Part shown: in pieces, positions 1 to 64,000 of the stretch
Numbering within the stretch: the first letter of the stretch is position 1
Layout of the letters: each line of letters starts with the position of its first letter
Assembly: GCA_963715945.1 (NCBI GenBank)
Contig: CAVQSL010000007.1
Coordinates: forward strand, 123,997 to 187,996
Direction of reading: 5' to 3'
DNA: 64,000 nt
From: an uncultured bacterium
Lineage (GTDB): Bacteria; Fidelibacterota; Marinisomatia; Marinisomatales; JAHJCW01
The notes under the pieces: generated by a model
Databases searched by the model: none
What the model was told of the DNA's origin: nothing
Seen by the model: only the letters and a program-made list of their open reading frames with translations
Program-made: the position numbers and the translations under genes

Positions 1-65
1 GGTTCAGAGTCCGTTTGGGGAATTTAGGTCGCGGAAATCTGTGTTTTCGGTTAGCCAATTAAATA

Positions 66-1277
66 TTATTTCCCAATTATTCTAAGAAAACGGCGTTTGC
101 CTACTTTAATCACAACATCTTTTGCTTTTAGTTGAACCGCATAATTTATATCAGTGATTGTTTCGTCTTCGATCTTTACCGCATTTTGCTTGATCAAGCG
201 CCGTGCTTCACCCTTGCTTGCTGTTAATTCCGCATCGGCAATTATATCGACCAATAACATCTCTGTTTTTAATATGTACTCGGGTATTTCATCAGGTATG
301 TCTTTATCTAAGTGAATTTTATCAAAATGTTTTTCCGCTTCAAACGATGCATTTTTATCATAGTATTTTTGGACAATTGCACGAGCGAGTTCACGTTTTA
401 GATCGCGAGGATTCTCCCCTTTAGCCAATTTAGATTCTACTTGCTTAATTTTTGATAATTCTTCATCAGCTCCTAATAAAAAGTATTTGACTATCATATC
501 ATCAGGAATTGATAATGTCTTACCATACATCTCTTCCGGTGCGTCTTGTAATGAGATATGGTTACCATATGATTTGGACATTTTCTCAACACCATCTGTA
601 CCTTCTAATAATGGCACTGTTATAATAACTTGTGGTTCTTGTCCACTTTCACGTTGTAGATCACGCCCAACCAATAAATTAAATTTTTGATCTGTACCTC
701 CAAGTTCAACATCTGCTTTTAATTCAACCGAATCCATTCCTTGTGCTAATGGATACAAAAATTCATGTATAGAAATTGGTATTTCATCTTTATATCTTTT
801 AGTAAAATCATCCCGTTCTAACATCCGAGCGACCGTATACTTGCTTGCTAATTTTACAACGTCACTGAACTTCATTGCATCTAACCAAGTGGAATTATAT
901 ACTACTTTTAATTTATTTATATCAAGTATTACTTTAGCTTGGTCAATGTATGTTTGGGCATTCTTTTTAACATCTTCTAAAGTCAATACTGGGCGTGTTT
1001 TGTTCCGGCCGGATGGATCGCCGATCATACCCGTAAAATCTCCAATTACTAAAACTGCTTGATGTCCCAAATCCTGAAAATGACGCAATTTACGCAATAC
1101 AACCCCATGACCAATATGCAGATCGGGAGTACTCGGATCACAACCAAGCTTTACAATCAACGGTTTACCAGATTTATACGATTGTTCAAGTTTACTTACT
1201 AGTTCATGTTCCGGTAATATTTCTTCCGTACCTCTATTAATAATATTTAATTGCTCTTTTACTGATATAAATTCCAT
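66..1277 (-). CDS. tyrS: Tyrosine--tRNA ligase
   Basis: 403-aa ORF with a class I aaRS HIGH-type motif (DLHIGHGV), a KMSKS motif (EKMSKSYGN) and a C-terminal S4-like tail. Its start overlaps the smpB stop (TAATG). Confidence 0.95.
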   Translation of the reverse strand: MEFISVKEQLNIINRGTEEILPEHELVSKLEQSYKSGKPLIVKLGCDPSTPDLHIGHGVVLRKLRHFQDLGHQAVLVIGDFTGMIGDPSGRNKTRPVLTLEDVKKNAQTYIDQAKVILDINKLKVVYNSTWLDAMKFSDVVKLASKYTVARMLERDDFTKRYKDEIPISIHEFLYPLAQGMDSVELKADVELGGTDQKFNLLVGRDLQRESGQEPQVIITVPLLEGTDGVEKMSKSYGNHISLQDAPEEMYGKTLSIPDDMIVKYFLLGADEELSKIKQVESKLAKGENPRDLKRELARAIVQKYYDKNASFEAEKHFDKIHLDKDIPDEIPEYILKTEMLLVDIIADAELTASKGEARRLIKQNAVKIEDETITDINYAVQLKAKDVVIKVGKRRFLRIIGK

Positions 1278-1726
1278 TAGCGCTTTCTCACTTCTCTCTC
1301 GGTTTCTCGTTTAATATCACGTTTTTTGATTGAATCCTTTTTATCATAATGATGTTTGCCTCTTGCAAGTCCAATTTCAACTTTAACCAAACCATTTTTA
1401 AAATACATCTGTAAAGGTATAAGTGTTAATCCTTTTTCAGATACTTTTTTTAAGAGTTTTATGATTTCTTTTTTGTTTAAAAGCAATTGTCTATCCCGTA
1501 CTGGGTCATGTCCTTGAAATCCCGTATGTGAATATGGACTAATATGTACACCAATCAAAATAGCATTTCCTTCACGAATAACAACATAGCCTTCTTTGAG
1601 ATTACCACTGCCTTCACGCAGACTTTTAACTTCGCTTCCTAATAATTCGATACCTGCTTCATATTTTTCTAGTATGAAAAATTCATGATAGGCTTTCCGG
1701 TTAGTGGCTATTATCTTTTCTTTCAT
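1277..1726 (-). CDS. smpB: SsrA-binding protein SmpB
   Basis: 149-aa ORF. The N-terminus (IATNRKAYHEFFILEKYEAGIELLGSEVKSLR) and the basic C-terminal tail are typical of SmpB. Confidence 0.93.
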   Translation of the reverse strand: MKEKIIATNRKAYHEFFILEKYEAGIELLGSEVKSLREGSGNLKEGYVVIREGNAILIGVHISPYSHTGFQGHDPVRDRQLLLNKKEIIKLLKKVSEKGLTLIPLQMYFKNGLVKVEIGLARGKHHYDKKDSIKKRDIKRETEREVRKR

Positions 1727-1832
1727 GGCAAATACTTATCGTGAAAAGTACGAGTTAAGTTATTCTCAATTCAAGGGGTTATTCCTTGCCCATCGAAGGA
1801 ATAAAAATGTAACTTTTGTGGTTATTTTAGAT

Positions 1833-1916
1833 GCCCGGGTGGCGGAATTGGTAGACGCGCTAGATTCAGGGTCTAGTCTCCTTTGGGAGGTGCTGGTTCA
1901 AGTCCAGTCCCGGGTA
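1833..1916 (+). tRNA. tRNA-Leu (anticodon CAG), long variable arm, no encoded CCA
   Basis: Acceptor stem GCCCGGG/CCCGGGT, D-arm GGCGGAATTGGTAGAC, anticodon stem-loop CTAGA-TTCAGGG-TCTAG and T-arm GGTTCAAGTCC, all read by eye. Confidence 0.9.
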
Positions 1917-1944
1917 CGCTTCTTATTTAATTATCTATTTAATG

Positions 1945-3360
1945 CTATATTGTTGGTTTTTTAAACTTAATAAATCCAACCGCGCGCCACACAATCCACA
2001 GTAATATCATATAACCAATTAATACTCCAAGAGTTATCCAATATCCTTTAATGGCATTTCCATACATTACAATTGGGATATTTAATGCTATCAGCATTGG
2101 TATCCCGAGGAATAGAGAAATACCGCTACCATACACTGCATCCTCTGCAACAGGAGTTTCAAACTCGGGGTCTGTTACGCGGAGCAGTACTAAAGCGGAG
2201 TTTATAGTACCCGTCATTTCTCCCCAAAGTTCAATAAATCGTTCAAAGTGATAGTCATCAAAAGCCCGTTTGGACGTCCAATAAAGCATGAATCCAGTCG
2301 CAGGACCACCTAGAAGGCTCATAAGTACAATAGCTTCCCAATTAGACATAACTATTTTAAAACTTATCGCGGCAACCGCGCCAATTACTAAGAAATCTAA
2401 AAATACTCCCATACTACGGTTCATTAACCCTTTATCAATAACATATGCGCGTCCTGACATATCCATGATTTTCCGAACTGCCAATGCGATTAGCAGACCA
2501 ATAACAAAATGAAACGACCAAATTGTTCCCACAAATCCTGCTAAAGCCGGACTATTTCCCATCATTGTTGTTAGCCATTTAACAACAAACCAAGTCAATA
2601 AATAAACTAAACCAATTAAAGATAACTGGAATGCTAATGGTTCAATAGCTTCTGTAGTCATTGTAAGTTTACCAGCAATAGGAGGTTTGCCATCTTTATA
2701 AACTCCACGCCGCATATCATTTGTGATGCTATCAAGATTTGTAATAAGTTTGCTTTTCCCAGTGCGAATACCCCATTGTATTAATGCCATACCACCGAAA
2801 AATGCGTATAAATATCCAATTGTAGCAAAAGTTAGACCAATTTGACCAGCACCAACTGCTTCATACCCAAGCTTAACTAGTTCAGTGTCCCAGCTGTTTC
2901 CCATCGTTGCAGCGAGACCGGGGCCCATACCAAAACCAAGCGGTAACAACAAACCAATACCAATAAATAGATCAGGTTTAATCGTATAAACAAGTATTAG
3001 GGCTATAATCAGACCGATTGAACCTTGTATGAGATATGATGTAAGTGCAGCGATACTTTTACTAACCGGGCCTTTGGTCCAATTGCTTTTTGACTGTCTC
3101 AAACCAAGCGCAATAAATGTAAGCGCTAATAAATGGTAAACATATAATATCAGCCTGTCAGCTTGTAGATCAATTAATCCAAATCCCTGTGTACCGATAA
3201 TTAAAGCAAGAAATCCAGCTATTAAATTATTCGGAATCAAATACTTCTGGAAGAACTTAATATACCTACGGGCCATTGTCCCGAGCATTAAAAAAGCACT
3301 TAAAAATAAAAAATCTAGTACAACAAATCTAAGATTTACATCAAGATCCCATGGATTCAT
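1945..3360 (-). CDS. Sodium/glutamate symporter family (GltS-like) polytopic membrane transporter
   Basis: 471-aa highly hydrophobic ORF. The N-terminal region (LGTMARRYIKFFQKYLIPNNLIAGFLALIIG) resembles E. coli GltS as I recall it. No search was run. Confidence 0.5.
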   Translation of the reverse strand: MNPWDLDVNLRFVVLDFLFLSAFLMLGTMARRYIKFFQKYLIPNNLIAGFLALIIGTQGFGLIDLQADRLILYVYHLLALTFIALGLRQSKSNWTKGPVSKSIAALTSYLIQGSIGLIIALILVYTIKPDLFIGIGLLLPLGFGMGPGLAATMGNSWDTELVKLGYEAVGAGQIGLTFATIGYLYAFFGGMALIQWGIRTGKSKLITNLDSITNDMRRGVYKDGKPPIAGKLTMTTEAIEPLAFQLSLIGLVYLLTWFVVKWLTTMMGNSPALAGFVGTIWSFHFVIGLLIALAVRKIMDMSGRAYVIDKGLMNRSMGVFLDFLVIGAVAAISFKIVMSNWEAIVLMSLLGGPATGFMLYWTSKRAFDDYHFERFIELWGEMTGTINSALVLLRVTDPEFETPVAEDAVYGSGISLFLGIPMLIALNIPIVMYGNAIKGYWITLGVLIGYMILLWIVWRAVGFIKFKKPTI

Positions 3361-3518
3361 AGTATTTCCTTTGGTTTAGTTAGCAAAATATAGTTTCAAA
3401 TTATTAAGAAAAAAAACTACAAATATCAATTACAAGAATTTGTTTTATTATCAAATATCTCTGTATGTTTTATCAAGTCAATCAATCATTTTTAAACTAA
3501 AGAGGGATATAAAATATT

Positions 3519-5924
3519 ATGTTAAAAAAAATCTTTATAACATTATCCATAATTATTTTAGTAATAGTTGTCTTAGTATTATTTTTTGTACGTGGAATAG
3601 CAACCAAAGGTATACCAGATTATAATGCTAAAATTCAACTCGAAAATCTAAAAGACGAGGTTATTGTCTATCGTGATGAATTTGCAGTTCCGCATATCTA
3701 TGCAAAAAATGAAGAAGACCTTTACCGAGCCACTGGATATTGTATGGCACAAGATAGATTATGGCAATTTGATTTGATTCGCAGAGCGACTACCGGTGAG
3801 TTGTCCGAGATATTTGGTGAAGATATGATAGATGCTGATCAGATGCTAAGAATGCTTCGAATACCTGATAAATCTAGATATATTCTTGAAAATGCTAATG
3901 AAGAGATATTAATCGCCCTAGAATCATTTAGCGATGGAGTTAATCAATATATTGAAACTCATCAACGAAATCTGCCACCTGAATTCACGATTTTGGGCTA
4001 TAAACCTGCCAAATGGCTACCGGAACATTCTATTAATTTAATTGGATATATGGCATGGGATTTGACAATGCCGTGGCATATTGAAACTGTTTTCCAAAGA
4101 ATTCGTGAAAAAGTTGGCGATGAGAAATTTGCAAAATTAGTACCCGATCTAGATTTGCAGAAAACTGTAATATATACTGAAATCGGTGAAAACGAGAGTA
4201 CGCTAAGTATCGATTCTCCATATTTAGCTGCAATGGATAAATTGCAAGATCTAGGAATAGAAATATTCAACGGGAGTAATAATTGGGTAGTTTCCGGTGA
4301 GAAAAGCACATCGGGTAAACCGTTATTTTCCAATGATATGCATCTTGGCCTGAGTGCACCAGGAATATGGTACACAATGCATCAAGTTGTGGAAGGCAAA
4401 TTTAACGTGACTGGAGTTGCAGTACCCGGGCAACCACTTGTAGTAGCAGGGCACAATGAACATATTGCGTGGGGTATGACAAATGTCATGGTTGATGATA
4501 TGGATTTTTATTACGAAAAGATCAATCCAGCTAATCCTGATGAGTATTGGTTCAACGGTGAATGGAAACCTTTGGAAGTGCGAAAAGAAATAATAAATAT
4601 TAAAGGTGGTGAAACTGTTGAAAGAGAAAATCGATTTACACATCGAGGACCAATAGTTACAAAAACCAAAAAAATGGATGAAGGAAATCCGATATCCATG
4701 CGATGGGTAGGCAATGAACCAAGTGATGAAATGCGTAGTTTGTATTTGATGAATCGTGCTCAAAATTGGGAAGATTATAAAAACGCCTTACAAACTTTTG
4801 TATCGGTAAGCCAGAACATTGCCTATGCTGACGTTAATGGAAATATTGGTCTTTATTGTGCCGCAGGCGTACCTTTAAGAGACGGTTGGAATGGTTTGGA
4901 GATCATGCCCGGTGAAACTGATAAATATGATTGGAAAGGATTAGTTCCATTTGAGGATTTACCGCATAGTTATAATCCAAAAAGTGGATTTGTCTCATCA
5001 GCAAATAACCGCACAGCTGGCGATGATTATCCTTATCATATTTCACATTGGTATGCACCGCAGTATCGAATTGATCGCATTCGCGAATTACTAACAGAGA
5101 AACAATTGCTTTCGATTGATGACTATAAACGGATTCAAGCTGATCAAAAATCCAAACTAGTTGAAAAAATGATAGCGAAACTGAATCTAATTATTAGTAA
5201 AAATAATAATCTTAACAATATCGAAAAACAATCGGCGGAATTCCTAGCTGAATGGGATGGTGTATTAACTAAAGAAAGTATTGCTACAACAATATTCGAT
5301 CAATTTTATTTAGAATTAATAAAAAACATATTTCTAGACGAATTAGGTGAAGAACTTTACACTGATTATACTAAAGTTGAGTACACACCTTACTTAGCAA
5401 TTGATAAAATGTGGTTAGATGGCAATTCTGAATGGTGTGATGATATAAGTACTAAAGCAATTGAAAATCTTGAAGATATGGTTCAATTAAGTTTCAAAGA
5501 TGCGGTTGCGGAACTATCTACGAGATTTGGAACAGATACTGATAAATGGCAATGGGGCAAAATACACGGTCTAGTACTTGAACACCCAATGGGTGGAGTT
5601 AAAATATTAGACAAGATATTTCATTTGAATCGTGGACCGTATCCGGTAGGTGGAAGCAGTCATACCGTATCACCATATCGATTTGAAAGAAGTAATCCAT
5701 ATAACGTGAATTATGGCTCATCACACCGTCATATTTACGATACATCAAATTGGGATAATTCATTATCGATAATTCCAACCGGTATTTCAGGAATTCCGGC
5801 AAGTAAACATTACTGTGACCAGACTCAGTCATATGTTAATAATGAGTACCGGAACGATTACATTTCACGAGATTTGGTGGAAGAAAGCGCTAAGTATAAA
5901 CAGGTATTTACAAAAAAGCAGTGA
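3519..5924 (+). CDS. Penicillin/AHL acylase family Ntn-hydrolase (secreted)
   Basis: 801-aa ORF with an N-terminal signal/anchor. The internal GSNNWVVSG matches the autoproteolytic Ser-Asn N-terminus of the beta chain in the penicillin amidase family. Confidence 0.85.
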   Translation: MLKKIFITLSIIILVIVVLVLFFVRGIATKGIPDYNAKIQLENLKDEVIVYRDEFAVPHIYAKNEEDLYRATGYCMAQDRLWQFDLIRRATTGELSEIFGEDMIDADQMLRMLRIPDKSRYILENANEEILIALESFSDGVNQYIETHQRNLPPEFTILGYKPAKWLPEHSINLIGYMAWDLTMPWHIETVFQRIREKVGDEKFAKLVPDLDLQKTVIYTEIGENESTLSIDSPYLAAMDKLQDLGIEIFNGSNNWVVSGEKSTSGKPLFSNDMHLGLSAPGIWYTMHQVVEGKFNVTGVAVPGQPLVVAGHNEHIAWGMTNVMVDDMDFYYEKINPANPDEYWFNGEWKPLEVRKEIINIKGGETVERENRFTHRGPIVTKTKKMDEGNPISMRWVGNEPSDEMRSLYLMNRAQNWEDYKNALQTFVSVSQNIAYADVNGNIGLYCAAGVPLRDGWNGLEIMPGETDKYDWKGLVPFEDLPHSYNPKSGFVSSANNRTAGDDYPYHISHWYAPQYRIDRIRELLTEKQLLSIDDYKRIQADQKSKLVEKMIAKLNLIISKNNNLNNIEKQSAEFLAEWDGVLTKESIATTIFDQFYLELIKNIFLDELGEELYTDYTKVEYTPYLAIDKMWLDGNSEWCDDISTKAIENLEDMVQLSFKDAVAELSTRFGTDTDKWQWGKIHGLVLEHPMGGVKILDKIFHLNRGPYPVGGSSHTVSPYRFERSNPYNVNYGSSHRHIYDTSNWDNSLSIIPTGISGIPASKHYCDQTQSYVNNEYRNDYISRDLVEESAKYKQVFTKKQ

Positions 5925-5976
5925 TCTGTAATTAGTAATATAAAATATTGTGATTAATCGGTATTGACAATAATAA

Positions 5977-6005
5977 TAAAAAGGGCTCCAATGGAGCCCT
6001 TTTTA
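5977..6005. terminator. Bidirectional rho-independent terminator between convergent genes
   Basis: AAAAAGGGCTCC-AAT-GGAGCCCTTTTT: a perfect 7-bp GC-rich stem flanked by an A-run and a T-run. Confidence 0.75.
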
Positions 6006-6027
6006 TTAAGAATGATTTAATTCTTAT

Positions 6028-7320
6028 TTAGTACAAATATCCAAGTCCTATGTAAAGACCGCTATTACCATCTAGTTCATCTTTAGCCATTCCATAGTCA
6101 ACTGCCACAATAAAATTTTCATTCAGGGCTATTCTAAATCCGCCACCAAAGGAAAGGTGTAATCCTTGATCTTCATCAGAGCCGTACAATCTTTCATAGT
6201 CATCGTTTCCGTATTCTGATAATATTTTACCTGCATCAACAAAACCGTTCAGAGCAAGATATAAATTCTGTCCTAACAATTTTGTCCGTAGGAATTTCCA
6301 CCGAGCCTCTAAGTTACCAAAACCAATACTGTTACCTACTAACCTATTTTTAAGTATTCCACGTAAAGATTTAGAACCACCAAGTCCCTCAGTTGCTCTA
6401 TATGAACTTTGATAATGTGGTAACATAAAGAATGGCATTTCACCGCTTAAAACTGTTTGGTATCCTAAACGAACTGCAACTGATAGATCATTTGGAATAA
6501 TAGTAAAATATTGACGATGAGTTCCGGTAAATAACGTATATGAAAAATCGTTTCCTAATCCACTTGGAACTGCAGTAATTAATGCTTCAGTCCACATACC
6601 AGACATTGGATTTGGTTCATTATCACGTGAATCATAAACCAATCCTAATTTAACGTAATTAGTATTGCCACCAAGCGCTTCATCAGCATTAATAGCTGCA
6701 TGATTTACATAATCATCGTATAAAATAGTAATTTCAGGTAATCTATCTGCAGCATCTTTGCCGTCATTTAATTTGGCTGTATCAACCGTGGCAACTTCTG
6801 TGTTGTAATAAGCTAACCCAAGTATCCCGCGCAAATTTGGTACAAACAAATTCTTCTGAAAATCTGTAGTTAATTTTGTGATATTGCGCTCATGGCGATA
6901 GTATATGCGTGATTTATAAGCATCATCATCTTCGAGTTCATGAGCAGGATTATTATCACCATTAAAACCATAGAATGGTAACGCTTGTTCAGTTAAATAT
7001 GCAGCTTCTGCCGTGATTCGAATGTCATAGGGTAGCAGATATTTTGAATCAAAGAATATTATGTTTTCTCCACTTCCTTTTGTAGTGCGAGTCCAAGTTA
7101 GTCTTGTAGTGTATAAATAATCAGGATATTGACTTCCGTCACCATAATTATACACATCAAGAATTGCTCCATATAGAAAACCAGTATCAGAGTTATAAGC
7201 AATTGCCGGAACACCACCAAAACTCCAACCGGTAGGGGCATCCTGCCCAACAGTAACTCCTACTGATAAGCCAATAATAAATATAAAAATTAACACTTTT
7301 TTGCATTTTGTCATTTTCAT
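6028..7320 (-). CDS. Omp85-family outer-membrane beta-barrel protein (no POTRA seen)
   Basis: 430-aa ORF with a signal peptide and alternating beta-strand pattern. It has GGSKSLRG and FVDAG motifs typical of surface-antigen (D15) barrels and an aromatic C-terminus (GLGYLY). Confidence 0.55.
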   Translation of the reverse strand: MKMTKCKKVLIFIFIIGLSVGVTVGQDAPTGWSFGGVPAIAYNSDTGFLYGAILDVYNYGDGSQYPDYLYTTRLTWTRTTKGSGENIIFFDSKYLLPYDIRITAEAAYLTEQALPFYGFNGDNNPAHELEDDDAYKSRIYYRHERNITKLTTDFQKNLFVPNLRGILGLAYYNTEVATVDTAKLNDGKDAADRLPEITILYDDYVNHAAINADEALGGNTNYVKLGLVYDSRDNEPNPMSGMWTEALITAVPSGLGNDFSYTLFTGTHRQYFTIIPNDLSVAVRLGYQTVLSGEMPFFMLPHYQSSYRATEGLGGSKSLRGILKNRLVGNSIGFGNLEARWKFLRTKLLGQNLYLALNGFVDAGKILSEYGNDDYERLYGSDEDQGLHLSFGGGFRIALNENFIVAVDYGMAKDELDGNSGLYIGLGYLY

Positions 7321-7498
7321 CCTCTCTTATTTGAAATTATAATGTCTTATAGGTACAAAATTTATGCAAATTGTATTAAAAACATAGAATTTATTTATTT
7401 CAATTTTAGTATTTTTAATTATCCTAAATCACTTTCTTGATTTATTCATTAATAACAGATAATTTCCCGCCCAATATTTAAAGGATAAATAATATTTA

Positions 7499-7756
7499 AT
7501 GGATAGACACGCACAACAAATTAAACGCGAACGGCAAGACCAGGCTCGTAATGAAATAAATTCTAAAAATAGATCAAAAATGCGCACCCTGATCAAAAAA
7601 GTTTTAGGGACTAAAAACCCAAAAACAGCAGAAGGTTTTTACAAAGAAACAGTTAGTTTTATTGATAAAATGACTTCCAAAAACCTTATTCATAAAAAAA
7701 CAGCTGGTCGTCGTAAAGCTTTAATCACCCGCCACTTTAACTCTTTAGCTAAATAA
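7499..7756 (+). CDS. rpsT: 30S ribosomal protein S20
   Basis: 85-aa basic ORF. IKRERQ...RNEINSKNRSKMRTLIKKV and KNLIHKKTAGRRKA match the S20 pattern. Confidence 0.85.
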   Translation: MDRHAQQIKRERQDQARNEINSKNRSKMRTLIKKVLGTKNPKTAEGFYKETVSFIDKMTSKNLIHKKTAGRRKALITRHFNSLAK

Positions 7757-7758
7757 AT

Positions 7759-7790
7759 ATTGTCATTCCTGCTTTTGTGGGAATGACAAT
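7759..7790. repeat. Intergenic hairpin of the TTGTCATTCC family (probable terminator)
   Basis: ATTGTCATTCC-tgcttttgtg-GGAATGACAAT: an 11-bp perfect inverted repeat between the convergent rpsT and thioesterase genes. Confidence 0.55.
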
Positions 7791-7799
7791 AAATAATAT

Positions 7800-8228
7800 T
7801 TAAATCGGATTTAAGTACTTTTTAAATTCATCCGGTACGGGAATGGTTTTACCTGTATTATAATTTATTGATACTAATACAAAATTGGCCTGCAAGATTG
7901 GTTTATTTTCATCTTTCCTGAAGATAGCTGTTAAAACATCATAGCTTTTAGTACCTATCCTAGAAATCCTCTGACCTATTTCAAATATTGAAGGATGTGC
8001 CGCTTGACCAATATAATTAACTTCCATGGATGCTAATATTGAGCTAGTATCCTGATCCCACCGTTCTAGATCATGACCTATTTGACCATAGAGGTCTAGC
8101 CTAGCAGTTTCCATATAAGTTAGATATTTGGCATGATTGATATGTCGCAAACCATCCATATCACCCCAATGTGTATAGATGGTCGTCCAAAAGTCAAAAT
8201 CATTTCTTGAATATAATTTTATTGCCAT
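7800..8228 (-). CDS. Acyl-CoA thioesterase, hotdog fold (YbgC/4HBT-like)
   Basis: 142-aa ORF. WGDMDGLRHINHAKYLTYMETARLDL resembles the 4-hydroxybenzoyl-CoA thioesterase family N-terminal catalytic region. Confidence 0.7.
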   Translation of the reverse strand: MAIKLYSRNDFDFWTTIYTHWGDMDGLRHINHAKYLTYMETARLDLYGQIGHDLERWDQDTSSILASMEVNYIGQAAHPSIFEIGQRISRIGTKSYDVLTAIFRKDENKPILQANFVLVSINYNTGKTIPVPDEFKKYLNPI

Positions 8229-8362
8229 AAGTACCTATAATTATGTTTTATTACATTAATGCAATCGCAATATTAAGGAAATATAATGAAAGTTCTTAAA
8301 TCTGCTTTAATGATAATTTTATTTTTAATTAAACATGACTGAATAATATTTTTCAAAAATTA

Positions 8363-8386
8363 AAAACCCCGCCAAAAACGAGGTTA
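8363..8386 (-). terminator. Candidate rho-independent terminator for the 8415..10052 gene
   Basis: On the minus strand: AACCTCG-TTTTTGG-CGGGGTT followed by a T-rich run. The stem has one mismatch. Confidence 0.4.
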
Positions 8387-8414
8387 TTTATTATTATCTA
8401 TTTAATAAAAGTTG

Positions 8415-10052
8415 TTAAAATCCAAAACTCGTTTCTAAAAATGACATATTGATCAATTCATTAGCATCTAATACATCACCATCGCCATTTTTATCTAAGT
8501 AAAATCGTTTATAGGAATAATTCATTATCATTCCCCAACCTATCTTAACACCAATTGAAAATCCCAAGACAGTGCTTTCAGTTGGTTCAAACTTGAAGAA
8601 GTTTGGGACATTCCTTTGTTGATAGAATGCGGAAACCGATTGAATATTGCCCAAAGATTGTGTTAACTCGGCTGAAGCCGAAAAACTTTCTAAGGTTTGA
8701 TATTTATATCTACTTAATTCTGGGTTTATTTTATCTCGATACCATTTATCACCTAGCATATGCTGATAAGTCGCCCCGACCATAAAATATTCGTTTATAT
8801 CAACATCGATTCGCCCATATATTCCACGCATTGTTCCAATTTCACCAAGCAAATCCGATTTCGGTTTAACTTTAATTGTCGTAACACCATTAGTCTTAGT
8901 CGATGTCAAGGATGCGCGATTATGTTCATAGGCATAATCCCAATATTCAAAATCGAATTTACCTTTAGGAATCATCCGGTATTCAACTTGCCAGCTTAAA
9001 ATACTAATATGATTAAATACTCCAATCGGGGCAAAACCATACTGCAATTCAACATATTCTCCTGATTCGGGATCACGGGTTGTACCCGACATTTTCGCGA
9101 TCTGACTATAGACAGCTAAGTTTGTCAGTTTGCTTTGTATGATTGGAATTGATAGATCAATGGCTACTGCGCCAACCGATTTAGGATTATCGAGAACATT
9201 TAGCGGTTGATTTTTCAATTTGATGTTATTGTCAGGTATTGTATTATAAAAGGGTTCATTTGAAAAATCCTGCCCAACTGCTGCGCCTAAACTATCCCAA
9301 AAACTATGTATCACATCCAAATTGTCGATATCAGGAAAACCATCACCATCGCGGTCATACTCTCTTGGATCACCATCGGCCAAGCCGTCGTTATCAGAAT
9401 CTAACCAATATCTATCATCGTAAGGGAAACTATCAACAATGTCAGGTCGTCCGTCATAATCTCGGTCTTGGAGTCCAAGATACTGATTTCGATCGTTTAC
9501 GGCACTAATGCCAAGATGTAAACCAGTTGGAATTACACTTGAAACCCGACCTCCTACAACGCTTGCATTCTCTTTAAAATTATTGACAAATCCCTGCGCC
9601 GATATTGATTTAGTTTGGATTTTGGCATCCAACCCGATCTTTCTTTGTTGAGGATAATTAAATGTATTGGAATATCTGTTAACTAATATACCATAACCCA
9701 ACGTTGTACGATTTAGTGCACCTGCTCGGAAATACAGCGGTTCATATCTGGTACCATATTGAATAAAATAGATCTTATCTAAAAGTGTATTTTTTATAGC
9801 AGAACCATTTGAGAAATCCCATTCATCCTGATGTATTTTACCATCTTGATCGAAATACAGAACGATATCCAAACCAAGTTTGATCTTCCAAAAATCAACA
9901 GTGGGACGAAGGGCAAACTGACCCCAAACTTTATCATCAATTGTTGCCAAACCAAAAACGCCTCTTAAGGCAAATGCATTTTGGGCCTGTATGCCAGATA
10001 TGAGTAGAAATAAAATGATTATTATGCGATTTTTCTTCATTGTGTCGACCAT
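8415..10052 (-). CDS. Outer-membrane protein with thrombospondin-type-3-like Asp-rich calcium-binding repeats
   Basis: 545-aa ORF with a signal peptide, the segment DSDNDGLADGDPREYDRDGDGFPDIDN, beta-rich flanks and a C-terminal Phe (SFGF). Confidence 0.5.
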   Translation of the reverse strand: MVDTMKKNRIIIILFLLISGIQAQNAFALRGVFGLATIDDKVWGQFALRPTVDFWKIKLGLDIVLYFDQDGKIHQDEWDFSNGSAIKNTLLDKIYFIQYGTRYEPLYFRAGALNRTTLGYGILVNRYSNTFNYPQQRKIGLDAKIQTKSISAQGFVNNFKENASVVGGRVSSVIPTGLHLGISAVNDRNQYLGLQDRDYDGRPDIVDSFPYDDRYWLDSDNDGLADGDPREYDRDGDGFPDIDNLDVIHSFWDSLGAAVGQDFSNEPFYNTIPDNNIKLKNQPLNVLDNPKSVGAVAIDLSIPIIQSKLTNLAVYSQIAKMSGTTRDPESGEYVELQYGFAPIGVFNHISILSWQVEYRMIPKGKFDFEYWDYAYEHNRASLTSTKTNGVTTIKVKPKSDLLGEIGTMRGIYGRIDVDINEYFMVGATYQHMLGDKWYRDKINPELSRYKYQTLESFSASAELTQSLGNIQSVSAFYQQRNVPNFFKFEPTESTVLGFSIGVKIGWGMIMNYSYKRFYLDKNGDGDVLDANELINMSFLETSFGF

Positions 10053-10230
10053 AAATTATATGAATTTCTAACCTTTACAAACAATTATTAATTGTGAAAT
10101 ATCATTTAGAAGTATCACCTTGTATTGAAAATAATTCGTAAAATTAATCTTACTAATTGTTGATTTTATTAAAATCAACTAAAATTTGACATCAACTGAA
10201 ACAATTTGTTAATAAAACTGTAATTAGATT

Positions 10231-10920
10231 ATGAAAACTTTTAAAAAACAACTCAATATTATTATTATATGTATCTTGCTTGGTATTGTTTCCATTCAGG
10301 CGCAAACCAAATCAATAGTCACTCATGTGAATATTGAAAACAAAAAAAACGGAGCATTCGTAAAATTATTTGTCACAGCTCCAGTCGATCCAAAACACAT
10401 TACTGGATGGACAAGTAATGACGGATGGTTCTACATAACAATTCTAAACGCCATAGCCGATTCGGGTCGCGTTGCGAGTACAGAAAACACTTATCCAATT
10501 TCACAAATTCAAGTCGATAATGCCGCAGAATCAACACAAATTGCATTGAAAGTAAAAGAGAGAATCGAAAACTTTGAGTTCTATCAATCGAAATCACCAC
10601 CTGAAATATTATTATCGTTGCGGTTCCCGATCGATGACGTGGCTTCAGTGTTACAGCAAGAGAGAAAAGATATGCGATCTGCAGAATCTGTTACAACCGA
10701 AGGTGGGCAGATAGAAACTGATACAGGAATAGCCGATTCCAGACCAATATAAAAGAATCCGTGCTTCATTATATTTAGCAGGAGCATCATTGACTATTGC
10801 AGGTGCAGCGCTTGAAACAAGCAGATCCGAAAATTTTAATTGGGAAGTCCCAACAGGTTTAGCAATTATAGCAGGCACTTTTATCTACGATAAATATTTT
10901 CATAAACCTCCCAAAGAATA
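10231..10920 (+). CDS. Hypothetical secreted protein with C-terminal membrane anchor, apparent +1 frameshift near 10750
   Basis: 173-aa ORF with a signal peptide ending at 10752. The next frame continues as RIRASLYLAGASLTIAGAALE...GLAIIAGTFIYDKY (TM-like) to a stop at 10920. Confidence 0.4.
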
Positions 10921-10939
10921 GCTCTACAGAAGTTAGAAA

Positions 10940-12710
10940 TTGTTTAGATTAAAGATCATAATAATTCTTGCAATAATTACAAGCAATTCTGTTTTATCAG
11001 ATAATAAATCAATTGTAACCCAATCTGCTAATATTGTTATTGATGTCCTTGATGGATTATCCTTAGTAACGACATTTAACACCGTATATGGTAGATATTG
11101 CAAGAATGGACACTTATTGTCCGAAATATATAAATCCAAATTAGAATCATTAGGATTCAATTTTTCAGGTGAGTATGGTCACTATGAATATATCAGACCT
11201 ATCTGGATCATTATCATGATACAGCTAACTTTCCGAATTCACTAACATTAAATGGAACATAATGCAGTTGATCAAACTGACTCGAATGGAAACACAGTAC
11301 CTGATTATATTGAAACAATGGCAAATATATTTGAGGAAGTCTATCATCATGATATTGCTGAACTCGGTTATATTCCCCCTCCAAGTGACGGAATGGAAGG
11401 TGGATAAGATTGTATGATATCTATGTTACAGATATTGGTACGAATGCATATGCATGGACTTATTATGGTTATCCAATTATTGGTGATAATGAGAATTCTA
11501 CTGAATATTGAAAACAATGCCTATATCAGTCACTATGATTCTGAGGAATAATTACATAGGTTTCCCAAATACTGAATTAGAGAATATTCAGGTAACTGCT
11601 GCTCATGAATATTTTCATGCCATTCAGCTTGGATATGATGGTGATGAAGCTACTTGGCTTTTAGAATCAACTGCTACTTGGATGGAAGAAGAACATTATG
11701 ATAACGTAAATGATTGTTATCAATACATGATCCCATGGTTTGAAAAACCGCATATTTCATTGACTAACTGGGCAGGGTTGCATCCCTATGGTTCGTTCAT
11801 TTTATTCAAGTATATTGACGAACACTTAGGCGGTCAAGATATCATAAAAAGAACTTGGGAGCAAAGCCGAATATTTGATAGTAATAATGGTGATTACAGC
11901 ATTCAATCAGTTGATCTAGCACTAAAAAGTGTTAATCATTCATTTAAGAAAGCACTTAATAATATGGCGATTGCTAATTTAATCCTTTCTTCAGATAGCC
12001 GTGCCGGACAATATGCTTATGAAGAGGCAGAAGGGTACAGAAATTATCTTGAATATTCTTACTATGATACAGTAGCAATCAAATTAGGAATTGCTGATTC
12101 GATCAATTTCCAACCGAATGTACCAAACCAATCAATAGAAAGTTATAATCTTCAGCTATATGGTTCTCAATATATAAAAATCAATACTAATGATCCTGTT
12201 AAAATTTCTATAAAAAAACCTCCTGGAGATACCGATCCCCTATCGGATTTAACACTGCACACAATTACTAAAACAATTAATAGTAATTATGAAGTTCAAA
12301 CCGGTCAAATATTAAATATTGATCCCGGTTCAAATACGGAATGGATATATGTAGCAATTATTGCGGATGGTGATGAGGCTACTAATTATAATTATGGATT
12401 GACCTTTTCAGACGGGATAAAAAATACCGAAACAAATTTTACTGTTGATAGTCCATTTCCAAATCCTTTTAATAATTCGACAACAGTAAAATTGAAAGTT
12501 ATTAGTCCGCAAAATATTGATATTGCAGTCTATGACATACTTGGTAGAAAAATAAACACTCTGCATTCAGGTTACTTATCAAGTGGAAGCTCTGAATACC
12601 TATGGAATGGCAAAAATACTAATAATGAAAAAGTAAGCTCGGGTGTTTATTATATCAAAGCAGTGAGTGATAGTCGCCAAGAGTGGAAAAAAATTACTGT
12701 GATTAAATAA
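10940..12710 (+). pseudogene. T9SS-sorted zinc metalloprotease (HExxH), reading frame broken at least four times
   Basis: Signal peptide at 10940. Fragments in other frames read NAVDQTDSNGNTVPDYIE and RLYDIYVTDIGTNAYAWT. The 400-aa ORF 11508..12710 has AAHEYFHAIQ and a C-terminal Por/T9SS-type sorting domain (FPNPFNNSTTVKLKV...GVYYIKAV...KKITVIK). Confidence 0.6.
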
Positions 12711-12719
12711 CCATTGTTA

Positions 12720-12776
12720 TTCCGCACTTGACGCGGAAGCCATTCGATAATAATAGATTTCCGCCTTCGCGGAAAT
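12720..12776. repeat. Twin intergenic hairpins sharing a TTCCGC/GCGGAA stem
   Basis: TTCCGC-acttgac-GCGGAA (12720..12738) and ATTTCCGC-cttc-GCGGAAAT (12757..12776), between convergent genes. Confidence 0.5.
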
Positions 12777-12784
12777 GACAACTT

Positions 12785-13015
12785 TTACAATTCGCCTTTT
12801 TGATCTAAAGCGAATAAATTATCGTATCCACCAATCGGTTTATCGTTTATGATAATTTGCGGTACGGACCTTCCACCAGTTAATTCTACTAATTTCTCTC
12901 GAGTAATTCCTTCACGTTCAATATTAATTTCTTCAAATGTAATACCACGCTCAGTAAGTAATCGTTTGGCAGAGCTACAAGCATGACAAATTGTTATAGT
13001 GTAAATCTTAACCAT
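12785..13015 (-). CDS. Glutaredoxin-family protein (atypical CHAC active site)
   Basis: 76-aa ORF. KIYTITICHACSSAKRLL plus GGRSVPQIIINDKPIGGYDNL matches the Grx fold signature (TVP, GG motif). Confidence 0.8.
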   Translation of the reverse strand: MVKIYTITICHACSSAKRLLTERGITFEEINIEREGITREKLVELTGGRSVPQIIINDKPIGGYDNLFALDQKGEL

Positions 13016-13125
13016 TATATTCCTATTAATTTAAATTTTATACTAATATTATTTCAGAAGTTAAACACTTTTACAATTGATAATTGTAGTTAGTGTTACA
13101 ATTTGAGTATTTTTTAATAATCATT

Positions 13126-14283
13126 ATGCTAAGCAATCTTCCCACTCACATAATTTGCCATTACTCTGAGATTGGTCTAAAAGGACAAAATCGTAGCTAT
13201 TTTGAGAAAAAATTAAAGGAAAACATCAAACGTATCCTTGATATCAATTCTCCCAATTCCTATGTATCAATTCTGAGATTGCGTGGTCGATTTCTAATAG
13301 AGCTAACTGAAATAGGACAAAATTCAATCAACATTATAGAAGAGACTTTAAAAAATGTCTTTGGGCTAGCATATTTTGCATTTGCCTACAAATCCAGACC
13401 TGATTTAGATATAATTAAATCAGATTCAGTTGAATTAATAAATAGACTTGAGTTCAATACCTTCAGGGTGACAGCACGGCGTGTAGATTCTAAATTCCCA
13501 CACACATCACAAGAATTAAATGAAGAAATTGGCGCAGAAATACTTGAAAAATTAAATAAAACAGTGAATTTAAATTATCCTGAAGCAACTTGTTTCATAG
13601 ACGTTCTTAATGAAGGAACATTCCTTTTTACTGAAAAGGTACAATCGGCAAAAGGTCTTCCAATTAGTGTAGGTGGAACAGCTATTGTTATGCTTTCGGG
13701 CGGAATTGACTCTCCGGTTGCAGCCTACTATGCAATGAAACGTGGATTGCGAGTTATATATGTTCATTTCCATTCCGTTCCCTTGGTTTCGGAGGCATCC
13801 GTTGAGAAAGTACGCGATACAGTTCAAATTCTAATAAAATATCAACCGAATTCCAAGTTATACTTAATGAAGTTTGCTCCTATTCAACAACAGATAATGG
13901 TAGAATGTGATGAAAAATTACGCGTTGTTCTATACCGCCGCTACATGATGAAAATAGCCGAGAAAGTAGCAGAATTAGAACACGCTAAAGCGATTTATAC
14001 TGGTGAGGCGCTCGGACAAGTTGCATCGCAAACTATTGAGAATATAACTGTTGTAGAAGAATCTGTCAGTTTGCCAATTATGCGACCATTAATAGGTTTT
14101 GATAAACAGGAAATCATTGCAAAAGCCATAGAAATTGGTACTTATGATATTTCCATCCTTCCGCATGAAGATTGTTGTACTTTGTACGTTCCAAAACATC
14201 CTGCGACTAAAGCGCGATTAATCGATGTTCAGCAGAACGAAGCAAAGCTTGATAGCGAAGCTATTAATTACAAAATCGCTTGA
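13126..14283 (+). CDS. thiI: tRNA 4-thiouridine(8) synthase ThiI (no rhodanese domain)
   Basis: PP-loop SGGIDSPVAAY, an N-terminal ferredoxin-like/THUMP region and HYSEIGLKGQNR. The ATG at 13126 is preferred over the upstream GTG at 13093 used by the ORF track. Confidence 0.85.
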   Translation: MLSNLPTHIICHYSEIGLKGQNRSYFEKKLKENIKRILDINSPNSYVSILRLRGRFLIELTEIGQNSINIIEETLKNVFGLAYFAFAYKSRPDLDIIKSDSVELINRLEFNTFRVTARRVDSKFPHTSQELNEEIGAEILEKLNKTVNLNYPEATCFIDVLNEGTFLFTEKVQSAKGLPISVGGTAIVMLSGGIDSPVAAYYAMKRGLRVIYVHFHSVPLVSEASVEKVRDTVQILIKYQPNSKLYLMKFAPIQQQIMVECDEKLRVVLYRRYMMKIAEKVAELEHAKAIYTGEALGQVASQTIENITVVEESVSLPIMRPLIGFDKQEIIAKAIEIGTYDISILPHEDCCTLYVPKHPATKARLIDVQQNEAKLDSEAINYKIA

Positions 14284-14403
14284 AACTGCTGAAATTGAAA
14301 TAGTAGAATAATCATCTTCTATATTGTTTAATATAGGGTCAGTTGATTAATTTTAAATTCTTTTTTTAAAGAAGATATAACCATGCTATTATCAGGAGAT
14401 TGA

Positions 14404-15747
14404 ATGAACACTTACAAATTATTTACCATTATTTTATTCTCATCGGTTTTACTTTTTTCTCAATCAATTCCAACCGGAGACCATGCGCTTGGTACAAAAT
14501 CATACGATGACTTTGAAGTTTCAGAAGTTTGTCAGGGCTGTCACAATGATATTTATCAACAATGGAAACAATCAATGATGTCGCAATCTTATACACATCA
14601 TTGGGATGAAATTGAGTACTTTGAGTTAGCTGTACCACATGGAGAAGTTGACTCAAAATACAAACCAGTTGCTGATGGGTGTAACGGATGCCATACACCA
14701 ATGGCATTTCTCGCAGGTGATGTTCCTCCTCCCCGTCCGGGAAAAAATAGCCGTGCAAATGATGGAGTAAACTGCGAAGTATGTCATTCTATCAATGGCT
14801 TTGAAGGAAAGGAACCTTTTAATTTCAATTATATTTCTGATCCCGGCGATGTAAAATTTGGTCCGAAAGATCAATTAGAATCACCCCATCATTCTACTTT
14901 AAAGATCGATTTCATAAGCGAAGCTGAATATTGCGGAACTTGCCATAACGAAAAAAATCCGGAAAATATTTGGGTAAAATCAACTCAACTTGAGTGGCTC
15001 GAAGGTCCTTATTCCAAAGAGCAAGTACCTTGTCATCAATGCCATATGCCAAAAGCTATTGGGAGGAATTCGATCATGTCTGAAGAAGATATGGTTGCAC
15101 AGCATCTTTTCCATGGCGCACATGACCCAGGTAAGGTAGCAGGTGTGGTCGAAATCAGGATGCATCCATCAGAACGAGAAGTAGAAATTGATGGTGCAGT
15201 TACAATAAACGTCCAATTATTCAATGCTAAGACCGGTCATAAATTCCCAACAGGATCCGTAGAGGATCGAATTTTATGGTTAGAGGTTACTGCAACAGAT
15301 TCCGAAGGTAGGGTCTATCAATTACCTGTGGACAAAAAAGGTTTTAAAGGTGAGGAATACACCATCGGCTCGGATGAATTAGCTTACGTTGATATGGGAA
15401 TCCCATTAAGATTACCTGATTTCAATGGTGTTCAGAGAGATGGTGTTCCTGTAGGCAGTAGAATATTCCGTATGCCTTATTTTGACAAAAATGGTGTTAT
15501 GACGATCATGCAATGGAATACACATACTCTAGGAACCGATTATCGCATAGGTCCGCGAGAAACCAAAATAGAAACATATACTTTTGAAATTCCAATCGAT
15601 GCTGCACCGGGAATTATGAATTTTGATGCTACATTGAATTATCAATTATTAGTTAAACCGGTAGCAAATTATCTTAAAGTACCAGCTGAAGAAAGTGAAA
15701 TTATACTTGTCAATACAGGTTCAACTTGGATTGAGATCTACGAATAA
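14404..15747 (+). CDS. Secreted pentaheme c-type cytochrome
   Basis: Signal peptide plus five CXXCH motifs (CQGCH, CNGCH, CEVCH, CGTCH, CHQCH), then a heme-free C-terminal domain of about 200 aa. Confidence 0.8.
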   Translation: MNTYKLFTIILFSSVLLFSQSIPTGDHALGTKSYDDFEVSEVCQGCHNDIYQQWKQSMMSQSYTHHWDEIEYFELAVPHGEVDSKYKPVADGCNGCHTPMAFLAGDVPPPRPGKNSRANDGVNCEVCHSINGFEGKEPFNFNYISDPGDVKFGPKDQLESPHHSTLKIDFISEAEYCGTCHNEKNPENIWVKSTQLEWLEGPYSKEQVPCHQCHMPKAIGRNSIMSEEDMVAQHLFHGAHDPGKVAGVVEIRMHPSEREVEIDGAVTINVQLFNAKTGHKFPTGSVEDRILWLEVTATDSEGRVYQLPVDKKGFKGEEYTIGSDELAYVDMGIPLRLPDFNGVQRDGVPVGSRIFRMPYFDKNGVMTIMQWNTHTLGTDYRIGPRETKIETYTFEIPIDAAPGIMNFDATLNYQLLVKPVANYLKVPAEESEIILVNTGSTWIEIYE

Positions 15748-15761
15748 ATAGGAGAATTATA

Positions 15762-16940
15762 ATGAATTTTGTAACAAAATTATCGAAACTAGTTTTTATA
15801 TATATTGCCATAACATTTATTATTCCTGAAACTTTATCGGCAACGCCGGCTTTTGCGAGAGCGCATAAAGTTTCGTGTACAACTTGCCATACTGTTTTTC
15901 CACGTTTAAGGGATTATGGTAATGAATTCGCAGGAAATGGATTTATCATGAAGGAATCGGAAATTCAGAGAAATTATGTAAGTGCCGGTGATGAAATGTT
16001 ATGGCTAAATAAAACATTCCCAATTGCAGCAAGATTTGATGCTTATGCTGCCTACGATCAAAACAAAGATGTCGAATATGATCTCCAATCGCCTTGGGGA
16101 ATTAAATTACTTTCGGGTGGTACGTTATACAAAAATATTGGGTATTATTTCTATTTCTTCATGTACGAAAGAGGCGAAGTTGCCGGTATCGAGGATGCCT
16201 ATATTCATTTCGATAATATATACGGTTCAAATCTTGATGTGATGGTCGGCCAATTTCAAACATCTGATCCACTGATGAAACGTGAATTACGCTTAACCTA
16301 CGAAGACTATATGGCTTATAAAAATAGGGTTGGTCTATCAAATATCGATCTTGCCTACGATAGAGGTGTGGTTTTAGCTTATGGAGTTGAACAAACAGGC
16401 ACAGATATCGTTGGAACGATAACCAATGGTAACGGTAAACCTGAAAGTGTTGATAGAAGATTGGATCAAGATAATTACAAGAATTTTGGATTTAGAGTCA
16501 ACCAAGGGATAAGTGATTTTATGACTATCGGTGGTTACTATTACTTGGGTAAGGAAAATTCACCGGATATAGATGGAACTAACGAAGTTACCTACTATGG
16601 TCCAGATATGACCGTTGCATTGGAAAATTTTGAATTGACCGCTCAATACTTGAACAGAACGGATACAAATCCAATGTTTGATGGTTCAGCTAATGATATT
16701 AAAACTGATGGTTATGTAGTTGAATTGGTGTATTCCCCTGATATGAATAATTCAAAATATTACATAACTGGTCTGTATAATCTGATAGACTCTGACAATG
16801 GTAAAATGTATAAATATGAAACTGCTACACTAAGTTATACATATTTATTCGCAAGAAATTTGCGGTTATTAGCAGAATATACACGTGACCTAGTTTCTGA
16901 TAATAATATATTTATTTTAGGTATTATCGGAGCGTTTTAA
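15762..16940 (+). CDS. Fused monoheme cytochrome c / outer-membrane beta-barrel (Cyc2-like architecture)
   Basis: Signal peptide (..SATPAFA), then a single CTTCH immediately after the predicted cleavage site. About 340 aa of alternating beta-strand sequence follow, ending in an aromatic C-terminus (GIIGAF). Starts 14 nt after the pentaheme gene. Confidence 0.55.
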   Translation: MNFVTKLSKLVFIYIAITFIIPETLSATPAFARAHKVSCTTCHTVFPRLRDYGNEFAGNGFIMKESEIQRNYVSAGDEMLWLNKTFPIAARFDAYAAYDQNKDVEYDLQSPWGIKLLSGGTLYKNIGYYFYFFMYERGEVAGIEDAYIHFDNIYGSNLDVMVGQFQTSDPLMKRELRLTYEDYMAYKNRVGLSNIDLAYDRGVVLAYGVEQTGTDIVGTITNGNGKPESVDRRLDQDNYKNFGFRVNQGISDFMTIGGYYYLGKENSPDIDGTNEVTYYGPDMTVALENFELTAQYLNRTDTNPMFDGSANDIKTDGYVVELVYSPDMNNSKYYITGLYNLIDSDNGKMYKYETATLSYTYLFARNLRLLAEYTRDLVSDNNIFILGIIGAF

Positions 16941-16975
16941 AAGATACTGCAATAATATTAGATAGTTTTATCATT

Positions 16976-17045
16976 AAAAATCCCTCAAGGTTTAAACTTT
17001 TCTATCGCAGCTTTAATGGACATGGAATACCCTGAGGGGTTTTTG
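16976..17045 (+). terminator. Long-stem hairpin with large loop downstream of the cytochrome pair (terminator or structured RNA)
   Basis: AAAAATCCCTCAAGG...(about 40 nt)...ACCCTGAGGGGTTTTT. The stem includes the A-run/T-run pairing. Confidence 0.35.
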
Positions 17046-17237
17046 AAGTATAGGAAAACATTTTAATATATATCTCAGATCGAAAAAATCTTAAGCGATA
17101 AATTATAAGTAATAATTACGAGCAAATTATCCTAATTAGATAATGAATTTTACCTTAATCGTTTAGTAATTTTGAAGATTGAATTAGTTTAAATCTTCAA
17201 TAAAACAGTATAAAATATTTTAATCAAGGAGCACTTA

Positions 17238-18389
17238 ATGATCGTTGCGATACCAAAAGAGATATTACCCGGAGAGAACAGGGTAGCTGCAATTCCTGCA
17301 ACAGTTAAGGAACTCGTTAAAACAGGTATGGAAGTAATTGTAGAATCCGGAGCAGGTGACAAATCATTCTTTTCTGATGTTGCCTACCAAGAAGCCGGTG
17401 CTACAATAGAAAAAGATATTAAAAAGCTTTACGATAAAGCCGAATTAGTATTAAAAGTTAATCATCCCGTTTATAACGACAACCTTAAAATTCATGAAGC
17501 AGAATTGCTTAAAGACGGATCTGCATTTGTTTCATTTTTTCAAACTACTCGAGAAAAAGAAGCAGTAGAAATGTTAGTTAAAAAGAAGATAACCGGATTT
17601 TCCATGCATCTCATTCCACGTACAACTTTAGCTCAAAAAATGGATGCTCTTAGCTCGCAAAGTAATATTGCCGGTTACAAAGCCGTTCTAATTGGCGCTG
17701 CTCATCTTGGCAAATACATGCCATTGCTTATGACCGCAGCCGGTACAATTCCACCTGCTAAAGTATTGATCCTTGGCGCAGGAGTTGCCGGTTTGCAAGC
17801 CATTGCTACCGCAAAGCGATTAGGTGCCCAAGTGGAAGCATTTGATGTTCGTCCCGTGGTAAAAGAACAAGTTGAAAGTCTTGGAGCAAAATTCGTAGAA
17901 GTTGCCACAGACTCTGATGACGGAGTTGGCGAAGGCGGATATGCTAAAGAGACTTCCGATGAATATAAACAAAAACAGCAAGCTTTGATAAAAGCGCATA
18001 TCGCTAAATCCGATATTGTTATCACTACTGCACTAATTCCGGGACGTCCGGCTCCGCTTCTTATTCCAAAAGATATGGTTGAAGGGATGAAACCGGGTTC
18101 AGTTATCATCGACTTAGCCGCGGAAAATGGAGGAAATTGTGAACTTACCAAAGCTGGTGAAATTGTTAATCATAATAAAGTATTAGTTGATGGCACTTTG
18201 AATTTGCCTGGTTCCATGCCGATTCATGCAAGTCAATTATATGCAAAGAATATTACTAGTTTCGTTACCTATATGTGCCCGGAAGGCAAATTGAATCTTG
18301 ATATGGAAGATGAGATTATTTCCGGTTCCATGTTCACTCATAATGGTGAGATTGTTAACGAAATGACTAAAACAGCATTTAAGAATTAA
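17238..18389 (+). CDS. pntAA: NAD(P) transhydrogenase subunit alpha part 1
   Basis: 383-aa ORF with an AlaDH/PNT N-domain and a Rossmann motif (LGAGVAGLQAIATAKRLGA). Confidence 0.9.
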   Translation: MIVAIPKEILPGENRVAAIPATVKELVKTGMEVIVESGAGDKSFFSDVAYQEAGATIEKDIKKLYDKAELVLKVNHPVYNDNLKIHEAELLKDGSAFVSFFQTTREKEAVEMLVKKKITGFSMHLIPRTTLAQKMDALSSQSNIAGYKAVLIGAAHLGKYMPLLMTAAGTIPPAKVLILGAGVAGLQAIATAKRLGAQVEAFDVRPVVKEQVESLGAKFVEVATDSDDGVGEGGYAKETSDEYKQKQQALIKAHIAKSDIVITTALIPGRPAPLLIPKDMVEGMKPGSVIIDLAAENGGNCELTKAGEIVNHNKVLVDGTLNLPGSMPIHASQLYAKNITSFVTYMCPEGKLNLDMEDEIISGSMFTHNGEIVNEMTKTAFKN

Positions 18390-18400
18390 GGAAAACAGAA

Positions 18401-18676
18401 ATGGATATGATAAATATATTAACTGTTTTTGTTCTGGCAATATTTGTAGGGAATGAGGTAATCAGTAAAGTACCTCCTACCCTGCATACTCCGCTGATGT
18501 CAGGATCAAACGCAATTTCAGGTATTGCGATCGTAGGTGCAATTATCGCCACTAAAGTTGGCGGCGAGATTGGCACATGGTTAGGACTTACTGCAGTTAT
18601 TTTTGCCACAATTAATGTTGTGGGCGGATTTATGGTAACTGACAGGATGTTGAAAATGTTCAAAAAGAAGAAGTAG
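18401..18676 (+). CDS. pntAB: NAD(P) transhydrogenase subunit alpha part 2 (membrane)
   Basis: 91-aa hydrophobic ORF between pntAA and pntB. TPLMSGSNAISGI is typical of this subunit. Confidence 0.85.
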   Translation: MDMINILTVFVLAIFVGNEVISKVPPTLHTPLMSGSNAISGIAIVGAIIATKVGGEIGTWLGLTAVIFATINVVGGFMVTDRMLKMFKKKK

Positions 18677-18685
18677 AGGATTGCA

Positions 18686-20069
18686 ATGGATTATATGAAT
18701 TTATTTTACGTATTGGCAGCCGTCCTCTTTATTATTGGACTGAAGAAACTAAGTCATCCTAAAACAGCTCGTACTGGTAATATCATCGCATCTATCGGTA
18801 TGCTAATTGCAATCGTTGCAACACTTGTTGGTTTTGAAGTACTCGATTTTAAATTGATTGCTGTTGGAATGATAATTGGCGCAATGATTGGCGCAACATT
18901 TGCGATAAAAGTAAAAATGACCGGAATGCCACAAATGGTTGCGATATTCAACGGTTTTGGTGGTGGTGCATCGGCATTGGTAGCCGCAGCCGAATTTTAT
19001 TCTAAAGGTGGTCACGGCGAGCTAACAACATTTTTACTTTCAACGATTGCCCTAAGTGTATTCGTAGGTACGTTAACATTTACAGGTAGTTTTGTTGCTT
19101 TCGGAAAACTGCAAGGGTTCATTTCTGGTCAACCGATTGTTTTTAAAGGACAAAAATTATTAAACGCCATCATTGCCTTAGTAATAATTGCATTTGCAAT
19201 TGGATTTGTTGTTGTTCCTGCAAATATGTATTGGTATTTCATCGGATTAATAGTATTTGCCTCATTAATAGGCATCACACTTGTAATTCCTATCGGTGGT
19301 GCCGATATGCCTGTTGTGATATCACTACTTGAACTCCTATTCAGGTATTGCAGCTGCAGCAACCGGGTTTGTGTTATTAAATAATGGACTTATCATAAGT
19401 GGTGCATTAGTTGGTGCTTCGGGACTTATACTGACCAATATTATGTGCAAAGGTATGAACCGTTCACTTGCTAATGTAATATTTGGTGCGGTTGGTCTAA
19501 CCCAAGAAGGTGCAAGCGGTGGAACTGGACAACAAATGAATATTAAGAGTTATTCCACCGAAGAAGCCGCTATGATATTTGATGCTGCTGATAAAATCAT
19601 CATTGTTCCCGGATATGGATTAGCAGTTGCACAAGCACAGCATGCTGCACGTGAAGTTGCTGATTACCTTGAAGGACAAGGCAAAAAAGTATTATACGCG
19701 ATTCACCCTGTTGCCGGACGTATGCCTGGTCACATGAACGTACTATTGGCAGAAGCAAACGTACCATACGAACATTTGAAGGATCTTGATGAGATCAATC
19801 CGGAATTTGAGACTTGCGACGTAGCATTGATACTTGGAGCAAACGATGTCGTTAATCCGGCTGCTCGTCATGACAAATCAAGTCCGATCTATGGTATGCC
19901 AATATTGGATGTTGATAAATCACGTACAGTAATCATCAATAAACGTACTATGAATCCGGGATTTGCCGGAATCCAAAATGAATTATTCGGTTTTGATAAT
20001 TCAATTATGGTATTTGGTGATGCAAAACAAATGCTTACTGATTTATTAAAGAATCTTAAAGAACTATAA
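18686..20069 (+). CDS. pntB: NAD(P) transhydrogenase subunit beta, interrupted by an apparent 1-nt insertion near 19331
   Basis: Two overlapping ORFs (18686..19384 and 19329..20069). Joined, they read GGADMPVVISLL|NSYSGIAAAATGF, the conserved PntB junction. The C-terminal dIII domain is intact. Confidence 0.85.
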
Positions 20070-20089
20070 TATTAAAATATTGTAGTAAT

Positions 20090-20120
20090 AAAAAAACCCT
20101 GCTTTTGCAGGGTTTTTTTA
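20090..20120. terminator. Bidirectional rho-independent terminator
   Basis: AAAAAAACCCTGC-TTTT-GCAGGGTTTTTTT between convergent genes. Confidence 0.75.
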
Positions 20121-20141
20121 TTAAGAATTATTATAGAATTA

Positions 20142-20685
20142 TTATTTATTTCTTTTATTCGGTCTTGCACGTATCTGTTCACGCAGATCCTGTGTAAATC
20201 GATTTTTAAATGTTACAAATTTTGCTCTTTGTGCATTATCTAAGATTCCTTTCAATTCATTCATAAAACGTGTTTTCTCATCTACTTTCTGTTTCTCAAG
20301 TTCATGCACTATGTTGATTGTTTTATTGAGATCACTATCCGAAATTTCCTTTCCATCCTCAAGCTTATCTCTTAATTCTTTTGCGGCGATTATTATTTTT
20401 GCATCAATTTTTTCGACATACTTCACGATGCGCTCTCAGTAGTGGAAAGAATTTATCTGCTTGCTCAGGTGTAAGATCAAGATCTTCGGTTAATTTCCAA
20501 GTCATCATCATTTCCATCCGTTCTTGTGATGGACCATGGTCTTGGAAAGCAGGATGTGGATTATTCATCATACCGAATGCACCAAATGATTTATGTATTA
20601 ACTGCGAGGACTTCTCACCTATCGGCTGTGCAATAATAAAAGTCAGTAAGACCATCATAATTGTTATATATTTTATTGTTTTCAT
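20142..20685 (-). CDS. Periplasmic Spy/CpxP-family (LTXXQ motif) protein, apparent frameshift near 20415
   Basis: ORFs 20404..20685 (signal peptide, LDLTPEQADKFFP) and 20142..20426 together align with the paralogue at 21727..22245. Confidence 0.6.
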
Positions 20686-20687
20686 TT

Positions 20688-21056
20688 TTAATTCTCCATG
20701 CTAATATTTTCACTATTTACTTCGTAATAAAATTCCATTGTTGACCAAATATCTTCGCTTTGGTCAGCGAGATAAATCATTAGATCATCATAATACTCAT
20801 CAATCATTTCTTCACTAAGCTCAGCATCTGCATAGTATTGATTATATTGAATATCCGATGCATTGTTTCTTAATTGAGTAAACGTAAATATACCAATAAT
20901 CAAAATGACTGCCATAGCTGATATTCCGTAGGAAATACGTTGCTGTTTACGTATTTTATTTTCACGTGTACGATGCAACTTATCTAAGAAATTGTCTGCA
21001 TCAATATGATTTTGATCTTCAGAAAATAAATTTTGAATTTGTTTTTCAATATTCAT
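20688..21056 (-). CDS. Putative anti-sigma factor (single-pass membrane protein)
   Basis: 122-aa ORF overlapping the sigma gene stop by 4 nt, with one TM helix (ISAMAVILIIGIFTF). The call rests on position only. Confidence 0.45.
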   Translation of the reverse strand: MNIEKQIQNLFSEDQNHIDADNFLDKLHRTRENKIRKQQRISYGISAMAVILIIGIFTFTQLRNNASDIQYNQYYADAELSEEMIDEYYDDLMIYLADQSEDIWSTMEFYYEVNSENISMEN

Positions 21057-21580
21057 TTCACATTTCCTAATTGTTTTTTTAACTGATTAATACCGTAATG
21101 ATAACTAGTTTTAACTGCGCTTTCACTTATGCCAATGATAGAGGCAATATCTTTATGTGGCATATTCTGTGCTACCCGCATTGTTACTACCATTCTCTGC
21201 GTTTTAGGCAGCTTTGCGATAGCATTCCATAGTTCCTGCTTAGTCCAATCGGACTCTGCTCCTGGACTGTCATCAATTTGCTCGGGACTGTCGTCAATAT
21301 GCAACCATTTGCGCCATTTGCTTCGTCCCAAATAATTATTTGCTGCGTTGATGTTAACTCGATATAAATATGTTTTAAAATTTGCTTCAAATCTAAACTT
21401 TTTAAGACTTTTGTATAATTTAAGGAAAACATCCTGTGCCAAATCTTCTGCATCCATTGGGTCATTTGTGATCTTGACAAAAAAGTGATAGGTTTCATCA
21501 AGGTACCGCCGCACCAATTCATCGAAAGCTGTAACGCTTCCGTTTTGATATTGTCGGATGAGTTCATTGTCGTTTTTCAT
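21053..21580 (-). CDS. ECF-type RNA polymerase sigma-70 family factor
   Basis: 175-aa ORF with region 2 (AEDLAQDVFLKLYKSL) and a region 4 HTH (RMVVTMRVAQNMPHKDIASIIGISESAVKTSYHYGINQLK). Confidence 0.85.
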   Translation of the reverse strand: MKNDNELIRQYQNGSVTAFDELVRRYLDETYHFFVKITNDPMDAEDLAQDVFLKLYKSLKKFRFEANFKTYLYRVNINAANNYLGRSKWRKWLHIDDSPEQIDDSPGAESDWTKQELWNAIAKLPKTQRMVVTMRVAQNMPHKDIASIIGISESAVKTSYHYGINQLKKQLGNVK

Positions 21581-21666
21581 CTTTCATTAACAATTTAGAC
21601 ACAGATTGTACAAATAAGTTAAATATTAAATGTAGAATTTATATTAATGTTTCTACTCTATGTTAG

Positions 21667-21698
21667 AAAAGCCCCGCATATTGTAGGGCTTTTCTTTA
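21667..21698 (-). terminator. Candidate terminator after the upstream LTXXQ gene
   Basis: AAAAGCCCCGCA-TAT-TGTAGGGCTTTT (8-bp stem, one mismatch). Confidence 0.5.
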
Positions 21699-21726
21699 AC
21701 TAACCATTGTTAAGGAGTTGACTATG

Positions 21727-22245
21727 TTATCTATGTCTTTTCTGAGCTCTCTTATCTTTTTCCATCATTTTTTCATGTCTAAAATCTTTTGGTGCAATTG
21801 CTAATTTGGCAATTTGTGTATTATCTAATACATCATTTAAACTGTAAATAAATTTATCACGTTCATCAGATATTTTATTCTGCAAGACACTTACTTTTAT
21901 TAAAACATTCTTGAGTTCAGTATCGGATATTTCTTTTTCATCTTTAATCTTATCTCGTAAAACTTCACTAGTCTCAAATATTTCTTTGTTTAACATATCA
22001 ACTATCGCACGATGTTCCCTCATCTTCGGGAAAAACTTTTCAGCTTGTTCGGTGGTTAATTCAAGATGCTGAGTAAGTTTGAATGCCATCATTTGTTCTC
22101 TATTTTCACCTTTGTGTTCTCTATCCATCATTGCCATTTTTTTAGGTTTTTGCATCATTCTTGAGTTACGGCATGCTCTGGGTTGGGCAAATACACTTGA
22201 AACTAAAATTATGCCAATTATTAATAAATGTTGTCTTTTTCATTT
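21727..22245 (-). CDS. Periplasmic Spy/CpxP-family (LTXXQ motif) protein, paralogue of 20142..20685
   Basis: ORF 21727..22158 has LELTTEQAEKFFP. An upstream ATG at 22245 would encode the signal peptide MKRQHLLIIGIILVSSVFAQP only if one A of an A5 run is removed. Confidence 0.6.
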
Positions 22246-22385
22246 TTTTATTCCTATTTCATTTTTATTGAATCTTTCAATATTCATCTCTCTTCACGCA
22301 TTTAGACACTGAGCATCGCAAAAAGGTTAAAATGTTTTTTCAAGATAAATTTCGCATATTCTTATAACCACTGTTAATTTTAGAT

Positions 22386-25360
22386 ATGATTTATAAGCGC
22401 GGAACGTTTACAGCTAACAAGTCGCAAAGTATTGCGATTACATATCCACTCGCTCCACTAATGTTAATCGCAGGTGCGGGAACAGGTAAAACCACTACTC
22501 TGCTCCACCGAATTTATTATTTGATTGAGCATTATAAACTCAAACCGGAGAATATTCTTACGATTACTTATACCGAAAAAGCCGCCGAGGAACTCAAACT
22601 GCGTATTGTTAAAACGATTGGCGATACCGCTAAAGCGATGACGATCAGCACCTTCCATGCTTTTTGTTATAATATCGTTAAGGAACACCAAAATTCCCAC
22701 AATTCCGCACCAATCCTAATGGAAGATGGCGATGCAATTTATCTGTTTCTGCAAAAGTTTGACGAATTAGGTCCATTTGAATCACGTTTATTCGTAACCG
22801 ATCCAGTCAAATCGATTACCAAGAGTTTTATTCCTTTTATCAACCGATTAAGAGATGAATTGATCGACCCAAGTACAAAACCAAATCCAATAATTGATGA
22901 TGATGTATCAGAAGAAACAATCGCCCAACTGAATGATTTAAAACGGATCTATCCGCTATATCAAAAATGGAAGAAAGATCAAAACTTTGTTGATTTTGGC
23001 GATATGATACTTAAGTGTTATGAACTCCTGACAATCTGATGAAAAAGTATTGAAAAGCGTCCAAGACCAATATAAATACATAATTATCGATGAATTTCAA
23101 GATAACAATTATGCATTAAATGAAGTTGTTGGTCAAATCGTAGGATAAATCTGGTCAACTTACAGTTGTAGGTGATGAAGATCAGGTAGTTTACAGTTTC
23201 CGAGGAGCAAGTAAATACAATATTTCATCATTTAGGGAAAGATATAAACATCATAATAGTTATTCTGAAATTTCCTTGGAAGAGAATTTCCGTTCTACTC
23301 AACAAATTCTTGATGTAGCAAATAATTCAATCTCAAATACTAAAGATAGAGAACCTAAACATTTAATAGCTTTCGGTAATAAATCCGGTTCAAAACCGCA
23401 ATTAATTCAATCCGATAATAATTTTCATCCACAGATTATTACCGAAGGAATTAAGGAATTATCTAATACATTTGAATACAAAGACATTGCAGTCCTCTGT
23501 AGAACAAAGGCACAGGTTAAAACTATTTCAGAATATTTGACACGTAATCAGATACCTACTCGCACTTATTTGATTAATTATTTTGAGATTCCTGAGATAA
23601 AAGATTTACTTGCTTGGTGTAATGTAATTGCTGAAACTGAAAATCAAGATGCAGGCTTATATCGATTAATTTCAAGATTAATTGATGAAAATACTGCCAA
23701 CAATGTATTCAGCCAATTTTCAAAGAGGGATTACACATCTCGATTTGAATTAATTAGAAACTATTCAGATTCAGATTTATCAAATCTAATTGATAAAATA
23801 ATTCAATTACGTAATTTGAATAAAAAGAAAAATGGTTCAGAAATGGTATGGGAAATATGTTTACAATCTAATATTTTTAAACCATTAATAAATAATTACG
23901 AATGGCAGGACCAATTAGCAATTCTAAATATCGGACAATTCATTGATCGTTCAGTTAATTTTACCACAAGACATCAAAATGATAATTCTTTAAGATCGTT
24001 TACCAAATACATGACTGTTTTGCAAAAAGCAAACGGAATACAGGCAAAATATCCCAATGAGAAATACGTTTCTCAAACTGTGCTTAGTAAATACAATTCA
24101 TGGTGTAAAAGGCAGTGAATTTCCGATTGTATTTATTCCATTTAATAGATCGGCAAGTTTTCCGTTGAATTTTAGGACAAATGAACTGACAGATTTTCCA
24201 CCGATTAATTGGATATCACACAACAACGATGAACAACTTTCTGTCGAAAGAATTGCATATCGAAGAAGAAAGAAGATTGTTTTATGTAGGCATTACAAGA
24301 TCTAAAGAATTACTTTATTTATTAGCTCCAAATAAAGCTACATCAATATTTATTAAAGAATTAAACAAAGATTTATTAAAGGTAATTGATATGGAAAATG
24401 ATAACATTAATAAACATATAAATAGTTATTCATCATTACGGGACAAATATGAAAAGCGTCTGCTAAATACTCTGAATCAGAACCAGTTTACTATTTCCAA
24501 AGATATTTTGAGTGCAATTGAAAGAATTGAACAAATTGAAAAAGGTGAAATCGTTAGATTGGACAAATACTGATTGGGAGATAGAATTAAAATCGCAAAT
24601 TCGAGAACCATTACAATCCAAAATTCCGGAGAAGCTCAATCTATCAGCAAGTTCCATCGAAACTTACGAACAATGTCCATTAAAATATCGTTTAGGTAAT
24701 ATTGATAAAATTCCACAAGTAAGCAGTAAACCTCAGTTAACCTTTGGAAACATTATTCACAAGGTATTGGAACAATTCCACCGTCCGAATAGTGAGCAAT
24801 CAAAAGAACGATTATTAAAATTATTGAATGATAATTGGGAATCCTTAGGTTTTGACTACGAAACACAAGAACAAGATTTTAAAAAACAAGGAGTTGAAAT
24901 ATTAACAAATTATTTTGATGAATTTAATTAGAAATCCAGTTGAAATAGTACAAAGAGAATATCCATTCTCCTTTGAAATTCAAGATATAATAATTAATGG
25001 TAAAATTGATCGAATCGATAAAGGTGAAGATGGATATAGTGTAATCGATTATAAAACAAGCAAGAATACTACTAAAGCTGAAAAAAGTGTACAGTTAGCA
25101 ATCTATTCTATGTTCTTGCAGCAGGAAAAACAGCTTGATTTCCGTGGAATACCGGAATCTGCTCACTCTATTTTTTACGCGAAAAGGATGAACCGTTGAG
25201 AACTCACAAATTCACTTCTACTGAATTGCAGGAATTGCAAAATAAAATAATTGAAGTTGGAAAAAACATTAGAAATCAAGAATTCAAACCATGCAAAGGT
25301 TTTCATTGCGATTGGTGCGACTATAAGAATTTGTTATGTCCGGAGTGGGAAGAAAAATAG
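22386..25360 (+). pseudogene. UvrD/PcrA/AddA-type helicase with C-terminal PD-(D/E)XK nuclease, at least seven frame breaks
   Basis: Walker A AGAGTGKTTT, IIIDEFQDNN, VVGDEDQVVYSFRGAS, EENFRSTQQIL, TIHGVKGSEFPIVFIPF, RRLFYVGITRSKE, then a nuclease part (GKIDRID...VIDYKTSK) and a Cys cluster (CKGFHCDWCDYKNLC). These are spread over nine fragments in all three frames. Confidence 0.7.
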
Positions 25361-25368
25361 AATAAGTG

Positions 25369-25816
25369 TCAATTTGGCAATTTACCGAGTATTTTCCATA
25401 ACCAACGATGAAACTTATGGAATGAACCAACCGGTTTCGCAAACATTAATATACATTGATTATGAACAACATTAATTCCATTGTCCTTACAATATTGAAT
25501 AGCGGAATCCGATTGTGCACCTTGCTGTAGCCACACATTTTTTATTCCCGTTTCATGCGCAGATCTTACTACTTTTTCCGCTTCCGATGGTTGAACGGAT
25601 ATTAATACTCCATCAATATGGCTTTGCAATATCCATAAAATTAGCAAAGCATTGAGCTCCATCGATCTTCTTTCCTTTTGGATGTATCGGATATAATTTA
25701 AAATTTTTCTGTGACAGTTCTTTATAAGCCAAATTACCAAATTTGGCATTTTTGGCAGACATACCTACAATTGCAATATTCTTACATTGTAGAAACTTTT
25801 CTATTGCGTGCTTCAA
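25369..25816 (-). CDS. CoA-binding domain protein (YccU/YneT-like), apparent frameshift near 25620
   Basis: N-terminal fragment KNIAIVGMSAKNAKFGNLAYKEL...YPIHPKG and C-terminal fragment VWLQQGAQSDSAIQYCKDNGINVVHNQCI lie in different frames. Confidence 0.6.
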
Positions 25817-26250
25817 TTCTTAATCTCCAATAGCCAAGAACCAATTGAACAAACCCACTGAAGTCATCTGCCTTAAAGAAAACCTTATTTGGTATTGCTC
25901 TGTTTTTCAAACTATCAACAGGGGCAACGTTTATGTTGCTATTAAGTATATATCGATTTAATAAGGAATCGTTAGAATTATATATTTCAAAATATGAGGT
26001 ATCATTAGCTTTTCCTGCAAAATTAGTAACAATTAATACTGTTGTTAAACTCAATTGGATTTTGATTAGGAAATGTCAAATTGTAATTTTCTTCAGTCGA
26101 ATAATTTTCTGCTTGTAATGAAAATGTGAACGCATCATTTGTATTAACAATAATCGGTGTATTTTTAGATAATCCATCTAATGGCTCTTCAGGTCCCACG
26201 CATGACAATATTAGAATCAATGAAATGAGTATTATTACAATTTTCTTCAT
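25782..26250 (-). CDS. Hypothetical lipoprotein, apparent frameshift near 26040
   Basis: Lipobox-like N-terminus (LILILSC). Two overlapping ORFs continue one another. No recognisable family. Confidence 0.35.
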
Positions 26251-26255
26251 AAGAA

Positions 26256-27350
26256 TTATTCCTCTAATTCATTAATTTGATTTAATTTCAATTCACCAAT
26301 TTTTTCCATGGGTTTTTCTAGTTGTCTTGACCTAGTTGTAATAAGTTCTTCATAATGCTTTTGAACAACTCCCAACGATTTACCCATAGTATCCATTTTG
26401 TCAACAAATAATGTCCATTGTTTTGCAAAAGCGCCAATTAATTTTTGCATCTCCCCTGCTTGTCTCTCCATCGCAAAATTCGATACTGCTTGTCGAATTA
26501 GCGATAAAACCGCATAGAGTGTAATTGGCGAGCACAATATAATTTTATTCTCTAACGAGAAATCGATTAAATCTTTATCCTCTTGATTTAAAAATATATA
26601 AATACTTTCATTTGGAATGAACATTAATACATAATCTACTGTTCCGCCTTCAGTATCAATATAACTCCGCTTTGCGATGGATTTTACGTGGTTCCTAACA
26701 TCCGTAATAAACTGCTTCTTCTCAGAATTTTTGTCAGATTCTGATTCTGCTGACAGATAATTTTCATAATGACTCAATGGAAATTTTACATCCATATTTA
26801 CATGTTTGGACTGAGGTAAATAGAACGTATAATCAGGCCTATCAGGTCCTTCTTGAGACTGCTTTTTATAGTTCAATCCTTCGGTCAAACCAATAAAATT
26901 TAAAATGTCCTCTACCATTCTTTCCCCCCACTGTCCACGGGCCTGTGAACTAGAAAGAATTTGCCTTAATGCACTAGTGGTGTCGGTCAAACGGTTAATA
27001 CCTAGGTTAGAGTTCTCCATTTGACCTTTTAAAGCAATCGTTTCTTTTGCTAAACGCTCCAAGTGTCCCTTCATTTCATTGATAGTGGAATCAATTAGTT
27101 TTTTCTTTTCGTCTAATTGTTGTCCTGATGATTTGGAAAGATTCTCAAATTGGTTACGAGCTAATTCAAAAAACGATCGTTGATTGCTATCCAACGCCTC
27201 ACGTGAAAGACTGCTAAAAGCGTCTTTTAACTCGTCTTCACTTTTTTTAATTGAATTAATTTCGCGCTGCCTCATAAACCATACAAATAGTGATCCGACT
27301 ACCAATCCAGTAATAAATATTATTATTTCAATTATATATAGCATCATCAC
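26256..27350 (-). CDS. rmuC: DNA recombination protein RmuC
   Basis: 364-aa ORF with an N-terminal TM helix, a coiled-coil region and a C-terminal RmuC-type region (VDYVLMFIPNESIY). Confidence 0.8.
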   Translation of the reverse strand: MMMLYIIEIIIFITGLVVGSLFVWFMRQREINSIKKSEDELKDAFSSLSREALDSNQRSFFELARNQFENLSKSSGQQLDEKKKLIDSTINEMKGHLERLAKETIALKGQMENSNLGINRLTDTTSALRQILSSSQARGQWGERMVEDILNFIGLTEGLNYKKQSQEGPDRPDYTFYLPQSKHVNMDVKFPLSHYENYLSAESESDKNSEKKQFITDVRNHVKSIAKRSYIDTEGGTVDYVLMFIPNESIYIFLNQEDKDLIDFSLENKIILCSPITLYAVLSLIRQAVSNFAMERQAGEMQKLIGAFAKQWTLFVDKMDTMGKSLGVVQKHYEELITTRSRQLEKPMEKIGELKLNQINELEE

Positions 27351-27384
27351 TCACTTTATTAACACTAAAATTCGTATAACCTCT

Positions 27385-27954
27385 TTATTCACCGGCCAAT
27401 CCTAATTCAGATGCTTTTTCTTTGAGGGCATCTATTACAAATTGAATATGTTCGGTTCTATCAACTCCCAATTCTTCAATTCCTTTATTTATGTCTTCCC
27501 TGCTTACTTTTGCAGCAAAGCCTTTATCTTTTAATTTTTTTATAACAGATTTCGGTTTTACCTCAGTAATTGACTTTGAAGGTCGTACATATGTCACAGC
27601 AAATATGAATCCTGCCAATTCATCGCATGCGAAAAGTGTCTTTGCCAATAATGTTTTTCTGGCAACACCCGTATAATCTGCATGCCCCATGATAGCTTCT
27701 AAAATATCTTCTTCGTAACCTAGTTCTTTAAGTATTTTATTTCCAACAAAGGGATGTTCTTCAGCAGTAGGATATTTTTCATAATCAAAATCATGTAATA
27801 ATCCGGTAATTCCCCATTTGTCATCGTCTTCACCGAATTTTTCAGCATATTTGCGCATCACTTGCTCAAGAGCATAAGCATGCTTAAGTAAGGAATCAGA
27901 TTTGGTATATTCTTGAAGAATATTTAATGCTTTGGTACGATCATATTTGTTCAT
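27385..27954 (-). CDS. HD-domain phosphohydrolase family protein
   Basis: 189-aa ORF with LLHDFDY and MGHADY His/Asp motifs of the HD superfamily. Confidence 0.65.
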   Translation of the reverse strand: MNKYDRTKALNILQEYTKSDSLLKHAYALEQVMRKYAEKFGEDDDKWGITGLLHDFDYEKYPTAEEHPFVGNKILKELGYEEDILEAIMGHADYTGVARKTLLAKTLFACDELAGFIFAVTYVRPSKSITEVKPKSVIKKLKDKGFAAKVSREDINKGIEELGVDRTEHIQFVIDALKEKASELGLAGE

Positions 27955-28017
27955 AGTTAAATTCTGAATACTGATAGTTTCAACAATAAGCCAAAGCTAT
28001 CAGTTCCGATATCTCTA

Positions 28018-29484
28018 TTAACTCAATATCAAATCTAAAACTAATCGAATATTGGCACCGGTAGCACCCTTTTTATACAATAATGAATTGTCTTTTTGCT
28101 TATAGGCCGTCCCAGCTATATCAAAATGCACCCATGGGATACCTTCGCCAACGAATTCCTTTAAAAATGCGCCGGCGGCGATTGTTCCTGCCTCTCGAGC
28201 CGAACCTACATTTTTAATATCGGCAATTTCTGATTTAATTTGTTCGCAATATTCATCCCAAAGTGGGAATTCCCATACTTTCTCTGCGGTATTTTTTGAA
28301 CTCTCTTTAACCTTTTCCATTAGTTTATCGTCGGTTCCCATTACCCCAGTGGCTACATGTCCTAATGCAATAACAACTGCACCTGTTAGCGTGGCAAAAT
28401 CCAACATATATTTTGGTTTATAATGTTTACTTACATAGGCTAAAGCATCAGCTAAGATCAAGCGTCCTTCCGCATCTGTATTCAACACCTCAATAGTTTT
28501 TCCATTGTAGGCAGTAAGAATATCGCCCGGTTTATATGCTTTTTCGCCATTTAAATTTTCTGTAGCAGGTACTGCAGCCACAATATTTATTTTTGGTTTT
28601 AACTGAGCAACTGCTTTCATCACTCCCAAAACTAATCCACCACCGCACATATCAAATTTCATTTCATCCATACTTGCTGATGGTTTAATTGATATTCCGC
28701 CGCTATCAAAAGTTAATCCTTTACCAACAAGACCAATCGGTTTTTCACCGACTTTACCGCCATTATACTCTAATAAAATAAACTTAGGCGGTTCTCCAGT
28801 TCCAGATGCTACACCAGCTAATCCACCCATGCCGATTTTTGCAATTTTTTCTCTATCAAATATGGTAAGCTTCATACCACCTTCCTTAGCAATTTCTTTT
28901 GCTAATTTTGCTAATTTGGTAGGAGTAGTAACATTACCTGGGTCATTTTCCATATCACGAGCGAAACAAACTGCGGATGCTATAATCGAACCTTTTTCTA
29001 AATCTTTTAAATTAGCATCGAGAACCATTGCACTTTTAACTTCAAAAAGTTCTTTATCTTGAGTTTTATATGTTAAAAATTGGTAGCTTCCTAAAATGAT
29101 ACCTTCGGCTAGCGCTTGACTATGAGATTTTTGTTCTTTGCTTCCAAACATTTCCATAGCTACTGTTTTATACTTTTTGGAGATTGCAGTTTTTATTACA
29201 GTTCCGCCAGCTAACCTTATTAAATTTCCATCAAATTTCTTTTTATCACCTAATCCTATTAATAATATTCTTTTCCCCTTTCCATGAAATAGTGTCGTTT
29301 CTCCACTTTTGCCTTTTGCGTCACCAGTTTTAATAGCGGATGAAATCTGACCATCCAAATAGTTATCTGCTTCTTTACCAATAGCAGACAACTTAAGATC
29401 TTCAAAAACCCCAATCGCGAACAATTCGGTATTTGTTTTTGAAAAAGTTGATGATGAATTTTTAACCGATTTTAGATATCCCAT
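28018..29484 (-). CDS. pepA: Leucyl aminopeptidase (M17)
   Basis: 488-aa ORF with VGKGLTFDSGG, NTDAEGRLILAD and the conserved C-terminal catalytic domain. Confidence 0.92.
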   Translation of the reverse strand: MGYLKSVKNSSSTFSKTNTELFAIGVFEDLKLSAIGKEADNYLDGQISSAIKTGDAKGKSGETTLFHGKGKRILLIGLGDKKKFDGNLIRLAGGTVIKTAISKKYKTVAMEMFGSKEQKSHSQALAEGIILGSYQFLTYKTQDKELFEVKSAMVLDANLKDLEKGSIIASAVCFARDMENDPGNVTTPTKLAKLAKEIAKEGGMKLTIFDREKIAKIGMGGLAGVASGTGEPPKFILLEYNGGKVGEKPIGLVGKGLTFDSGGISIKPSASMDEMKFDMCGGGLVLGVMKAVAQLKPKINIVAAVPATENLNGEKAYKPGDILTAYNGKTIEVLNTDAEGRLILADALAYVSKHYKPKYMLDFATLTGAVVIALGHVATGVMGTDDKLMEKVKESSKNTAEKVWEFPLWDEYCEQIKSEIADIKNVGSAREAGTIAAGAFLKEFVGEGIPWVHFDIAGTAYKQKDNSLLYKKGATGANIRLVLDLILS

Positions 29485-29563
29485 ATTTTTCCTTAAATTA
29501 TTATTAATTATAGATTATTTATCGTAAAAGTTACTGATAATATTTTTATTCTCAATTTAAAAT

Positions 29564-29589
29564 AAAAAGGCTCCAAAGGAGCCTTTTTA
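29564..29589 (-). terminator. Rho-independent terminator downstream of acs
   Basis: AAAAAGGCTCC-AAA-GGAGCCTTTTT. Confidence 0.7.
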
Positions 29590-29607
29590 TTACTTATTGT
29601 ATTCTAT

Positions 29608-31546
29608 TTATTTACGATTCTCAACTAAAGCATCCACAACACTTGGATCGGCTAAAGTTGAAGTATCACCTAATGAATCAATTTCATTTTCTGCAATTTT
29701 TCTAAGAATTCGCCGCATGATCTTTCCTGAGCGTGTCTTAGGTAGCGAGGGTGTAAATTGGATTTTATCTGGTTTAGAGTGTGGTCCAATATCTTTGATT
29801 ACTGACTTAAGAATAGCCGATTCAATTTCGGGACTTGGTTCAACACCAGCCATTAATGTGACATAGGCATATATACCTTGTCCTTTAATATCATGTGGAA
29901 ATCCAACTACTGCAGCTTCAGCAACGCCGTCAGCTTTGCCGATTGCACCTTCTACTTCGGCAGTACCAATACGATGACCTGATACATTTAAAACGTCATC
30001 AACACGACCAGTGATCCAATAGTAACCATCTTCATCTCTTTTTGCGCCATCACCAGTGAAATAATAACCTGGGAACATTCCAAAATAAGTTTGTTTAAAA
30101 CGTTCATGGTCGCCGTATAGTGTACGCATCATGCCGGGCCAAGCTGCTTTGATAGCCAGCAATCCTGATACACCGTTGCCATCTTTTTCTTTGCCTTCTT
30201 CAGTTAAAATTACAGGTTCAACACCAAAGAATGGTAATGTTGCAGAACCTGGCTTTATCGGTGTTGCACCCGGTAAAGGTGTGATCATTATTCCGCCGGT
30301 TTCTGTCTGCCACCAAGTATCAACAATTGGGCATTTTCCCTTACCGACAATATTATAATACCAATTCCATTCCGGTTCTTTGATTGGTTCACCGACAGTA
30401 CCTAATAAGCGCAAACTGGCCAATTTGTGTTTAGTTACCCAATCATTACCTTCACGCATCAATGCACGCAGGGCTGTTGGTGCAGTGTAAAATATATTAA
30501 TGTTATGTTTATCTACTACTTCCCAAAATCTTCCAAAGTCAGGAAAGTTTGGTACGCCTTCGAACATTACAGTGGTAGCACGATTAGCAAGTGGGCCGTA
30601 AACAATGTATGAGTGTCCGGTTACCCAGCCAATATCTGCAGTACACCAATAAATATCGCCATCATGATAATCAAATACCAATTTATGCGTATATGATGCA
30701 TAAACTAAATATCCACCAGTTGTATGTAATACACCCTTAGGTTTACCGGTTGAACCGGAAGTGTATAGAATGAATAATGGATCTTCTGCATCCATTTCTT
30801 CCGGAGGACAAACATTGGAAGCTTTCGCCATTGCTTCATGCCACCAAATATCGCGACCTGATTCCATTGATACTGCTTCACCTGTTCGCTTTACAACAAA
30901 TACATGCTCAATTGAAGGAGTATCTTTTAATGCTACGTCAGCATTAACTTTCATAGGAATGTTCAATTTTGTTCCGCGAACTCCGGTATCTTGTGTAATC
31001 AGTGCTTTACATGCTGAATCATTGATTCTGTCACGCAGTGCGTCTGAAGAGAAAGCACCAAAAACTATTGAATGTACGGCACCAATACGAGCACAAGCCA
31101 ACATAGCAATTGTGAGTTGAGGAACCATTTGCATGTAAATACAAACTCTATCACCCTTTTTAATTCCATTTGATTTTAAGTACATTTGCAAATTTTGATA
31201 CCTCATCCTTTAATTGACTATATGTGAATTTGTTGTCTTCTTTAGGATTGTTACCTTCCCAAATTAAAGCTGTTTGATCTCCGTGGCCATCATCGACATG
31301 TCGATCTAAACAATTATAGGCTACGTTTAATTTTCCGCCTTCAAAGAATTTGATATTTCCTTCAACAAAGTCAAATGAGCGAACTTTATCCCATTTCTTT
31401 GTCCAGGTAATACGTTCAGCTACTTCAGCCCAAAACTTGTCTGGATTTTTAACTGATTCGTCATACATTTTTTGATACTGACCAAGGTCAGAAATCCATG
31501 CATTTTTTGACGATTCCACACTTGGTTTATATACTTTTACAGTCAC
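29608..31546 (-). CDS. acs: Acetyl-CoA synthetase (AMP-forming), one extra base in a homopolymer at 31174..31177
   Basis: ORFs 31160..31546 and 29608..31206 join as ...FANVLK|[10 protein letters not shown]. Motifs [11 protein letters not shown] and [11 protein letters not shown] are present. GTG start preceded by GGAGGAATAA. Confidence 0.9.
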
Positions 31547-31619
31547 TTATTCCTCCGAATATTTAGTATAATGGTTAGTTGTTTTCTTTAATTGAAATTT
31601 TTGTTAATAATTTATTCTT

Positions 31620-31650
31620 TAAATTTACAGAGCATATCAATTGACTTCAA
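31620..31650 (-). promoter_or_regulatory. Candidate Bacteroides-type promoter of acs (TTG-N20-TAAATTTA)
   Basis: Minus strand reads ACTTGAAGTCAATTGATATGCTCTGTAAATTTA, about 75 nt upstream of the GTG start. Resembles the TTTG/TAnnTTTG consensus described for Bacteroides sigma-A promoters. Confidence 0.3.
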
Positions 31651-31690
31651 GTAAAACGGACTCAAACATCCTATTATTTTAACAATAACA

Positions 31691-31720
31691 AAAAGGAGTG
31701 AAATATTTCACTCCTTTTTT
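31691..31720. terminator. Rho-independent terminator downstream of the MFS gene
   Basis: AAAAAGGAGTGAAA-TA-TTTCACTCCTTTTTT. Confidence 0.7.
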
Positions 31721-31790
31721 ATTAAAAATATTTGAATAAATGATTATTTAGCTAAATATTCCTTAGCCATCCTTTCACCTTCTTTCAAGA

Positions 31791-33023
31791 TCAACTTTGG
31801 TTAGAAGGAATCCTCCAATAACAAATAATATCAATATTGATAGGATACCAGTACCTAACGTTACCTGTCATCACTGTAATTGCACCCAGCATGAAAGGAC
31901 CAATAACAGCAGCAAATTTTCCAAGCATGTTATAAAATCCGTAGAACTCTGCGGATTTTTCCTTAGGAATTAATCTACTGTACAAACTACGACTTAAGGC
32001 TTGAATTCCCCCTTGGAAAAGTCCAATCATTCCTGCAAGAACAAAAAAGTGCCAGGTTTGAGTCATAAAATATCCCAAGAATGTTATGACTCCATATCCA
32101 ACGATACCGGTCATAATGGCATTCTTGATTCCAACCTTGTTTGAATATTTCGCAAATAATAATGTGCAGGGGAAAGCGATAAACTGAACCATCAATAGGG
32201 CGATTATCAATGCACTGTCATCAAACCCAAGCGATACACCAATATCAACAGCCATTCTTATTATTGTATCTACTCCATCGATATAGAACCAATAAGCGAA
32301 TAAAAATATTCCGACTACCTTAAGATGTTTAATATCGCGGATAGTGCCAGCAAGTTGCTGCCAGCCTAAACTTACTGATTTTAAAATTCCAACTTTTTCA
32401 TAAATTTTTGGTTCCTTAACCCATAATAATATTGGAATTGAAAAGACCGCCCACCATATTGCAACCGATAGAAATGATAATCTAATCGCAGTAGCACCAT
32501 CGGGTATACCGAACATTTCCGGCATTTGGAACATCATTACATTGACCAAAAACAAAATTCCACCACCGAGATAACCTAAACCGAATCCTAATGAAGAAAC
32601 ATAGTCCACTTTCTTTTTGGATGCCACTCCAGGCAATAATGAATCATAAAATATATTACTCCCCGAGAATCCTATTGTTGCTAATATATAAAATAATATT
32701 GCTATCTGCCACTGCCCTTGAGCAACCATCCACAATCCGCCTGTCATGATTATTCCAAGGAACGCAAAAGTGAATAAAAATTTCTTTTTCGCTGTACCAC
32801 GATCTGCAATGGCACCCAAAAAGGGAGCAATTGCAGCAACCAGTATTGACGCAATTGAGTTACCTAATCCAAGGTAATAAGTACTTTGCGCCATATTTTC
32901 TGGATCAGCCCAATATTTTTTAAAGAATAATGGAAAAAATCCCGCCATCACTGTGGTCGCAAATGCTGAGTTAGCCCAATCATATAAAGCCCAACTACGA
33001 TACGCTTTTTTAGTGTCAATCAT
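31791..33023 (-). CDS. MFS transporter (UMF1/Atg22-like), C-terminus probably frameshifted near 31860
   Basis: 410-aa polytopic ORF. The last 20 codons are non-hydrophobic, while the adjacent frame reads GILSILILFVIGGFLLTKV (a TM helix). Confidence 0.6.
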   Translation of the reverse strand: MIDTKKAYRSWALYDWANSAFATTVMAGFFPLFFKKYWADPENMAQSTYYLGLGNSIASILVAAIAPFLGAIADRGTAKKKFLFTFAFLGIIMTGGLWMVAQGQWQIAILFYILATIGFSGSNIFYDSLLPGVASKKKVDYVSSLGFGLGYLGGGILFLVNVMMFQMPEMFGIPDGATAIRLSFLSVAIWWAVFSIPILLWVKEPKIYEKVGILKSVSLGWQQLAGTIRDIKHLKVVGIFLFAYWFYIDGVDTIIRMAVDIGVSLGFDDSALIIALLMVQFIAFPCTLLFAKYSNKVGIKNAIMTGIVGYGVITFLGYFMTQTWHFFVLAGMIGLFQGGIQALSRSLYSRLIPKEKSAEFYGFYNMLGKFAAVIGPFMLGAITVMTGNVRYWYPINIDIICYWRIPSNQS

Positions 33024-33157
33024 AAATCCTCCGGTTTGGTTTAATTGTATATTCCAAAATATGAAGGAAATTTAATACTGATTTGAGGATATTCAAGATT
33101 TAATAAACATCTGCTAATTAAAAATAATTGGTAGATAAAAATGAGGATTTGAAAACG

Positions 33158-33230
<73 letters not shown>

Positions 33231-33290
33231 ATTTCTTTATTAAAAAGCGCGCCGAATTTAGTACTTTAGTCGGCTTTTATCAACAACCTG

Positions 33291-35485
33291 TTATAAATTA
33301 TCCATAAAATAATTTGTTATTTTTGTCCATAGGTGGAATGTGGCATTTCCACCACGTATTCCATGATTGCGACTCGCATACGATATAAAATCTGCATGTT
33401 TGTCTGCTTTTAGGAATTCTTCCATTAATTGTGTAGCATGTTGAAAATGTACATTATCATCCATCGTCCCGTGGACGATTAATAATTTACCCTCTAATTT
33501 GTCTGCATATGTAAATATTGATGCATTCTTGTAACCTTCTGCATTTTCATCCAATAGTCCCATGTATCGTTCTGTCCAGATTGTATCGTATAATTTTAGA
33601 TCATAATTACCGGCTACAGCAACACCAACGTTGAAATTTGGAGCACCTTTGGTCATGCATAGACGCTGTCATGTAACCACCCCCACTCCATCCCCAAATT
33701 CCAATTCTGTCACCATCAACATACGGTAACGATTTTAAATATTTGGCTCCTTCCACTTGATCTTTTTCAACATATTTACCAATGTCTAAATATGATAAAT
33801 ATTTAAAATCTGTACCTCGGCCACCTGTTCCACGAGGGTCAATGGAAAAAGTAGATGATAGCCCTCTTGATTCATATACCTACTCCAAGAACCTCCTCTA
33901 CCATAACTATTGGTCAACGGTTTGGCTGCCAGGTCCTGAGTATCCATATACTATTACAGGATATTTCTTATTTGGGTCAAAATCTCGCGGAAGAGTGATT
34001 TGTGCGTTCAGTAATGTTCCATCATCATTGGTAGGTATTTGGATAAATTTTGTCTCTGTAAATCCATAATCCTTAAATTGTTCAACATCCGTTATTGATA
34101 GATTTCTTGATCCATTTCCCTTCAGAAGTATACAAACAAATATTTTGTGGATCATTGGCTGTTGAAAAATAATCTATATAGTAGGAATTGGTTGGTGAGA
34201 ACATTGCTCGATGCCATCCTAAGTTCTCACTTAATATCTTAAAATCCGATCCATCCAAGTTAACAGAGTATATATTGGATTCAATTACTGAATCTTTTTT
34301 GCCATTGAAATAAACCTTACCATTCTTTTCGTCTAAAGCAGTAATACCTGAGACTTCCCAATTCTCCTTTAGTAACAGCGTTAATTAACTGCTCCGTCCC
34401 TTCCAAAATGATAAATATGCTGATATCCTGAACGTTCCGATAAAGTAATAAAACTACCGTCTTTTAAGAAAAATAAATCATCCGTCAAATCAACCCATGC
34501 CTTACTTTCATCTTTCCAAAACAGTTGTCCTTTCCCTTTTTTAACATCGTATCTTACTAATTCTAAACGATTTTGGTGGCGATTGATCTTTGTTACAACC
34601 AATTCTTGATTACCACTTTCAGTTTGATTACTATTCAGCCAATTAATCCTAGGATGATACATTTCTTCAGTAGAAGCTAGATCTAACCATTTAGTTCTTC
34701 TTTTATTTACATTTACAACTCCAATATTTAATATTGGATTTTTTTCACCGACTTTTGGATAATGATGCCATTTAACTATTGGATAAAAATGTAATTCATC
34801 AATCATGGGGAATTGCTTAACTAGTGTTTGATCCTCTCGCACAAATGCGATATACTTGCTATCCGGTGACCAGCGATAAGCATCGAATGAACCAAATTCT
34901 TCTTCGTATACCCAACCAAAATGACCATTTAGAATATTAAAAGAACCATCCTTTGTCAATTGTATTTCTTTGTTTGTATCAATATTAAAGACATACAAAT
35001 TGTTATCAGATTTTATGTATGCAAGTGACATACCATCAGGTGAATATTTAACATTTCGCAAACGATTACCTTTTGCAACTTGGGAAACTTTTTCATTTTT
35101 CATATCAAATAAATAATATATGGCAGACTCTTGAGTGGCGCCAAATTCTTTTCTGACCTGTAATAAGAAGCATTTTATTGCTTTTTTGATGTATTTCGTA
35201 GTCTGCTAAATGTAAAGCTTTCCCCTGAAATGCCAATTTATCTCCTGGAATATATAAAGTAGTATCACCGGAAACTAAATCATATTTATATAGAGATTTT
35301 ACAATAATAGAAGTATCCATATTGAAAAATAAATATTCATCGGATTCTGGAACCCACTGCCATTGACCTATAGAAGCTAATTTAAATGGTGGTTTTTTAA
35401 AAACATCTTCAAGTGTTAGGTCTTTCCATTGAGCTGTAATTACTGAAACTAAAATAAAAGGTATTAAAAATAATGTCTTTTTCAT
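33291..35485 (-). pseudogene. Dipeptidyl-peptidase IV / prolyl oligopeptidase family S9 serine peptidase, at least five frame breaks
   Basis: Signal peptide MKKTLFLIPFILVSVITAQ. Beta-propeller fragments (YSPDGMSLAYIKSDNNLYVF, YRWSPDSKYIAF), a nucleophile region GIWGWSGGGY in another frame, and a C-terminal fragment with LLIVHGTMDDNVHFQH. Split over at least six ORF pieces. Confidence 0.7.
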
Positions 35486-35662
35486 GTATATCTTCCTTTT
35501 TTGATAAAATATCCTATTCAATTCTAAGGTATTTTTATCATATTTTTCAATTCTCATAATCCATTAAAAATCATTTGTAAACAATCACAGTTGCCCTTTG
35601 CTTAACAAAAAGCAATTGTCTAAATTCGCTCCCTATATTTAAGTAAAATTTAAAGGTAAACA

Positions 35663-37497
35663 ATGGCTGTAATGACATCAATGCGGACAAAAATGCACAT
35701 CGTTTTGTGGGCTGTATTAATACTATTTTTATTAAGTATGACGGTCGGTGGGCTCGTAGGCGGTGCTGATATTTTAGATCAATTAATGGGCAGAACCAAT
35801 CCTGGTGAGGCAATTGGCGTAATAGATGGAGAGAAAATTCCTCCGGACTTTTTTAATCAGTTAGTAAATCAACAATTAGAGCAATATCGTGTAAGTGGAC
35901 AAACCGTAAGCGATCAGATGCTAGAAGATATTCGCAATCAAGTGTGGAATAATATAATTCGAGAAAACCTTATTGCCTCCGCTATTCTTGATATGGGGAT
36001 TACCGCAACTGATGAGGAAGTCATATATCATTTGCAAAATAATCCTCCACAGTTTTTGCGCACTATGCCGGCGTTCCAAACTAATGGGCAATTTGATACA
36101 CAAAAATATCTTACTGCTGTGAATAACCCTGAAGGTAACGAATGGGCACCGGTTGAGCAGATTATGAAAAGCAACGTTATACCAAACTACAAATTACAGA
36201 AAATGTTATTTTCATCAATAACCGTATCCGATTCTGAAATTCGCAAAGAACATATTCGAAGAAATGTTGATTTCACTATTGACGCTGTTCATGTTGTTGA
36301 GAACAATGTCAATCCAGCCGACATAGACGTATCGGAAAACGAAATCAAGCGTGCTTATAACAACCGTAAAGATGAATTTAATCGTCCGGAATCAAGAAAA
36401 TTACGGTTTGTGTATTGGCCAAAGGGATCATCTGCTAGTGATACTATTTCAACCTATAATGATGCCCGCGATATAATTGCTCAACTCAATTCTGGAGCAG
36501 ACTTCGCTGATCTTGCAAATTTATATTCTGAAGACCCCGGCAATAAAACTCCTGAAGGTTCATTTCGGGGCGGTGACTTAGGTTGGTTCGAGCGCGGTCA
36601 AATGGTCAAACCTTTTTCTGATGCTGCATTTTCAGCACGAAAAGGCGCTGTTGTAGGACCTATTTTATCACAATTTGGCTATCATGTTATTAAAGTACTT
36701 GATAAAAAAACAGTCAATGGTAAGACTCAAGTACATGGTGCACATATCTTATTGAATATTACTGTGGGCGCAGATACACGCGATGCGATACGGCGCGATG
36801 CAACCCTATTCAGTTATGATGCGCAAGATTATGGATTCGATGCAGCTTTAGATACACATTCTGTTGTTGCAACAGAAGTCTCTTTGAATGAAGATGGAGT
36901 GTTTATTAATCCAATCGGACAATTGCGTTACGCTGCACGATTCGCCTTCAATAGTCCTATTGGAGAAATTTCATCACCCATGGAGAATGATGATTATTAC
37001 GCTGTTTTCAAATTGGAATCTATTACGCCAAAAGGTCCGGCACCATTAAAGGATGTTGAAAATGCTATAAAAGAAGATATTCGTAAAGATAAAATTGCAG
37101 TCACAACCAAGAAACTTGCTTCTGAATTGAGAGCAAGCATAAATAAAGGTACAACTTTTGATGAAATCGTTGCCCAGGATAATGGTTACGAATTAGTAAT
37201 AGGTGAAACAAATAATCTTAATCGCGGATTTAGCTCTATAGGACGCAGTAACTTTGTTACAGGAGCCTTTTAAATGCAAAGCCCAACAATGTATTGGGAC
37301 CATTAAAAACTGCTCGTGGTTATGCTATACTATTTGTTAAAAGCATATCAGAAATTGATACTAATGAATTTGAAATTCGTAAGGACATCTTAAGAGAAAA
37401 TCTTCTAGCAAATAAACAAAGTCAGGTGTTTGAAAAGTGGCTAAAACAGTTGGAAGATAAAGCTGATATTAAAGATTTTCGTAAATATCATTATTAA
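35663..37497 (+). CDS. Periplasmic chaperone / parvulin-type peptidyl-prolyl isomerase (PpiD/SurA-like), frameshift in a T-run near 37270
   Basis: N-terminal anchor and a parvulin domain (GGDLGWFERGQMVKPFSDAAF...GYHVIKVLD). ORFs 35663..37273 and 37294..37497 join if one T is added. Confidence 0.75.
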
Positions 37498-37515
37498 TAG
37501 ATAATATTTCTAGAA

Positions 37516-37545
37516 TAAAAAAAGGGCTCCAATTAGAGCCCTTTT
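37516..37545. terminator. Bidirectional rho-independent terminator
   Basis: AAAAAAAGGGCTC-caatta-GAGCCCTTTT between convergent ppiD-like and gdhA genes. Confidence 0.7.
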
Positions 37546-37598
37546 CATTTATAGAGATGTAAAATTTTTACCTCTCCATAATTAACTATTGTTTTATA

Positions 37599-38937
<1,339 letters not shown>

Positions 38938-38992
38938 TTATTGTTTTCTCCTAACTTTTTGTCTTTTATGAAAATGATAGAAATTTAGTGCA

Positions 38993-39025
38993 CAAAGTTA
39001 CACTTATTGTTCGATACATTTCCAA
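38993..39025 (-). promoter_or_regulatory. Candidate Bacteroides-type promoter of gdhA (TTG-N22-TAACTTTG)
   Basis: Minus strand reads ACTTGGAAATGTATCGAACAATAAGTGTAACTTTG, about 55 nt upstream of the ATG. Confidence 0.3.
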
Positions 39026-39167
39026 GTAAATAGGACTCAGAAGTACTATTATTTTATCTAATTATTCCTCACAACTGTCCGCATTTCCTTTATTTATATT
39101 CTAATTGTAGAGTAATTTTAGTCTGTATTTTTTTTAAATATTTTTATTAATTAAACAGGTTAGGTAA

Positions 39168-40454
39168 ATGAACAACAAGACTTATAATGCATTCGAAACT
39201 GCTCAAAAACAGTTTGACCGTGCTGCCGATTTATTAGAATTAGATCAAGCTACTCGCGATCTATTACGTAATCCTTTGAGAGAATTTCATTTTAGCATTC
39301 CAATCCGTATGGACGATGGCACTATGAAAGTATTTAAGGGCTTTAGAGTACAACATAATGATGCAAGAGGTCCTGCAAAAGGAGGAATACGATTTCATCC
39401 TCAAGAAACAGTTGATACTGTCCGAGCACTATCAATGTGGATGACATGGAAAACAGCTGTTGCTGATATTCCGTTAGGTGGTGGTAAAGGCGGCGTTATT
39501 TGTGATCCACACAATTTAAGTTTAACCGAACAAGAACGCATTTGTCGTGGTTGGGCACGCCAGATTGCAAAAAATGTTGGTTCTCATTCTGATGTTCCTG
39601 CTCCAGATGTAATGACCAATGCACAACATATGTTATGGATGTTAGATGAATTTGAAACCATAAAAGGTGCAAAAGATCCTGGCTTTATTACTGGAAAACC
39701 GGTTGGAATGGGTGGATCTTTAGGCAGAAAAGAAGCTACTGGATATGGAGTGATGATCACTGTTCGAGAAGCCTTAAAAGTGTTAAATATTAATCCTGAA
39801 AAAACCACTGCAAGTTTTCAAGGCTTTGGCAATGTTTCACAATATGCAATTGAACTATATCAACAAATGGGTGGTACAGTAAAATGTGTTTCATGTTGGG
39901 ATCAAAAAGACAATACTAGCTATTCCTATAAAAAAGAAAGTGGGATTGATTTGAAAGAACTGCTTTCAATTACCGATTCGTTTGGTGGTATTAACAAAAC
40001 AAAAGCTAAAGAATTGGGATTTGAAATGCTACCTGGAGAAGCTTGGTTAGAACAAGATGTTGATATACTAGTCCCTTCAGCGTTAGAGAATCAAATAACT
40101 GGCGAAAATGTTGAAAAGATTAGCGATCAAGTTAAGATTATTGCCGAAGGAGCCAACGGACCAACTACTCCCGAAGCAGATAAAGTGCTTGATGAGAAAG
40201 GTATTTTTATTATACCGGATTTTCTGGCAAATGCCGGCGGAGTAACTTGTAGTTATTTTGAACAAGTTCAATGTAATATGAATTATTTCTGGGCAAAAGA
40301 TGAAGTCCTTGGAAAATTAGATGTTAAAATGACTGCGGCATTTATTGCTGTGAATGATTTCTCCAAATCTAACAATTTGAACATGCGTGATGCCGCTTAT
40401 GTCATATCAGTTGATAGAGTAGCACAGGCATGTAAAGATAGAGGTTGGGTATAG
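39168..40454 (+). CDS. Glu/Leu/Phe/Val dehydrogenase family, roughly 420-aa glutamate dehydrogenase class
   Basis: 428-aa ORF with KGGIRFHP, IPLGGGKGGV and a Rossmann motif (QGFGNVSQYA). Confidence 0.85.
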   Translation: MNNKTYNAFETAQKQFDRAADLLELDQATRDLLRNPLREFHFSIPIRMDDGTMKVFKGFRVQHNDARGPAKGGIRFHPQETVDTVRALSMWMTWKTAVADIPLGGGKGGVICDPHNLSLTEQERICRGWARQIAKNVGSHSDVPAPDVMTNAQHMLWMLDEFETIKGAKDPGFITGKPVGMGGSLGRKEATGYGVMITVREALKVLNINPEKTTASFQGFGNVSQYAIELYQQMGGTVKCVSCWDQKDNTSYSYKKESGIDLKELLSITDSFGGINKTKAKELGFEMLPGEAWLEQDVDILVPSALENQITGENVEKISDQVKIIAEGANGPTTPEADKVLDEKGIFIIPDFLANAGGVTCSYFEQVQCNMNYFWAKDEVLGKLDVKMTAAFIAVNDFSKSNNLNMRDAAYVISVDRVAQACKDRGWV

Positions 40455-40528
40455 AATTTTAATAAGGTTTTGAACAAACATACTTGGAGTAGTTCTCTAT
40501 ATTTATTTAATAGTATTACAAAATAATA

Positions 40529-42287
40529 ATGTCTCAAGAACATAGTCAATTTGACCGGAAATTCTTTAGTTCTACAAATCGAGTATCATATATCGGTACT
40601 GGGTCAATTGGCGGGAAAGCCCACGGTCTCGAGCTGATTGATAAAATATTAAATTCTAAAGAATTTGATCGAGATAGTTTTCCTCAAATTGATGTTAATA
40701 TTCCTGTTCTAACAGTCCTTCGCACTGATATATTTGATAAATTTATGCAATTAAATAATCTTTATGATATTGCATATTCAGATGTACCAGATGATAGAAT
40801 TAGTCATGCTTTTCAAAACGCTGCTCTCCCCTTTGGAATATTGGGTGATCTAAGAGCCCTAATTAGTGAAGTCCATTCTCCTCTAGCAGTTAGGTCTTCA
40901 AGTATGTTGGAAGATGCAATGTTTGAACCGTTTGCTGGTATATATGGCACAAAAATGACGCCAAATAACCAACCTGATGCCGATACACGATTTAGTAAAT
41001 TGGTTGAAGCCATAAAGTTCGTCTACTCTTCAACATATTTCAAACGTGCAAAAGATTACATTAAGGCTACAAAGCACTCAATTGAAGATGAAAAAATGGC
41101 TGTCATAATACAAGAAGTCGTAGGTGTTAGACATACAGACAGATTTTATCCGGAATTATCTGGTGTGGCCCGCTCCTATAATTTTTATCCGATGGGTAGA
41201 GCAAAACCAGAAGAGGGTGTGGTTAATCTTGCATTGGGATTAGGGAAAACCATTGTCGATGGAGGAATTTCGTGGGCATATTCTCCTGAATACCCAAAAG
41301 TTGATCCACCATTTGGATCGGTTGGAGATTTGCTCAAAAATACCCAATTAGACTTTTGGGCTATAAATATGGGCAAACCACCATCATATAATCCTCTTGC
41401 TGAAACAGAATACATGATGAAAGGGGACTTAATGACAGCCGAATCGGATGGATCGCTACGATATTTAGCCTCAACTGTAGATTCGAATTCAGGCAGATTG
41501 ACTATTGGTATCGGAGCTCAAGGACCACGGGCGCTGACATTTGCTCCATTACTTGTATTTGATAATATTCCGTTAAATAACTTAATTAAAAATCTATTAG
41601 AGGTATGTGAAAAAGCATTAGATGCCCCCGTGGAAATAGAATTTGCCATGACCTTTTCTAAAAATAGAGATGGAACCGGTAAACACCGTTTTGGTTTTCT
41701 TCAAAGTAGACCGATGGTGATCTCAAATGAAAAAATCGATGTCAGATCGGAGGAGTTTGAACTCCGAGAACGTCTTAGTAGCTTCGGAAAATGTCTTAGG
41801 AAACGGAGTAATTGATTCCATTAAAGATATTGTTTTCGTAATACCGGAAAAGTTCAACGCCAAAGACACACAAAAAATAGCAAGCGAAATCGAGATTGTT
41901 AATAAAAAATTGGTAACAGACAATCGTTCTTACTTGTTAATTGGATTTGGTAGATGGGGCAGTTCAGATCCATGGTTAGGGATTCCAGTCAACTGGGGAC
42001 AGGTATCAGGAGCGAGCGCTATTGTAGAAGCGATGCTGGAAAATATGAATGTAGATCTAAGTCAGGGTTCTCATTTCTTTCATAATTTAACAAGTTTCAA
42101 TGTTTGCTATTTCTCAATCCCATATTATAGTAAATTAAAAATAGACTGGGATTGGCTAAGTAAGCAATCAGTTGAGCAAGAAACTACTTTTGTAAAGCAT
42201 GTTAAGCTAAAATCTCCATTATTTATTAAAGCAGATGGTCGAAACAGTAAAGGTTTGATTTATAAAACAAATAATCAAAATGAATAA
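40529..42287 (+). CDS. PEP/pyruvate-binding (PPDK-N ATP-grasp) domain protein of unknown function, frameshift near 41745
   Basis: GGKAHGL, LAVRSSSMLEDAMFEPFAGIYGT and AVIIQEVVG are ATP-grasp hallmarks of the PEP synthase/PPDK N-domain. The C-terminal module GFGRWGSSDPWLG...DLSQGSHFF lies in ORF 41727..42287. Confidence 0.7.
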
Positions 42288-45200
42288 AAATAAGTCATTA
42301 GATAATATCATTGTAGATCTTAAGGAACGGGCTAAGGAATTAAGCTGTTTATATGAGATACAAGAATTACTTAGCAACATTAATGCTGAGGCTGACGAAA
42401 TATGCCGTGAAATGGTAAAGGTAATTCCAGCAGGATGGCAATTCCCTGAAATTTGTGTAGTTAAAATCAAATATCGAGGTTCAGAATATTTATCTGAAAA
42501 TTTCAAAGAAACAAATTGGTATCAAAAAAGTGATATAGTCTTGCAAGATGAGATTGTTGGTAGTATAAATGTTTATTATACAGAAGAAAGACCAAAGTTG
42601 GATCAAGGTCCATTTCTAAAAGAAGAAAGGAAGCTAATTAATACTATTGCGGGACAATTTGGATTATTTCTATTGCATAAACGTCTCAAGAATGTTTTTG
42701 CTAAAAAAAAGCAAGCAGTTAGTCCCCGAAAGAGCGAATGGGGCATAATACTAGATCTACTAAAGAGGACAGATCCCAAACTACTCATTAGAATTTCCAG
42801 GAAAATGCTAAATTTTTTATGTTGGAGTGGAATTAAAAAAGCAGAAGAATTACTCCAACGCGTTAATCCTAATTATTCTAAAAATGGAGAAATATTTAAA
42901 GAAGCAAATCAGCCCTATCAAAAAAGTCCCACTGAAGATATATTAAGTCTAAGTTATGAGATATTCACTATTGCAGCTGATAATTTAAATCAAAAGGAAG
43001 TACTAAATAATATACAGAAGTGGATTAAAGAAGATCGATCGGGATTTTTAATAAATACACTTGAAGATAGCGGTTCTTCTCTTACAGATATTAGTAACGC
43101 CATTGAAAGATTTAATCATTTAGTACCACAGGGATTAGAGCTATCTTCGCCAAGAGAAATCAGCTTTATGGTATCCCTAATCAGACGAGTATTAAGTGAC
43201 CAACCGGACTATATATCGATAGCTAAAAAATTTATAGATATTAAAGATTTCAATAAACTATTGAACGCCATTATTTTTCCAGTTGGCAGTCATGGCAGAT
43301 TGGGAGGAAAAAGTTCAGGGTTATTCCTTGCAGAACAAATTATAAAGAGATCATCAAAAGACAATGATTTATTAAAAAGTATAAAGACCCCAAGAGCTTG
43401 GTACATTACCTCAGATAGTCTGCTCAATTTTATGAGATACAATAATCTTGAAGATGTTATCGAACAGAAATATAAAGATATTGGTCAAGTCAGACAGGAA
43501 TATCCATACGTTGTACATGTATTTAAGAATTCTCCTTTTCCTCCAGAGCTAATTAAAGATCTATCTTCAGTAATTGACAATTTTGGTGAAAAACCGCTAA
43601 TCGTAAGAAGTTCAAGTATATTAGAAGATCGACTGGGAGCAGCATTTGCTGGTAAGTATAAAAGTTTATTTATTGCCAATCAAGGTACTAAAGAAGAACG
43701 TCTTATCGATTTAATGGACGCTATTGCTGAAGTATATGCATCAATTTTTGGACCTGACCCAATTGAATATCGAAAAGAACAGGGTTTGCTAGATTACCAT
43801 GAGGAAATGGGTATTTTGATTCAAGAAGTAGTAGGACAAAAAGTAGGCAATTATTTCTTTCCTTCTTTTGCCGGTGTTGCATTAAGTAATAATGAATTTC
43901 GTTGGTCAAACAGAATAAAAATGGAGGATGGACTTGTTCGTATCGTACCCGGCTTAGGCACTAGAGCAGTTGATCGAGTTAGTGATGATTATCCGATTTT
44001 GATGGCTCCCGGCGAACCCAACCTCCGCGTTAACGTCACATTGGATGAAATGATACGCTATTCACCTAAATATATTGACGTTATAAACCTTGAAACTTCA
44101 TCGTTTGAAACATTGGTAATTGATGATTTAATTAAAAACCACGGTAAAGATTATCCTTTTATTAATAATGTTATATCAATACTTAAAGAAAACCATATAC
44201 AACATCCAAGAGCAATTGGCACAGATTATGCAAAAGACAACTTTATTGTCACTTTTGAAGGATTAATAACCAGAACACCATTTGTAAAACAAATTCACGC
44301 ATTGATCATTAATTTACGTAATAGTTTTGAACATCCGATTGATATTGAATTTGCTCATGATGGAAAGGATTTCTATTTACTTCAGTGCCGGACTCAGAGC
44401 CAGGGTTTAGCAAGTAAGCCGGCAGTAATACCTGATGATATTCCAACCGAAAAAATTATCTTTTCCGCTAATAAGTATGTTTCCAATGGAATTGTATCAA
44501 ATATTTCGCATATTGTTTATGTAAGTCCACAAAAGTATAGTGAAATAACAGACTATCAACACTTGGTTTCGGTAGGGAGAGCAATTGGGAAGCTAAATAA
44601 AATCCTTCCTAAAAGACAATTCATTCTTATGGGACCAGGTCGCTGGGGTAGCCGTGGCGATATAAAACTTGGTGTAAACGTAACCTATTCTGACATCAAT
44701 AATACTTCGATCCTGATCGAGATAGCCCGAAAACAGAAAGATTACGTACCTGATTTATCATTCGGTACACATTTTTTTCAAGATTTAGTCGAAGCAAATA
44801 TCCGCTATCTGCCATTATATCCCGATGATAAGGGTAATGTATTTAACGAAGAATTTCTTGAACACTCAAAAAATGTATTCATAGACATGTTACCTGACTT
44901 TGAACATATTAAAGATGTTGTAAGAGTCATTGATATCCCTGCCACTGCCGATGGCCAAATCATGCAAATATTAATGAATGCCGAGAATAATAAAGCGGTT
45001 AGTGTGCTAACAAAAGATGTACAAGATTTTGCGATTGAATCTGATGAAAAAGATACAATTATAAGTTACGAAAAATCAGAAGTACACTGGAGATGGAGAC
45101 AGAGGAATATTGAAGGTCTTGCTCGTCAATTGGATCCAAAAAGATTTGGCGTAAAAGGCTTTTATCTACTTGGAAGCACAAAAAATGCTACTGCAGGTCC

Positions 45201-45465
45201 CGCAAGCGATATTGATATAATAATTCATTTTATAGGCTCAAATGAACAGCGTAAAGATTTAGAAACATGGCTTGATGGCTGGAGCCAAAGTTTAAGCCAA
45301 ATGAATTTTTTGCGTACCGGCTATGAAACTGATGGTCTTCTGGATGTTCATATCCTTACAGACGAGGATATTAAAAATAAAACTAGTTATGCTGTAAAGA
45401 TTGGGGCAATTACCGATGCAGCTAGACCGCTTGAGTTTGGAACTAATATAAAAAGTAATAAATAA
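42280..45465 (+). CDS. Large multidomain protein: sensor-like N-module + PPDK-N ATP-grasp + GRWGS module + C-terminal nucleotidyltransferase
   Basis: 1061-aa intact ORF overlapping the upstream stop by 8 nt. Contains GGKSSGL, IVRSSSILEDRLGAAFAGKYKS, GILIQEVVG, GPGRWGSRGDIKLG...DLSFGTHFF, and a C-terminal GS...DIDI motif (LLGSTKNATAGPASDIDIIIHF). Confidence 0.7.
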   Translation: MNKNKSLDNIIVDLKERAKELSCLYEIQELLSNINAEADEICREMVKVIPAGWQFPEICVVKIKYRGSEYLSENFKETNWYQKSDIVLQDEIVGSINVYYTEERPKLDQGPFLKEERKLINTIAGQFGLFLLHKRLKNVFAKKKQAVSPRKSEWGIILDLLKRTDPKLLIRISRKMLNFLCWSGIKKAEELLQRVNPNYSKNGEIFKEANQPYQKSPTEDILSLSYEIFTIAADNLNQKEVLNNIQKWIKEDRSGFLINTLEDSGSSLTDISNAIERFNHLVPQGLELSSPREISFMVSLIRRVLSDQPDYISIAKKFIDIKDFNKLLNAIIFPVGSHGRLGGKSSGLFLAEQIIKRSSKDNDLLKSIKTPRAWYITSDSLLNFMRYNNLEDVIEQKYKDIGQVRQEYPYVVHVFKNSPFPPELIKDLSSVIDNFGEKPLIVRSSSILEDRLGAAFAGKYKSLFIANQGTKEERLIDLMDAIAEVYASIFGPDPIEYRKEQGLLDYHEEMGILIQEVVGQKVGNYFFPSFAGVALSNNEFRWSNRIKMEDGLVRIVPGLGTRAVDRVSDDYPILMAPGEPNLRVNVTLDEMIRYSPKYIDVINLETSSFETLVIDDLIKNHGKDYPFINNVISILKENHIQHPRAIGTDYAKDNFIVTFEGLITRTPFVKQIHALIINLRNSFEHPIDIEFAHDGKDFYLLQCRTQSQGLASKPAVIPDDIPTEKIIFSANKYVSNGIVSNISHIVYVSPQKYSEITDYQHLVSVGRAIGKLNKILPKRQFILMGPGRWGSRGDIKLGVNVTYSDINNTSILIEIARKQKDYVPDLSFGTHFFQDLVEANIRYLPLYPDDKGNVFNEEFLEHSKNVFIDMLPDFEHIKDVVRVIDIPATADGQIMQILMNAENNKAVSVLTKDVQDFAIESDEKDTIISYEKSEVHWRWRQRNIEGLARQLDPKRFGVKGFYLLGSTKNATAGPASDIDIIIHFIGSNEQRKDLETWLDGWSQSLSQMNFLRTGYETDGLLDVHILTDEDIKNKTSYAVKIGAITDAARPLEFGTNIKSNK

Positions 45466-46332
45466 CTATATTAGTTCCCGCATAGTTTTTTCTGGATGAT
45501 ATTTATCAAATCTAATAAGTGCTAATTCCGGACCGTCGTGAGCAGCTGTATATAAATACGTCTCTTCAACTTTATCTTTCCAAGTTCCTTTTAATCTTGC
45601 TGATTCATGTACATGACCATGCAAAGTTATCGTCGGTTGATTTTTCTTAATAAATCGCTTTACGGCAATGCTTCCAACATGTATATCTAACGGTACATGG
45701 TCAACCATTTTACCATCAAGTGCTGCTCGATCTAAATTAGTTTTGTAGGGTGGCGTATGAAATAGAAATATTGATTTATGTAATTCATTATTTCCAACAA
45801 GTGTTTTTAAATCTTTTTCTATCGTGGAGTATCTTAATTCATGTTTTGATACCTTAACTGAATGCCACCCTTCTTCAGGCGAAACACAGCCTGGGTCGGT
45901 ATAACGTGACACATCATATTTTTCCCAGTCTTTTAATTGAAAGGGTGTTGGTGGTACATAGTTATATCCGTATATTTCAAAATCATCAAATTCTAATTTT
46001 CTTATTATGTATATATTCCCATATACCAACTTGCTTATCATCAATAAAGTCTTTTTCATTAATTTTACTATCATCATTACCGAGGATTAGGAAAACATGA
46101 GGATACTTCTCTCCCAACTTTATTCTTTAAATTAAGAAATTCAAATATCAGGAAGTCTCTGAATGAAATCATCGACTATTGTTTCGTTACTTGTTAGGGC
46201 AAATAAACCGGATGGAAGCAAATCACCACCTAGAAATACAGCTTCGGGTTCTTCAACTAATATTTGGAAGAATAACTTGTTATATCGTTCTATTTTTCCG
46301 TGTAAATCGGAAACAAAAAAACAAATACTCAT
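45466..46332 (-). CDS. Metallophosphoesterase (calcineurin-like), at least one frame break near 46080..46140
   Basis: N-terminal fragment FFVSDLHGK...FLGGDLL and C-terminal ORF with FLFHTPP, LHGHVHES. The fragments lie in different frames. Confidence 0.65.
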
Positions 46333-46466
46333 ATTATAAATTAGTTATGTTTTATATATTAAGACGTAATCTGTTACTGTGGACTAATAAATGAATCATT
46401 TAATTGAATTACCGAATCTTAATGCAGGAACAACTTGATGAAACATGGAAATTCAATTATTTTAAG

Positions 46467-46497
46467 TTGTTTTTGCGTGAGAATCCCGCTAATTTTG
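46467..46497 (+). promoter_or_regulatory. Candidate Bacteroides-type promoter for tRNA-Met (TTG-N20-TAATTTTG)
   Basis: GTTGTTTTTGCGTGAGAATCCCGCTAATTTTG ends 20 nt upstream of the tRNA 5' end. TAATTTTG matches TAnnTTTG exactly. Confidence 0.35.
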
Positions 46498-46516
46498 CGC
46501 CTCTTTTTAGACGAAT

Positions 46517-46593
46517 GGCGGAGTAGCTCAGTTGGTTAGAGCAGCGGAATCATAATCCGCGTGTCGGGGGTTCAAATCCCTCCTCCGCTACCA
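46517..46593 (+). tRNA. tRNA-Met (anticodon CAU), CCA encoded
   Basis: GGCGGAGTAGCTCAGTTGGTTAGAGCAGCGGAATCATAATCCGCGTGTCGGGGGTTCAAATCCCTCCTCCGCTACCA folds as a cloverleaf. An elongator versus tRNA-Ile2 (lysidine) identity cannot be settled by eye. Confidence 0.85.
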
Positions 46594-46712
46594 TAATAAG
46601 CCTTTGATTATAACATGATCAAGGGCTTTATTGTTATCAAAATATGTAAATTGTTTAGAAAATACTTATCCAAATATTTTATAATTTTGGAGGTTCTTAT
46701 TTACAACTTAAA

Positions 46713-49115
46713 ATGATGAAACATCTAAAATACTATCTCGTTCTTATTAATCTTTTTTCAATTTCTTTCAGTGACGATACTTATGATCGTCCAAGGATTG
46801 GCCTAGTTCTTTCAGGTGGAGGTGCTTTAGGATTTGCTCATATTGGGATGCTACAAGTCATCGACTCACTAAATATCCCAATCGATTATATAGCAGGAAC
46901 AAGCATGGGAGGTATTGCGGGTGGATTATATGCTTTAGGTTATAGTGGTAATGATATTGAAATGTTAGTACAAAATATCAATTGGATGGCTATGTTTACA
47001 GACATGCCTGAACGGAATTTGCAATCCTACTTTCAAAAAAAGGATGATGGAAAATATCAATTTACATTTGGATTTGAGAAAGGAAATATTTCCATTCCAA
47101 GCGGATTGATACATGGTCAAAAAATATCAATGTTGTTATCAAATCTCACATATAAATTTGAACAGATTGAGAATTTTGATGATTTACCAATTCCATATCG
47201 ATGTGTCGCTGTTGATCTAATTACTGGAAATGAGGTTATTCTAAAAAGCGGTTCAATATCCAAAGCTCTGCGTTCAACTATGTCTATTCCAAGCGTTTTT
47301 AATCCGGTTGTTTGGGGAGATTCTTTGCTAATTGACGGAGGCCTTCTAAATAATTTACCGGTTGATGTGGCAAAACAGATGGGTGCTGAATTAGTAATTG
47401 CAGTTAATGTTAGCCAGTCCGCGAAATCCTCAACAAATCTCAATTCAGCTTTTGAAATTCTTGATAGATCCATTGCAATACCAGCTATAAAAAGAAGCGA
47501 AGAAAACATTAAGAGTGCCGACATTTATATCGAACCGGAACTATCAGATTACCGGAGAACCGATTTTCGAAATAGAGAAAGAAATAGCATAATCGAACAA
47601 GGTAAAATTGCTGCAAAAAAAGCTATACCTGAACTTTTACAGTTAATGACAGACAATAATATTCTCTTAAAAAGTGTGCAAGTTATTAGTGACAAAGTCG
47701 TAAGGAACATTTACGTTACAGGGAATCATGAATTTTCATCAGATTTTATTCTGAATTTATTAAATATTTCATCGGGCGATAAATTTGACATCTATTCTCT
47801 TGAAACACAGATTGCTTCAATGAAATTAAGCCAATACTTTGAAAGTGTTGAATATGAATTAGTCCAACAAGACGGCGAATATGTTGATATATTCCTTAAA
47901 ATTATTAAGAATATCAGCCCAACAATTTTCCGTGTTTCCGTAAGAGGGAATGAAACTATACCATTTAGTTTTATATATAGATTTCTTGGAATAAATCCTT
48001 CTGATACACTAAATATTGATCTTATTAACGAAAGAATTGATGAACTCTACGGCTTAGGCTATTTTGAGACTATTAATTATGAGATTGAGCCCGTCAATGA
48101 AAATTCTATTCATCTAATTTTTGTAATAAAAGAAGCCTCCCGCAGTTTGCTTCGATTAGGATTCCATTATGATGAAACTTACAAATTCGTTGGCGCTGTA
48201 AATTTGATTAGCACCAAAATACTTATACCAGGATTACGCTTTGAAAGCACTCTACGTTTTTCAGGATTATCAGATTTCAGTTCAAAGTTATATTATCCTA
48301 TTAGATTTAATAATATGTCAGTATATCCCTACTTACAATCTTACCATAAAAATATTCCAATAAATATTTTTGGGACAACTGGTCGAAATATAGCTCAATA
48401 TAGCGAAAAATCTACTTCTTGGAGCGCAGGACTAGGATTTATATCAAAGAAGACTTGGGCAACAGAAATTGAATATAATTCAGAATATATTAAGGTAAAT
48501 CCAGACATATCTTTGCCGGATACTTTACTTTTTCCTTCATGGAATGATAAATTAAATAAACTCCAGATTTCTTCTATAATTGATAGTCGAGATAATGTTT
48601 TTATTCCAAAAAAAGGTTTCATGTTTAACGCAACATTCGAAGGTGGCTTAGAGTTTTTAGAATCAGATGTTCATTATAATAAATTTGAAATTAATTATGA
48701 TTACTATAAAACTTTTTACAAGAGACACACATTTAGACTATTTTCACAACTGGGTTATAGTACAGAAGATCTTCCCATATATAAATGGTTTTATTATGGC
48801 GGCCCGAATAGATTAGTGGGGGCGGAAAAAAATGAACTAAGCTATTATAGAATGTCACTTTTTGGAATTGACTATAGATTTATGCTGACTGATAAATTGT
48901 ATTTAAAAACTATGTTTAATATTGCTCCTAATTATTTGGGAGATTTCTATCCAATAGAAAAAAATGTCATCACCGGTTACGGTTTTGGATTCAAATATCT
49001 CACTTACTTGGGACCAATCGAATTAATTTTTAGCAGAGGTGATAAGATCGCAATTGATCCAAATCCGGAACGGAAGAATTTTATATATCTTAATTTTGGT
49101 TATTATTTGAAATAA
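46713..49115 (+). CDS. Patatin-like phospholipase fused to a POTRA/Omp85 outer-membrane barrel (PlpD-like, type Vd architecture)
   Basis: Signal peptide, oxyanion GGGALG, lipase GTSMGG, catalytic-Asp DGG, then about 480 aa of POTRA-like plus beta-barrel sequence. Confidence 0.75.
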   Translation: MMKHLKYYLVLINLFSISFSDDTYDRPRIGLVLSGGGALGFAHIGMLQVIDSLNIPIDYIAGTSMGGIAGGLYALGYSGNDIEMLVQNINWMAMFTDMPERNLQSYFQKKDDGKYQFTFGFEKGNISIPSGLIHGQKISMLLSNLTYKFEQIENFDDLPIPYRCVAVDLITGNEVILKSGSISKALRSTMSIPSVFNPVVWGDSLLIDGGLLNNLPVDVAKQMGAELVIAVNVSQSAKSSTNLNSAFEILDRSIAIPAIKRSEENIKSADIYIEPELSDYRRTDFRNRERNSIIEQGKIAAKKAIPELLQLMTDNNILLKSVQVISDKVVRNIYVTGNHEFSSDFILNLLNISSGDKFDIYSLETQIASMKLSQYFESVEYELVQQDGEYVDIFLKIIKNISPTIFRVSVRGNETIPFSFIYRFLGINPSDTLNIDLINERIDELYGLGYFETINYEIEPVNENSIHLIFVIKEASRSLLRLGFHYDETYKFVGAVNLISTKILIPGLRFESTLRFSGLSDFSSKLYYPIRFNNMSVYPYLQSYHKNIPINIFGTTGRNIAQYSEKSTSWSAGLGFISKKTWATEIEYNSEYIKVNPDISLPDTLLFPSWNDKLNKLQISSIIDSRDNVFIPKKGFMFNATFEGGLEFLESDVHYNKFEINYDYYKTFYKRHTFRLFSQLGYSTEDLPIYKWFYYGGPNRLVGAEKNELSYYRMSLFGIDYRFMLTDKLYLKTMFNIAPNYLGDFYPIEKNVITGYGFGFKYLTYLGPIELIFSRGDKIAIDPNPERKNFIYLNFGYYLK

Positions 49116-49145
49116 AAAATAAGTAATTAAAAATTTGTTCGATAT

Positions 49146-49180
49146 AAAAAAGGGCTATGAAATCATAGCCCTTTTTTATT
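49146..49180. terminator. Bidirectional rho-independent terminator
   Basis: AAAAAAGGGCTATG-AAAT-CATAGCCCTTTTTT. Confidence 0.75.
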
Positions 49181-49185
49181 TCTAA

Positions 49186-50430
49186 TTACGTAGATAACGC
49201 TTCTCCCCTCTTGATTGGCAGAACAAATAATAAGGCAATGACCAATGTAACTGCACCATACATAAATGCAATTCTGTAATCATTTGAGAATATATCAATA
49301 ATTTTACCGGACAATACCGGTCCAACTATTGCTGAAGCTTGAGATGATAAATAATATAATCCTGTATATGCTCCCAGTCGATCTTGCGGTGCCATATCTA
49401 TGACCATTGGCAACGAATTAACTAATATCATTGACCAGGCAATTCCACTTAATGGTAGCATAATTTTTACTTGCGAAACAGTAGTTATGGTGTATCCATA
49501 GGCGAGCAATATCGCAAATGCGATGATACCAACTATCATTGTACGTTTTCTTCCAACTTTTCCGCCCACATATCCCGCTATCGGAGCAGTAATAATTATG
49601 GCTAAGGAAAAATAAGCCAATAAAAAGGTTGCTTCGCCACTATCAACATCAAGTACATTTACCGCAAATGACGTAAAAAACACCTCCAAGGCGTTGTAAC
49701 CCAAAAACCAGAAGAAAATGGCACCAAGTAGGTATAATGCGGATTTATCGTTGTCTTTTACAATTGTTTTAAAGCTGCCAATCAAGCCCGGCTTACCTTC
49801 CACTGGTACAACAGATTTAGGTTTTGGTTCTTTAATGAATAATACTACAACTGCGCATCCAATTAACATTACTATTCCGCCAAAATAAAATGGTGCTCCA
49901 ACCGATACTTTAAATAAAATTCCACCGACTGCAAATGCGAGCACTCCACCAATTCCACCCATTAAATTTATCATGCCGTTGGCTTGTGAGCGCTTAGGCG
50001 ATGGGGTTATATCCGGCATCAGCGATACAACCGGTGTACGGAAAATATCCATTGCAAATAAGGTTACGAATATTGCTCCCATGAATAATAATAATGAGCC
50101 ACCTAAGAACATCGGAATTCCGATGAAACCTACCAGTGCAAGCGGTGCACCAATCATGATGAATGGTTTACGGCGTCCGAACTTTGTCCAAATTCTATCT
50201 GAGTATGCTCCTACAAAAGGTAATATGAATAATGCTGCAATATTATCGAGAGTCATAATGAATCCGGTAGTATCCGCCCCCATACCAAACCCGACAACTC
50301 CTGCTGTTGAGCTATAATCTGCTCTTCCAGCTTGCAAGAATATTGGTACATATGCATTATATATTCCCCATAATAGGGATACTCCCATAAATCCAAAACC
50401 TAACAATAATAATCTTCTATAACTGAACAT
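49186..50430 (-). CDS. MFS transporter
   Basis: 414-aa ORF with about 12 predicted TM segments and an MFS loop motif (GAYSDRIWTKFGRRKPF). Confidence 0.7.
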   Translation of the reverse strand: MFSYRRLLLLGFGFMGVSLLWGIYNAYVPIFLQAGRADYSSTAGVVGFGMGADTTGFIMTLDNIAALFILPFVGAYSDRIWTKFGRRKPFIMIGAPLALVGFIGIPMFLGGSLLLFMGAIFVTLFAMDIFRTPVVSLMPDITPSPKRSQANGMINLMGGIGGVLAFAVGGILFKVSVGAPFYFGGIVMLIGCAVVVLFIKEPKPKSVVPVEGKPGLIGSFKTIVKDNDKSALYLLGAIFFWFLGYNALEVFFTSFAVNVLDVDSGEATFLLAYFSLAIIITAPIAGYVGGKVGRKRTMIVGIIAFAILLAYGYTITTVSQVKIMLPLSGIAWSMILVNSLPMVIDMAPQDRLGAYTGLYYLSSQASAIVGPVLSGKIIDIFSNDYRIAFMYGAVTLVIALLFVLPIKRGEALST

Positions 50431-50613
50431 ATTTTCTCCTTGGCTTTATCATATTTCGTAATTCATAATTTAGATAACAATTTACATTATTTCAATTCGG
50501 AACTACAATTAATAAGACAATTTCATCATGTTTTATAGTACTTGATATATTTAATAAAATACTTGTATCATTGGACATAATTAATCAACCAAAAAATAAA
50601 CTGGAGTATTTAA

Positions 50614-51162
50614 ATGAAAAAAATAAGTGCGATATTATTCGTTGTTGCATTTGCCTCATCAATGATTTTTGCGCAAGGTGCATTACCGCAAAAAGGAGAT
50701 AAATTTGTAGGTGGCAGATTAGGTCTTGGTTCGTATGGTGCCGGCGTTGGATTTGGTGGTGGTTTTGAACTTGTTACACAAAATGATTTCTTGAATTTAG
50801 GTGATATCCCTGCAAGTTTGGGATTTGGCGCATCTGTTGGATATTCTACATATAAAACTGGATATTGGGGAGGTCATTGGAAATATACAAATATTGTCAT
50901 TTTAGGTGATGTATATTATCATGCCGATGTATTAAAAAATGAAAAAATTGACACTTTTGTTAAATTTAGTCTCGGATATAATGCCGGTAAAGTATCATAT
51001 GACGGAGCCTACGAAGATTGGTATAATGAACCAACTCATGGTGGTATAGTTACAGGTTCTGCAATTGGTGCACGGTATTTCTTTACCCCAGCCCTATCCG
51101 CTGTAGCGGAACTTGGTTATGGATTCGGTATTCTAAGACTCGGTCTTGATTTCGCTTTATAA
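50614..51162 (+). CDS. Small outer-membrane beta-barrel protein (OmpA-like 8-strand / porin family)
   Basis: 182-aa ORF with a signal peptide and Gly/aromatic-rich alternating strands. Confidence 0.5.
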   Translation: MKKISAILFVVAFASSMIFAQGALPQKGDKFVGGRLGLGSYGAGVGFGGGFELVTQNDFLNLGDIPASLGFGASVGYSTYKTGYWGGHWKYTNIVILGDVYYHADVLKNEKIDTFVKFSLGYNAGKVSYDGAYEDWYNEPTHGGIVTGSAIGARYFFTPALSAVAELGYGFGILRLGLDFAL

Positions 51163-51180
51163 AACGTCCATTTAATGAAT

Positions 51181-51208
51181 AAAAAAGGCTCCAATTGGAG
51201 CCTTTTTT
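51181..51208. terminator. Bidirectional rho-independent terminator
   Basis: AAAAAAGGCTCC-AATT-GGAGCCTTTTTT. Confidence 0.75.
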
Positions 51209-51232
51209 ATTATAAAAGAGTTGTTGTATCTG

Positions 51233-52270
51233 CTAATTTAGGAGATCGACTAATGTTGTGTAATTCTTAATCGAATCTTCTAATATTTCAATCTTTTTCA
51301 TATCATCCGAATCTACTAATGGTACCATCTGATCAATTTTCTTGGCAGCTTTGTGAGTATCGGTATGGACTAACAACAATGGTACATTTTTTTCGGATGC
51401 TAAGGCAATAATATTAGGTTGCGGAAGAATATTATTAGTAAGTATTATTCCAACACACTCAGTTTCTATCGCCGCTAAAATCATATCCGACCTGTCACCT
51501 GCAGTTATTATCAATTTATTTTTATTCTTAAATTTTTCCACTCGTTGAGCTGCATCGCCTGACATGGCGCCAACAAATACATCTCTTACTACCTGATCCA
51601 ATGCCTTTTCACCCGATATTACTTTAGCCATCAGCATATCAGATATTAATTGAACTGAAGGGTAAGTTAATTCAGCCTCATATGGTATAACGCCAAGTAT
51701 ATTGATTCCAATTTTATTTAAAATGTCTTCATACACCATTTTAAAATCATCTACATCCTTAACTTTATTAACTACGACTCCGGCAAAATCTATTCCCTTT
51801 AGGCTTGTATGTTGTTTGAAATAGAGGAGATCATCGGCAATATCATCACTATCTCCGCTGACTACAACAATTAGTTTTGCGTCTGCGGCTTTAGCAATTG
51901 TTAGGGCATCTAAGTTTACAGTCACACCATGCATTATATTTTTACCGCTTTCAATAAACAATACATCGGTATCCGATGGAACTTCGTTTATCGAGGATTT
52001 AATTTTCTCTATTATATTGATTTCATCGTACATATATCTCAACTTTGAATGATCAAAACCTAAGGTCATTCCCTCTGGACTTTCTTCGATGTTGAATATC
52101 TTTGAGATTACAGCAGCGTCATAGTCCCACAAACGTTTTTTTCGATAAAGTAAACGGTCACCGAATGGCTTTAGATAACCGATCTTCTTGTTTACAATTT
52201 TCCCTAAACCTATTATAATACCTGTTTTACCGGCATTTTTGTTTAAAGATGTAAAAATAAATTTTTTCAT
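51233..52270 (-). CDS. BioD-like P-loop + DRTGG domain protein (homologous to the N-terminal regulatory half of long Pta)
   Basis: 345-aa ORF. The N-terminus reads NKNAGKTGIIIGLG, and a DRTGG-like segment reads IITAGDRSDMILAAIE. Its start overlaps the upstream stop. Confidence 0.6.
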   Translation of the reverse strand: MKKFIFTSLNKNAGKTGIIIGLGKIVNKKIGYLKPFGDRLLYRKKRLWDYDAAVISKIFNIEESPEGMTLGFDHSKLRYMYDEINIIEKIKSSINEVPSDTDVLFIESGKNIMHGVTVNLDALTIAKAADAKLIVVVSGDSDDIADDLLYFKQHTSLKGIDFAGVVVNKVKDVDDFKMVYEDILNKIGINILGVIPYEAELTYPSVQLISDMLMAKVISGEKALDQVVRDVFVGAMSGDAAQRVEKFKNKNKLIITAGDRSDMILAAIETECVGIILTNNILPQPNIIALASEKNVPLLLVHTDTHKAAKKIDQMVPLVDSDDMKKIEILEDSIKNYTTLVDLLN

Positions 52271-54399
52271 TATTTTGTTCCTTCACTTTGTGATAACATC
52301 ACTCTAATATCTACTGCTTTAACTCCATTTTCTTGTTCATAGACCATTAATGGATTAATCTCAATATCTGTAATTCTTGGACAATTTTGCAAGATATAAC
52401 CAACTCTATAAATAGTATTAATAATTTTTTCAATATCTTTTCGTGGCTCACCACGAACGCCTAATAATAGTGGAAACGACTTAATTTCTTCAACCATTAA
52501 GCGCGTTTCACGATAACTTACAGGCAATGCCCTGAAAGAAACATCTTTCATTACTTCTACATAAATTCCACCTAAACCGAACATTATTATTGGTCCGAAT
52601 GCTTTATCCCTTCTTCCACCAATAATCACTTCCGTACCGGGTTTTACCTGCTCAACAACCTCAATTCCGTCTATAACAGCATTTGATTTGAAAGCTTTGC
52701 AATTATGAATAATAGCTTGATAGGCGTCCAAAACTTCTTCTTTATTATCTAGATCCAACAGAACTCCACCCACATCACTTTTATGCAAGATGTCCCGCGA
52801 CACAACTTTCATTACAACCGGATATCCAATATCCTCAGCAATTTCAACTGCTTGTTTTATATTATGTGCAATTCCACTCTTAGGACCTGATAATCCTGCA
52901 ATATTTAGTAATTCTTGCCCCTCATCTGCTAACAGAAATTCTCTGCCATCACTCAATGCCTTGTCAACTATTGATGATATTTTGTTTATAGATACTTTTG
53001 GTATTCTTTCTTCGCCATCTACAACATGAGCATGACGGAATTGCGTATATGAAACTCCCAAACATGATACAGCATCATATACATCGCGAAAAACAGGTAC
53101 ATTGTCTTTTGAAAGAACAGTAATTACCCTTTCCGTCATTTCTCCTCCAAATATAGAAAAAATGATGGGTTTTTTATTGTTTTCGTATTTTTTATATATA
53201 GTTCTGATCATGCTTGTCAGCGACTCAGCATCAATCATCGCCGTTTCACAAAATAACGCTAAAACTGATTTAATCTGTTTATCGCCTAAAGCAACATTTA
53301 ATGCATGTTCATATTCTGCAGAACTTGCTTCACCAGTTAAATCAATTGGATTTTTCGTCGATCCAAATCCATGTGTAACATCTGAGAATAAATTATTTAA
53401 ATATTGAGTATCTTCAAATAATCTAATATTGTATTTCTCACAGGCATCTGTCGTTAATACTCCCACACCACCTCCATTAGTTATGATAACAGTATTTTCA
53501 CCAGTAGGAATTGGAGCTGTAGATAGATATTTACACCAATCAAGAGCTTGTTGGATATTTTCAGCCCGTAAAACTCCACACTGCCTCATAATTGCATCAA
53601 ATATTTCATCAGCCCCAGCTAAAGAGCCAGTATGGGATGCGGCGGCAATGGCACCACGCTTAGAGCGACCTGATTTAATAACGACAATTGGTTTTTTCTT
53701 TGTCGCTTCCTTTAGTACTTTTACTAATCGTTCACCTTTTTGAATACCTTCAATATACATTAAGATGCTTTTTGTATCATCTTGTTCGACTAAATATTCA
53801 ACTAAATCAGCTTCATCAATATCTGATTTATTACCGACAGAAATAATTGACGATAAACCGATATTTTGTACGGCAGTTTTGCCTATCATGGCAACTCCCA
53901 AAGCACCGCTTTGGGTAATAATAGCAACATTTCCTTTGGGGATATTGGTGGGTCCAAAGGTTGCATTTAGTGATACTTTTGCAGAATAATGTCCAAATAT
54001 ATTAGGACCAAGAATTCTAATTCCATGTTCGATTGCAAATGAATGGATTTTTCTCTCTTCTTCTAAATTGCCAACTTCAGAAAATCCAGAACTGATAATT
54101 GTGACTACTTTGATATTTTTCTTGGCACAAGCTTTTAAAGCTTCAAAAACTAACTTTGCAGGCAACACAATAGAGGCCATATCAACCTCACCTGGAATAT
54201 CTTCAAGAGAGGAATAGACTTTTTGACCTAATAGTTCTTCGGCACCAGGGTTGATAGGATATATTTTTCCTAAAAATCCAACCGAAACGATGTTATTTAG
54301 AATTTTATAACCAACTTTACTCGGATTTGTGGAAGCACCAATTATTGCAATTGAACGGGGCTCAAAAAGTTTTTTCATAGCTGAATATTTCTTTGTCAC
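52270..54399 (-). CDS. ADP-forming acyl/acetyl-CoA synthetase (fused alpha-beta, NDP-forming family)
   Basis: 709-aa ORF with a CoA-binding N-domain (SIAIIGASTNPSKVGY), a phosphohistidine loop (ASHTGSLAG) and a C-terminal ATP-grasp. Confidence 0.8.
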   Translation of the reverse strand: MTKKYSAMKKLFEPRSIAIIGASTNPSKVGYKILNNIVSVGFLGKIYPINPGAEELLGQKVYSSLEDIPGEVDMASIVLPAKLVFEALKACAKKNIKVVTIISSGFSEVGNLEEERKIHSFAIEHGIRILGPNIFGHYSAKVSLNATFGPTNIPKGNVAIITQSGALGVAMIGKTAVQNIGLSSIISVGNKSDIDEADLVEYLVEQDDTKSILMYIEGIQKGERLVKVLKEATKKKPIVVIKSGRSKRGAIAAASHTGSLAGADEIFDAIMRQCGVLRAENIQQALDWCKYLSTAPIPTGENTVIITNGGGVGVLTTDACEKYNIRLFEDTQYLNNLFSDVTHGFGSTKNPIDLTGEASSAEYEHALNVALGDKQIKSVLALFCETAMIDAESLTSMIRTIYKKYENNKKPIIFSIFGGEMTERVITVLSKDNVPVFRDVYDAVSCLGVSYTQFRHAHVVDGEERIPKVSINKISSIVDKALSDGREFLLADEGQELLNIAGLSGPKSGIAHNIKQAVEIAEDIGYPVVMKVVSRDILHKSDVGGVLLDLDNKEEVLDAYQAIIHNCKAFKSNAVIDGIEVVEQVKPGTEVIIGGRRDKAFGPIIMFGLGGIYVEVMKDVSFRALPVSYRETRLMVEEIKSFPLLLGVRGEPRKDIEKIINTIYRVGYILQNCPRITDIEINPLMVYEQENGVKAVDIRVMLSQSEGTK

Positions 54400-54401
54400 T
54401 A

Positions 54402-56288
54402 TTATTCCTTAAACAACATCTTTAATTCGTACAATCCTTCAATATTCCTCTTAGTTATATCAAAACCCGCAGTTTCAAACAAGTGCTGCATTGAGAGATT
54501 GGTTGCTAATACTTCAGCGGTAAATCCAAGTAGTCCCTGCTTTGTTGCTAAAAGTGTTAAGTAGGATAATAGTTCTCTTCCAATTCCTTGATTTTGTGCA
54601 CTATCTGAAACAACAAAAGCAACATCAGCCATGTGTGTTCCTTCAATAATTCCATATTGTCCCACACCCATTATTTTTTCTTGGTCATTATCTTGGAGTA
54701 TGGCAAGGATTACCATTTCTTTTCGGTAATCTATTACCACAAATTCTTGTAATCTCTCATGAGGAATATCTTTTCTGGTAGATATAAATCTTCTATACAT
54801 GCTATTATCGGAAAGTGAGTAGAAAAATTCTTTTAACGATGGTTCATCACTGATTTTTACCGGTCTCAATTGAATTTTTAATCCAGTTTTTGTGATACGC
54901 AATGTTTCTAAATCTGATGGATATTCCCCACCCTTTCCTGCTATATAAGCTTGATCTCTATATATTAAATTACGGGCTTTGGCTTCTTTGATTAATTCTG
55001 CTCTAAATTTAGGATGAGCAATTGCAATAAGCTCCATAGCTCTTTCGCGAATATTTTTCCCATGCAAATATGCTATTCCATATTCTGTTACTACATAGTA
55101 GATATCGCCACGATTTAGAGTAACTCCAGCTCCTTCTGATAAAAATGGCGCAATGCGTGAAATTTTACCACCTTCTGCAGTGGATGGAATAGTAAGAATA
55201 GTTTTACCATTCTCTGCGAGAACTGCACCCCTCATAAAATCGGCTTGGCCGCCAATTCCACTATAAAATATATGCCCCAATGATTCTGCAGAGGCCTGAC
55301 CAGTGAGATCAATTTCTAAGGCACTATTAATTGCCGTCATATGTTTATGTTGAGCGATAACTAATGGATTATTAGTTATATCAACAGTTCTAAACTCAAT
55401 AGACGGATTATCATTAATATAATCATAGGTGCTCTTCTTGCCCATACAAAATGTGGCGATGGTTTTTCCACGATCTATTGTTTTTTTTGAGTTATTTACT
55501 ACTCCGGCTTTCATTAATTCCACTAAACCGTCGCTTATCAATTCTGTGTGTATTCCTAAATCTTTTTTATTTTTCAGACTGGATAAAACTGCATTAGGTA
55601 TGCTTCCATAACCTACCTGGATAGTATCGCCATCCTCAACCAGCCTTGCAACATACTTTCCAATTTCTAGTGCGATTTCACTATCTGGTTCGTCTTGGTA
55701 CACAAGTAATGGCTCATCATGATGAACTATATAATCGATATCAGAGATATGGATGAATCCATCGCCATGTACGCGTGGCATATTCTTATTGAATTGAGCA
55801 ACTACTGTTTTGGTAATTTCTGTTGCAGCTTTAACAATATCTACACTTACACCGAGACTAACATAGCCATGTTCATCGGGCATGGAAGTTTGAATTAATG
55901 CAACATCTAAAGAAACCATTCCTTTTCTAAATAAACCTGGAATCTTCGATAAAAATATCGGAGAATAATCGGCTAATCCTTTATTAATCGCATCTCTGGC
56001 ATTGTTTCCAATAAAAAACGAATTATACCTGAAATTCCTTTTATACTTTTCATCCGCATAAGGTGCGACCCCTAAAGTCCATACATGCATTACTTCGGAA
56101 TCCATCAATGCTTTTGGATCTTTTTCAACATACTTGACTAATGAATTAACTAAATATTGCGGTTCTCCACAGGCAGTACTGATAAATATTCTATTACCAA
56201 AATGTATTTTACCAAATATCTGGTCCACCGATAGAAATTTATCTTTATAAACTGATTTAAATTGTTGAAGTATTTGATTTTGTTCCAT
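54402..56288 (-). CDS. Acetyl-CoA hydrolase/transferase family protein fused to a C-terminal Pat-type GNAT acetyltransferase
   Basis: About 470 aa are CoA-transferase-like (4-hydroxybutyrate CoA-transferase family pattern). The last ~160 aa are GNAT (LRPVKISDEPSLKEFFYSLSDNSMYRRF...VIDYRKEMVILAI...QNQGIGRELL). The ATG at 56288 is preferred over the TTG at 56315. Confidence 0.7.
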   Translation of the reverse strand: MEQNQILQQFKSVYKDKFLSVDQIFGKIHFGNRIFISTACGEPQYLVNSLVKYVEKDPKALMDSEVMHVWTLGVAPYADEKYKRNFRYNSFFIGNNARDAINKGLADYSPIFLSKIPGLFRKGMVSLDVALIQTSMPDEHGYVSLGVSVDIVKAATEITKTVVAQFNKNMPRVHGDGFIHISDIDYIVHHDEPLLVYQDEPDSEIALEIGKYVARLVEDGDTIQVGYGSIPNAVLSSLKNKKDLGIHTELISDGLVELMKAGVVNNSKKTIDRGKTIATFCMGKKSTYDYINDNPSIEFRTVDITNNPLVIAQHKHMTAINSALEIDLTGQASAESLGHIFYSGIGGQADFMRGAVLAENGKTILTIPSTAEGGKISRIAPFLSEGAGVTLNRGDIYYVVTEYGIAYLHGKNIRERAMELIAIAHPKFRAELIKEAKARNLIYRDQAYIAGKGGEYPSDLETLRITKTGLKIQLRPVKISDEPSLKEFFYSLSDNSMYRRFISTRKDIPHERLQEFVVIDYRKEMVILAILQDNDQEKIMGVGQYGIIEGTHMADVAFVVSDSAQNQGIGRELLSYLTLLATKQGLLGFTAEVLATNLSMQHLFETAGFDITKRNIEGLYELKMLFKE

Positions 56289-56424
56289 TATATATGAAAA
56301 TCGAATTAGAGTCAAATTTCAAAAAAAACTGTTATATCTCATATATGAAATTACATTGCCTCACATTTATTTAATAAAACTGATTTAAACATTTATAATA
56401 ATTATTCTTAATTTTTGTTCTAAA

Positions 56425-57609
56425 ATGAAAACAATTATTCACACCATTCTGACAAAATCAGGTAAATCAATCACTTTTACACTGAAACAAAATGTGCTAA
56501 ACATTTTTGAACAACCTACAAATAACCTGTGGACATTCGACCTTGAAGGTAGATTAATAGGAATGTTTTTTGATGGAGAGAATTATCGCCGTACTTTGAA
56601 TAATATTTTCTACCATAAATCACGCTACACCGAAAATGTAGAAACATTCCGAGAGATAAATAAAATATCAGAAGAGAAAGCTATCTCACTTTTAAATAAA
56701 TATCAATTATTACTAAATAATAAATTTGACTTGCCAAAATCATTTCAGCATATTCTTTCTAAAATTAGTAAAATGGATTATCAGGATCTTCAACAGAGTG
56801 CTTTGGTATTCGATAATATCTATCTTCCGATTTCTATTCTCCCACCCGATCAGTATATGTCATTAGTAATACAATTGACTGAAGGATGTAATTATAATCA
56901 ATGTACCTTTTGCAATTTTTATCGTGACCGACCTTTTAAAATAAAATCGATTAAAGAATTAGAAAGTCATCTGAATAAAGTTAAATCATTTATTGGAGAT
57001 GGAATTAAATTACGTAAATCAATTTTTCTTGCAGACGCTAATGCACTTGCTGTGCCACAAAATCGATTATTAGAAGGTTTAGAATTAATTAATAATCACT
57101 TTCCGCAATTCACTAATTATTATTCTTTCATTGATGTATTCACCGGTTTGAAGAAATCTGCAAATGATTTCATACAATTAAATGATCGAGGTATAAAAAG
57201 AGTTTATTTAGGTGTTGAGTCAGGAAATAGTGACTTAATGTTGTTTTTGAATAAACATCAATTAAATAAAGATATAATAGAACTAACGCACAATTTAAAA
57301 GATGGTGGTGTTAATGTTGGAATAATATTCCTGATTGGTGCAGGGGGAAACTTATATGCCGAAAAACACTTAATAGATTCAATTAAATTGCTAGAACAAT
57401 TGCCCCTTGGCAAAGGAGATATTATTTATTTATCTGAGCTATACGAAACCAATACAAATTATGAGGAATCAATGCTTGAAGAGAATATTCCATTACCAAC
57501 AAGACAAGTAATTCGGAAATGGTCTAACGAATTTAAGTCCGAACTAAAAAAACGATACTCAAAAGATGTGCAAATAGCGGTTTACGATATAAATCAATTC
57601 TTCTATTAA
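56425..57609 (+). CDS. Radical SAM superfamily protein with CX4CX2C cluster motif
   Basis: 394-aa ORF. LTEGCNYNQCTFCNFY follows a ~150-aa N-domain, and GVESGN and Gly-rich motifs lie downstream. Confidence 0.65.
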   Translation: MKTIIHTILTKSGKSITFTLKQNVLNIFEQPTNNLWTFDLEGRLIGMFFDGENYRRTLNNIFYHKSRYTENVETFREINKISEEKAISLLNKYQLLLNNKFDLPKSFQHILSKISKMDYQDLQQSALVFDNIYLPISILPPDQYMSLVIQLTEGCNYNQCTFCNFYRDRPFKIKSIKELESHLNKVKSFIGDGIKLRKSIFLADANALAVPQNRLLEGLELINNHFPQFTNYYSFIDVFTGLKKSANDFIQLNDRGIKRVYLGVESGNSDLMLFLNKHQLNKDIIELTHNLKDGGVNVGIIFLIGAGGNLYAEKHLIDSIKLLEQLPLGKGDIIYLSELYETNTNYEESMLEENIPLPTRQVIRKWSNEFKSELKKRYSKDVQIAVYDINQFFY

Positions 57610-57623
57610 TTAAAAGGTAAACG

Positions 57624-58832
57624 CTAATTAACAAATTGACCATTTTTGATAACCTTGATAATTGGCAAATCTGTCATATTGTAAGGTATCTCAATTAATT
57701 TTTCCAAATCCCAAATTATTAGATCGGCCTTTTTTCCTACTTCAATTGATCCAATCTGTTTTTCAAGATTTAGTGTTTTTGCAGAATTATAAGTGGCGGC
57801 CAATAAGGCTTCTTCCACTGTCATTCCTAAGTAAATACACGCTAATGATATAATAAATGGCATAGATTGTATATGGCAGCTTCCCGGATTATAATCAGTC
57901 GCTAAAGCGACTTTTACTCCCGCATCAATTAACTTTTTTACAGGAGCATAATTAGTTGAGCCAAGGAAAAATGTTGTTCCGGGGAGTAAAGTTGCCGTTA
58001 TATTCGCTTCAGCTATTTTCGCAATCCCTTCATCACTAACAGCCATTAAATGATCGGCTGAGACTGCACCTAATTCAGCTGCTAATTCTGCGGCACCCGA
58101 ATCTTCAAATTCGTCGGCATGCAGTCTTGGAATTAGCCCATATTGTTTTGCTGTTTCGAGTATTCTTCGAGATTGGATTATATTAAAATAGCCATTTTCG
58201 CAAAATACATCACAATATTTGGCAATACCTTGCTTAGCAATAGCAGGAATCATTTCATTACACAACAAATCGATATAAGCTTCAGGATTAGTCTTGTATT
58301 CGGGAGGAATTGAATGAGCACCTAAAAATGTTGGAATAATATCAATCGTGTGACTTTTATTTACAATATCTAACACTTCTAAAGATTTCAACTCTGATTC
58401 AACATCTAAGCCATAACCACTTTTTGCTTCGATTGTTGTCGTTCCCAATTTTAGGAAACGATCCATCCTTTTAGTAACTGCATCAATCAGTTCTTCAACT
58501 GGAGCATTCCTGACCCCTTGAATGCTACTATTAATCCCTCCCCCTTTTTCTGCAATTTCTTGATACGAAGCCCCTTGTAACCGTAATCTAAATTCTTCTT
58601 CCCTCCCATTTAGAAATACCGGGTGAGTATGTGGATCTACAAACCCGGGAGTTATCAGTTTACCGTTACAATCAAAAGTAGAGTGGTCTCCTGATATGGT
58701 CTTATAAATAGTATCAATCTTTTCACCTCTAATCAATAACTTGGTATTTTCTATAATATCAATAGCTTTTAACTTGTGATTATAAGTAGCAATATTGCCA
58801 ATATTGATTAGTTTTAATGTAGAATTATGCAA
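57624..58832 (-). CDS. hutI: Imidazolonepropionase
   Basis: 402-aa amidohydrolase-fold ORF with GFVDPHTHPVF, HADEF and TDYNPGS. A TTG start lies 2 nt after the hutU stop. Confidence 0.88.
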   Translation of the reverse strand: MHNSTLKLINIGNIATYNHKLKAIDIIENTKLLIRGEKIDTIYKTISGDHSTFDCNGKLITPGFVDPHTHPVFLNGREEEFRLRLQGASYQEIAEKGGGINSSIQGVRNAPVEELIDAVTKRMDRFLKLGTTTIEAKSGYGLDVESELKSLEVLDIVNKSHTIDIIPTFLGAHSIPPEYKTNPEAYIDLLCNEMIPAIAKQGIAKYCDVFCENGYFNIIQSRRILETAKQYGLIPRLHADEFEDSGAAELAAELGAVSADHLMAVSDEGIAKIAEANITATLLPGTTFFLGSTNYAPVKKLIDAGVKVALATDYNPGSCHIQSMPFIISLACIYLGMTVEEALLAATYNSAKTLNLEKQIGSIEVGKKADLIIWDLEKLIEIPYNMTDLPIIKVIKNGQFVN

Positions 58833-58834
58833 TT

Positions 58835-60487
58835 CTATTTCATCATTGGAACATTAACATTCCAATCCTTTGCATTATTAATGGCTTTTTCATAACCAGC
58901 GTCTGCGTGGCGTAATATTCCAGTTCCAGGATCGTTAGTTAGTACAGTTTTTAATCGAATTTCCATTTCAGGTGTTCCATCTGCTACAATTACCTGCCCT
59001 GCATGAATAGCAAGTCCCATTCCCACACCACCGCCTTGATGAATTGATACCCAGCTTGCCCCACTTGCCACGTTCACCATAGCATTAAGTAATGGCCAAT
59101 CAGCAACTGCATCGGAGCCGTCTTTCATATCTTCCGTTTCACGATATGGTGAAGCAACAGATCCACAATCTAAATGATCTCTACCAATAACAATTGGCGC
59201 ACTCAATTCACCTGAAGCAACCATTTGATTTAAGGCAACTCCAAACTTAGCACGCTGCGTATAACCGAGCCAACAAATCCGTGACGGCAATCCCTGAAAC
59301 TGTACCTTTTCTTTTGCTAATTCGATCCATCTCAATAAGGGTTTATCATCGGGGAATAATTCCTTGACCTTTTCATCAGTTTTGTATATATCTTCAGGAT
59401 CACCTGATAAGGCAACCCATCGGAATGGTCCTTTTCCGTCACAAAATAATGGTCTAATATATGCTGGTACAAATCCCGGATAGTCAAAGGCATTTTTAAC
59501 TCCTGCCTTATTGGCCTGTCCACGTAAATTATTACCATAGTCAAAACAAATTGACCCCATTTCTTTCAATTTAAGAATTCCATTCACGTGTTCAGCCATA
59601 GAACGAAAACTTTCTTTAACATATTTAGCAGGATTTGATTTTCGTAATGACAAAGCTTCGAGATAGGTCATATTATTTGGTACATAACCATCTAATTCAT
59701 CATGAGCTGATGTTTGATCAGTTACGATGTCAGGCATTATACCCATCTTTGCTACTTGTGGAACAATATCTGCGGCATTACCTAATAGACCAATTGATAA
59801 TCCATTCTTCTTTATCATCGCATCACGTGCGATTGATAGTGCTTCTTCTAAATTTTCAGTTGCGATATCTAAATATTTCGTCTCTAAACGACGCTGTATC
59901 CTTGTTGGATCAATATCAATATTAATAGATACACCGTTATTCATTGTTACTGATAGTGGTTGAGCACCGCCCATCCCACCTAAACCGGCTGTAAGCACCA
60001 ATTTACCGGATAAATCGCTGTTATAGTGTGTCCTTGCGGCTTCAGCGAACGTTTCATAGGTACCTTGCAGAATCCCTTGAGTTCCAATATATATCCAACT
60101 GCCTGCTGTCATTTGACCATACATCATTAATCCAAGCTTGTCTAACTCATTAAAATGTTCCCAATTTGCCCAATTTGGTACCAAATTTGAATTAGCAATC
60201 AATACTCTTGGTGAAGTTTTATGAGTTTTTAATATTCCAACCGGTTTTCCTGACTGAACTAATAATGTTTCATCATCTTCTAGATTTATTAATGAAGATA
60301 GTATTGCATTAAAGCTATCCCAATTTCTTGCAGCTTTACCCTTTCCACCATACACAATTAGTTCGCTTGGGTTTTCAGCAACATCAGGATCTAAGTTATT
60401 TTGAATCATTCTGAAAGCTGCTTCTTGCTGCCACCCTTTACAGGTTAAAACATTTCCACGTGGTGCTTTTATTATAACATTTTCCAT
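58835..60487 (-). CDS. hutU: Urocanate hydratase
   Basis: 550-aa ORF with a [13 protein letters not shown]-binding motif and urocanase-typical sequence throughout. Confidence 0.93.
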
Positions 60488-60508
60488 ACAATAATCCCTT
60501 TTACATCA

Positions 60509-61566
60509 TTATTGATATAAATATTTAAAATCAAAACCACGATATTTTAGAGTTGATTCGTTGTCTTTTAAAAAATCGATTATTTCATCTGTTGAAATTG
60601 TATATGTAATGCCGTAATTGATATTATCATACCTCTTAATATGAATATCGCCGTCATACGGATATAAAGTATCGTATTGCTGTGTACTTTTTAGTGGAGA
60701 AGGTGTTAATATATATTCATTCTTAGCTGATACGGATTTAGCAATCCCTACAAGCTCAAAATTTGGTACGCCATCGCGAATTGCTAATATTATACCACCG
60801 CTGAATCCGCGATTAAATAAAGCATCAATTAAAAATGAGTCACTTTTATCGTCGCGCGTATTGCTTACAATTCCCTTAGTGATCATTTTATGACCCATCG
60901 GATAACCAATAATATAAACGAAACTACCCAGTTCTAAATTACTAGACTCGCCGAGCGGATATTTAAACGGTTTGATCTTCTGAAATTGATCATGACTTGC
61001 TTTTTTAGTCAGTAATGCTAAATCACGCTTTTTATCACTAACCAACACTTCAAAATCTCCTTCACCAGGTATCTCATTGATAAAATAATGTTCTCTGATC
61101 TTAATTGCCATATTTTGTATTATTTTGCTCTTTTGCCCTAAAGTAGATTCATAAAAGGTTAATACAGTATCCGGATAGTCACCGATATGCGCACATGTTA
61201 ATAATCCAACTTTTTCACCATCATAGAATATTATGGTAGCTGTGCCTGAAACGGTTTCATTAAAATATAGCTCTTCAATAGCTATATCTTTAATTCCCTT
61301 TTCCTTATATCTGAATTTATAATTTTTTGATTTTCATTGAAAAGGTATGTTTTATAATAGGCGATATAATTTAACATTTTTACTGAATTTGATATCTCTT
61401 CTAAATTTTCTGATGCATTTCTATATGGAAATTCAGAATCATATCTGCCATCTTTAAGAGTTGGATAAACCACGTCATAAATTTTCTCGGTGCAACCTGT
61501 TTGAAATATCAATCCCATACCAAGTAATAGTGTAAGAAATAGTATTTTTATCATTATTCTGATCAT
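60509..61566 (-). CDS. Trypsin-like (S1-family) serine protease lipoprotein, two apparent frame breaks (about 61112 and 61282)
   Basis: Lipobox LIFQTGC at the N-terminus (61282..61566). A middle fragment in another frame contains TCAHIG. The C-terminal ORF has DLAL and the nucleophile motif GFSGGII. Confidence 0.55.
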
Positions 61567-61633
61567 GGTAATACTTCTAATTTATCCTAAATGATATTAT
61601 TACAAATAATGGCAATAATATATAATGTAAATT

Positions 61634-61667
61634 AAAAAGGGCAACTTAAATAAGTTGCCCTTTTTTA
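61634..61667 (-). terminator. Rho-independent terminator after rplQ
   Basis: AAAAAGGGCAACTTA-AA-TAAGTTGCCCTTTTTT. Confidence 0.75.
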
Positions 61668-61685
61668 CAATTATTTTGATGAGGA

Positions 61686-62138
61686 TTAATCGACTTTCTC
61701 TTGTTTATCACTTTCTTTCTTTTTTTGCACTTTTTTCTTTTTGGCAGATTTTTCTTCGGCTTCCTTCTCGATCACACCAGCAAAATCAACCAATTCGATT
61801 AGTGAAACTTTAGCTCTATCATTATCGCGAAACCCTAATTTGATAATTCTTGTATAACCACCCGGGCGTTCTGAGTACACCGGTGCAATTTCATGAAATA
61901 AAGTAGTAACAGTATTTTTTTGATGGAGTCGCTTTAATACTTCACGACGAGCATGTAAACTACCTTTTTTTGCATAAGTAATTAGTGGTTCGATAAACTT
62001 GCGCAACTCTTTTGCTCTAGCGTGGGTAGTTTTTATTCTTTTATGTTCGATTAGCGATACAGCTAAATTATTCAGCATCGCTTTCCGCTGACTTGGTGTT
62101 CGCCTTCCTAATCGTTTCTTTTTATTTAAATGTCTCAT
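61686..62138 (-). CDS. rplQ: 50S ribosomal protein L17
   Basis: MRHLNKKKRLGRRTPSQRKAMLNNLAVSLIEH.. is the canonical L17 N-terminus. A Lys/Glu-rich C-terminal extension follows. Confidence 0.93.
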   Translation of the reverse strand: MRHLNKKKRLGRRTPSQRKAMLNNLAVSLIEHKRIKTTHARAKELRKFIEPLITYAKKGSLHARREVLKRLHQKNTVTTLFHEIAPVYSERPGGYTRIIKLGFRDNDRAKVSLIELVDFAGVIEKEAEEKSAKKKKVQKKKESDKQEKVD

Positions 62139-62148
62139 TATATATTAA

Positions 62149-63120
62149 TTATGCTTCTTCTTTAGTATATTGATTTATATCCATTCCAAAGTGCAAACCC
62201 ATCTCATCTAACTTTTCAACTAATTCCGTCAATGATTTACGCCCAAAATTCTTATATCTGAGCATATCGTTCTCTTCTTTTTGTACTAGGTCAACTATAT
62301 TTTTAATTCCTGCAGCTTGCAAACAATTATAACTGCGAACGGATAATTCCATCTCATCAATCGTTGAAGCAAGTAATCTACGGATTGTTACAGTTTCTTC
62401 ATCAACTTGTTCAGTTATCTCTAACACTTCAGGTTGGCTAATAGCTTGAATAAATTTTAAATTATCAATAATAACAGACGCGGAATAGCTTATAACATCT
62501 TTAGGCGATATTGATCCATCTGTGGTAATTTTGATCTTTAAGACCTCTAATGATTCTTTTTCCCCTGGTAGAGGTGTAACAGTAAAAGTGACTTTTGTAA
62601 CCGGATTAAATAAACTATCTAATGCTAAAAAGTCTACCGGTGCATTCACCAATATATTTTCCTCACTATTCGTATATCCTCGACCAATCCCTATACGTAA
62701 CTCAATGTCCATTTCACCATCTTCATTAATATCAGTAATATAATGATCGGGATTTAATACTTTAAACTGGCTACTAGCATTTTGAATATCTTTGGCAGTA
62801 AATGTGCATTTACCTTTCAATTTGATATCAACTTTGTCAGGATTATTATCTTCAAGTTTGAATCTAACGGCTTTTAAATTCATTAAAATATCTGCTACAT
62901 CCTCACGAACATTATCAATTGTAGAAAATTCGTGCAACACTCCATCAATGCGAACGTTTGTAATTGCAGCTCCTGGAATACTAGTTAGAAGAACTCGTCT
63001 CAAAGCATTTCCCAGAGTAATACCATAACCCCTTTCAAGCGGTTGAACATTGAACACACCAAATGTGTCTGTCAATTCTTCAGTTTTAACATTAAGTTTT
63101 AAATTAAATTCTTGTGCCAT
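62149..63120 (-). CDS. rpoA: DNA-directed RNA polymerase subunit alpha
   Basis: 323-aa ORF with an N-terminal domain (GYGITLGNALRRVLLTSIPGAAI) and an alpha-CTD (MELSVRSYNCLQAAGIKNIVDL). Confidence 0.95.
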   Translation of the reverse strand: MAQEFNLKLNVKTEELTDTFGVFNVQPLERGYGITLGNALRRVLLTSIPGAAITNVRIDGVLHEFSTIDNVREDVADILMNLKAVRFKLEDNNPDKVDIKLKGKCTFTAKDIQNASSQFKVLNPDHYITDINEDGEMDIELRIGIGRGYTNSEENILVNAPVDFLALDSLFNPVTKVTFTVTPLPGEKESLEVLKIKITTDGSISPKDVISYSASVIIDNLKFIQAISQPEVLEITEQVDEETVTIRRLLASTIDEMELSVRSYNCLQAAGIKNIVDLVQKEENDMLRYKNFGRKSLTELVEKLDEMGLHFGMDINQYTKEEA

Positions 63121-63143
63121 TAAACAAATATCCTGTTTTATGA

Positions 63144-63761
63144 TTATTTTGAGTATAACTCAACAACTTTGCGCTCATCAAAAGTTAAATTCATTTGATC
63201 ACGATCGGGAACTTCAATAAAAGAACCCTGCATTTTTGCTTTATCTAATTGCAACCATGTAAGTTCCATATCGCCTTTAATGCGCTTCATTGAGTTGAGT
63301 ATTATATCCATCTTTTTACTTTTATCTTTAACATTTATCACATCACCGGGTTTAACAGAAAAAGATGGAATATTTACTGCCTTTCCATTTACCAAGAAAT
63401 GTCCATGATTTACAAGCTGCCTTGCGGCAGGTCTTGTTGGAGCAAAAGCTAAACGATACACAACATTATCAAGACGACGCTCTAACAATTGTAACATAAT
63501 TGTGCCTGTTTCGCCTTTCATTTTTTCAGCTTTTTGAAAATTTGCTCTAAATTGTCTTTCAAGAAGACCGTACATAAATTTAATTTTTTGTTTTTCTTGT
63601 AATTGCAGCCCATAGTTTGACAATCTTCTTCTACGTGTTTGCCCATGTTGTCCTGGAGCATATGCTTTGCGATTTAATAATTTATCAAATTTAGGGTTAC
63701 CAAATACGTTCTCACCAAAACGTCTAACTAATTTACCTTTTGAGTCTTTAAATTTTGCCAT
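63144..63761 (-). CDS. rpsD: 30S ribosomal protein S4
   Basis: The start at MAKFKDSKGKLVRRFG (63761) is preferred over the upstream in-frame codon at 63803, which would overlap rpsK. S4 domain RLDNVVYRLAFAPTRPAARQLVNHGH is present. Confidence 0.92.
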   Translation of the reverse strand: MAKFKDSKGKLVRRFGENVFGNPKFDKLLNRKAYAPGQHGQTRRRRLSNYGLQLQEKQKIKFMYGLLERQFRANFQKAEKMKGETGTIMLQLLERRLDNVVYRLAFAPTRPAARQLVNHGHFLVNGKAVNIPSFSVKPGDVINVKDKSKKMDIILNSMKRIKGDMELTWLQLDKAKMQGSFIEVPDRDQMNLTFDERKVVELYSK

Positions 63762-63772
63762 AATATTATTCC

Positions 63773-64000
63773 TTATACCCGTCTCCGTTTTGGCGGTCGA
63801 CAACCATTATGTGGTAAAGGTGTTACATCTTTAATAGAGGTAATTTGCATCCCTTCAACAGCTAGAGCACGAATTGCCGATTCACGTCCTGAACCTGGTC
63901 CTTTTACTTTAACTTCTACAGTTGTCAACCCCATTGCCATTGCTTCTTTAGCGGCCTTTTGTGCAGCTAATGTGGCAGCGTACGCTGTACTCTTACGAGA
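63773..64000 (-). CDS. rpsK: 30S ribosomal protein S11 (C-terminal part; 5' end outside window)
   Basis: Reverse translation gives ...[75 protein letters not shown]. Confidence 0.9.

What the first reader, a model, noticed from the sequence alone, without database searches (positions are those of the whole stretch)
14404..16940. Two-gene porin-cytochrome module: pentaheme cytochrome c followed by a monoheme-cytochrome/beta-barrel fusion
Seen: ORF 14404..15747 has a signal peptide and exactly five CXXCH motifs. Fourteen nt downstream, ORF 15762..16940 has a signal peptide and a single CTTCH within ~10 residues of the predicted cleavage site (FARAHKVSCTTCHTVFPRLRDYGNEF). About 340 aa of amphipathic beta-strand-like sequence follow, ending in ...GIIGAF. 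Established: a terminal aromatic residue and alternating pattern are typical of outer-membrane barrels. An N-terminal monoheme fused to a porin is the architecture of Cyc2, the outer-membrane iron oxidase of Acidithiobacillus and Zetaproteobacteria. Inference: this is a compact extracellular electron-transfer conduit, for Fe(II) oxidation or for Fe(III)/mineral reduction, in a putative FCB-group organism. I cannot establish sequence homology to Cyc2; only the architecture matches.
Basis: partly seen in the sequence, partly recalled or inferred. Interest (0 to 1): 0.6.

Follow-up and report, generated by a model that had tools for sequence, protein, structure and literature searches.

The report
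Cyc2-type cytochrome-porin with pentaheme partner
Two adjacent genes encode a five-haem periplasmic cytochrome and an outer-membrane pore with its own haem. The pore belongs to the Cyc2 family of bacterial iron oxidases, and the pair probably lets this uncultured bacterium exchange electrons with dissolved iron or similar compounds outside the cell.

Summary
ORF1 (14404..15747) has a signal peptide, and its ten cysteines form exactly five CXXCH motifs. ORF2 starts 14 nt later (15762..16940). Its only two cysteines form CTTCH, 12 residues after the predicted cleavage site, and a predicted 16-strand barrel ending in Phe follows.

- ORF2 carries the published Cyc2 signature AxPxFAR..(3 aa)CxxCH(3 aa)PxL.
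- HMMs built from Acidithiobacillus-type and other Cyc2 groups hit it. These groups were retrieved here by the Cyc2 motif and recognised by organism and gene order.
- Its model matches 16-strand porins.
- A 66%-identical orthologue lies in a KSB1 genome already listed as cyc2-like in a published survey.

ORF1 is a full-length homologue of the structurally solved penta-haem cytochrome c552 of Thermochromatium tepidum. It lacks the catalytic Cys and Sec of the related enzyme MccSep.

The gene pair is conserved, with the pentahaem gene always upstream, in 75 of 76 metagenome loci and 18 genome loci. These span Marinimicrobia, Calditrichia, KSB1, Ignavibacteria, Krumholzibacteria and Thermoanaerobaculia. 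No other neighbour is conserved. Other Cyc2 groups instead have a downstream dihaem partner.

Verdict: a new variant of a known kind, most likely a compact trans-outer-membrane electron conduit. The direction of electron flow is undetermined.

The parts
14404..15747 (+). ORF1: secreted (probably periplasmic) pentahaem c-type cytochrome, 447 aa. It is a homologue of the penta-haem cytochrome c552 of Thermochromatium tepidum (PDB 5ZE8).
   Evidence: It matches 5ZE8 at E 4e-11 to 8e-11, collinear over three stretches that cover both domains. It is 27-29% identical to the c552 family, with all five haem motifs and four further histidines (H163, H234, H240, H279) invariant.
14404..14466 (+). ORF1 signal peptide (about residues 1-21, MNTYKLFTIILFSSVLLFSQS). 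It has no lipobox cysteine.
   Evidence: Read from the sequence. The AlphaFold model has a helix at residues 2-17. The cleavage site is inferred by eye.
14530..14544 (+). ORF1 haem motif 1, CQGCH (residues 43-47). It is CX3CH in Ignavibacteria-type homologues.
14680..14694 (+). ORF1 haem motif 2, CNGCH (residues 93-97).
   Evidence: Invariant.
14773..14787 (+). ORF1 haem motif 3, CEVCH (residues 124-128).
14932..14946 (+). ORF1 haem motif 4, CGTCH (residues 177-181).
15031..15045 (+). ORF1 haem motif 5, CHQCH (residues 210-214), followed by an invariant Met-Pro.
15136..15744 (+). ORF1 C-terminal beta-sandwich (Ig-like) domain, about residues 245-447. It includes the invariant GHK(F/I/V)P(T/S)GS(V/S)E(D/E)R motif. 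Ser285 aligns with the catalytic selenocysteine of MccSep.
   Evidence: The model's confident strands lie here. Foldseek returns only Ig-like folds. The alignments to 5ZE8 and 9WT9 are, and the motif conservation.
15748..15761 (+). 14-nt intergenic spacer with AGGAG (15750..15754) 8 nt before the ORF2 start codon. This suggests co-transcription and coupled translation.
   Evidence: In 75 related loci the gap is estimated at about -7 to 170 nt, median about 22.
15762..16940 (+). ORF2: Cyc2-family fused monohaem cytochrome / 16-strand outer-membrane porin, 392 aa.
15762..15842 (+). ORF2 signal peptide (residues 1-27, predicted cleavage LSA|TP).
   Evidence: Read from the sequence. The model has a helix at residues 3-20. 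Inferred by eye.
15840..15908 (+). Cyc2 signature region A27-L49: ATPAFARAH-KVS-CTTCH-TVF-PRL. The haem motif is at 15876..15890.
   Evidence: The motif is defined in Keffer et al. 2021. A27, P29, F31, A32, R33, C39, C42, H43, P47 and L49 are invariant in 26 homologues. The same spacing occurs in all 120 motif-bearing genes from other genomes.
16023..16937 (+). Beta-barrel, residues about 88-392: 16 long predicted strands and a C-terminal Phe.
   Evidence: Secondary structure is. Foldseek matches OmpU, OmpT, OmpC, OmpK36 and OprO. The barrel-only profile matches the acidobacterial Cyc2-type barrel at 98.8% over 295 columns.
16257..16358 (+). Nearly invariant loop after strand 5 (residues 166-199, QTSDPLMKRELRLTYEDY...). 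It sits where general porins have the constriction loop L3 and contains invariant M172, D169, E175 and D182.
   Evidence: Conservation is. Its role (pore constriction, haem contact or iron binding) is inference only, because the model is low-confidence here.

Best explanation
ORF1 and ORF2 form a self-contained, co-transcribed two-gene electron conduit across the outer membrane.

Shown for ORF2: it belongs to the Cyc2 family. It has a Sec signal peptide, then one c-type haem held by the Cyc2-specific motif, fused to a predicted 16-strand porin-like barrel.

Shown for ORF1: it is a secreted five-haem cytochrome with a C-terminal Ig-like domain, homologous over its whole length to the penta-haem cytochrome c552 of T. 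tepidum. It lacks the catalytic residues of the related enzyme MccSep.

Inferred mechanism: a small dissolved redox species, most likely Fe(II), reaches the single haem in or at the pore. The electron passes to the pentahaem chain in the periplasm, and from there to the respiratory chain (cytochrome oxidases or other reductases encoded elsewhere).

I commit to electron uptake from dissolved Fe(II), as supplementary energy or as iron detoxification in an organoheterotroph. The reason is that every biochemically tested Cyc2-family protein is an Fe(II) oxidase. The hardware could equally run in reverse (first rival).

In this clade the pentahaem partner takes the place of the dihaem partner found downstream of cyc2 in the other Cyc2 groups sampled here (the cyc1 position of the A. 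ferrooxidans rus operon, from my own knowledge).
For: Membership of ORF2 in the Cyc2 family:
- The motif AxPxFAR..xxxCxxCHxxxPxL is as defined for Cyc2, and its haem residues are invariant.
- Barrel-only hhalign gives 98.8% against the acidobacterial type, which links at 85% to the Acidithiobacillus type and 99% to the Nitrospira type. Reversed-sequence controls give 0.1%.
- The model has 16 strands and matches 16-strand porins, including OprO, which Keffer et al. named as a structural homologue of Cyc2.
- The KSB1 MAG Dive96_bin3.88 carries a 66%-identical orthologue (L070). That MAG is listed as holding a cyc2-like sequence in PMC9769843.

Functional link between the two genes:
- The spacer is 14 nt and contains AGGAG.
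- An ORF2 homologue lies directly downstream on the same strand in 75 of 76 metagenome loci with room.
- Both genes are adjacent in the same order in all 18 of the 20 examined genome and assembly loci (window included) in which both were recovered. In the other two, L102 has only 90 nt upstream, and in L106 ORF-calling artefacts hid the pair, which searches show to be present.
- No other neighbour recurs in more than 18 of 94 loci, and those that recur are generic families.

ORF1 as an electron carrier:
- It matches 5ZE8 at E about 1e-10 along the full length.
- Every cysteine is in a haem motif, and Ile188/Trp189 and Ser285 stand where MccSep has its catalytic Cys239 and Sec325.

Iron theme:
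- A DUF2202 ferritin-like lipoprotein lies next to the pair in 8 loci.
- Ferritin lies near the pair in L121.
- Tested Cyc2 proteins are Fe(II) oxidases.
Against: - There is no experimental or expression data for any member of this clade.
- The window protein reads FARAH where the published filter demands FAR[Q/K][T/Y]. The strict filter of Keffer et al. would therefore exclude it, and possibly FeGenie too.
- The authors of the Cyc2 work warn that function is uncertain for divergent Cyc2 homologues.
- Hosts are mostly organoheterotrophs. Some belong to lineages with Fe(III) reducers (Melioribacter).
- The only characterised ORF1 homologue is described as 'low-potential' in its paper's title (reference list). 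That fits outward electron flow better than uptake from Fe(II).
- The barrel is 56-92% identical across phyla, unlike the poorly conserved barrels of known Cyc2 proteins (17-53% full-length identity). This hints at a constraint not seen in known Cyc2.
- The haem domain of the model has pLDDT about 30, so the haem's position relative to the pore is unknown.
- No inner-membrane partner is encoded nearby.
Confidence: 0.45

Rival explanations
1. The same hardware runs in the opposite direction. Electrons from the quinol pool reach the pentahaem cytochrome and leave through the Cyc2-type haem-porin. They reduce soluble extracellular acceptors such as chelated Fe(III), humic quinones or flavins during anaerobic respiration by these heterotrophs.
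For: - ORF1's solved homologue is a low-potential penta-haem protein (title cited).
- In 3 of 3 loci that c552 family sits beside a NapC/NirT-type quinol dehydrogenase, which is the usual entry point for outward electron flow.
- Carriers include Melioribacteraceae and Ignavibacteria. M. roseus respires Fe(III) through an unidentified outer-membrane reductase.
- The other Cyc2 groups sampled have a downstream dihaem partner, which is absent here.
- He et al. already note that Cyc2 homologues occur in Fe(III)-reducing taxa and may serve extracellular electron transfer other than iron oxidation.
Against: - No Cyc2-family protein has been shown to work as a reductase.
- A single haem in a narrow 16-strand pore cannot touch minerals, so only soluble acceptors are possible (argument of Keffer et al.).
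- No NapC/CymA-type gene lies next to the pair in any of 94 loci.
- The haem potentials of ORF1 and ORF2 are unknown.
Confidence: 0.3
2. ORF1 is a periplasmic pentahaem enzyme rather than a wire. It would be a reductase or peroxidase for a small molecule such as reactive oxygen species or a sulfur or nitrogen compound. ORF2 would be its dedicated outer-membrane channel, with the haem serving to sense or to feed electrons.
For: - ORF1 is unusually conserved (74% mean column identity across phyla).
- An invariant GHKxPxGSxED motif sits exactly where the related enzyme MccSep has its active-site selenocysteine.
- MccSep (ExtKL) is a periplasmic polysulfide reductase. To my knowledge its gene cluster, extHIJKL, also encodes a porin; this was not checked here.
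- Only four conserved non-motif histidines are available for five haems, so one haem may have an open or Met-ligated site.
- In L121 the pair lies among ferritin, superoxide reductase, AhpC and SOD genes.
- The window has glutaredoxin and PntAB as neighbours.
Against: - The catalytic Cys and Sec of MccSep are absent, and the NCBIfam ExtKL score is 64 bits against a cut-off of 250.
- There is no NrfA-type CXXCK motif, and Pfam Cytochrom_C552 does not hit.
- ORF2 carries the full Cyc2 haem signature, which this model does not explain.
- The stress-gene context is seen in one locus only and is not conserved.
Confidence: 0.15
3. The two genes are unrelated neighbours, or ORF2 is an ordinary porin whose CXXCH is incidental.
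For: - Pfam and NCBIfam give ORF2 no family; Porin_4 scores only E 0.047.
- Every database name for it is 'hypothetical protein'.
Against: - CXXCH is invariant, embedded in a 20-residue signature shared with Cyc2, and formed by the protein's only two cysteines.
- The pairing holds in 75 of 76 metagenome loci and 18 genome loci across at least seven phylum-level lineages, while all other neighbours vary.
Confidence: 0.03

Closest known systems
Cyc2 fused cytochrome-porin family: A. ferrooxidans Cyc2, Leptospirillum Cyt572 and Mariprofundus Cyc2 PV-1 (Keffer et al. 2021, PMC8406198; McAllister et al. 2020, PMC7029218)
   Same: - Signal peptide, then a single CXXCH preceded by AxPxFAR and followed by PxL with identical spacing.
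- The following xxFGxxFxxNG(Y/F) stretch is also shared.
- Size is about 390-480 aa, with a predicted 16-strand porin and a C-terminal aromatic residue.
- Reciprocal HMM hits and transitive barrel profile hits.
   Different: - The window protein has Ala-His where the published motif has [Q/K][T/Y]; the clade consensus is R/K-Y.
- At 392 aa it is at the short end of the family.
- The barrel is 56-92% identical across phyla, against 17-53% full-length identity among known Cyc2 proteins.
- The partner is an upstream pentahaem c552-like gene rather than a downstream dihaem gene.
- Hosts are FCB-group and Thermoanaerobaculia heterotrophs, not lithotrophic iron oxidisers.
- Its place in Cyc2 clusters 1-3 was not determined.
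Penta-haem cytochrome c552 (low-potential cytochrome) of Thermochromatium tepidum, PDB 5ZE8 (Chen et al. 2019)
   Same: ORF1 aligns along the full length (E about 1e-10). Both have five collinear haem motifs, four conserved extra histidines, the HxxPTG motif and a C-terminal Ig-like domain, and both are about 430-450 aa.
   Different: - Identity is only 27-29%.
- ORF1 lacks a roughly 40-residue insert between haems 3 and 4 and has an insert in the Ig-like domain.
- The c552 family sits beside a NapC/NirT tetrahaem gene plus a multihaem gene and has no porin.
- The function of c552 is itself unknown.
ptdAB of the ptdABCDEFG cluster (preprint 10.1101/2023.11.21.568154)
   Same: [quoted passage not shown] The authors propose a porin-cytochrome complex of unknown function in marine bacteria.
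   Different: - ptdC to ptdG (flavoprotein, tetrahaem, Fe-S protein, ferric-reductase-like membrane protein, decahaem) are absent here and in all 94 related loci.
- The ptd hosts listed are Alpha- and Gammaproteobacteria, Nitrospirales, Nitrospina, Planctomycetota, Acidobacteriota, Verrucomicrobiales and Gemmatimonadales, not the FCB lineages found here.
- PtdB is described only as a porin, with no haem mentioned.
- I could not obtain Ptd sequences, so homology of PtdB to ORF2 is untested.
MccSep / ExtKL multihaem selenoprotein of Geobacter (PDB 9WT8/9WT9; preprint 10.1101/2025.11.18.688581)
   Same: It has the same two-domain fold class (five-haem cap plus Ig-like stem), is periplasmic, and gives a weak but significant sequence match (E 4e-4 against PDB; NCBIfam 64 bits).
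   Different: - ORF1 has Ser285 at the Sec325 position and no Cys at the Cys239 position, and it is far below the family cut-off.
- MccSep is a polysulfide reductase. Its porin partner ExtI is, to my knowledge, a larger haem-free barrel.
MtrAB/MtoAB/PioAB and other porin-cytochrome complexes
   Same: They follow the same overall logic: a periplasmic multihaem cytochrome gene next to an outer-membrane barrel gene, moving electrons across the outer membrane.
   Different: - Those barrels have 26 strands and enclose a decahaem wire.
- Here the barrel has 16 strands, is too narrow to enclose a 447-aa two-domain protein, and carries its own covalently bound haem.
- ORF1 matches the Pfam MtrC/MtrF domain below threshold (27.1 bits against a cut-off of 30).

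Membership tests
Cyc2 fused cytochrome-porin | N-terminal secretion signal | tested here: met
   Residues 1-27 have a basic start, a hydrophobic core and LSA|TP, read by eye. The model has a helix at residues 3-20. No dedicated signal-peptide predictor was available.
Cyc2 fused cytochrome-porin | Exactly one CXXCH, close to the mature N-terminus | tested here: met
   CTTCH lies at residues 39-43 and holds the only two cysteines in the protein. It is invariant in 26 of 26 homologues.
Cyc2 fused cytochrome-porin | Core of the family-specific motif, AXPXFAR, upstream of CXXCH | tested here: met
   A27-T-P-A-F-A-R33. A27, P29, F31, A32 and R33 are invariant. The three-residue spacing to the first Cys is the same in all 120 motif-bearing genes from other genomes.
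Cyc2 fused cytochrome-porin | Last two motif positions [Q/K][T/Y], used as a hard filter by Keffer et al. | tested here: not met
   The window protein has A34-H35. The clade consensus is R/K-Y, and orthologues such as L070, L049 and L085 read FARKY and pass. The window protein itself fails the strict filter although its close orthologues pass. I therefore file it as a divergent member or variant, on the strength of the HMM evidence.
Cyc2 fused cytochrome-porin | PXL motif with Pro four residues after the haem His | tested here: met
   H43-T-V-F-P47-R-L49. P47 and L49 are invariant.
Cyc2 fused cytochrome-porin | Length of at least 365 aa | tested here: met
   392 aa. The FeGenie and Keffer cut-off is quoted.
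Cyc2 fused cytochrome-porin | 16-strand porin domain | tested here: met
   The AlphaFold2 model has 16 long strands between residues 88 and 391. Its overall pLDDT is 64.8; barrel blocks are mostly 73-87 over residues 200-390 and about 50-73 over the first five strands. The top 50 Foldseek PDB hits are mostly 16-strand porins, including OprO (E 2.6e-12 to 1e-7, TM-score normalised to the target 0.5-0.68). Barrel closure could not be inspected directly.
Cyc2 fused cytochrome-porin | Sequence homology to accepted Cyc2 proteins (FeGenie Cyc2 HMMs and cluster assignment) | tested here: inconclusive
   FeGenie HMMs are not available here, so I used proxies.
- HMMs built from Cyc2-type genes of Acidithiobacillus-type, acidobacterial and Nitrospira groups hit ORF2 at 58.8, 111 and 53 bits. 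A Mariprofundus sequence hits at E 1.3e-5.
- The barrel-only signal reaches the Acidithiobacillus type only transitively.
- A published FeGenie-based survey lists the MAG that holds a 66%-identical orthologue as cyc2-like. The machine-read alignment there is garbled, so the exact gene cannot be confirmed.
- Assignment to cluster 1, 2 or 3 was not done.
Cyc2 fused cytochrome-porin | Fe(II) oxidase activity, covalent haem and outer-membrane location | not testable with these tools
   This needs biochemistry. No study of this clade turned up in 4 literature searches.
Penta-haem cytochrome c552 (5ZE8) family | Five collinear haem motifs plus a C-terminal Ig-like domain, with significant full-length similarity | tested here: met
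   phmmer gives E 8.1e-11 and the profile E 4e-11, with three collinear stretches. In the alignment, five motifs and H163, H234, H240 and H279 are invariant across both families. ORF1 forms a separate subfamily: its family HMM scores its own members at 524 bits or more when complete or nearly so (230 bits for a 122-residue end fragment) and c552 proteins at about 50 bits.
MccSep / ExtKL selenoprotein | Catalytic Sec/Cys at position 325 and haem-ligating Cys239 | tested here: not met
   ORF1 has Ser285 and Ile188/Trp189 at the aligned positions and no cysteine outside CXXCH. NCBIfam NF040886 scores 64.4 bits against a cut-off of 250.
ptdAB module | A penta-haem, beta-sandwich protein followed directly by a porin | tested here: met
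   The gene order and domain content match the description in the preprint.
ptdAB module | Downstream ptdC-G genes, and sequence homology to PtdA and PtdB | tested here: not met
   No ptdC-G-like genes lie downstream in the window (PntA follows) or in L106, L121 or L122, and none recurs among 94 loci. Homology to PtdA and PtdB could not be tested because only accession numbers are available.
MtrAB-type porin-cytochrome complex | 26-strand barrel enclosing a decahaem cytochrome | tested here: not met
   The barrel has 16 strands. The partner has five haems plus an Ig-like domain. NCBIfam DmsE/MtrA and OmcA/MtrC scores are far below their cut-offs.

The most novel reading that the evidence does not exclude
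The pair defines a distinct, strongly constrained clade of the Cyc2 family that evolved its own pentahaem partner. It works as a stand-alone, mobile two-gene electron gate in the outer membrane of the FCB superphylum and Thermoanaerobaculia.

The carriers would include Marinimicrobia (SAR406), which to my knowledge are abundant in the dark ocean and in oxygen-deficient zones. If active, these supposed plain heterotrophs exchange electrons with dissolved iron, humic substances or oxidants. That would be an overlooked biological term in marine and sediment iron redox cycling.

It would also show that the Cyc2 scaffold is a general-purpose single-haem pore, not only an iron oxidase of lithotrophs. 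The near-invariant L3-like loop with Met172 may hold the haem inside the pore.
Probability: 0.3. Interest if true: 0.7.

Novelty: new variant of a known kind. Interest (0 to 1): 0.45.

Why it matters
Cyc2 is the main genetic marker used to infer microbial iron oxidation from genomes. The authors of the Cyc2 work state that the function of divergent homologues in organisms not known to oxidise iron is uncertain.

This clade is large: more than 2,000 clusters at 90% identity for each gene. It occurs in lineages that are mostly uncultured, and sources name ORF2 homologues only as hypothetical proteins and ORF1 homologues at most generically. Its fixed partnership with a c552-like pentahaem cytochrome gives a defined, two-component system that could be expressed and tested.

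Showing which way electrons flow would decide whether FeGenie-type 'iron oxidiser' calls in Calditrichota, KSB1, Krumholzibacteriota, Ignavibacteria and Marinimicrobia are right. It would also give a first functional context to the structurally solved but functionally unassigned penta-haem c552 family.

Tried and rejected
- Pfam and NCBIfam on ORF2 gave no family; Porin_4 scored only E 0.047.
- PDB sequence search with the ORF2 profile returned only chance CTP-synthase hits at E above 0.1, so there is no solved relative.
- The AlphaFold model of ORF1 is poor (mean pLDDT 47; the haem domain is below 50, as expected without cofactors). Its Foldseek search returned only generic Ig-like folds, so it adds nothing beyond 'the C-terminal domain is a beta-sandwich'.
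- The promoter and terminator scan is uninformative in this AT-rich DNA: 32 promoter-like sites against 22 expected, 3 terminator-like sites against 2.7 expected, and none after ORF2.
- Cluster look-ups of distant ORF2 relatives gave almost no names.
- The supplement of Keffer et al. holds identity tables but no sequences.
- Two papers on Cyc2 evolution and networks do not mention FCB lineages.
- Papers on Melioribacter and Ignavibacterium do not mention this gene pair.
- The attempt to reach ptdAB loci through the metagenome scan failed, because the best 80 loci were all close relatives at 58-95% identity. They were used for neighbourhood statistics instead.
- Distant solo Cyc2-like relatives (P0392, P0361) have no pentahaem neighbour.
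- A relaxed HMM search found no distant ORF1 homologue beside any other Cyc2 type.
- Considered and rejected: an NrfA-type nitrite reductase (no CXXCK, no Cytochrom_C552 Pfam hit), a MccSep-type enzyme (catalytic residues absent), an MtrAB-type complex (16 strands, not 26), and a T9SS-exported surface cytochrome (no sorting domain).

Full report
**1.

ORF1 (14404..15747, +, 447 aa) and ORF2 (15762..16940, +, 392 aa) exist as described.
- ORF1's ten cysteines form exactly five CXXCH motifs, at residues 43, 93, 124, 177 and 210.
- ORF2's only two cysteines form CTTCH at residues 39-43.
- The remaining 17.5 thousand ORF residues of the window contain no CXXCH (0.011 expected). No shuffle of either protein reproduces the counts.
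- The 14-nt spacer carries AGGAG 8 nt before the ORF2 ATG.
- Both proteins start with Sec-type signal peptides and have no lipobox. ORF1 has no T9SS sorting domain, although a neighbouring gene has one.

**2. ORF2 belongs to a large, tightly conserved family**

ORF2 has more than 2,100 homologue clusters. The top 120 are 56-92% identical and about 390 aa long. None has a functional name; the sources call them 'hypothetical protein' or give no name. They come from Candidatus Neomarinimicrobiota/Marinimicrobia, Calditrichia, KSB1, Krumholzibacteriota and Zhuqueibacterota.

In 26 diverse members the haem motif and a surrounding signature, AIPAFAR(R/K)YK(I/V)SCxTCHxxFP(K/R)L(K)xYGxEFAGNGF, are invariant or nearly so, and the C-terminus is (A/G)(F/Y).

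**3. ORF2 is a Cyc2-family protein**

Keffer et al. 2021 define the Cyc2 fused cytochrome-porin family by these features:
- a signal peptide;
- one CXXCH;
- an AXPXFAR[Q/K][T/Y] motif just upstream and PXL just downstream;
- a length of at least 365 aa;
- a 16-strand porin resembling OprO/OprP.

The window protein reads ATPAFARAH-KVS-CTTCH-TVF-PRL. The core motif and PXL fit. The two last motif positions are Ala-His instead of [Q/K][T/Y], although close orthologues read FARKY.

To obtain Cyc2 reference proteins, I scanned one genome per species for the back-translated strict motif. All 120 loci returned carry the motif about 25-60 residues into proteins that are about 390-550 aa long where the gene is complete. 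They include Mariprofundus and Zetaproteobacteria (L003, L047), Acidithiobacillus (L021), Leptospirillum (L120) and Nitrospira (L010).

The Acidithiobacillus-type group often has a dihaem gene of about 200-240 aa within 10-31 nt downstream. From my own knowledge this is the cyc2-cyc1 order of the rus operon, and it supports these loci as canonical Cyc2 references.

Sequence tests:
- The window family's HMM hits all 120 proteins through the cytochrome domain. This is partly circular, because those genes were selected by the motif.
- The reverse test is not circular, because window ORF2 itself fails the strict pattern. HMMs built from the Acidithiobacillus-type, acidobacterial-type and Nitrospira-type groups hit window ORF2 at 58.8, 111 (full length) and 53 bits. 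The Mariprofundus protein hits it at E 1.3e-5.
- With the cytochrome domain removed, the barrel profile matches the acidobacterial-type barrel at 98.8% probability over 295 columns.
- That group in turn matches the Acidithiobacillus type at 85% and the Nitrospira type at 99%. Reversed controls give 0.1%.
- The Mariprofundus barrel is undetectable from every group, including the Acidithiobacillus type (0.2%). So this clade is no further from accepted Cyc2 proteins than they are from each other.

Structure:
- The AlphaFold2 model has mean pLDDT 64.8. Barrel blocks are mostly 73-87 over residues 200-390 and about 50-73 over the first five strands; the haem domain is about 30. It has 16 long strands.
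- It matches 16-strand porins such as OmpU, OmpT, OmpC/OmpK36, chitoporin and OprO at E 1e-12 to 1e-9.

Prior literature: a published hydrothermal-vent survey lists KSB1 MAG Dive96_bin3.88 among genomes with cyc2-like sequences. A contig from that MAG (L070) holds an orthologue 66% identical to ORF2. Cyc2-like genes in these phyla are therefore already on record.

**4. ORF1 is a c552-like pentahaem cytochrome**

- It has more than 2,500 homologue clusters, even more conserved than ORF2 (63-90% identity in the top 120; 74% mean column identity).
- Locus tags already show adjacency to ORF2 homologues, for example K9N35_10690/10695 and JW960_20640/20645.
- It matches PDB 5ZE8, the penta-haem cytochrome c552 of Thermochromatium tepidum, at E about 1e-10. 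[quoted passage not shown]
- An alignment of both families keeps all five motifs and four extra histidines.
- It matches MccSep/ExtKL, a periplasmic polysulfide-reducing selenoprotein, only weakly. It lacks that enzyme's haem-ligating Cys239 and its Sec325, where ORF1 has an invariant Ser285.
- The ORF1 model is poor in the haem domain. Only the C-terminal beta-sandwich is confident.

**5. The pair is the unit**

- Among the motif loci, every member of the close clade with visible upstream DNA has an ORF1 homologue immediately upstream on the same strand.
- In 80 further metagenome loci found through ORF1, 75 of the 76 with 300 nt or more of downstream sequence have an ORF2 homologue directly downstream. 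The estimated gaps run from about -7 to 170 nt.
- No other neighbour is conserved. The most frequent flanking families occur in at most 18 of 94 loci and are generic (protease-like, sigma-54 activator, TPR).
- Carriers named in the records include Caldithrix, Krumholzibacteriia, KSB1, Melioribacteraceae, Ignavibacterium album, Kapabacteria, Bacteroidetes and Thermoanaerobaculia.
- A Gemmatimonadota sister clade of ORF2 lacks the pentahaem gene.
- Other Cyc2 types have a downstream dihaem gene or no cytochrome neighbour.
- The c552 family proper sits beside a divergently transcribed NapC/NirT-type tetrahaem gene plus a roughly 500-aa multihaem gene, with no porin.

**6. Closest described arrangement**

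A preprint on oxygen-deficient-zone Alphaproteobacteria names a ptdABCDEFG cluster. [quoted passage not shown] Five more genes follow, and the function is stated to be unknown.

The present module has the same first two elements and none of ptdC-G. I could not obtain Ptd sequences, so whether PtdB is Cyc2-like remains untested.

**7. How it most likely works**

Shown:
- a secreted pentahaem protein and an outer-membrane-type barrel with a Cyc2 haem signature;
- tight coupling of the two genes, and their co-inheritance.

Inferred: the barrel's haem exchanges electrons with a small dissolved species at the pore, and the pentahaem chain relays them across the periplasm.

For Fe(II) uptake (iron oxidation):
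- All three tested Cyc2-family proteins are Fe(II) oxidases.
- A ferritin-like DUF2202 lipoprotein adjoins the pair in eight loci.

For the reverse direction:
- The solved homologue of ORF1 is described as 'low-potential'.
- The c552 family is associated with a quinol dehydrogenase.
- The hosts are heterotrophs, and Fe(III) respiration through an unidentified outer-membrane reductase is known in Melioribacter.

For an enzymatic role of ORF1:
- its extreme conservation;
- the invariant motif at the MccSep active-site position;
- one locus embedded among oxidative-stress genes.

My probabilities are about 0.45 for iron or electron uptake, 0.30 for outward transfer, 0.15 for an enzyme plus channel, and 0.03 for no functional link.

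**8. Verdict**

This is a real, non-random feature.

It is a new variant of a known kind: a Cyc2-family clade with an unusually conserved barrel and its own c552-like pentahaem partner. The clade is widespread but uncharacterised.

Interest is moderate. Cyc2-like genes in these phyla have already been reported from FeGenie surveys. However, the obligatory pentahaem partnership, the stand-alone two-gene organisation and the unknown direction of electron flow are, as far as my searches show, undescribed and directly testable.

Noticed in passing
window 18686..20069 (+): pntB (NAD(P) transhydrogenase beta subunit) is split into two overlapping ORFs, 18686..19384 and 19329..20069. They match Pfam PNTB profile positions 2-215 and 214-455, so this is a frameshift, an assembly error or a pseudogene. 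Other same-strand overlapping ORF pairs look similar but were not checked: 29608..31206 with 31160..31546, 37909..38937 with 37599..37931, and the helicase-like pieces at 22386..24931.
   Followed up: partly
L043, L065, L158, L186, L187, L188, L198 (upstream of the pair) and L207 (downstream): A roughly 200-aa DUF2202 (ferritin-like) protein, with a lipoprotein-type signal in L065, lies 190-250 nt upstream of the pentahaem gene on the same strand in seven Ignavibacteria-type loci. In L207 it lies directly after the Cyc2-like gene. It may be a third, lineage-specific component with an iron or oxygen link.
   Followed up: partly
L121 (CP070762.1), about 4485..10134: In one 5.2-Mb genome the pair lies between ferritin, desulfoferrodoxin and AhpC/peroxiredoxin genes upstream and an Fe/Mn superoxide dismutase gene downstream. 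This is a single case and is not conserved elsewhere.
   Followed up: partly
L124, L125, L126: The T. tepidum-type penta-haem c552 gene, whose function is unknown in the literature, has the same divergently transcribed neighbours in 3 of 3 loci: a NapC/NirT-type tetrahaem gene plus a 485-523-aa multihaem (PF13447) gene. This suggests c552 works with a quinol-linked multihaem enzyme.
   Followed up: no
L020, L021, L022, L028, L034, L079, L113 and L001, L005, L015, L072, L075, L099: Acidithiobacillus-type Cyc2 genes are followed within 10-31 nt by a 200-225-aa dihaem gene. Acidobacterial-type Cyc2 genes are followed within 10-55 nt by a 260-330-aa dihaem gene. Partner type and position therefore track the Cyc2 subgroup.
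   Followed up: partly
L011, L026, L043, L054, L065, L081, L090, L093 (ORF1 homologues): In Ignavibacteria- and Melioribacter-type homologues the first haem motif is CX3CH (for example CGSSCH) instead of CXXCH. Simple CXXCH counting therefore calls these proteins tetrahaem.
   Followed up: yes
window 8415..10052 (-): A 545-aa protein has a signal peptide, aspartate-rich repeats in the middle and a C-terminal ...SFGF. It has no Pfam or NCBIfam family. It is probably an outer-membrane barrel of an undescribed family.
   Followed up: no
window 20142..22158 (-): An ECF-type sigma-70 factor (21053..21580) overlaps a probable anti-sigma gene (20688..21056). Three small lysine- and glutamate-rich ORFs with no Pfam match flank them (20142..20426, 20404..20685, 21727..22158). 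This is possibly an envelope-stress module 3 kb downstream of the pair.
   Followed up: partly
window 16257..16358 (ORF2 residues 166-199): The loop after predicted strand 5 (QTSDPLMKRELRLTYEDY...) is almost invariant across phyla and contains invariant Met172 and several acidic residues. It may be the constriction loop, a sixth haem ligand or an iron-binding site. The model is low-confidence here.
   Followed up: no
L019, L013, L025, L037, L004, L083, L096: Gemmatimonadota and Longimicrobiales carry a sister clade of ORF2 (38-43% identity) with no pentahaem gene upstream. The partnership therefore arose, or was lost, within the family.
   Followed up: partly

Follow-up and report, generated by a model that had tools for sequence, protein, structure and literature searches.

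The window, a stretch of 64,000 nucleotides, contains a dedicated glutamate dehydrogenase of 428 aa (GDH428; 39168..40454, forward strand; Pfam ELFV_dehydrog_N and ELFV_dehydrog), followed on the same strand, after a 74 nt gap without a terminator-like site, by two overlapping genes. ORF1 (40529..42287) encodes a small subunit combining an ATP-grasp domain with a histidine-bearing module (~585 aa when intact), while ORF2 (42280..45465) is an intact frame of 1061 aa encoding the large subunit. Their coordinates, common strand and 8 nt overlap (caaaATGAATAAaaat), as given by a first-pass annotation, were borne out by the ORF calls. A calcineurin-like metallophosphoesterase (45466..46332, reverse strand; 287 aa when intact) converges on ORF2, such that their stop codons abut. 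Divergent from GDH428 is a second GDH, of gdhA type (37599..38937, reverse strand; ~445 aa when intact), which is frame-broken here.

ORF1 was called in two pieces, 40529..41815 (428 aa) and, in another frame, 41727..42287 (186 aa). The single break previously placed near 41745 was found about 14 nt away, where one extra G is present at ~41759 (tttGaactcc). A public protein 99% identical to ORF1 (P0121) is uninterrupted at 585 aa and reads ...RSEEFNSENVL..., while the deposited contig of 220,764 bp already has ORF1 split into P0394 (428 aa) and P0396 (176 aa). The phosphoesterase is split also (45466..46077 and 46141..46332). Because both genes are frame-broken, the copy in the window may be non-functional.

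Comparison of ORF1 (as P0121) with ORF2 produced 534 colinear residues with 28% identity (E = 1e-43), covering both the ATP-grasp domain and the C-terminal module; this similarity was far above chance and confirmed that the two are true paralogues. The ATP-grasp is of PPDK_N type (PF01326) and occupies residues 26–408 of ORF1 (40604..41752, forward strand; 1.3e-33) and residues 340–717 of ORF2 (43297..44430, forward strand; 1.8e-55). All nucleotide-site motifs of E. coli PpsA were retained in both proteins; in ORF1 these aligned as GGK, VRSS..ED..FAG, IQE, EIEF and LQxR. The motifs listed in the first-pass annotation were all present in both frames, and were invariant columns in the family alignments (GGK, VRSSS.LED..FAG.Y, IQEVVG, G.GRWGS..D..LG and S.G[ST]HFF). 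As had been predicted, Pfam identified PF01326 alone in ORF1, and PF01326 with a C-terminal PF01909 in ORF2. Neither the swivel domain (PF00391) nor the PEP barrel (PF02896) was identified by Pfam in ORF1 or ORF2, even at E <= 10; as a positive control, E. coli PpsA yielded PEP_mobile and PEP-utilizers_C with the same tool. NCBIfam models gave scores of 25–58 bits against cut-offs of 500–1350. Homologues of ORF2 were ~1060 aa long and 53–86% identical across more than 10 phyla.

Immediately after the ATP-grasp, both proteins have a module of ~170–200 aa, with the sequence GSHFF in ORF1 (41766..42284, forward strand, aligned with the ORF2 module) and GTHFF in ORF2 (residues ~718–920; 44431..45039, forward strand). 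The two modules share invariant G.GRWGS, D, E and S.G[ST]HF elements, and the invariant histidine of ORF2 is His831 (codon 44770..44772). The AF2 model of the ORF2 module (pLDDT 88, pTM 0.85) was an alpha/beta fold, in which a strand precedes the GPGRWGS loop and SFGTHFF is predicted to lie at the N-terminus of a helix. Searches of Pfam, NCBIfam and the PDB produced zero matches for the ORF1 module; the ORF2 module likewise matched no Pfam model, PEP_mobile included, and had no fold match in the PDB under E 0.1 and no sequence match in the PDB. Among 2193 cluster representatives containing the module, PPDK_N preceded it in every one checked. These results support the earlier view that the GRWGS/HFF module is an undescribed, uncharacterised domain. 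The proteins had also been described as lacking a swivel histidine. This applies to the canonical swivel domain; however, the module sits where that domain would, and its invariant G-[ST]-H could play the same role. Since homology to known phosphohistidine domains was not detectable (hhalign of the module against swivel domains, probability 0.1%), it is by its position and invariance that this histidine is suggested to be a phosphoryl carrier.

ORF2 has additional domains on either side of this core. Its N-terminus (residues ~7–145; 42298..42714, forward strand) was modelled by AF2 with pLDDT of 81–89 and was matched by Foldseek to the GAF domains of Nlh1, NifA, CodY and PtsP (probability 1.0, best E = 4e-3); residues C23, Y25, W53, Q54, C59 and W80 were invariant. 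Pfam GAF models did not match ORF2, while NCBI labels an N-terminal fragment of one homologue a 'GAF domain-containing protein'. This GAF-like sensor had been overlooked previously. It is followed by a linker (residues ~150–335; 42727..43284, forward strand), modelled as all-helical with moderate confidence, for which no family match was found; the end of the linker (LIRRxLSDQ..I.IAK) is also present in a paralogue of 860 aa. The C-terminus is a minimal nucleotidyltransferase (NTase; residues 935–1061; 45082..45462, forward strand), matching PF01909 over residues 955–997 at 27 bits (cut-off 21) and also the Pfam model Polbeta, with its motif residues G965-S-x10-D977-x-D979 and D1022 invariant.

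The conservation of gene order showed that the two proteins belong to a conserved cassette of four genes, i.e., GDH428, ORF1, ORF2 and the convergent metallophosphoesterase, rather than to the two-protein system originally described, from which GDH428 had been left out. ORF1 and ORF2 are indeed conserved neighbours, being adjacent in 59/75 loci (median gap -4 nt) and fused into one protein in several clusters. GDH428 is the most constant partner: of the 64 genome loci that could be assessed, spanning more than 10 phyla, 55 have it immediately before ORF1 or ORF2 in the same orientation, and 60 have it somewhere in the flank. In the reverse test, where 59 metagenome loci were picked by GDH428, ORF1 or ORF2 came next in 55 (ORF1 in 46, ORF2 directly in 9). 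Independent gene calls with Pfam at one locus (L166) gave ELFV_dehydrog, PPDK_N, PPDK_N plus NTP_transf_2, and a reverse-strand Metallophos. The phosphoesterase, whose constant co-occurrence had been proposed as a point to check, was convergent downstream of ORF2 in only 39/67 loci (~58%; median gap 3 nt), and an intact homologue matched PF00149 at 41.6 bits. Neither it nor ORF1 is obligatory, because they are absent from ~40% and ~20% of loci respectively; where ORF1 is missing, GDH directly precedes ORF2.

GDH428 is nearly always 428 aa long, with cross-phylum identity of 67–94%, and matched a hexameric GDH in the PDB (1bvu, 3e-125). The gdhA-type GDH is a variable element at the periphery of the neighbourhood; at other loci the same type adjoins PPDK_N-module paralogues, either the 860-aa form, which lacks GAF and NTase domains, or a REC-type form of ~990 aa. 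Three architectures, including the ORF1/ORF2 pair, are thus found beside two GDH subfamilies having just 30–33% identity to one another, which points to GDH itself and not to the history of a single operon. No GDH-PPDK_N fusion was observed among the long module-bearing proteins checked. While the first-pass annotation had left the substrate unspecified, it can be narrowed to GDH or its reaction.

A literature search found no paper on this system. ORF1 and ORF2 probably control or assist GDH in an undescribed way, and reversible covalent control of glutamate dehydrogenase is our leading, though tentative, interpretation of the cassette. ORF1 and ORF2 would form a hetero-oligomer (a single polypeptide in some lineages), in which the GAF-like domain of ORF2 would respond to a metabolite or to a redox signal. 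Both PPDK_N ATP-grasps would bind ATP and, as in PEP synthase and PPDK, phosphorylate a carrier histidine; here, the carrier would be the invariant histidine of G-[ST]-H-F-F in the new module, which would pass the phosphoryl group to the co-encoded GDH. The NTase of ORF2 may place a nucleotidyl mark (AMP or UMP) on GDH or on the enzyme itself, and the metallophosphoesterase, from a superfamily that includes PPP protein phosphatases and phosphodiesterases, would remove the marks. Domain content, conserved catalytic motifs, the lack of canonical swivel and PEP domains, paralogy, fusions and the two-way linkage with GDH are all observed, whereas we infer the histidine relay, GDH as acceptor, the target of the NTase and the phosphoesterase as eraser. 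On this tentative reading the cassette would be a ligand-gated writer and eraser that phosphorylates and/or nucleotidylates GDH through this histidine. Consistent with regulation are the two-way linkage with GDH, the coupling of ORF1 to ORF2 through overlap and fusion, the retained ATP-grasp and NTase motifs, and the module's invariant histidine, its glycine-rich G.GRWG[ST] loop and its conserved Asp and Glu residues, with the histidine predicted at a helix N-terminus. A GAF-like or receiver domain preceding a common PPDK_N-module core is also the arrangement expected of an output enzyme in signalling.

However, a metabolic partnership would explain gene adjacency equally well, and 53–65% cross-phylum identity in a protein of 1060 aa is unusually high for a regulator. 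Under this less probable alternative, ORF1/ORF2 would be a dikinase-type enzyme that phosphorylates or channels one of the small molecules involved in GDH catalysis (a 2-oxoglutarate enol or carbinolamine, or glutamate), with GDH as the missing substrate domain in trans, thereby coupling ATP hydrolysis to amination or deamination, or making an activated derivative of 2-oxoglutarate or glutamate. To our knowledge, the characterised PPDK_N enzymes (PpsA, PPDK, RPH, GWD, PigC/RedH) all use a carrier histidine to transfer a phosphoryl group to the oxygen of a hydroxyl or an enol; the best partial NCBIfam matches of ORF1 include PigC/RedH, in which ATP drives a condensation. Both ORFs lack a substrate-binding domain and adjoin a complete GDH, and sequences are very strongly conserved, much as in a core enzyme. 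Yet GAF-like, receiver, NTase and phosphoesterase components typify regulation and not a pathway, a phosphoesterase in the cassette would make small-molecule phosphorylation futile, and GDH428 resembles an ordinary, complete hexameric enzyme.

An improbable alternative is that NTase and ATP-grasp make a nucleotide second messenger or alarmone, degraded by the metallophosphoesterase, with GDH as an allosteric target or merely co-regulated because the GAF domain senses nitrogen status. Enzymes with the pol-beta NTase fold synthesise cyclic oligonucleotides as well as (p)ppGpp, and ApaH and cyclic-nucleotide phosphodiesterases are found among the metallophosphoesterases; the union of sensor and enzyme is a signalling architecture, and the genes of putative writer and eraser abut and converge. 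Nevertheless, the NTase is not the core activity, because the 860-aa and REC-type paralogues lack it and keep their association with GDH; it is also minimal (~125 aa) and of the MNT type that modifies proteins or antibiotics, and ~40% of loci have no phosphoesterase. It is very unlikely that the NTase is the centre of a mobile element with a defence or toxin-antitoxin-like role. MNT domains do occur in HEPN-MNT systems, and PADLOC matched the NTase motif to PDC-S09 and the phosphoesterase to PDC-S10, but these weak matches span just 35–57 residues (E = 6e-6 to 9e-5), no HEPN or other toxin partner was present, and, unlike defence islands, the cassette keeps its gene order beside a housekeeping GDH across more than 10 phyla and is very highly conserved in sequence. 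Public names ('pyruvate, water dikinase' and 'pyruvate, phosphate dikinase') and the genuine PPDK_N domain would suggest an ordinary PEP synthase or PPDK, mis-split or mis-annotated. The domain tests refuted this, since PEP_mobile and PEP-utilizers_C were absent and the PpsA control has both; moreover, PpsA models in NCBIfam scored only 26–58 bits (cut-offs 598–740), the module is non-homologous to the swivel domain, and thousands of homologues keep the lengths of 580 and 1060 aa. The first-pass annotation was right to reject a mis-split PEP synthase, for which practically no likelihood is left.

Several known systems come closest to this cassette. PpsA and PPDK share the N-terminal PPDK_N motifs (GGK, VRSS..ED..FAG, Q-x-V, [DE]IE[FW] and Q-x-R) and a further domain immediately after the ATP-grasp; ORF1 and ORF2 differ in having the new alpha/beta module in place of swivel (GGxTSHAA) and barrel, in being a paralogous pair with GAF-like and NTase additions, and in their linkage to GDH and not to gluconeogenesis genes. 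Rifampicin phosphotransferase (RPH) and the prodigiosin ligases PigC/RedH are PPDK_N enzymes in which another substrate domain replaces the PEP barrel, showing that the ATP-grasp and histidine machinery is able to serve different acceptors. Both retain the canonical swivel histidine domain, unlike ORF1 and ORF2, whose partial NCBIfam matches to them scored 17–44 bits against cut-offs of 999–1350. PtsP (Enzyme I-Ntr) has an N-terminal GAF domain, confirmed for the E. coli protein with the same tool and represented among the ORF2 fold matches (3ci6), before a histidine phosphotransfer enzyme of the PEP-utilising family, with a protein substrate and nitrogen-related regulation; however, it uses PEP through barrel and swivel and lacks an ATP-grasp, whereas in ORF2 an ATP-grasp is present, the barrel is missing and the histidine module is non-homologous.

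GlnE and GlnD are large multidomain NTases of pol-beta type that reversibly modify the central ammonium-assimilation enzyme or its regulator, and ORF2 likewise has an NTase and adjoins GDH. Their sequence relationship to ORF2 is limited to the NTase motif, they lack an ATP-grasp, the same protein removes the mark where here a separate metallophosphoesterase would do so, and the proposed target here is GDH, not GS or PII. AceK reversibly phosphorylates isocitrate dehydrogenase, a branch-point dehydrogenase encoded together with it; although AceK is a single bifunctional protein of unrelated fold, it shares the concept of a dehydrogenase co-encoded with its reversible modifier.

Three open reading frames followed one another on the plus strand of the window, at 40529..41815 (428 aa), 41727..42287 (186 aa, in another frame) and 42280..45465 (1061 aa). 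The first two make up ORF1 (40529..42287), the smaller ATP-grasp subunit, and the third is ORF2, the larger; the stop of ORF1 and the start of ORF2 overlap by 8 nt (caaaATGAATAAaaat), so that the overlapping pair with one frame break described in the first-pass annotation was recovered. The break was placed at ~41759, where the window has one extra G (tttGaactcc) relative to P0121, a public protein of 585 aa that is 99% identical to the reconstructed ORF1 and uninterrupted across ...DVRSEEFNSENVLVASE...; the split is already present in the deposited contig of 220,764 bp, which has separate proteins of 428 and 176 aa. Alignment of P0121 with ORF2 (28% identity over 534 colinear residues, E = 1e-43) spanned both the ATP-grasp and the C-terminal module. 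Judged from sequence, therefore, the paralogy of the two proteins and the ordered motifs previously noticed in both are genuine.

Four genes within 11 kb of the window were frame-broken: a ppiD-like gene (35663..37497), a gdhA-type glutamate dehydrogenase (GDH; 37599..38937, minus strand), ORF1 itself and a metallophosphoesterase (45466..46332, minus strand). All four were unbroken in a syntenic relative, locus L085, where they encode 611, 445, 588 and 287 aa respectively. Since three neighbouring genes were also split and all were intact in L085, the ORF1 break was attributed either to an indel introduced in assembly or to decay of very recent date, and the four splits together suggest assembly errors of this kind or recent gene decay. 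Programmed frameshifting in ORF1 was rejected because the insertion site is neither slippery nor a homopolymer, close relatives are in frame and the three neighbours are broken too.

Comparison with Pfam identified PPDK_N (PF01326) as the sole family in ORF1 (residues 26–408, 1.3e-33), and in ORF2 PPDK_N (340–717, 1.8e-55) together with NTP_transf_2 (PF01909, 955–997), which is exactly the content that had been predicted. Neither the swivel phosphohistidine domain PEP_mobile (PF00391, GGxTSHAA) nor the PEP/pyruvate TIM barrel PEP-utilizers_C (PF02896) gave a Pfam match at E <= 10 in ORF1, ORF2, their sub-sequences or 17 module sequences; as a positive control, the same tool returned all three domains for E. 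coli PpsA (PF00391 at 1e-29). The earlier claim that canonical swivel and PEP barrel domains are absent was thereby corroborated. NCBIfam models of PpsA, rifampicin phosphotransferase (RPH) and PigC/RedH gave partial matches to the ATP-grasp, at 17–58 bits against cut-offs of 500–1700. The best scores for PpsA/PPDK equivalogs were 57.7 bits against 598 (NF005057) and 56 against 739.75 (TIGR01418); RPH models (NF041857 and NF000283) gave 16.8–30.6 bits against 999 and 22 against 1700, and those of the PigC/RedH prodiginine ligases (NF052631 and NF052632) 44 against 1300 and 25–39 against 1350, with matches confined to the first half of the ATP-grasp. By these membership tests ORF1 and ORF2 lie outside PpsA/PPDK, RPH and PigC, and they plausibly work in a similar way at the ATP/His step. 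Both ATP-grasps share GGK, VRSS..ED..FAG, Q-E-V-V, SGV..S, G-L-G, [DE]-I-E-F and L-Q-x-R with E. coli PpsA, and on these motifs both look catalytically competent.

The C-terminal module that follows PPDK_N in both proteins is characterized by the motifs G-x-G-R-W-G-[ST], L-G, E and S-x-G-[ST]-H-F-F. In alignments taking in ORF1-type and ORF2-type proteins, together with the receiver-domain (REC) type and 860-aa paralogues described below, the invariant columns were G26, N62, G76-R77-(W)-G79, G87, E103, G118 and H120-F121. When 1.84 billion cluster representatives were searched by profile, the module was identified in 2193 proteins, 1567 of them at E <= 1e-10, with lengths clustering at ~580, 990–1000, 1060 and 1500–1650, besides fragments. 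PPDK_N preceded it in every long protein checked, and the module thus occupies the place that the swivel domain takes in PpsA and PPDK. The AlphaFold2 model of ORF2 residues 712–935 was confident (pLDDT 88, pTM 0.85) and described an alpha/beta domain, in which the GPGRWGS loop comes after a strand and the His of SFGTHFF sits at the N-terminus of a helix. When this fold was compared with the PDB by Foldseek, the best E was 0.15 and PPDK, PEPS and EI were absent from the top matches; sequence and profile searches found no PDB sequence, and no Pfam family matched. A divergent swivel domain had been suspected, as a G-x-G hairpin likewise follows the ATP-grasp and the order of strand, loop, G-[ST]-H, helix and strand is similar, and was rejected when hhalign gave a probability of 0.1% against the swivel regions of E. 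coli PpsA, PtsI, PtsP and PtsA, a profile of four sequences whose sensitivity is limited. The module therefore has the place of the swivel phosphohistidine domain and carries an invariant His of its own, but is not a recognisable member of that family. These observations define it as a new, undescribed His-bearing domain, standing in for the swivel domain after an ATP-grasp of PPDK type; the uncharacterised partner domain of the first-pass annotation was left without a relative by Pfam, PDB profile, Foldseek and hhalign searches alike.

ORF2 has further domains at either end. In a model of residues 1–335 (pLDDT 81–89 over residues 11–100), the Foldseek matches to the N-terminus were consistently GAF domains, such as Nlh1 (4g3k), NifA (8jrc), CodY, PDE2A and PtsP (3ci6), with a probability of 1.0 although the best E was only 4e-3. 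The N-terminal fragment of one ORF2 homologue is named 'GAF domain-containing protein' by NCBI; Pfam GAF models had no match in ORF2, and for this reason the domain is termed GAF-like. It is followed in the model by an all-helical region. Residues C23, Y25, W53, Q54, C59 and W80 of the GAF-like domain are invariant; in a set of 32 homologues this applied to C23 (42346..42348) and C59 (42454..42456), along with W53, Q54, W80 and Y100, and the two cysteines may be a redox switch or a ligand site. The C-terminal 125 residues constitute a minimal pol-beta-type nucleotidyltransferase (NTase; PF01909 at 23.4–27.1 bits against a cut-off of 21), with G965, S966, D977, D979 and D1022 invariant in 12 homologues (motif G-[SG]-x(9-13)-D-x-[DE]).

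Homologues of ORF2 (~1060 aa, 53–86% identity) and ORF1 (~580 aa, 61–99%) were abundant in metagenomes and MAGs, and when each GTDB species was represented by a single genome, scanning produced at least 576 loci. The best 80 of these belonged to Calditrichota, Ignavibacteria/Melioribacteraceae, Bacteroidales and other Bacteroidota, Delongbacteria, Anaerolineae, Acidobacteriota (including Aminicenantes), Zixibacteria, Planctomycetota, Gemmatimonadota, Synergistia, Krumholzibacteriia and others. Clustering of the ORFs showed a recurrent order of GDH (428 aa), ORF1-like (~580 aa) and ORF2-like (~1060 aa) genes and a metallophosphoesterase (~287 aa) on the reverse strand. One cluster ('c5'), seemingly a conserved upstream gene in place of GDH, consisted of shadow ORFs lying antisense to GDH in loci of high GC content, and synteny was therefore recounted by tblastn. 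This placed a GDH of the 428-aa type directly upstream on the same strand in 55 of 64 assessable loci and anywhere in the flank in 60 of 64. ORF1 adjoined ORF2 in 59 of 75, confirming them as conserved neighbours; constant co-occurrence with the convergent phosphoesterase, which had been raised as a question, did not hold, as this gene lay downstream in only 39 of 67. The spacing between ORF1 and ORF2 had a median of -4 nt across loci, fusions of the two (~1630–1650 aa) occurred in several clusters and loci, and where ORF1 was missing, GDH still stood immediately 5' of ORF2. Independent gene calls with precomputed Pfam annotation gave the same four genes in locus L166. An exception was L165, from a 4.8-Mb genome, where the gene upstream was not GDH but that of a C25 peptidase carrying a Por secretion tail, and a Gp49-like toxin and HTH antitoxin pair (6214..6844) was inserted between the homologue of ORF1 and that of ORF2. 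The cassette, centred on GDH, is real, widespread and strongly conserved, and it is uncharacterised; the two-protein system first proposed was correct as to the pair and too narrow in extent.

The linkage was also observed from the side of GDH. Metagenome contigs were scanned with an alignment of the 428-aa GDH and the best 80 loci kept, which were 72–94% identical to the GDH of the window; among the 59 loci that extended 600 nt or more past it, the next gene was ORF1 (46) or directly ORF2 (9) in 55. Since the link runs both ways, this GDH subfamily is essentially dedicated to the cassette. Its cassette-linked members form a tight group, with 67–94% identity between phyla and a length that is nearly always 428 aa. 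The copy in the window (39168..40454, plus strand) matched ELFV_dehydrog_N (2e-53) and ELFV_dehydrog (2e-70), carries the GGGKGG catalytic motif within PLGGGKGG, and matched GDH structures of Thermococcus, Pyrococcus and Thermotoga at E of 1e-117 to about 1e-125 (1bvu, 3e-125); by these matches it is a canonical hexameric GDH. Relative to an unverified Pyrococcus GDH sequence, cassette GDHs may contain an insertion of ~8 residues (CWDQKDNTSYSY) with an invariant Trp at residues ~240–255; this at most hints at a surface feature peculiar to the subfamily, and no conclusion here relies on it.

At the other end of the cassette, an intact homologue of the phosphoesterase scored 41.6 bits against 21.5 for PF00149, while the split copy in the window gave 20.2 bits for its N-terminal piece only. 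The motifs seen (SDLHG, GGDL, GNDD and LHGHIHE) correspond to those expected (D-x-H, G-D, G-N-[HD]-[DE], H and G-H-x-H). Its stop codon abuts that of ORF2 in the window (45463..45468, 0 nt), and across loci the median gap was 3 nt and overlaps of 4–9 nt were numerous. This leaves no room for a terminator, so the convergent transcripts must overlap, and antisense or mutually exclusive expression of ORF2 (as writer) and the phosphoesterase (as eraser) is possible. The cassette is bounded by a tRNA-Met (46517..46593, plus strand) just past the phosphoesterase start; the window also has tRNA genes for Leu(CAG) (1833..1917) and Ala(GGC) (33157..33230), and beyond these tRNAs no Rfam family reached its gathering score in it.

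PPDK_N and the module also occurred together in other architectures beside GDH genes. An 860-aa paralogue, comprising a helical linker, PPDK_N and the module without GAF-like or NTase domains, came after a gdhA-type GDH (451–460 aa) in L014 and L078; GDHs of this second subfamily are only 30–33% identical to the cassette GDH. REC-type paralogues (~990–1080 aa), with a receiver domain, a DUF5752-like stretch, PPDK_N and the module, flanked or came after gdhA-type GDHs in L052, L054, L027 and L085, and adjoined the cassette itself in L009, L053, L015 and L069. Overall, a gdhA-type GDH was present in the flanks of 12 of 80 genome loci, often directly by one of these paralogues, and in the window the frame-broken copy divergently adjoins the cassette GDH. 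In L085, the closest syntenic relative, a 997-aa paralogue of the receiver-domain type (2290..5283, plus strand) lies between ppiD and gdhA; it has no counterpart in the window, and ORF1 is 38–41% identical to its C-terminal half. Among the long module-bearing proteins checked, no fusion of GDH to PPDK_N was found. That three input architectures on one PPDK_N and module core stand by two GDH subfamilies argues that GDH itself is the partner, and such a core with varied input domains fits the layout of a signalling output enzyme.

No description of the cassette protein family was found in searches of full-text literature. The GDH activity of B. thetaiotaomicron reportedly depends on trans-acting gene(s) downstream of gdhA (Baggio and Morrison, in 1996), and we take BT1970 to be that gdhA. 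Passages in two papers identify BT1969 as malic enzyme (PMC8865466) and BT1971 as catalase (PMC12596196). With these flanking genes there would be no PPDK_N gene beside BT1970, if it is gdhA, and the lead gave the cassette no support.

The PPDK_N enzymes (PpsA, PPDK, RPH, GWD and PigC) pass the beta-phosphoryl of ATP to a His carrier and on to an oxygen acceptor; with enzyme I, of the same superfamily, a protein is phosphorylated, in the PtsP form under the control of a GAF domain. The acceptors AMPylated by minimal NTases are proteins or small molecules, and calcineurin-like phosphoesterases include both protein phosphatases and phosphodiesterases. Our preferred reading, which is tentative, is that the cassette is a writer/eraser system acting on GDH. 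The GAF-like domain would gate ATP-grasp-driven phosphorylation of the module His, the phosphoryl group (and/or NMP from the NTase) would be passed on to GDH, and the phosphoesterase would take the mark off again. The main rival is rather unlikely; here the pair would act on a small molecule of the GDH reaction and GDH would be the missing substrate domain. In its boldest form, which is more doubtful, GDH would be the third domain of a split dikinase performing ATP-driven, high-affinity reductive amination: the ATP-grasp/His-module pair would dock on the GDH hexamer and, at the expense of ATP, phosphorylate the oxygen of the 2-oxoglutarate carbonyl or of the carbinolamine, with the GAF sensor gating this route and the NTase and phosphoesterase resetting it.

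Three other readings are less likely than either the writer/eraser system or its main rival. A nucleotide-messenger system is improbable. That the pair is a defence element is very improbable; PADLOC returned no full-length match to anti-phage systems, and its partial matches of 35–57 residues were to the candidates PDC-S09 and PDC-S10 only. An ordinary PpsA is a next to negligible prospect given the domain content and model scores, despite public records in which homologues are called 'pyruvate, water dikinase', 'pyruvate, phosphate dikinase', 'PEP/pyruvate-binding domain-containing protein', 'nucleotidyltransferase domain-containing protein' or 'hypothetical'; the domain content gives no support to the two dikinase names. 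Thousands of database entries bearing these two names are corrected by the present finding.

Glutamate dehydrogenase stands at the junction of carbon and nitrogen metabolism, and its control in bacteria is, to our knowledge, generally held to be by transcription, allostery or proteolysis rather than through an enzyme dedicated to modifying it. The GDH subfamily described here is almost always encoded with ~1,650 residues of an ATP-using enzyme that is highly conserved and has a sensor, often with a phosphoesterase besides, in Calditrichota, Ignavibacteriota, Bacteroidota, Marinimicrobia, Anaerolineae, Acidobacteriota, Zixibacteria, Planctomycetota and others; such cassette-bearing lineages dominate anoxic sediments. 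There is a real chance that this represents a new regulatory or catalytic principle for GDH. Were the pair to assist catalysis, it would constitute a new ATP-coupled assimilation route, and as a split dikinase a third way to assimilate ammonium, in addition to plain GDH and to GS-GOGAT, with a phosphorylation in the GDH reaction that might be likened to that of PigC in its ATP-driven condensation. If the preferred reading is true and GDH is modified, the cassette would provide a control layer like those of GlnE or AceK, for a different central enzyme.
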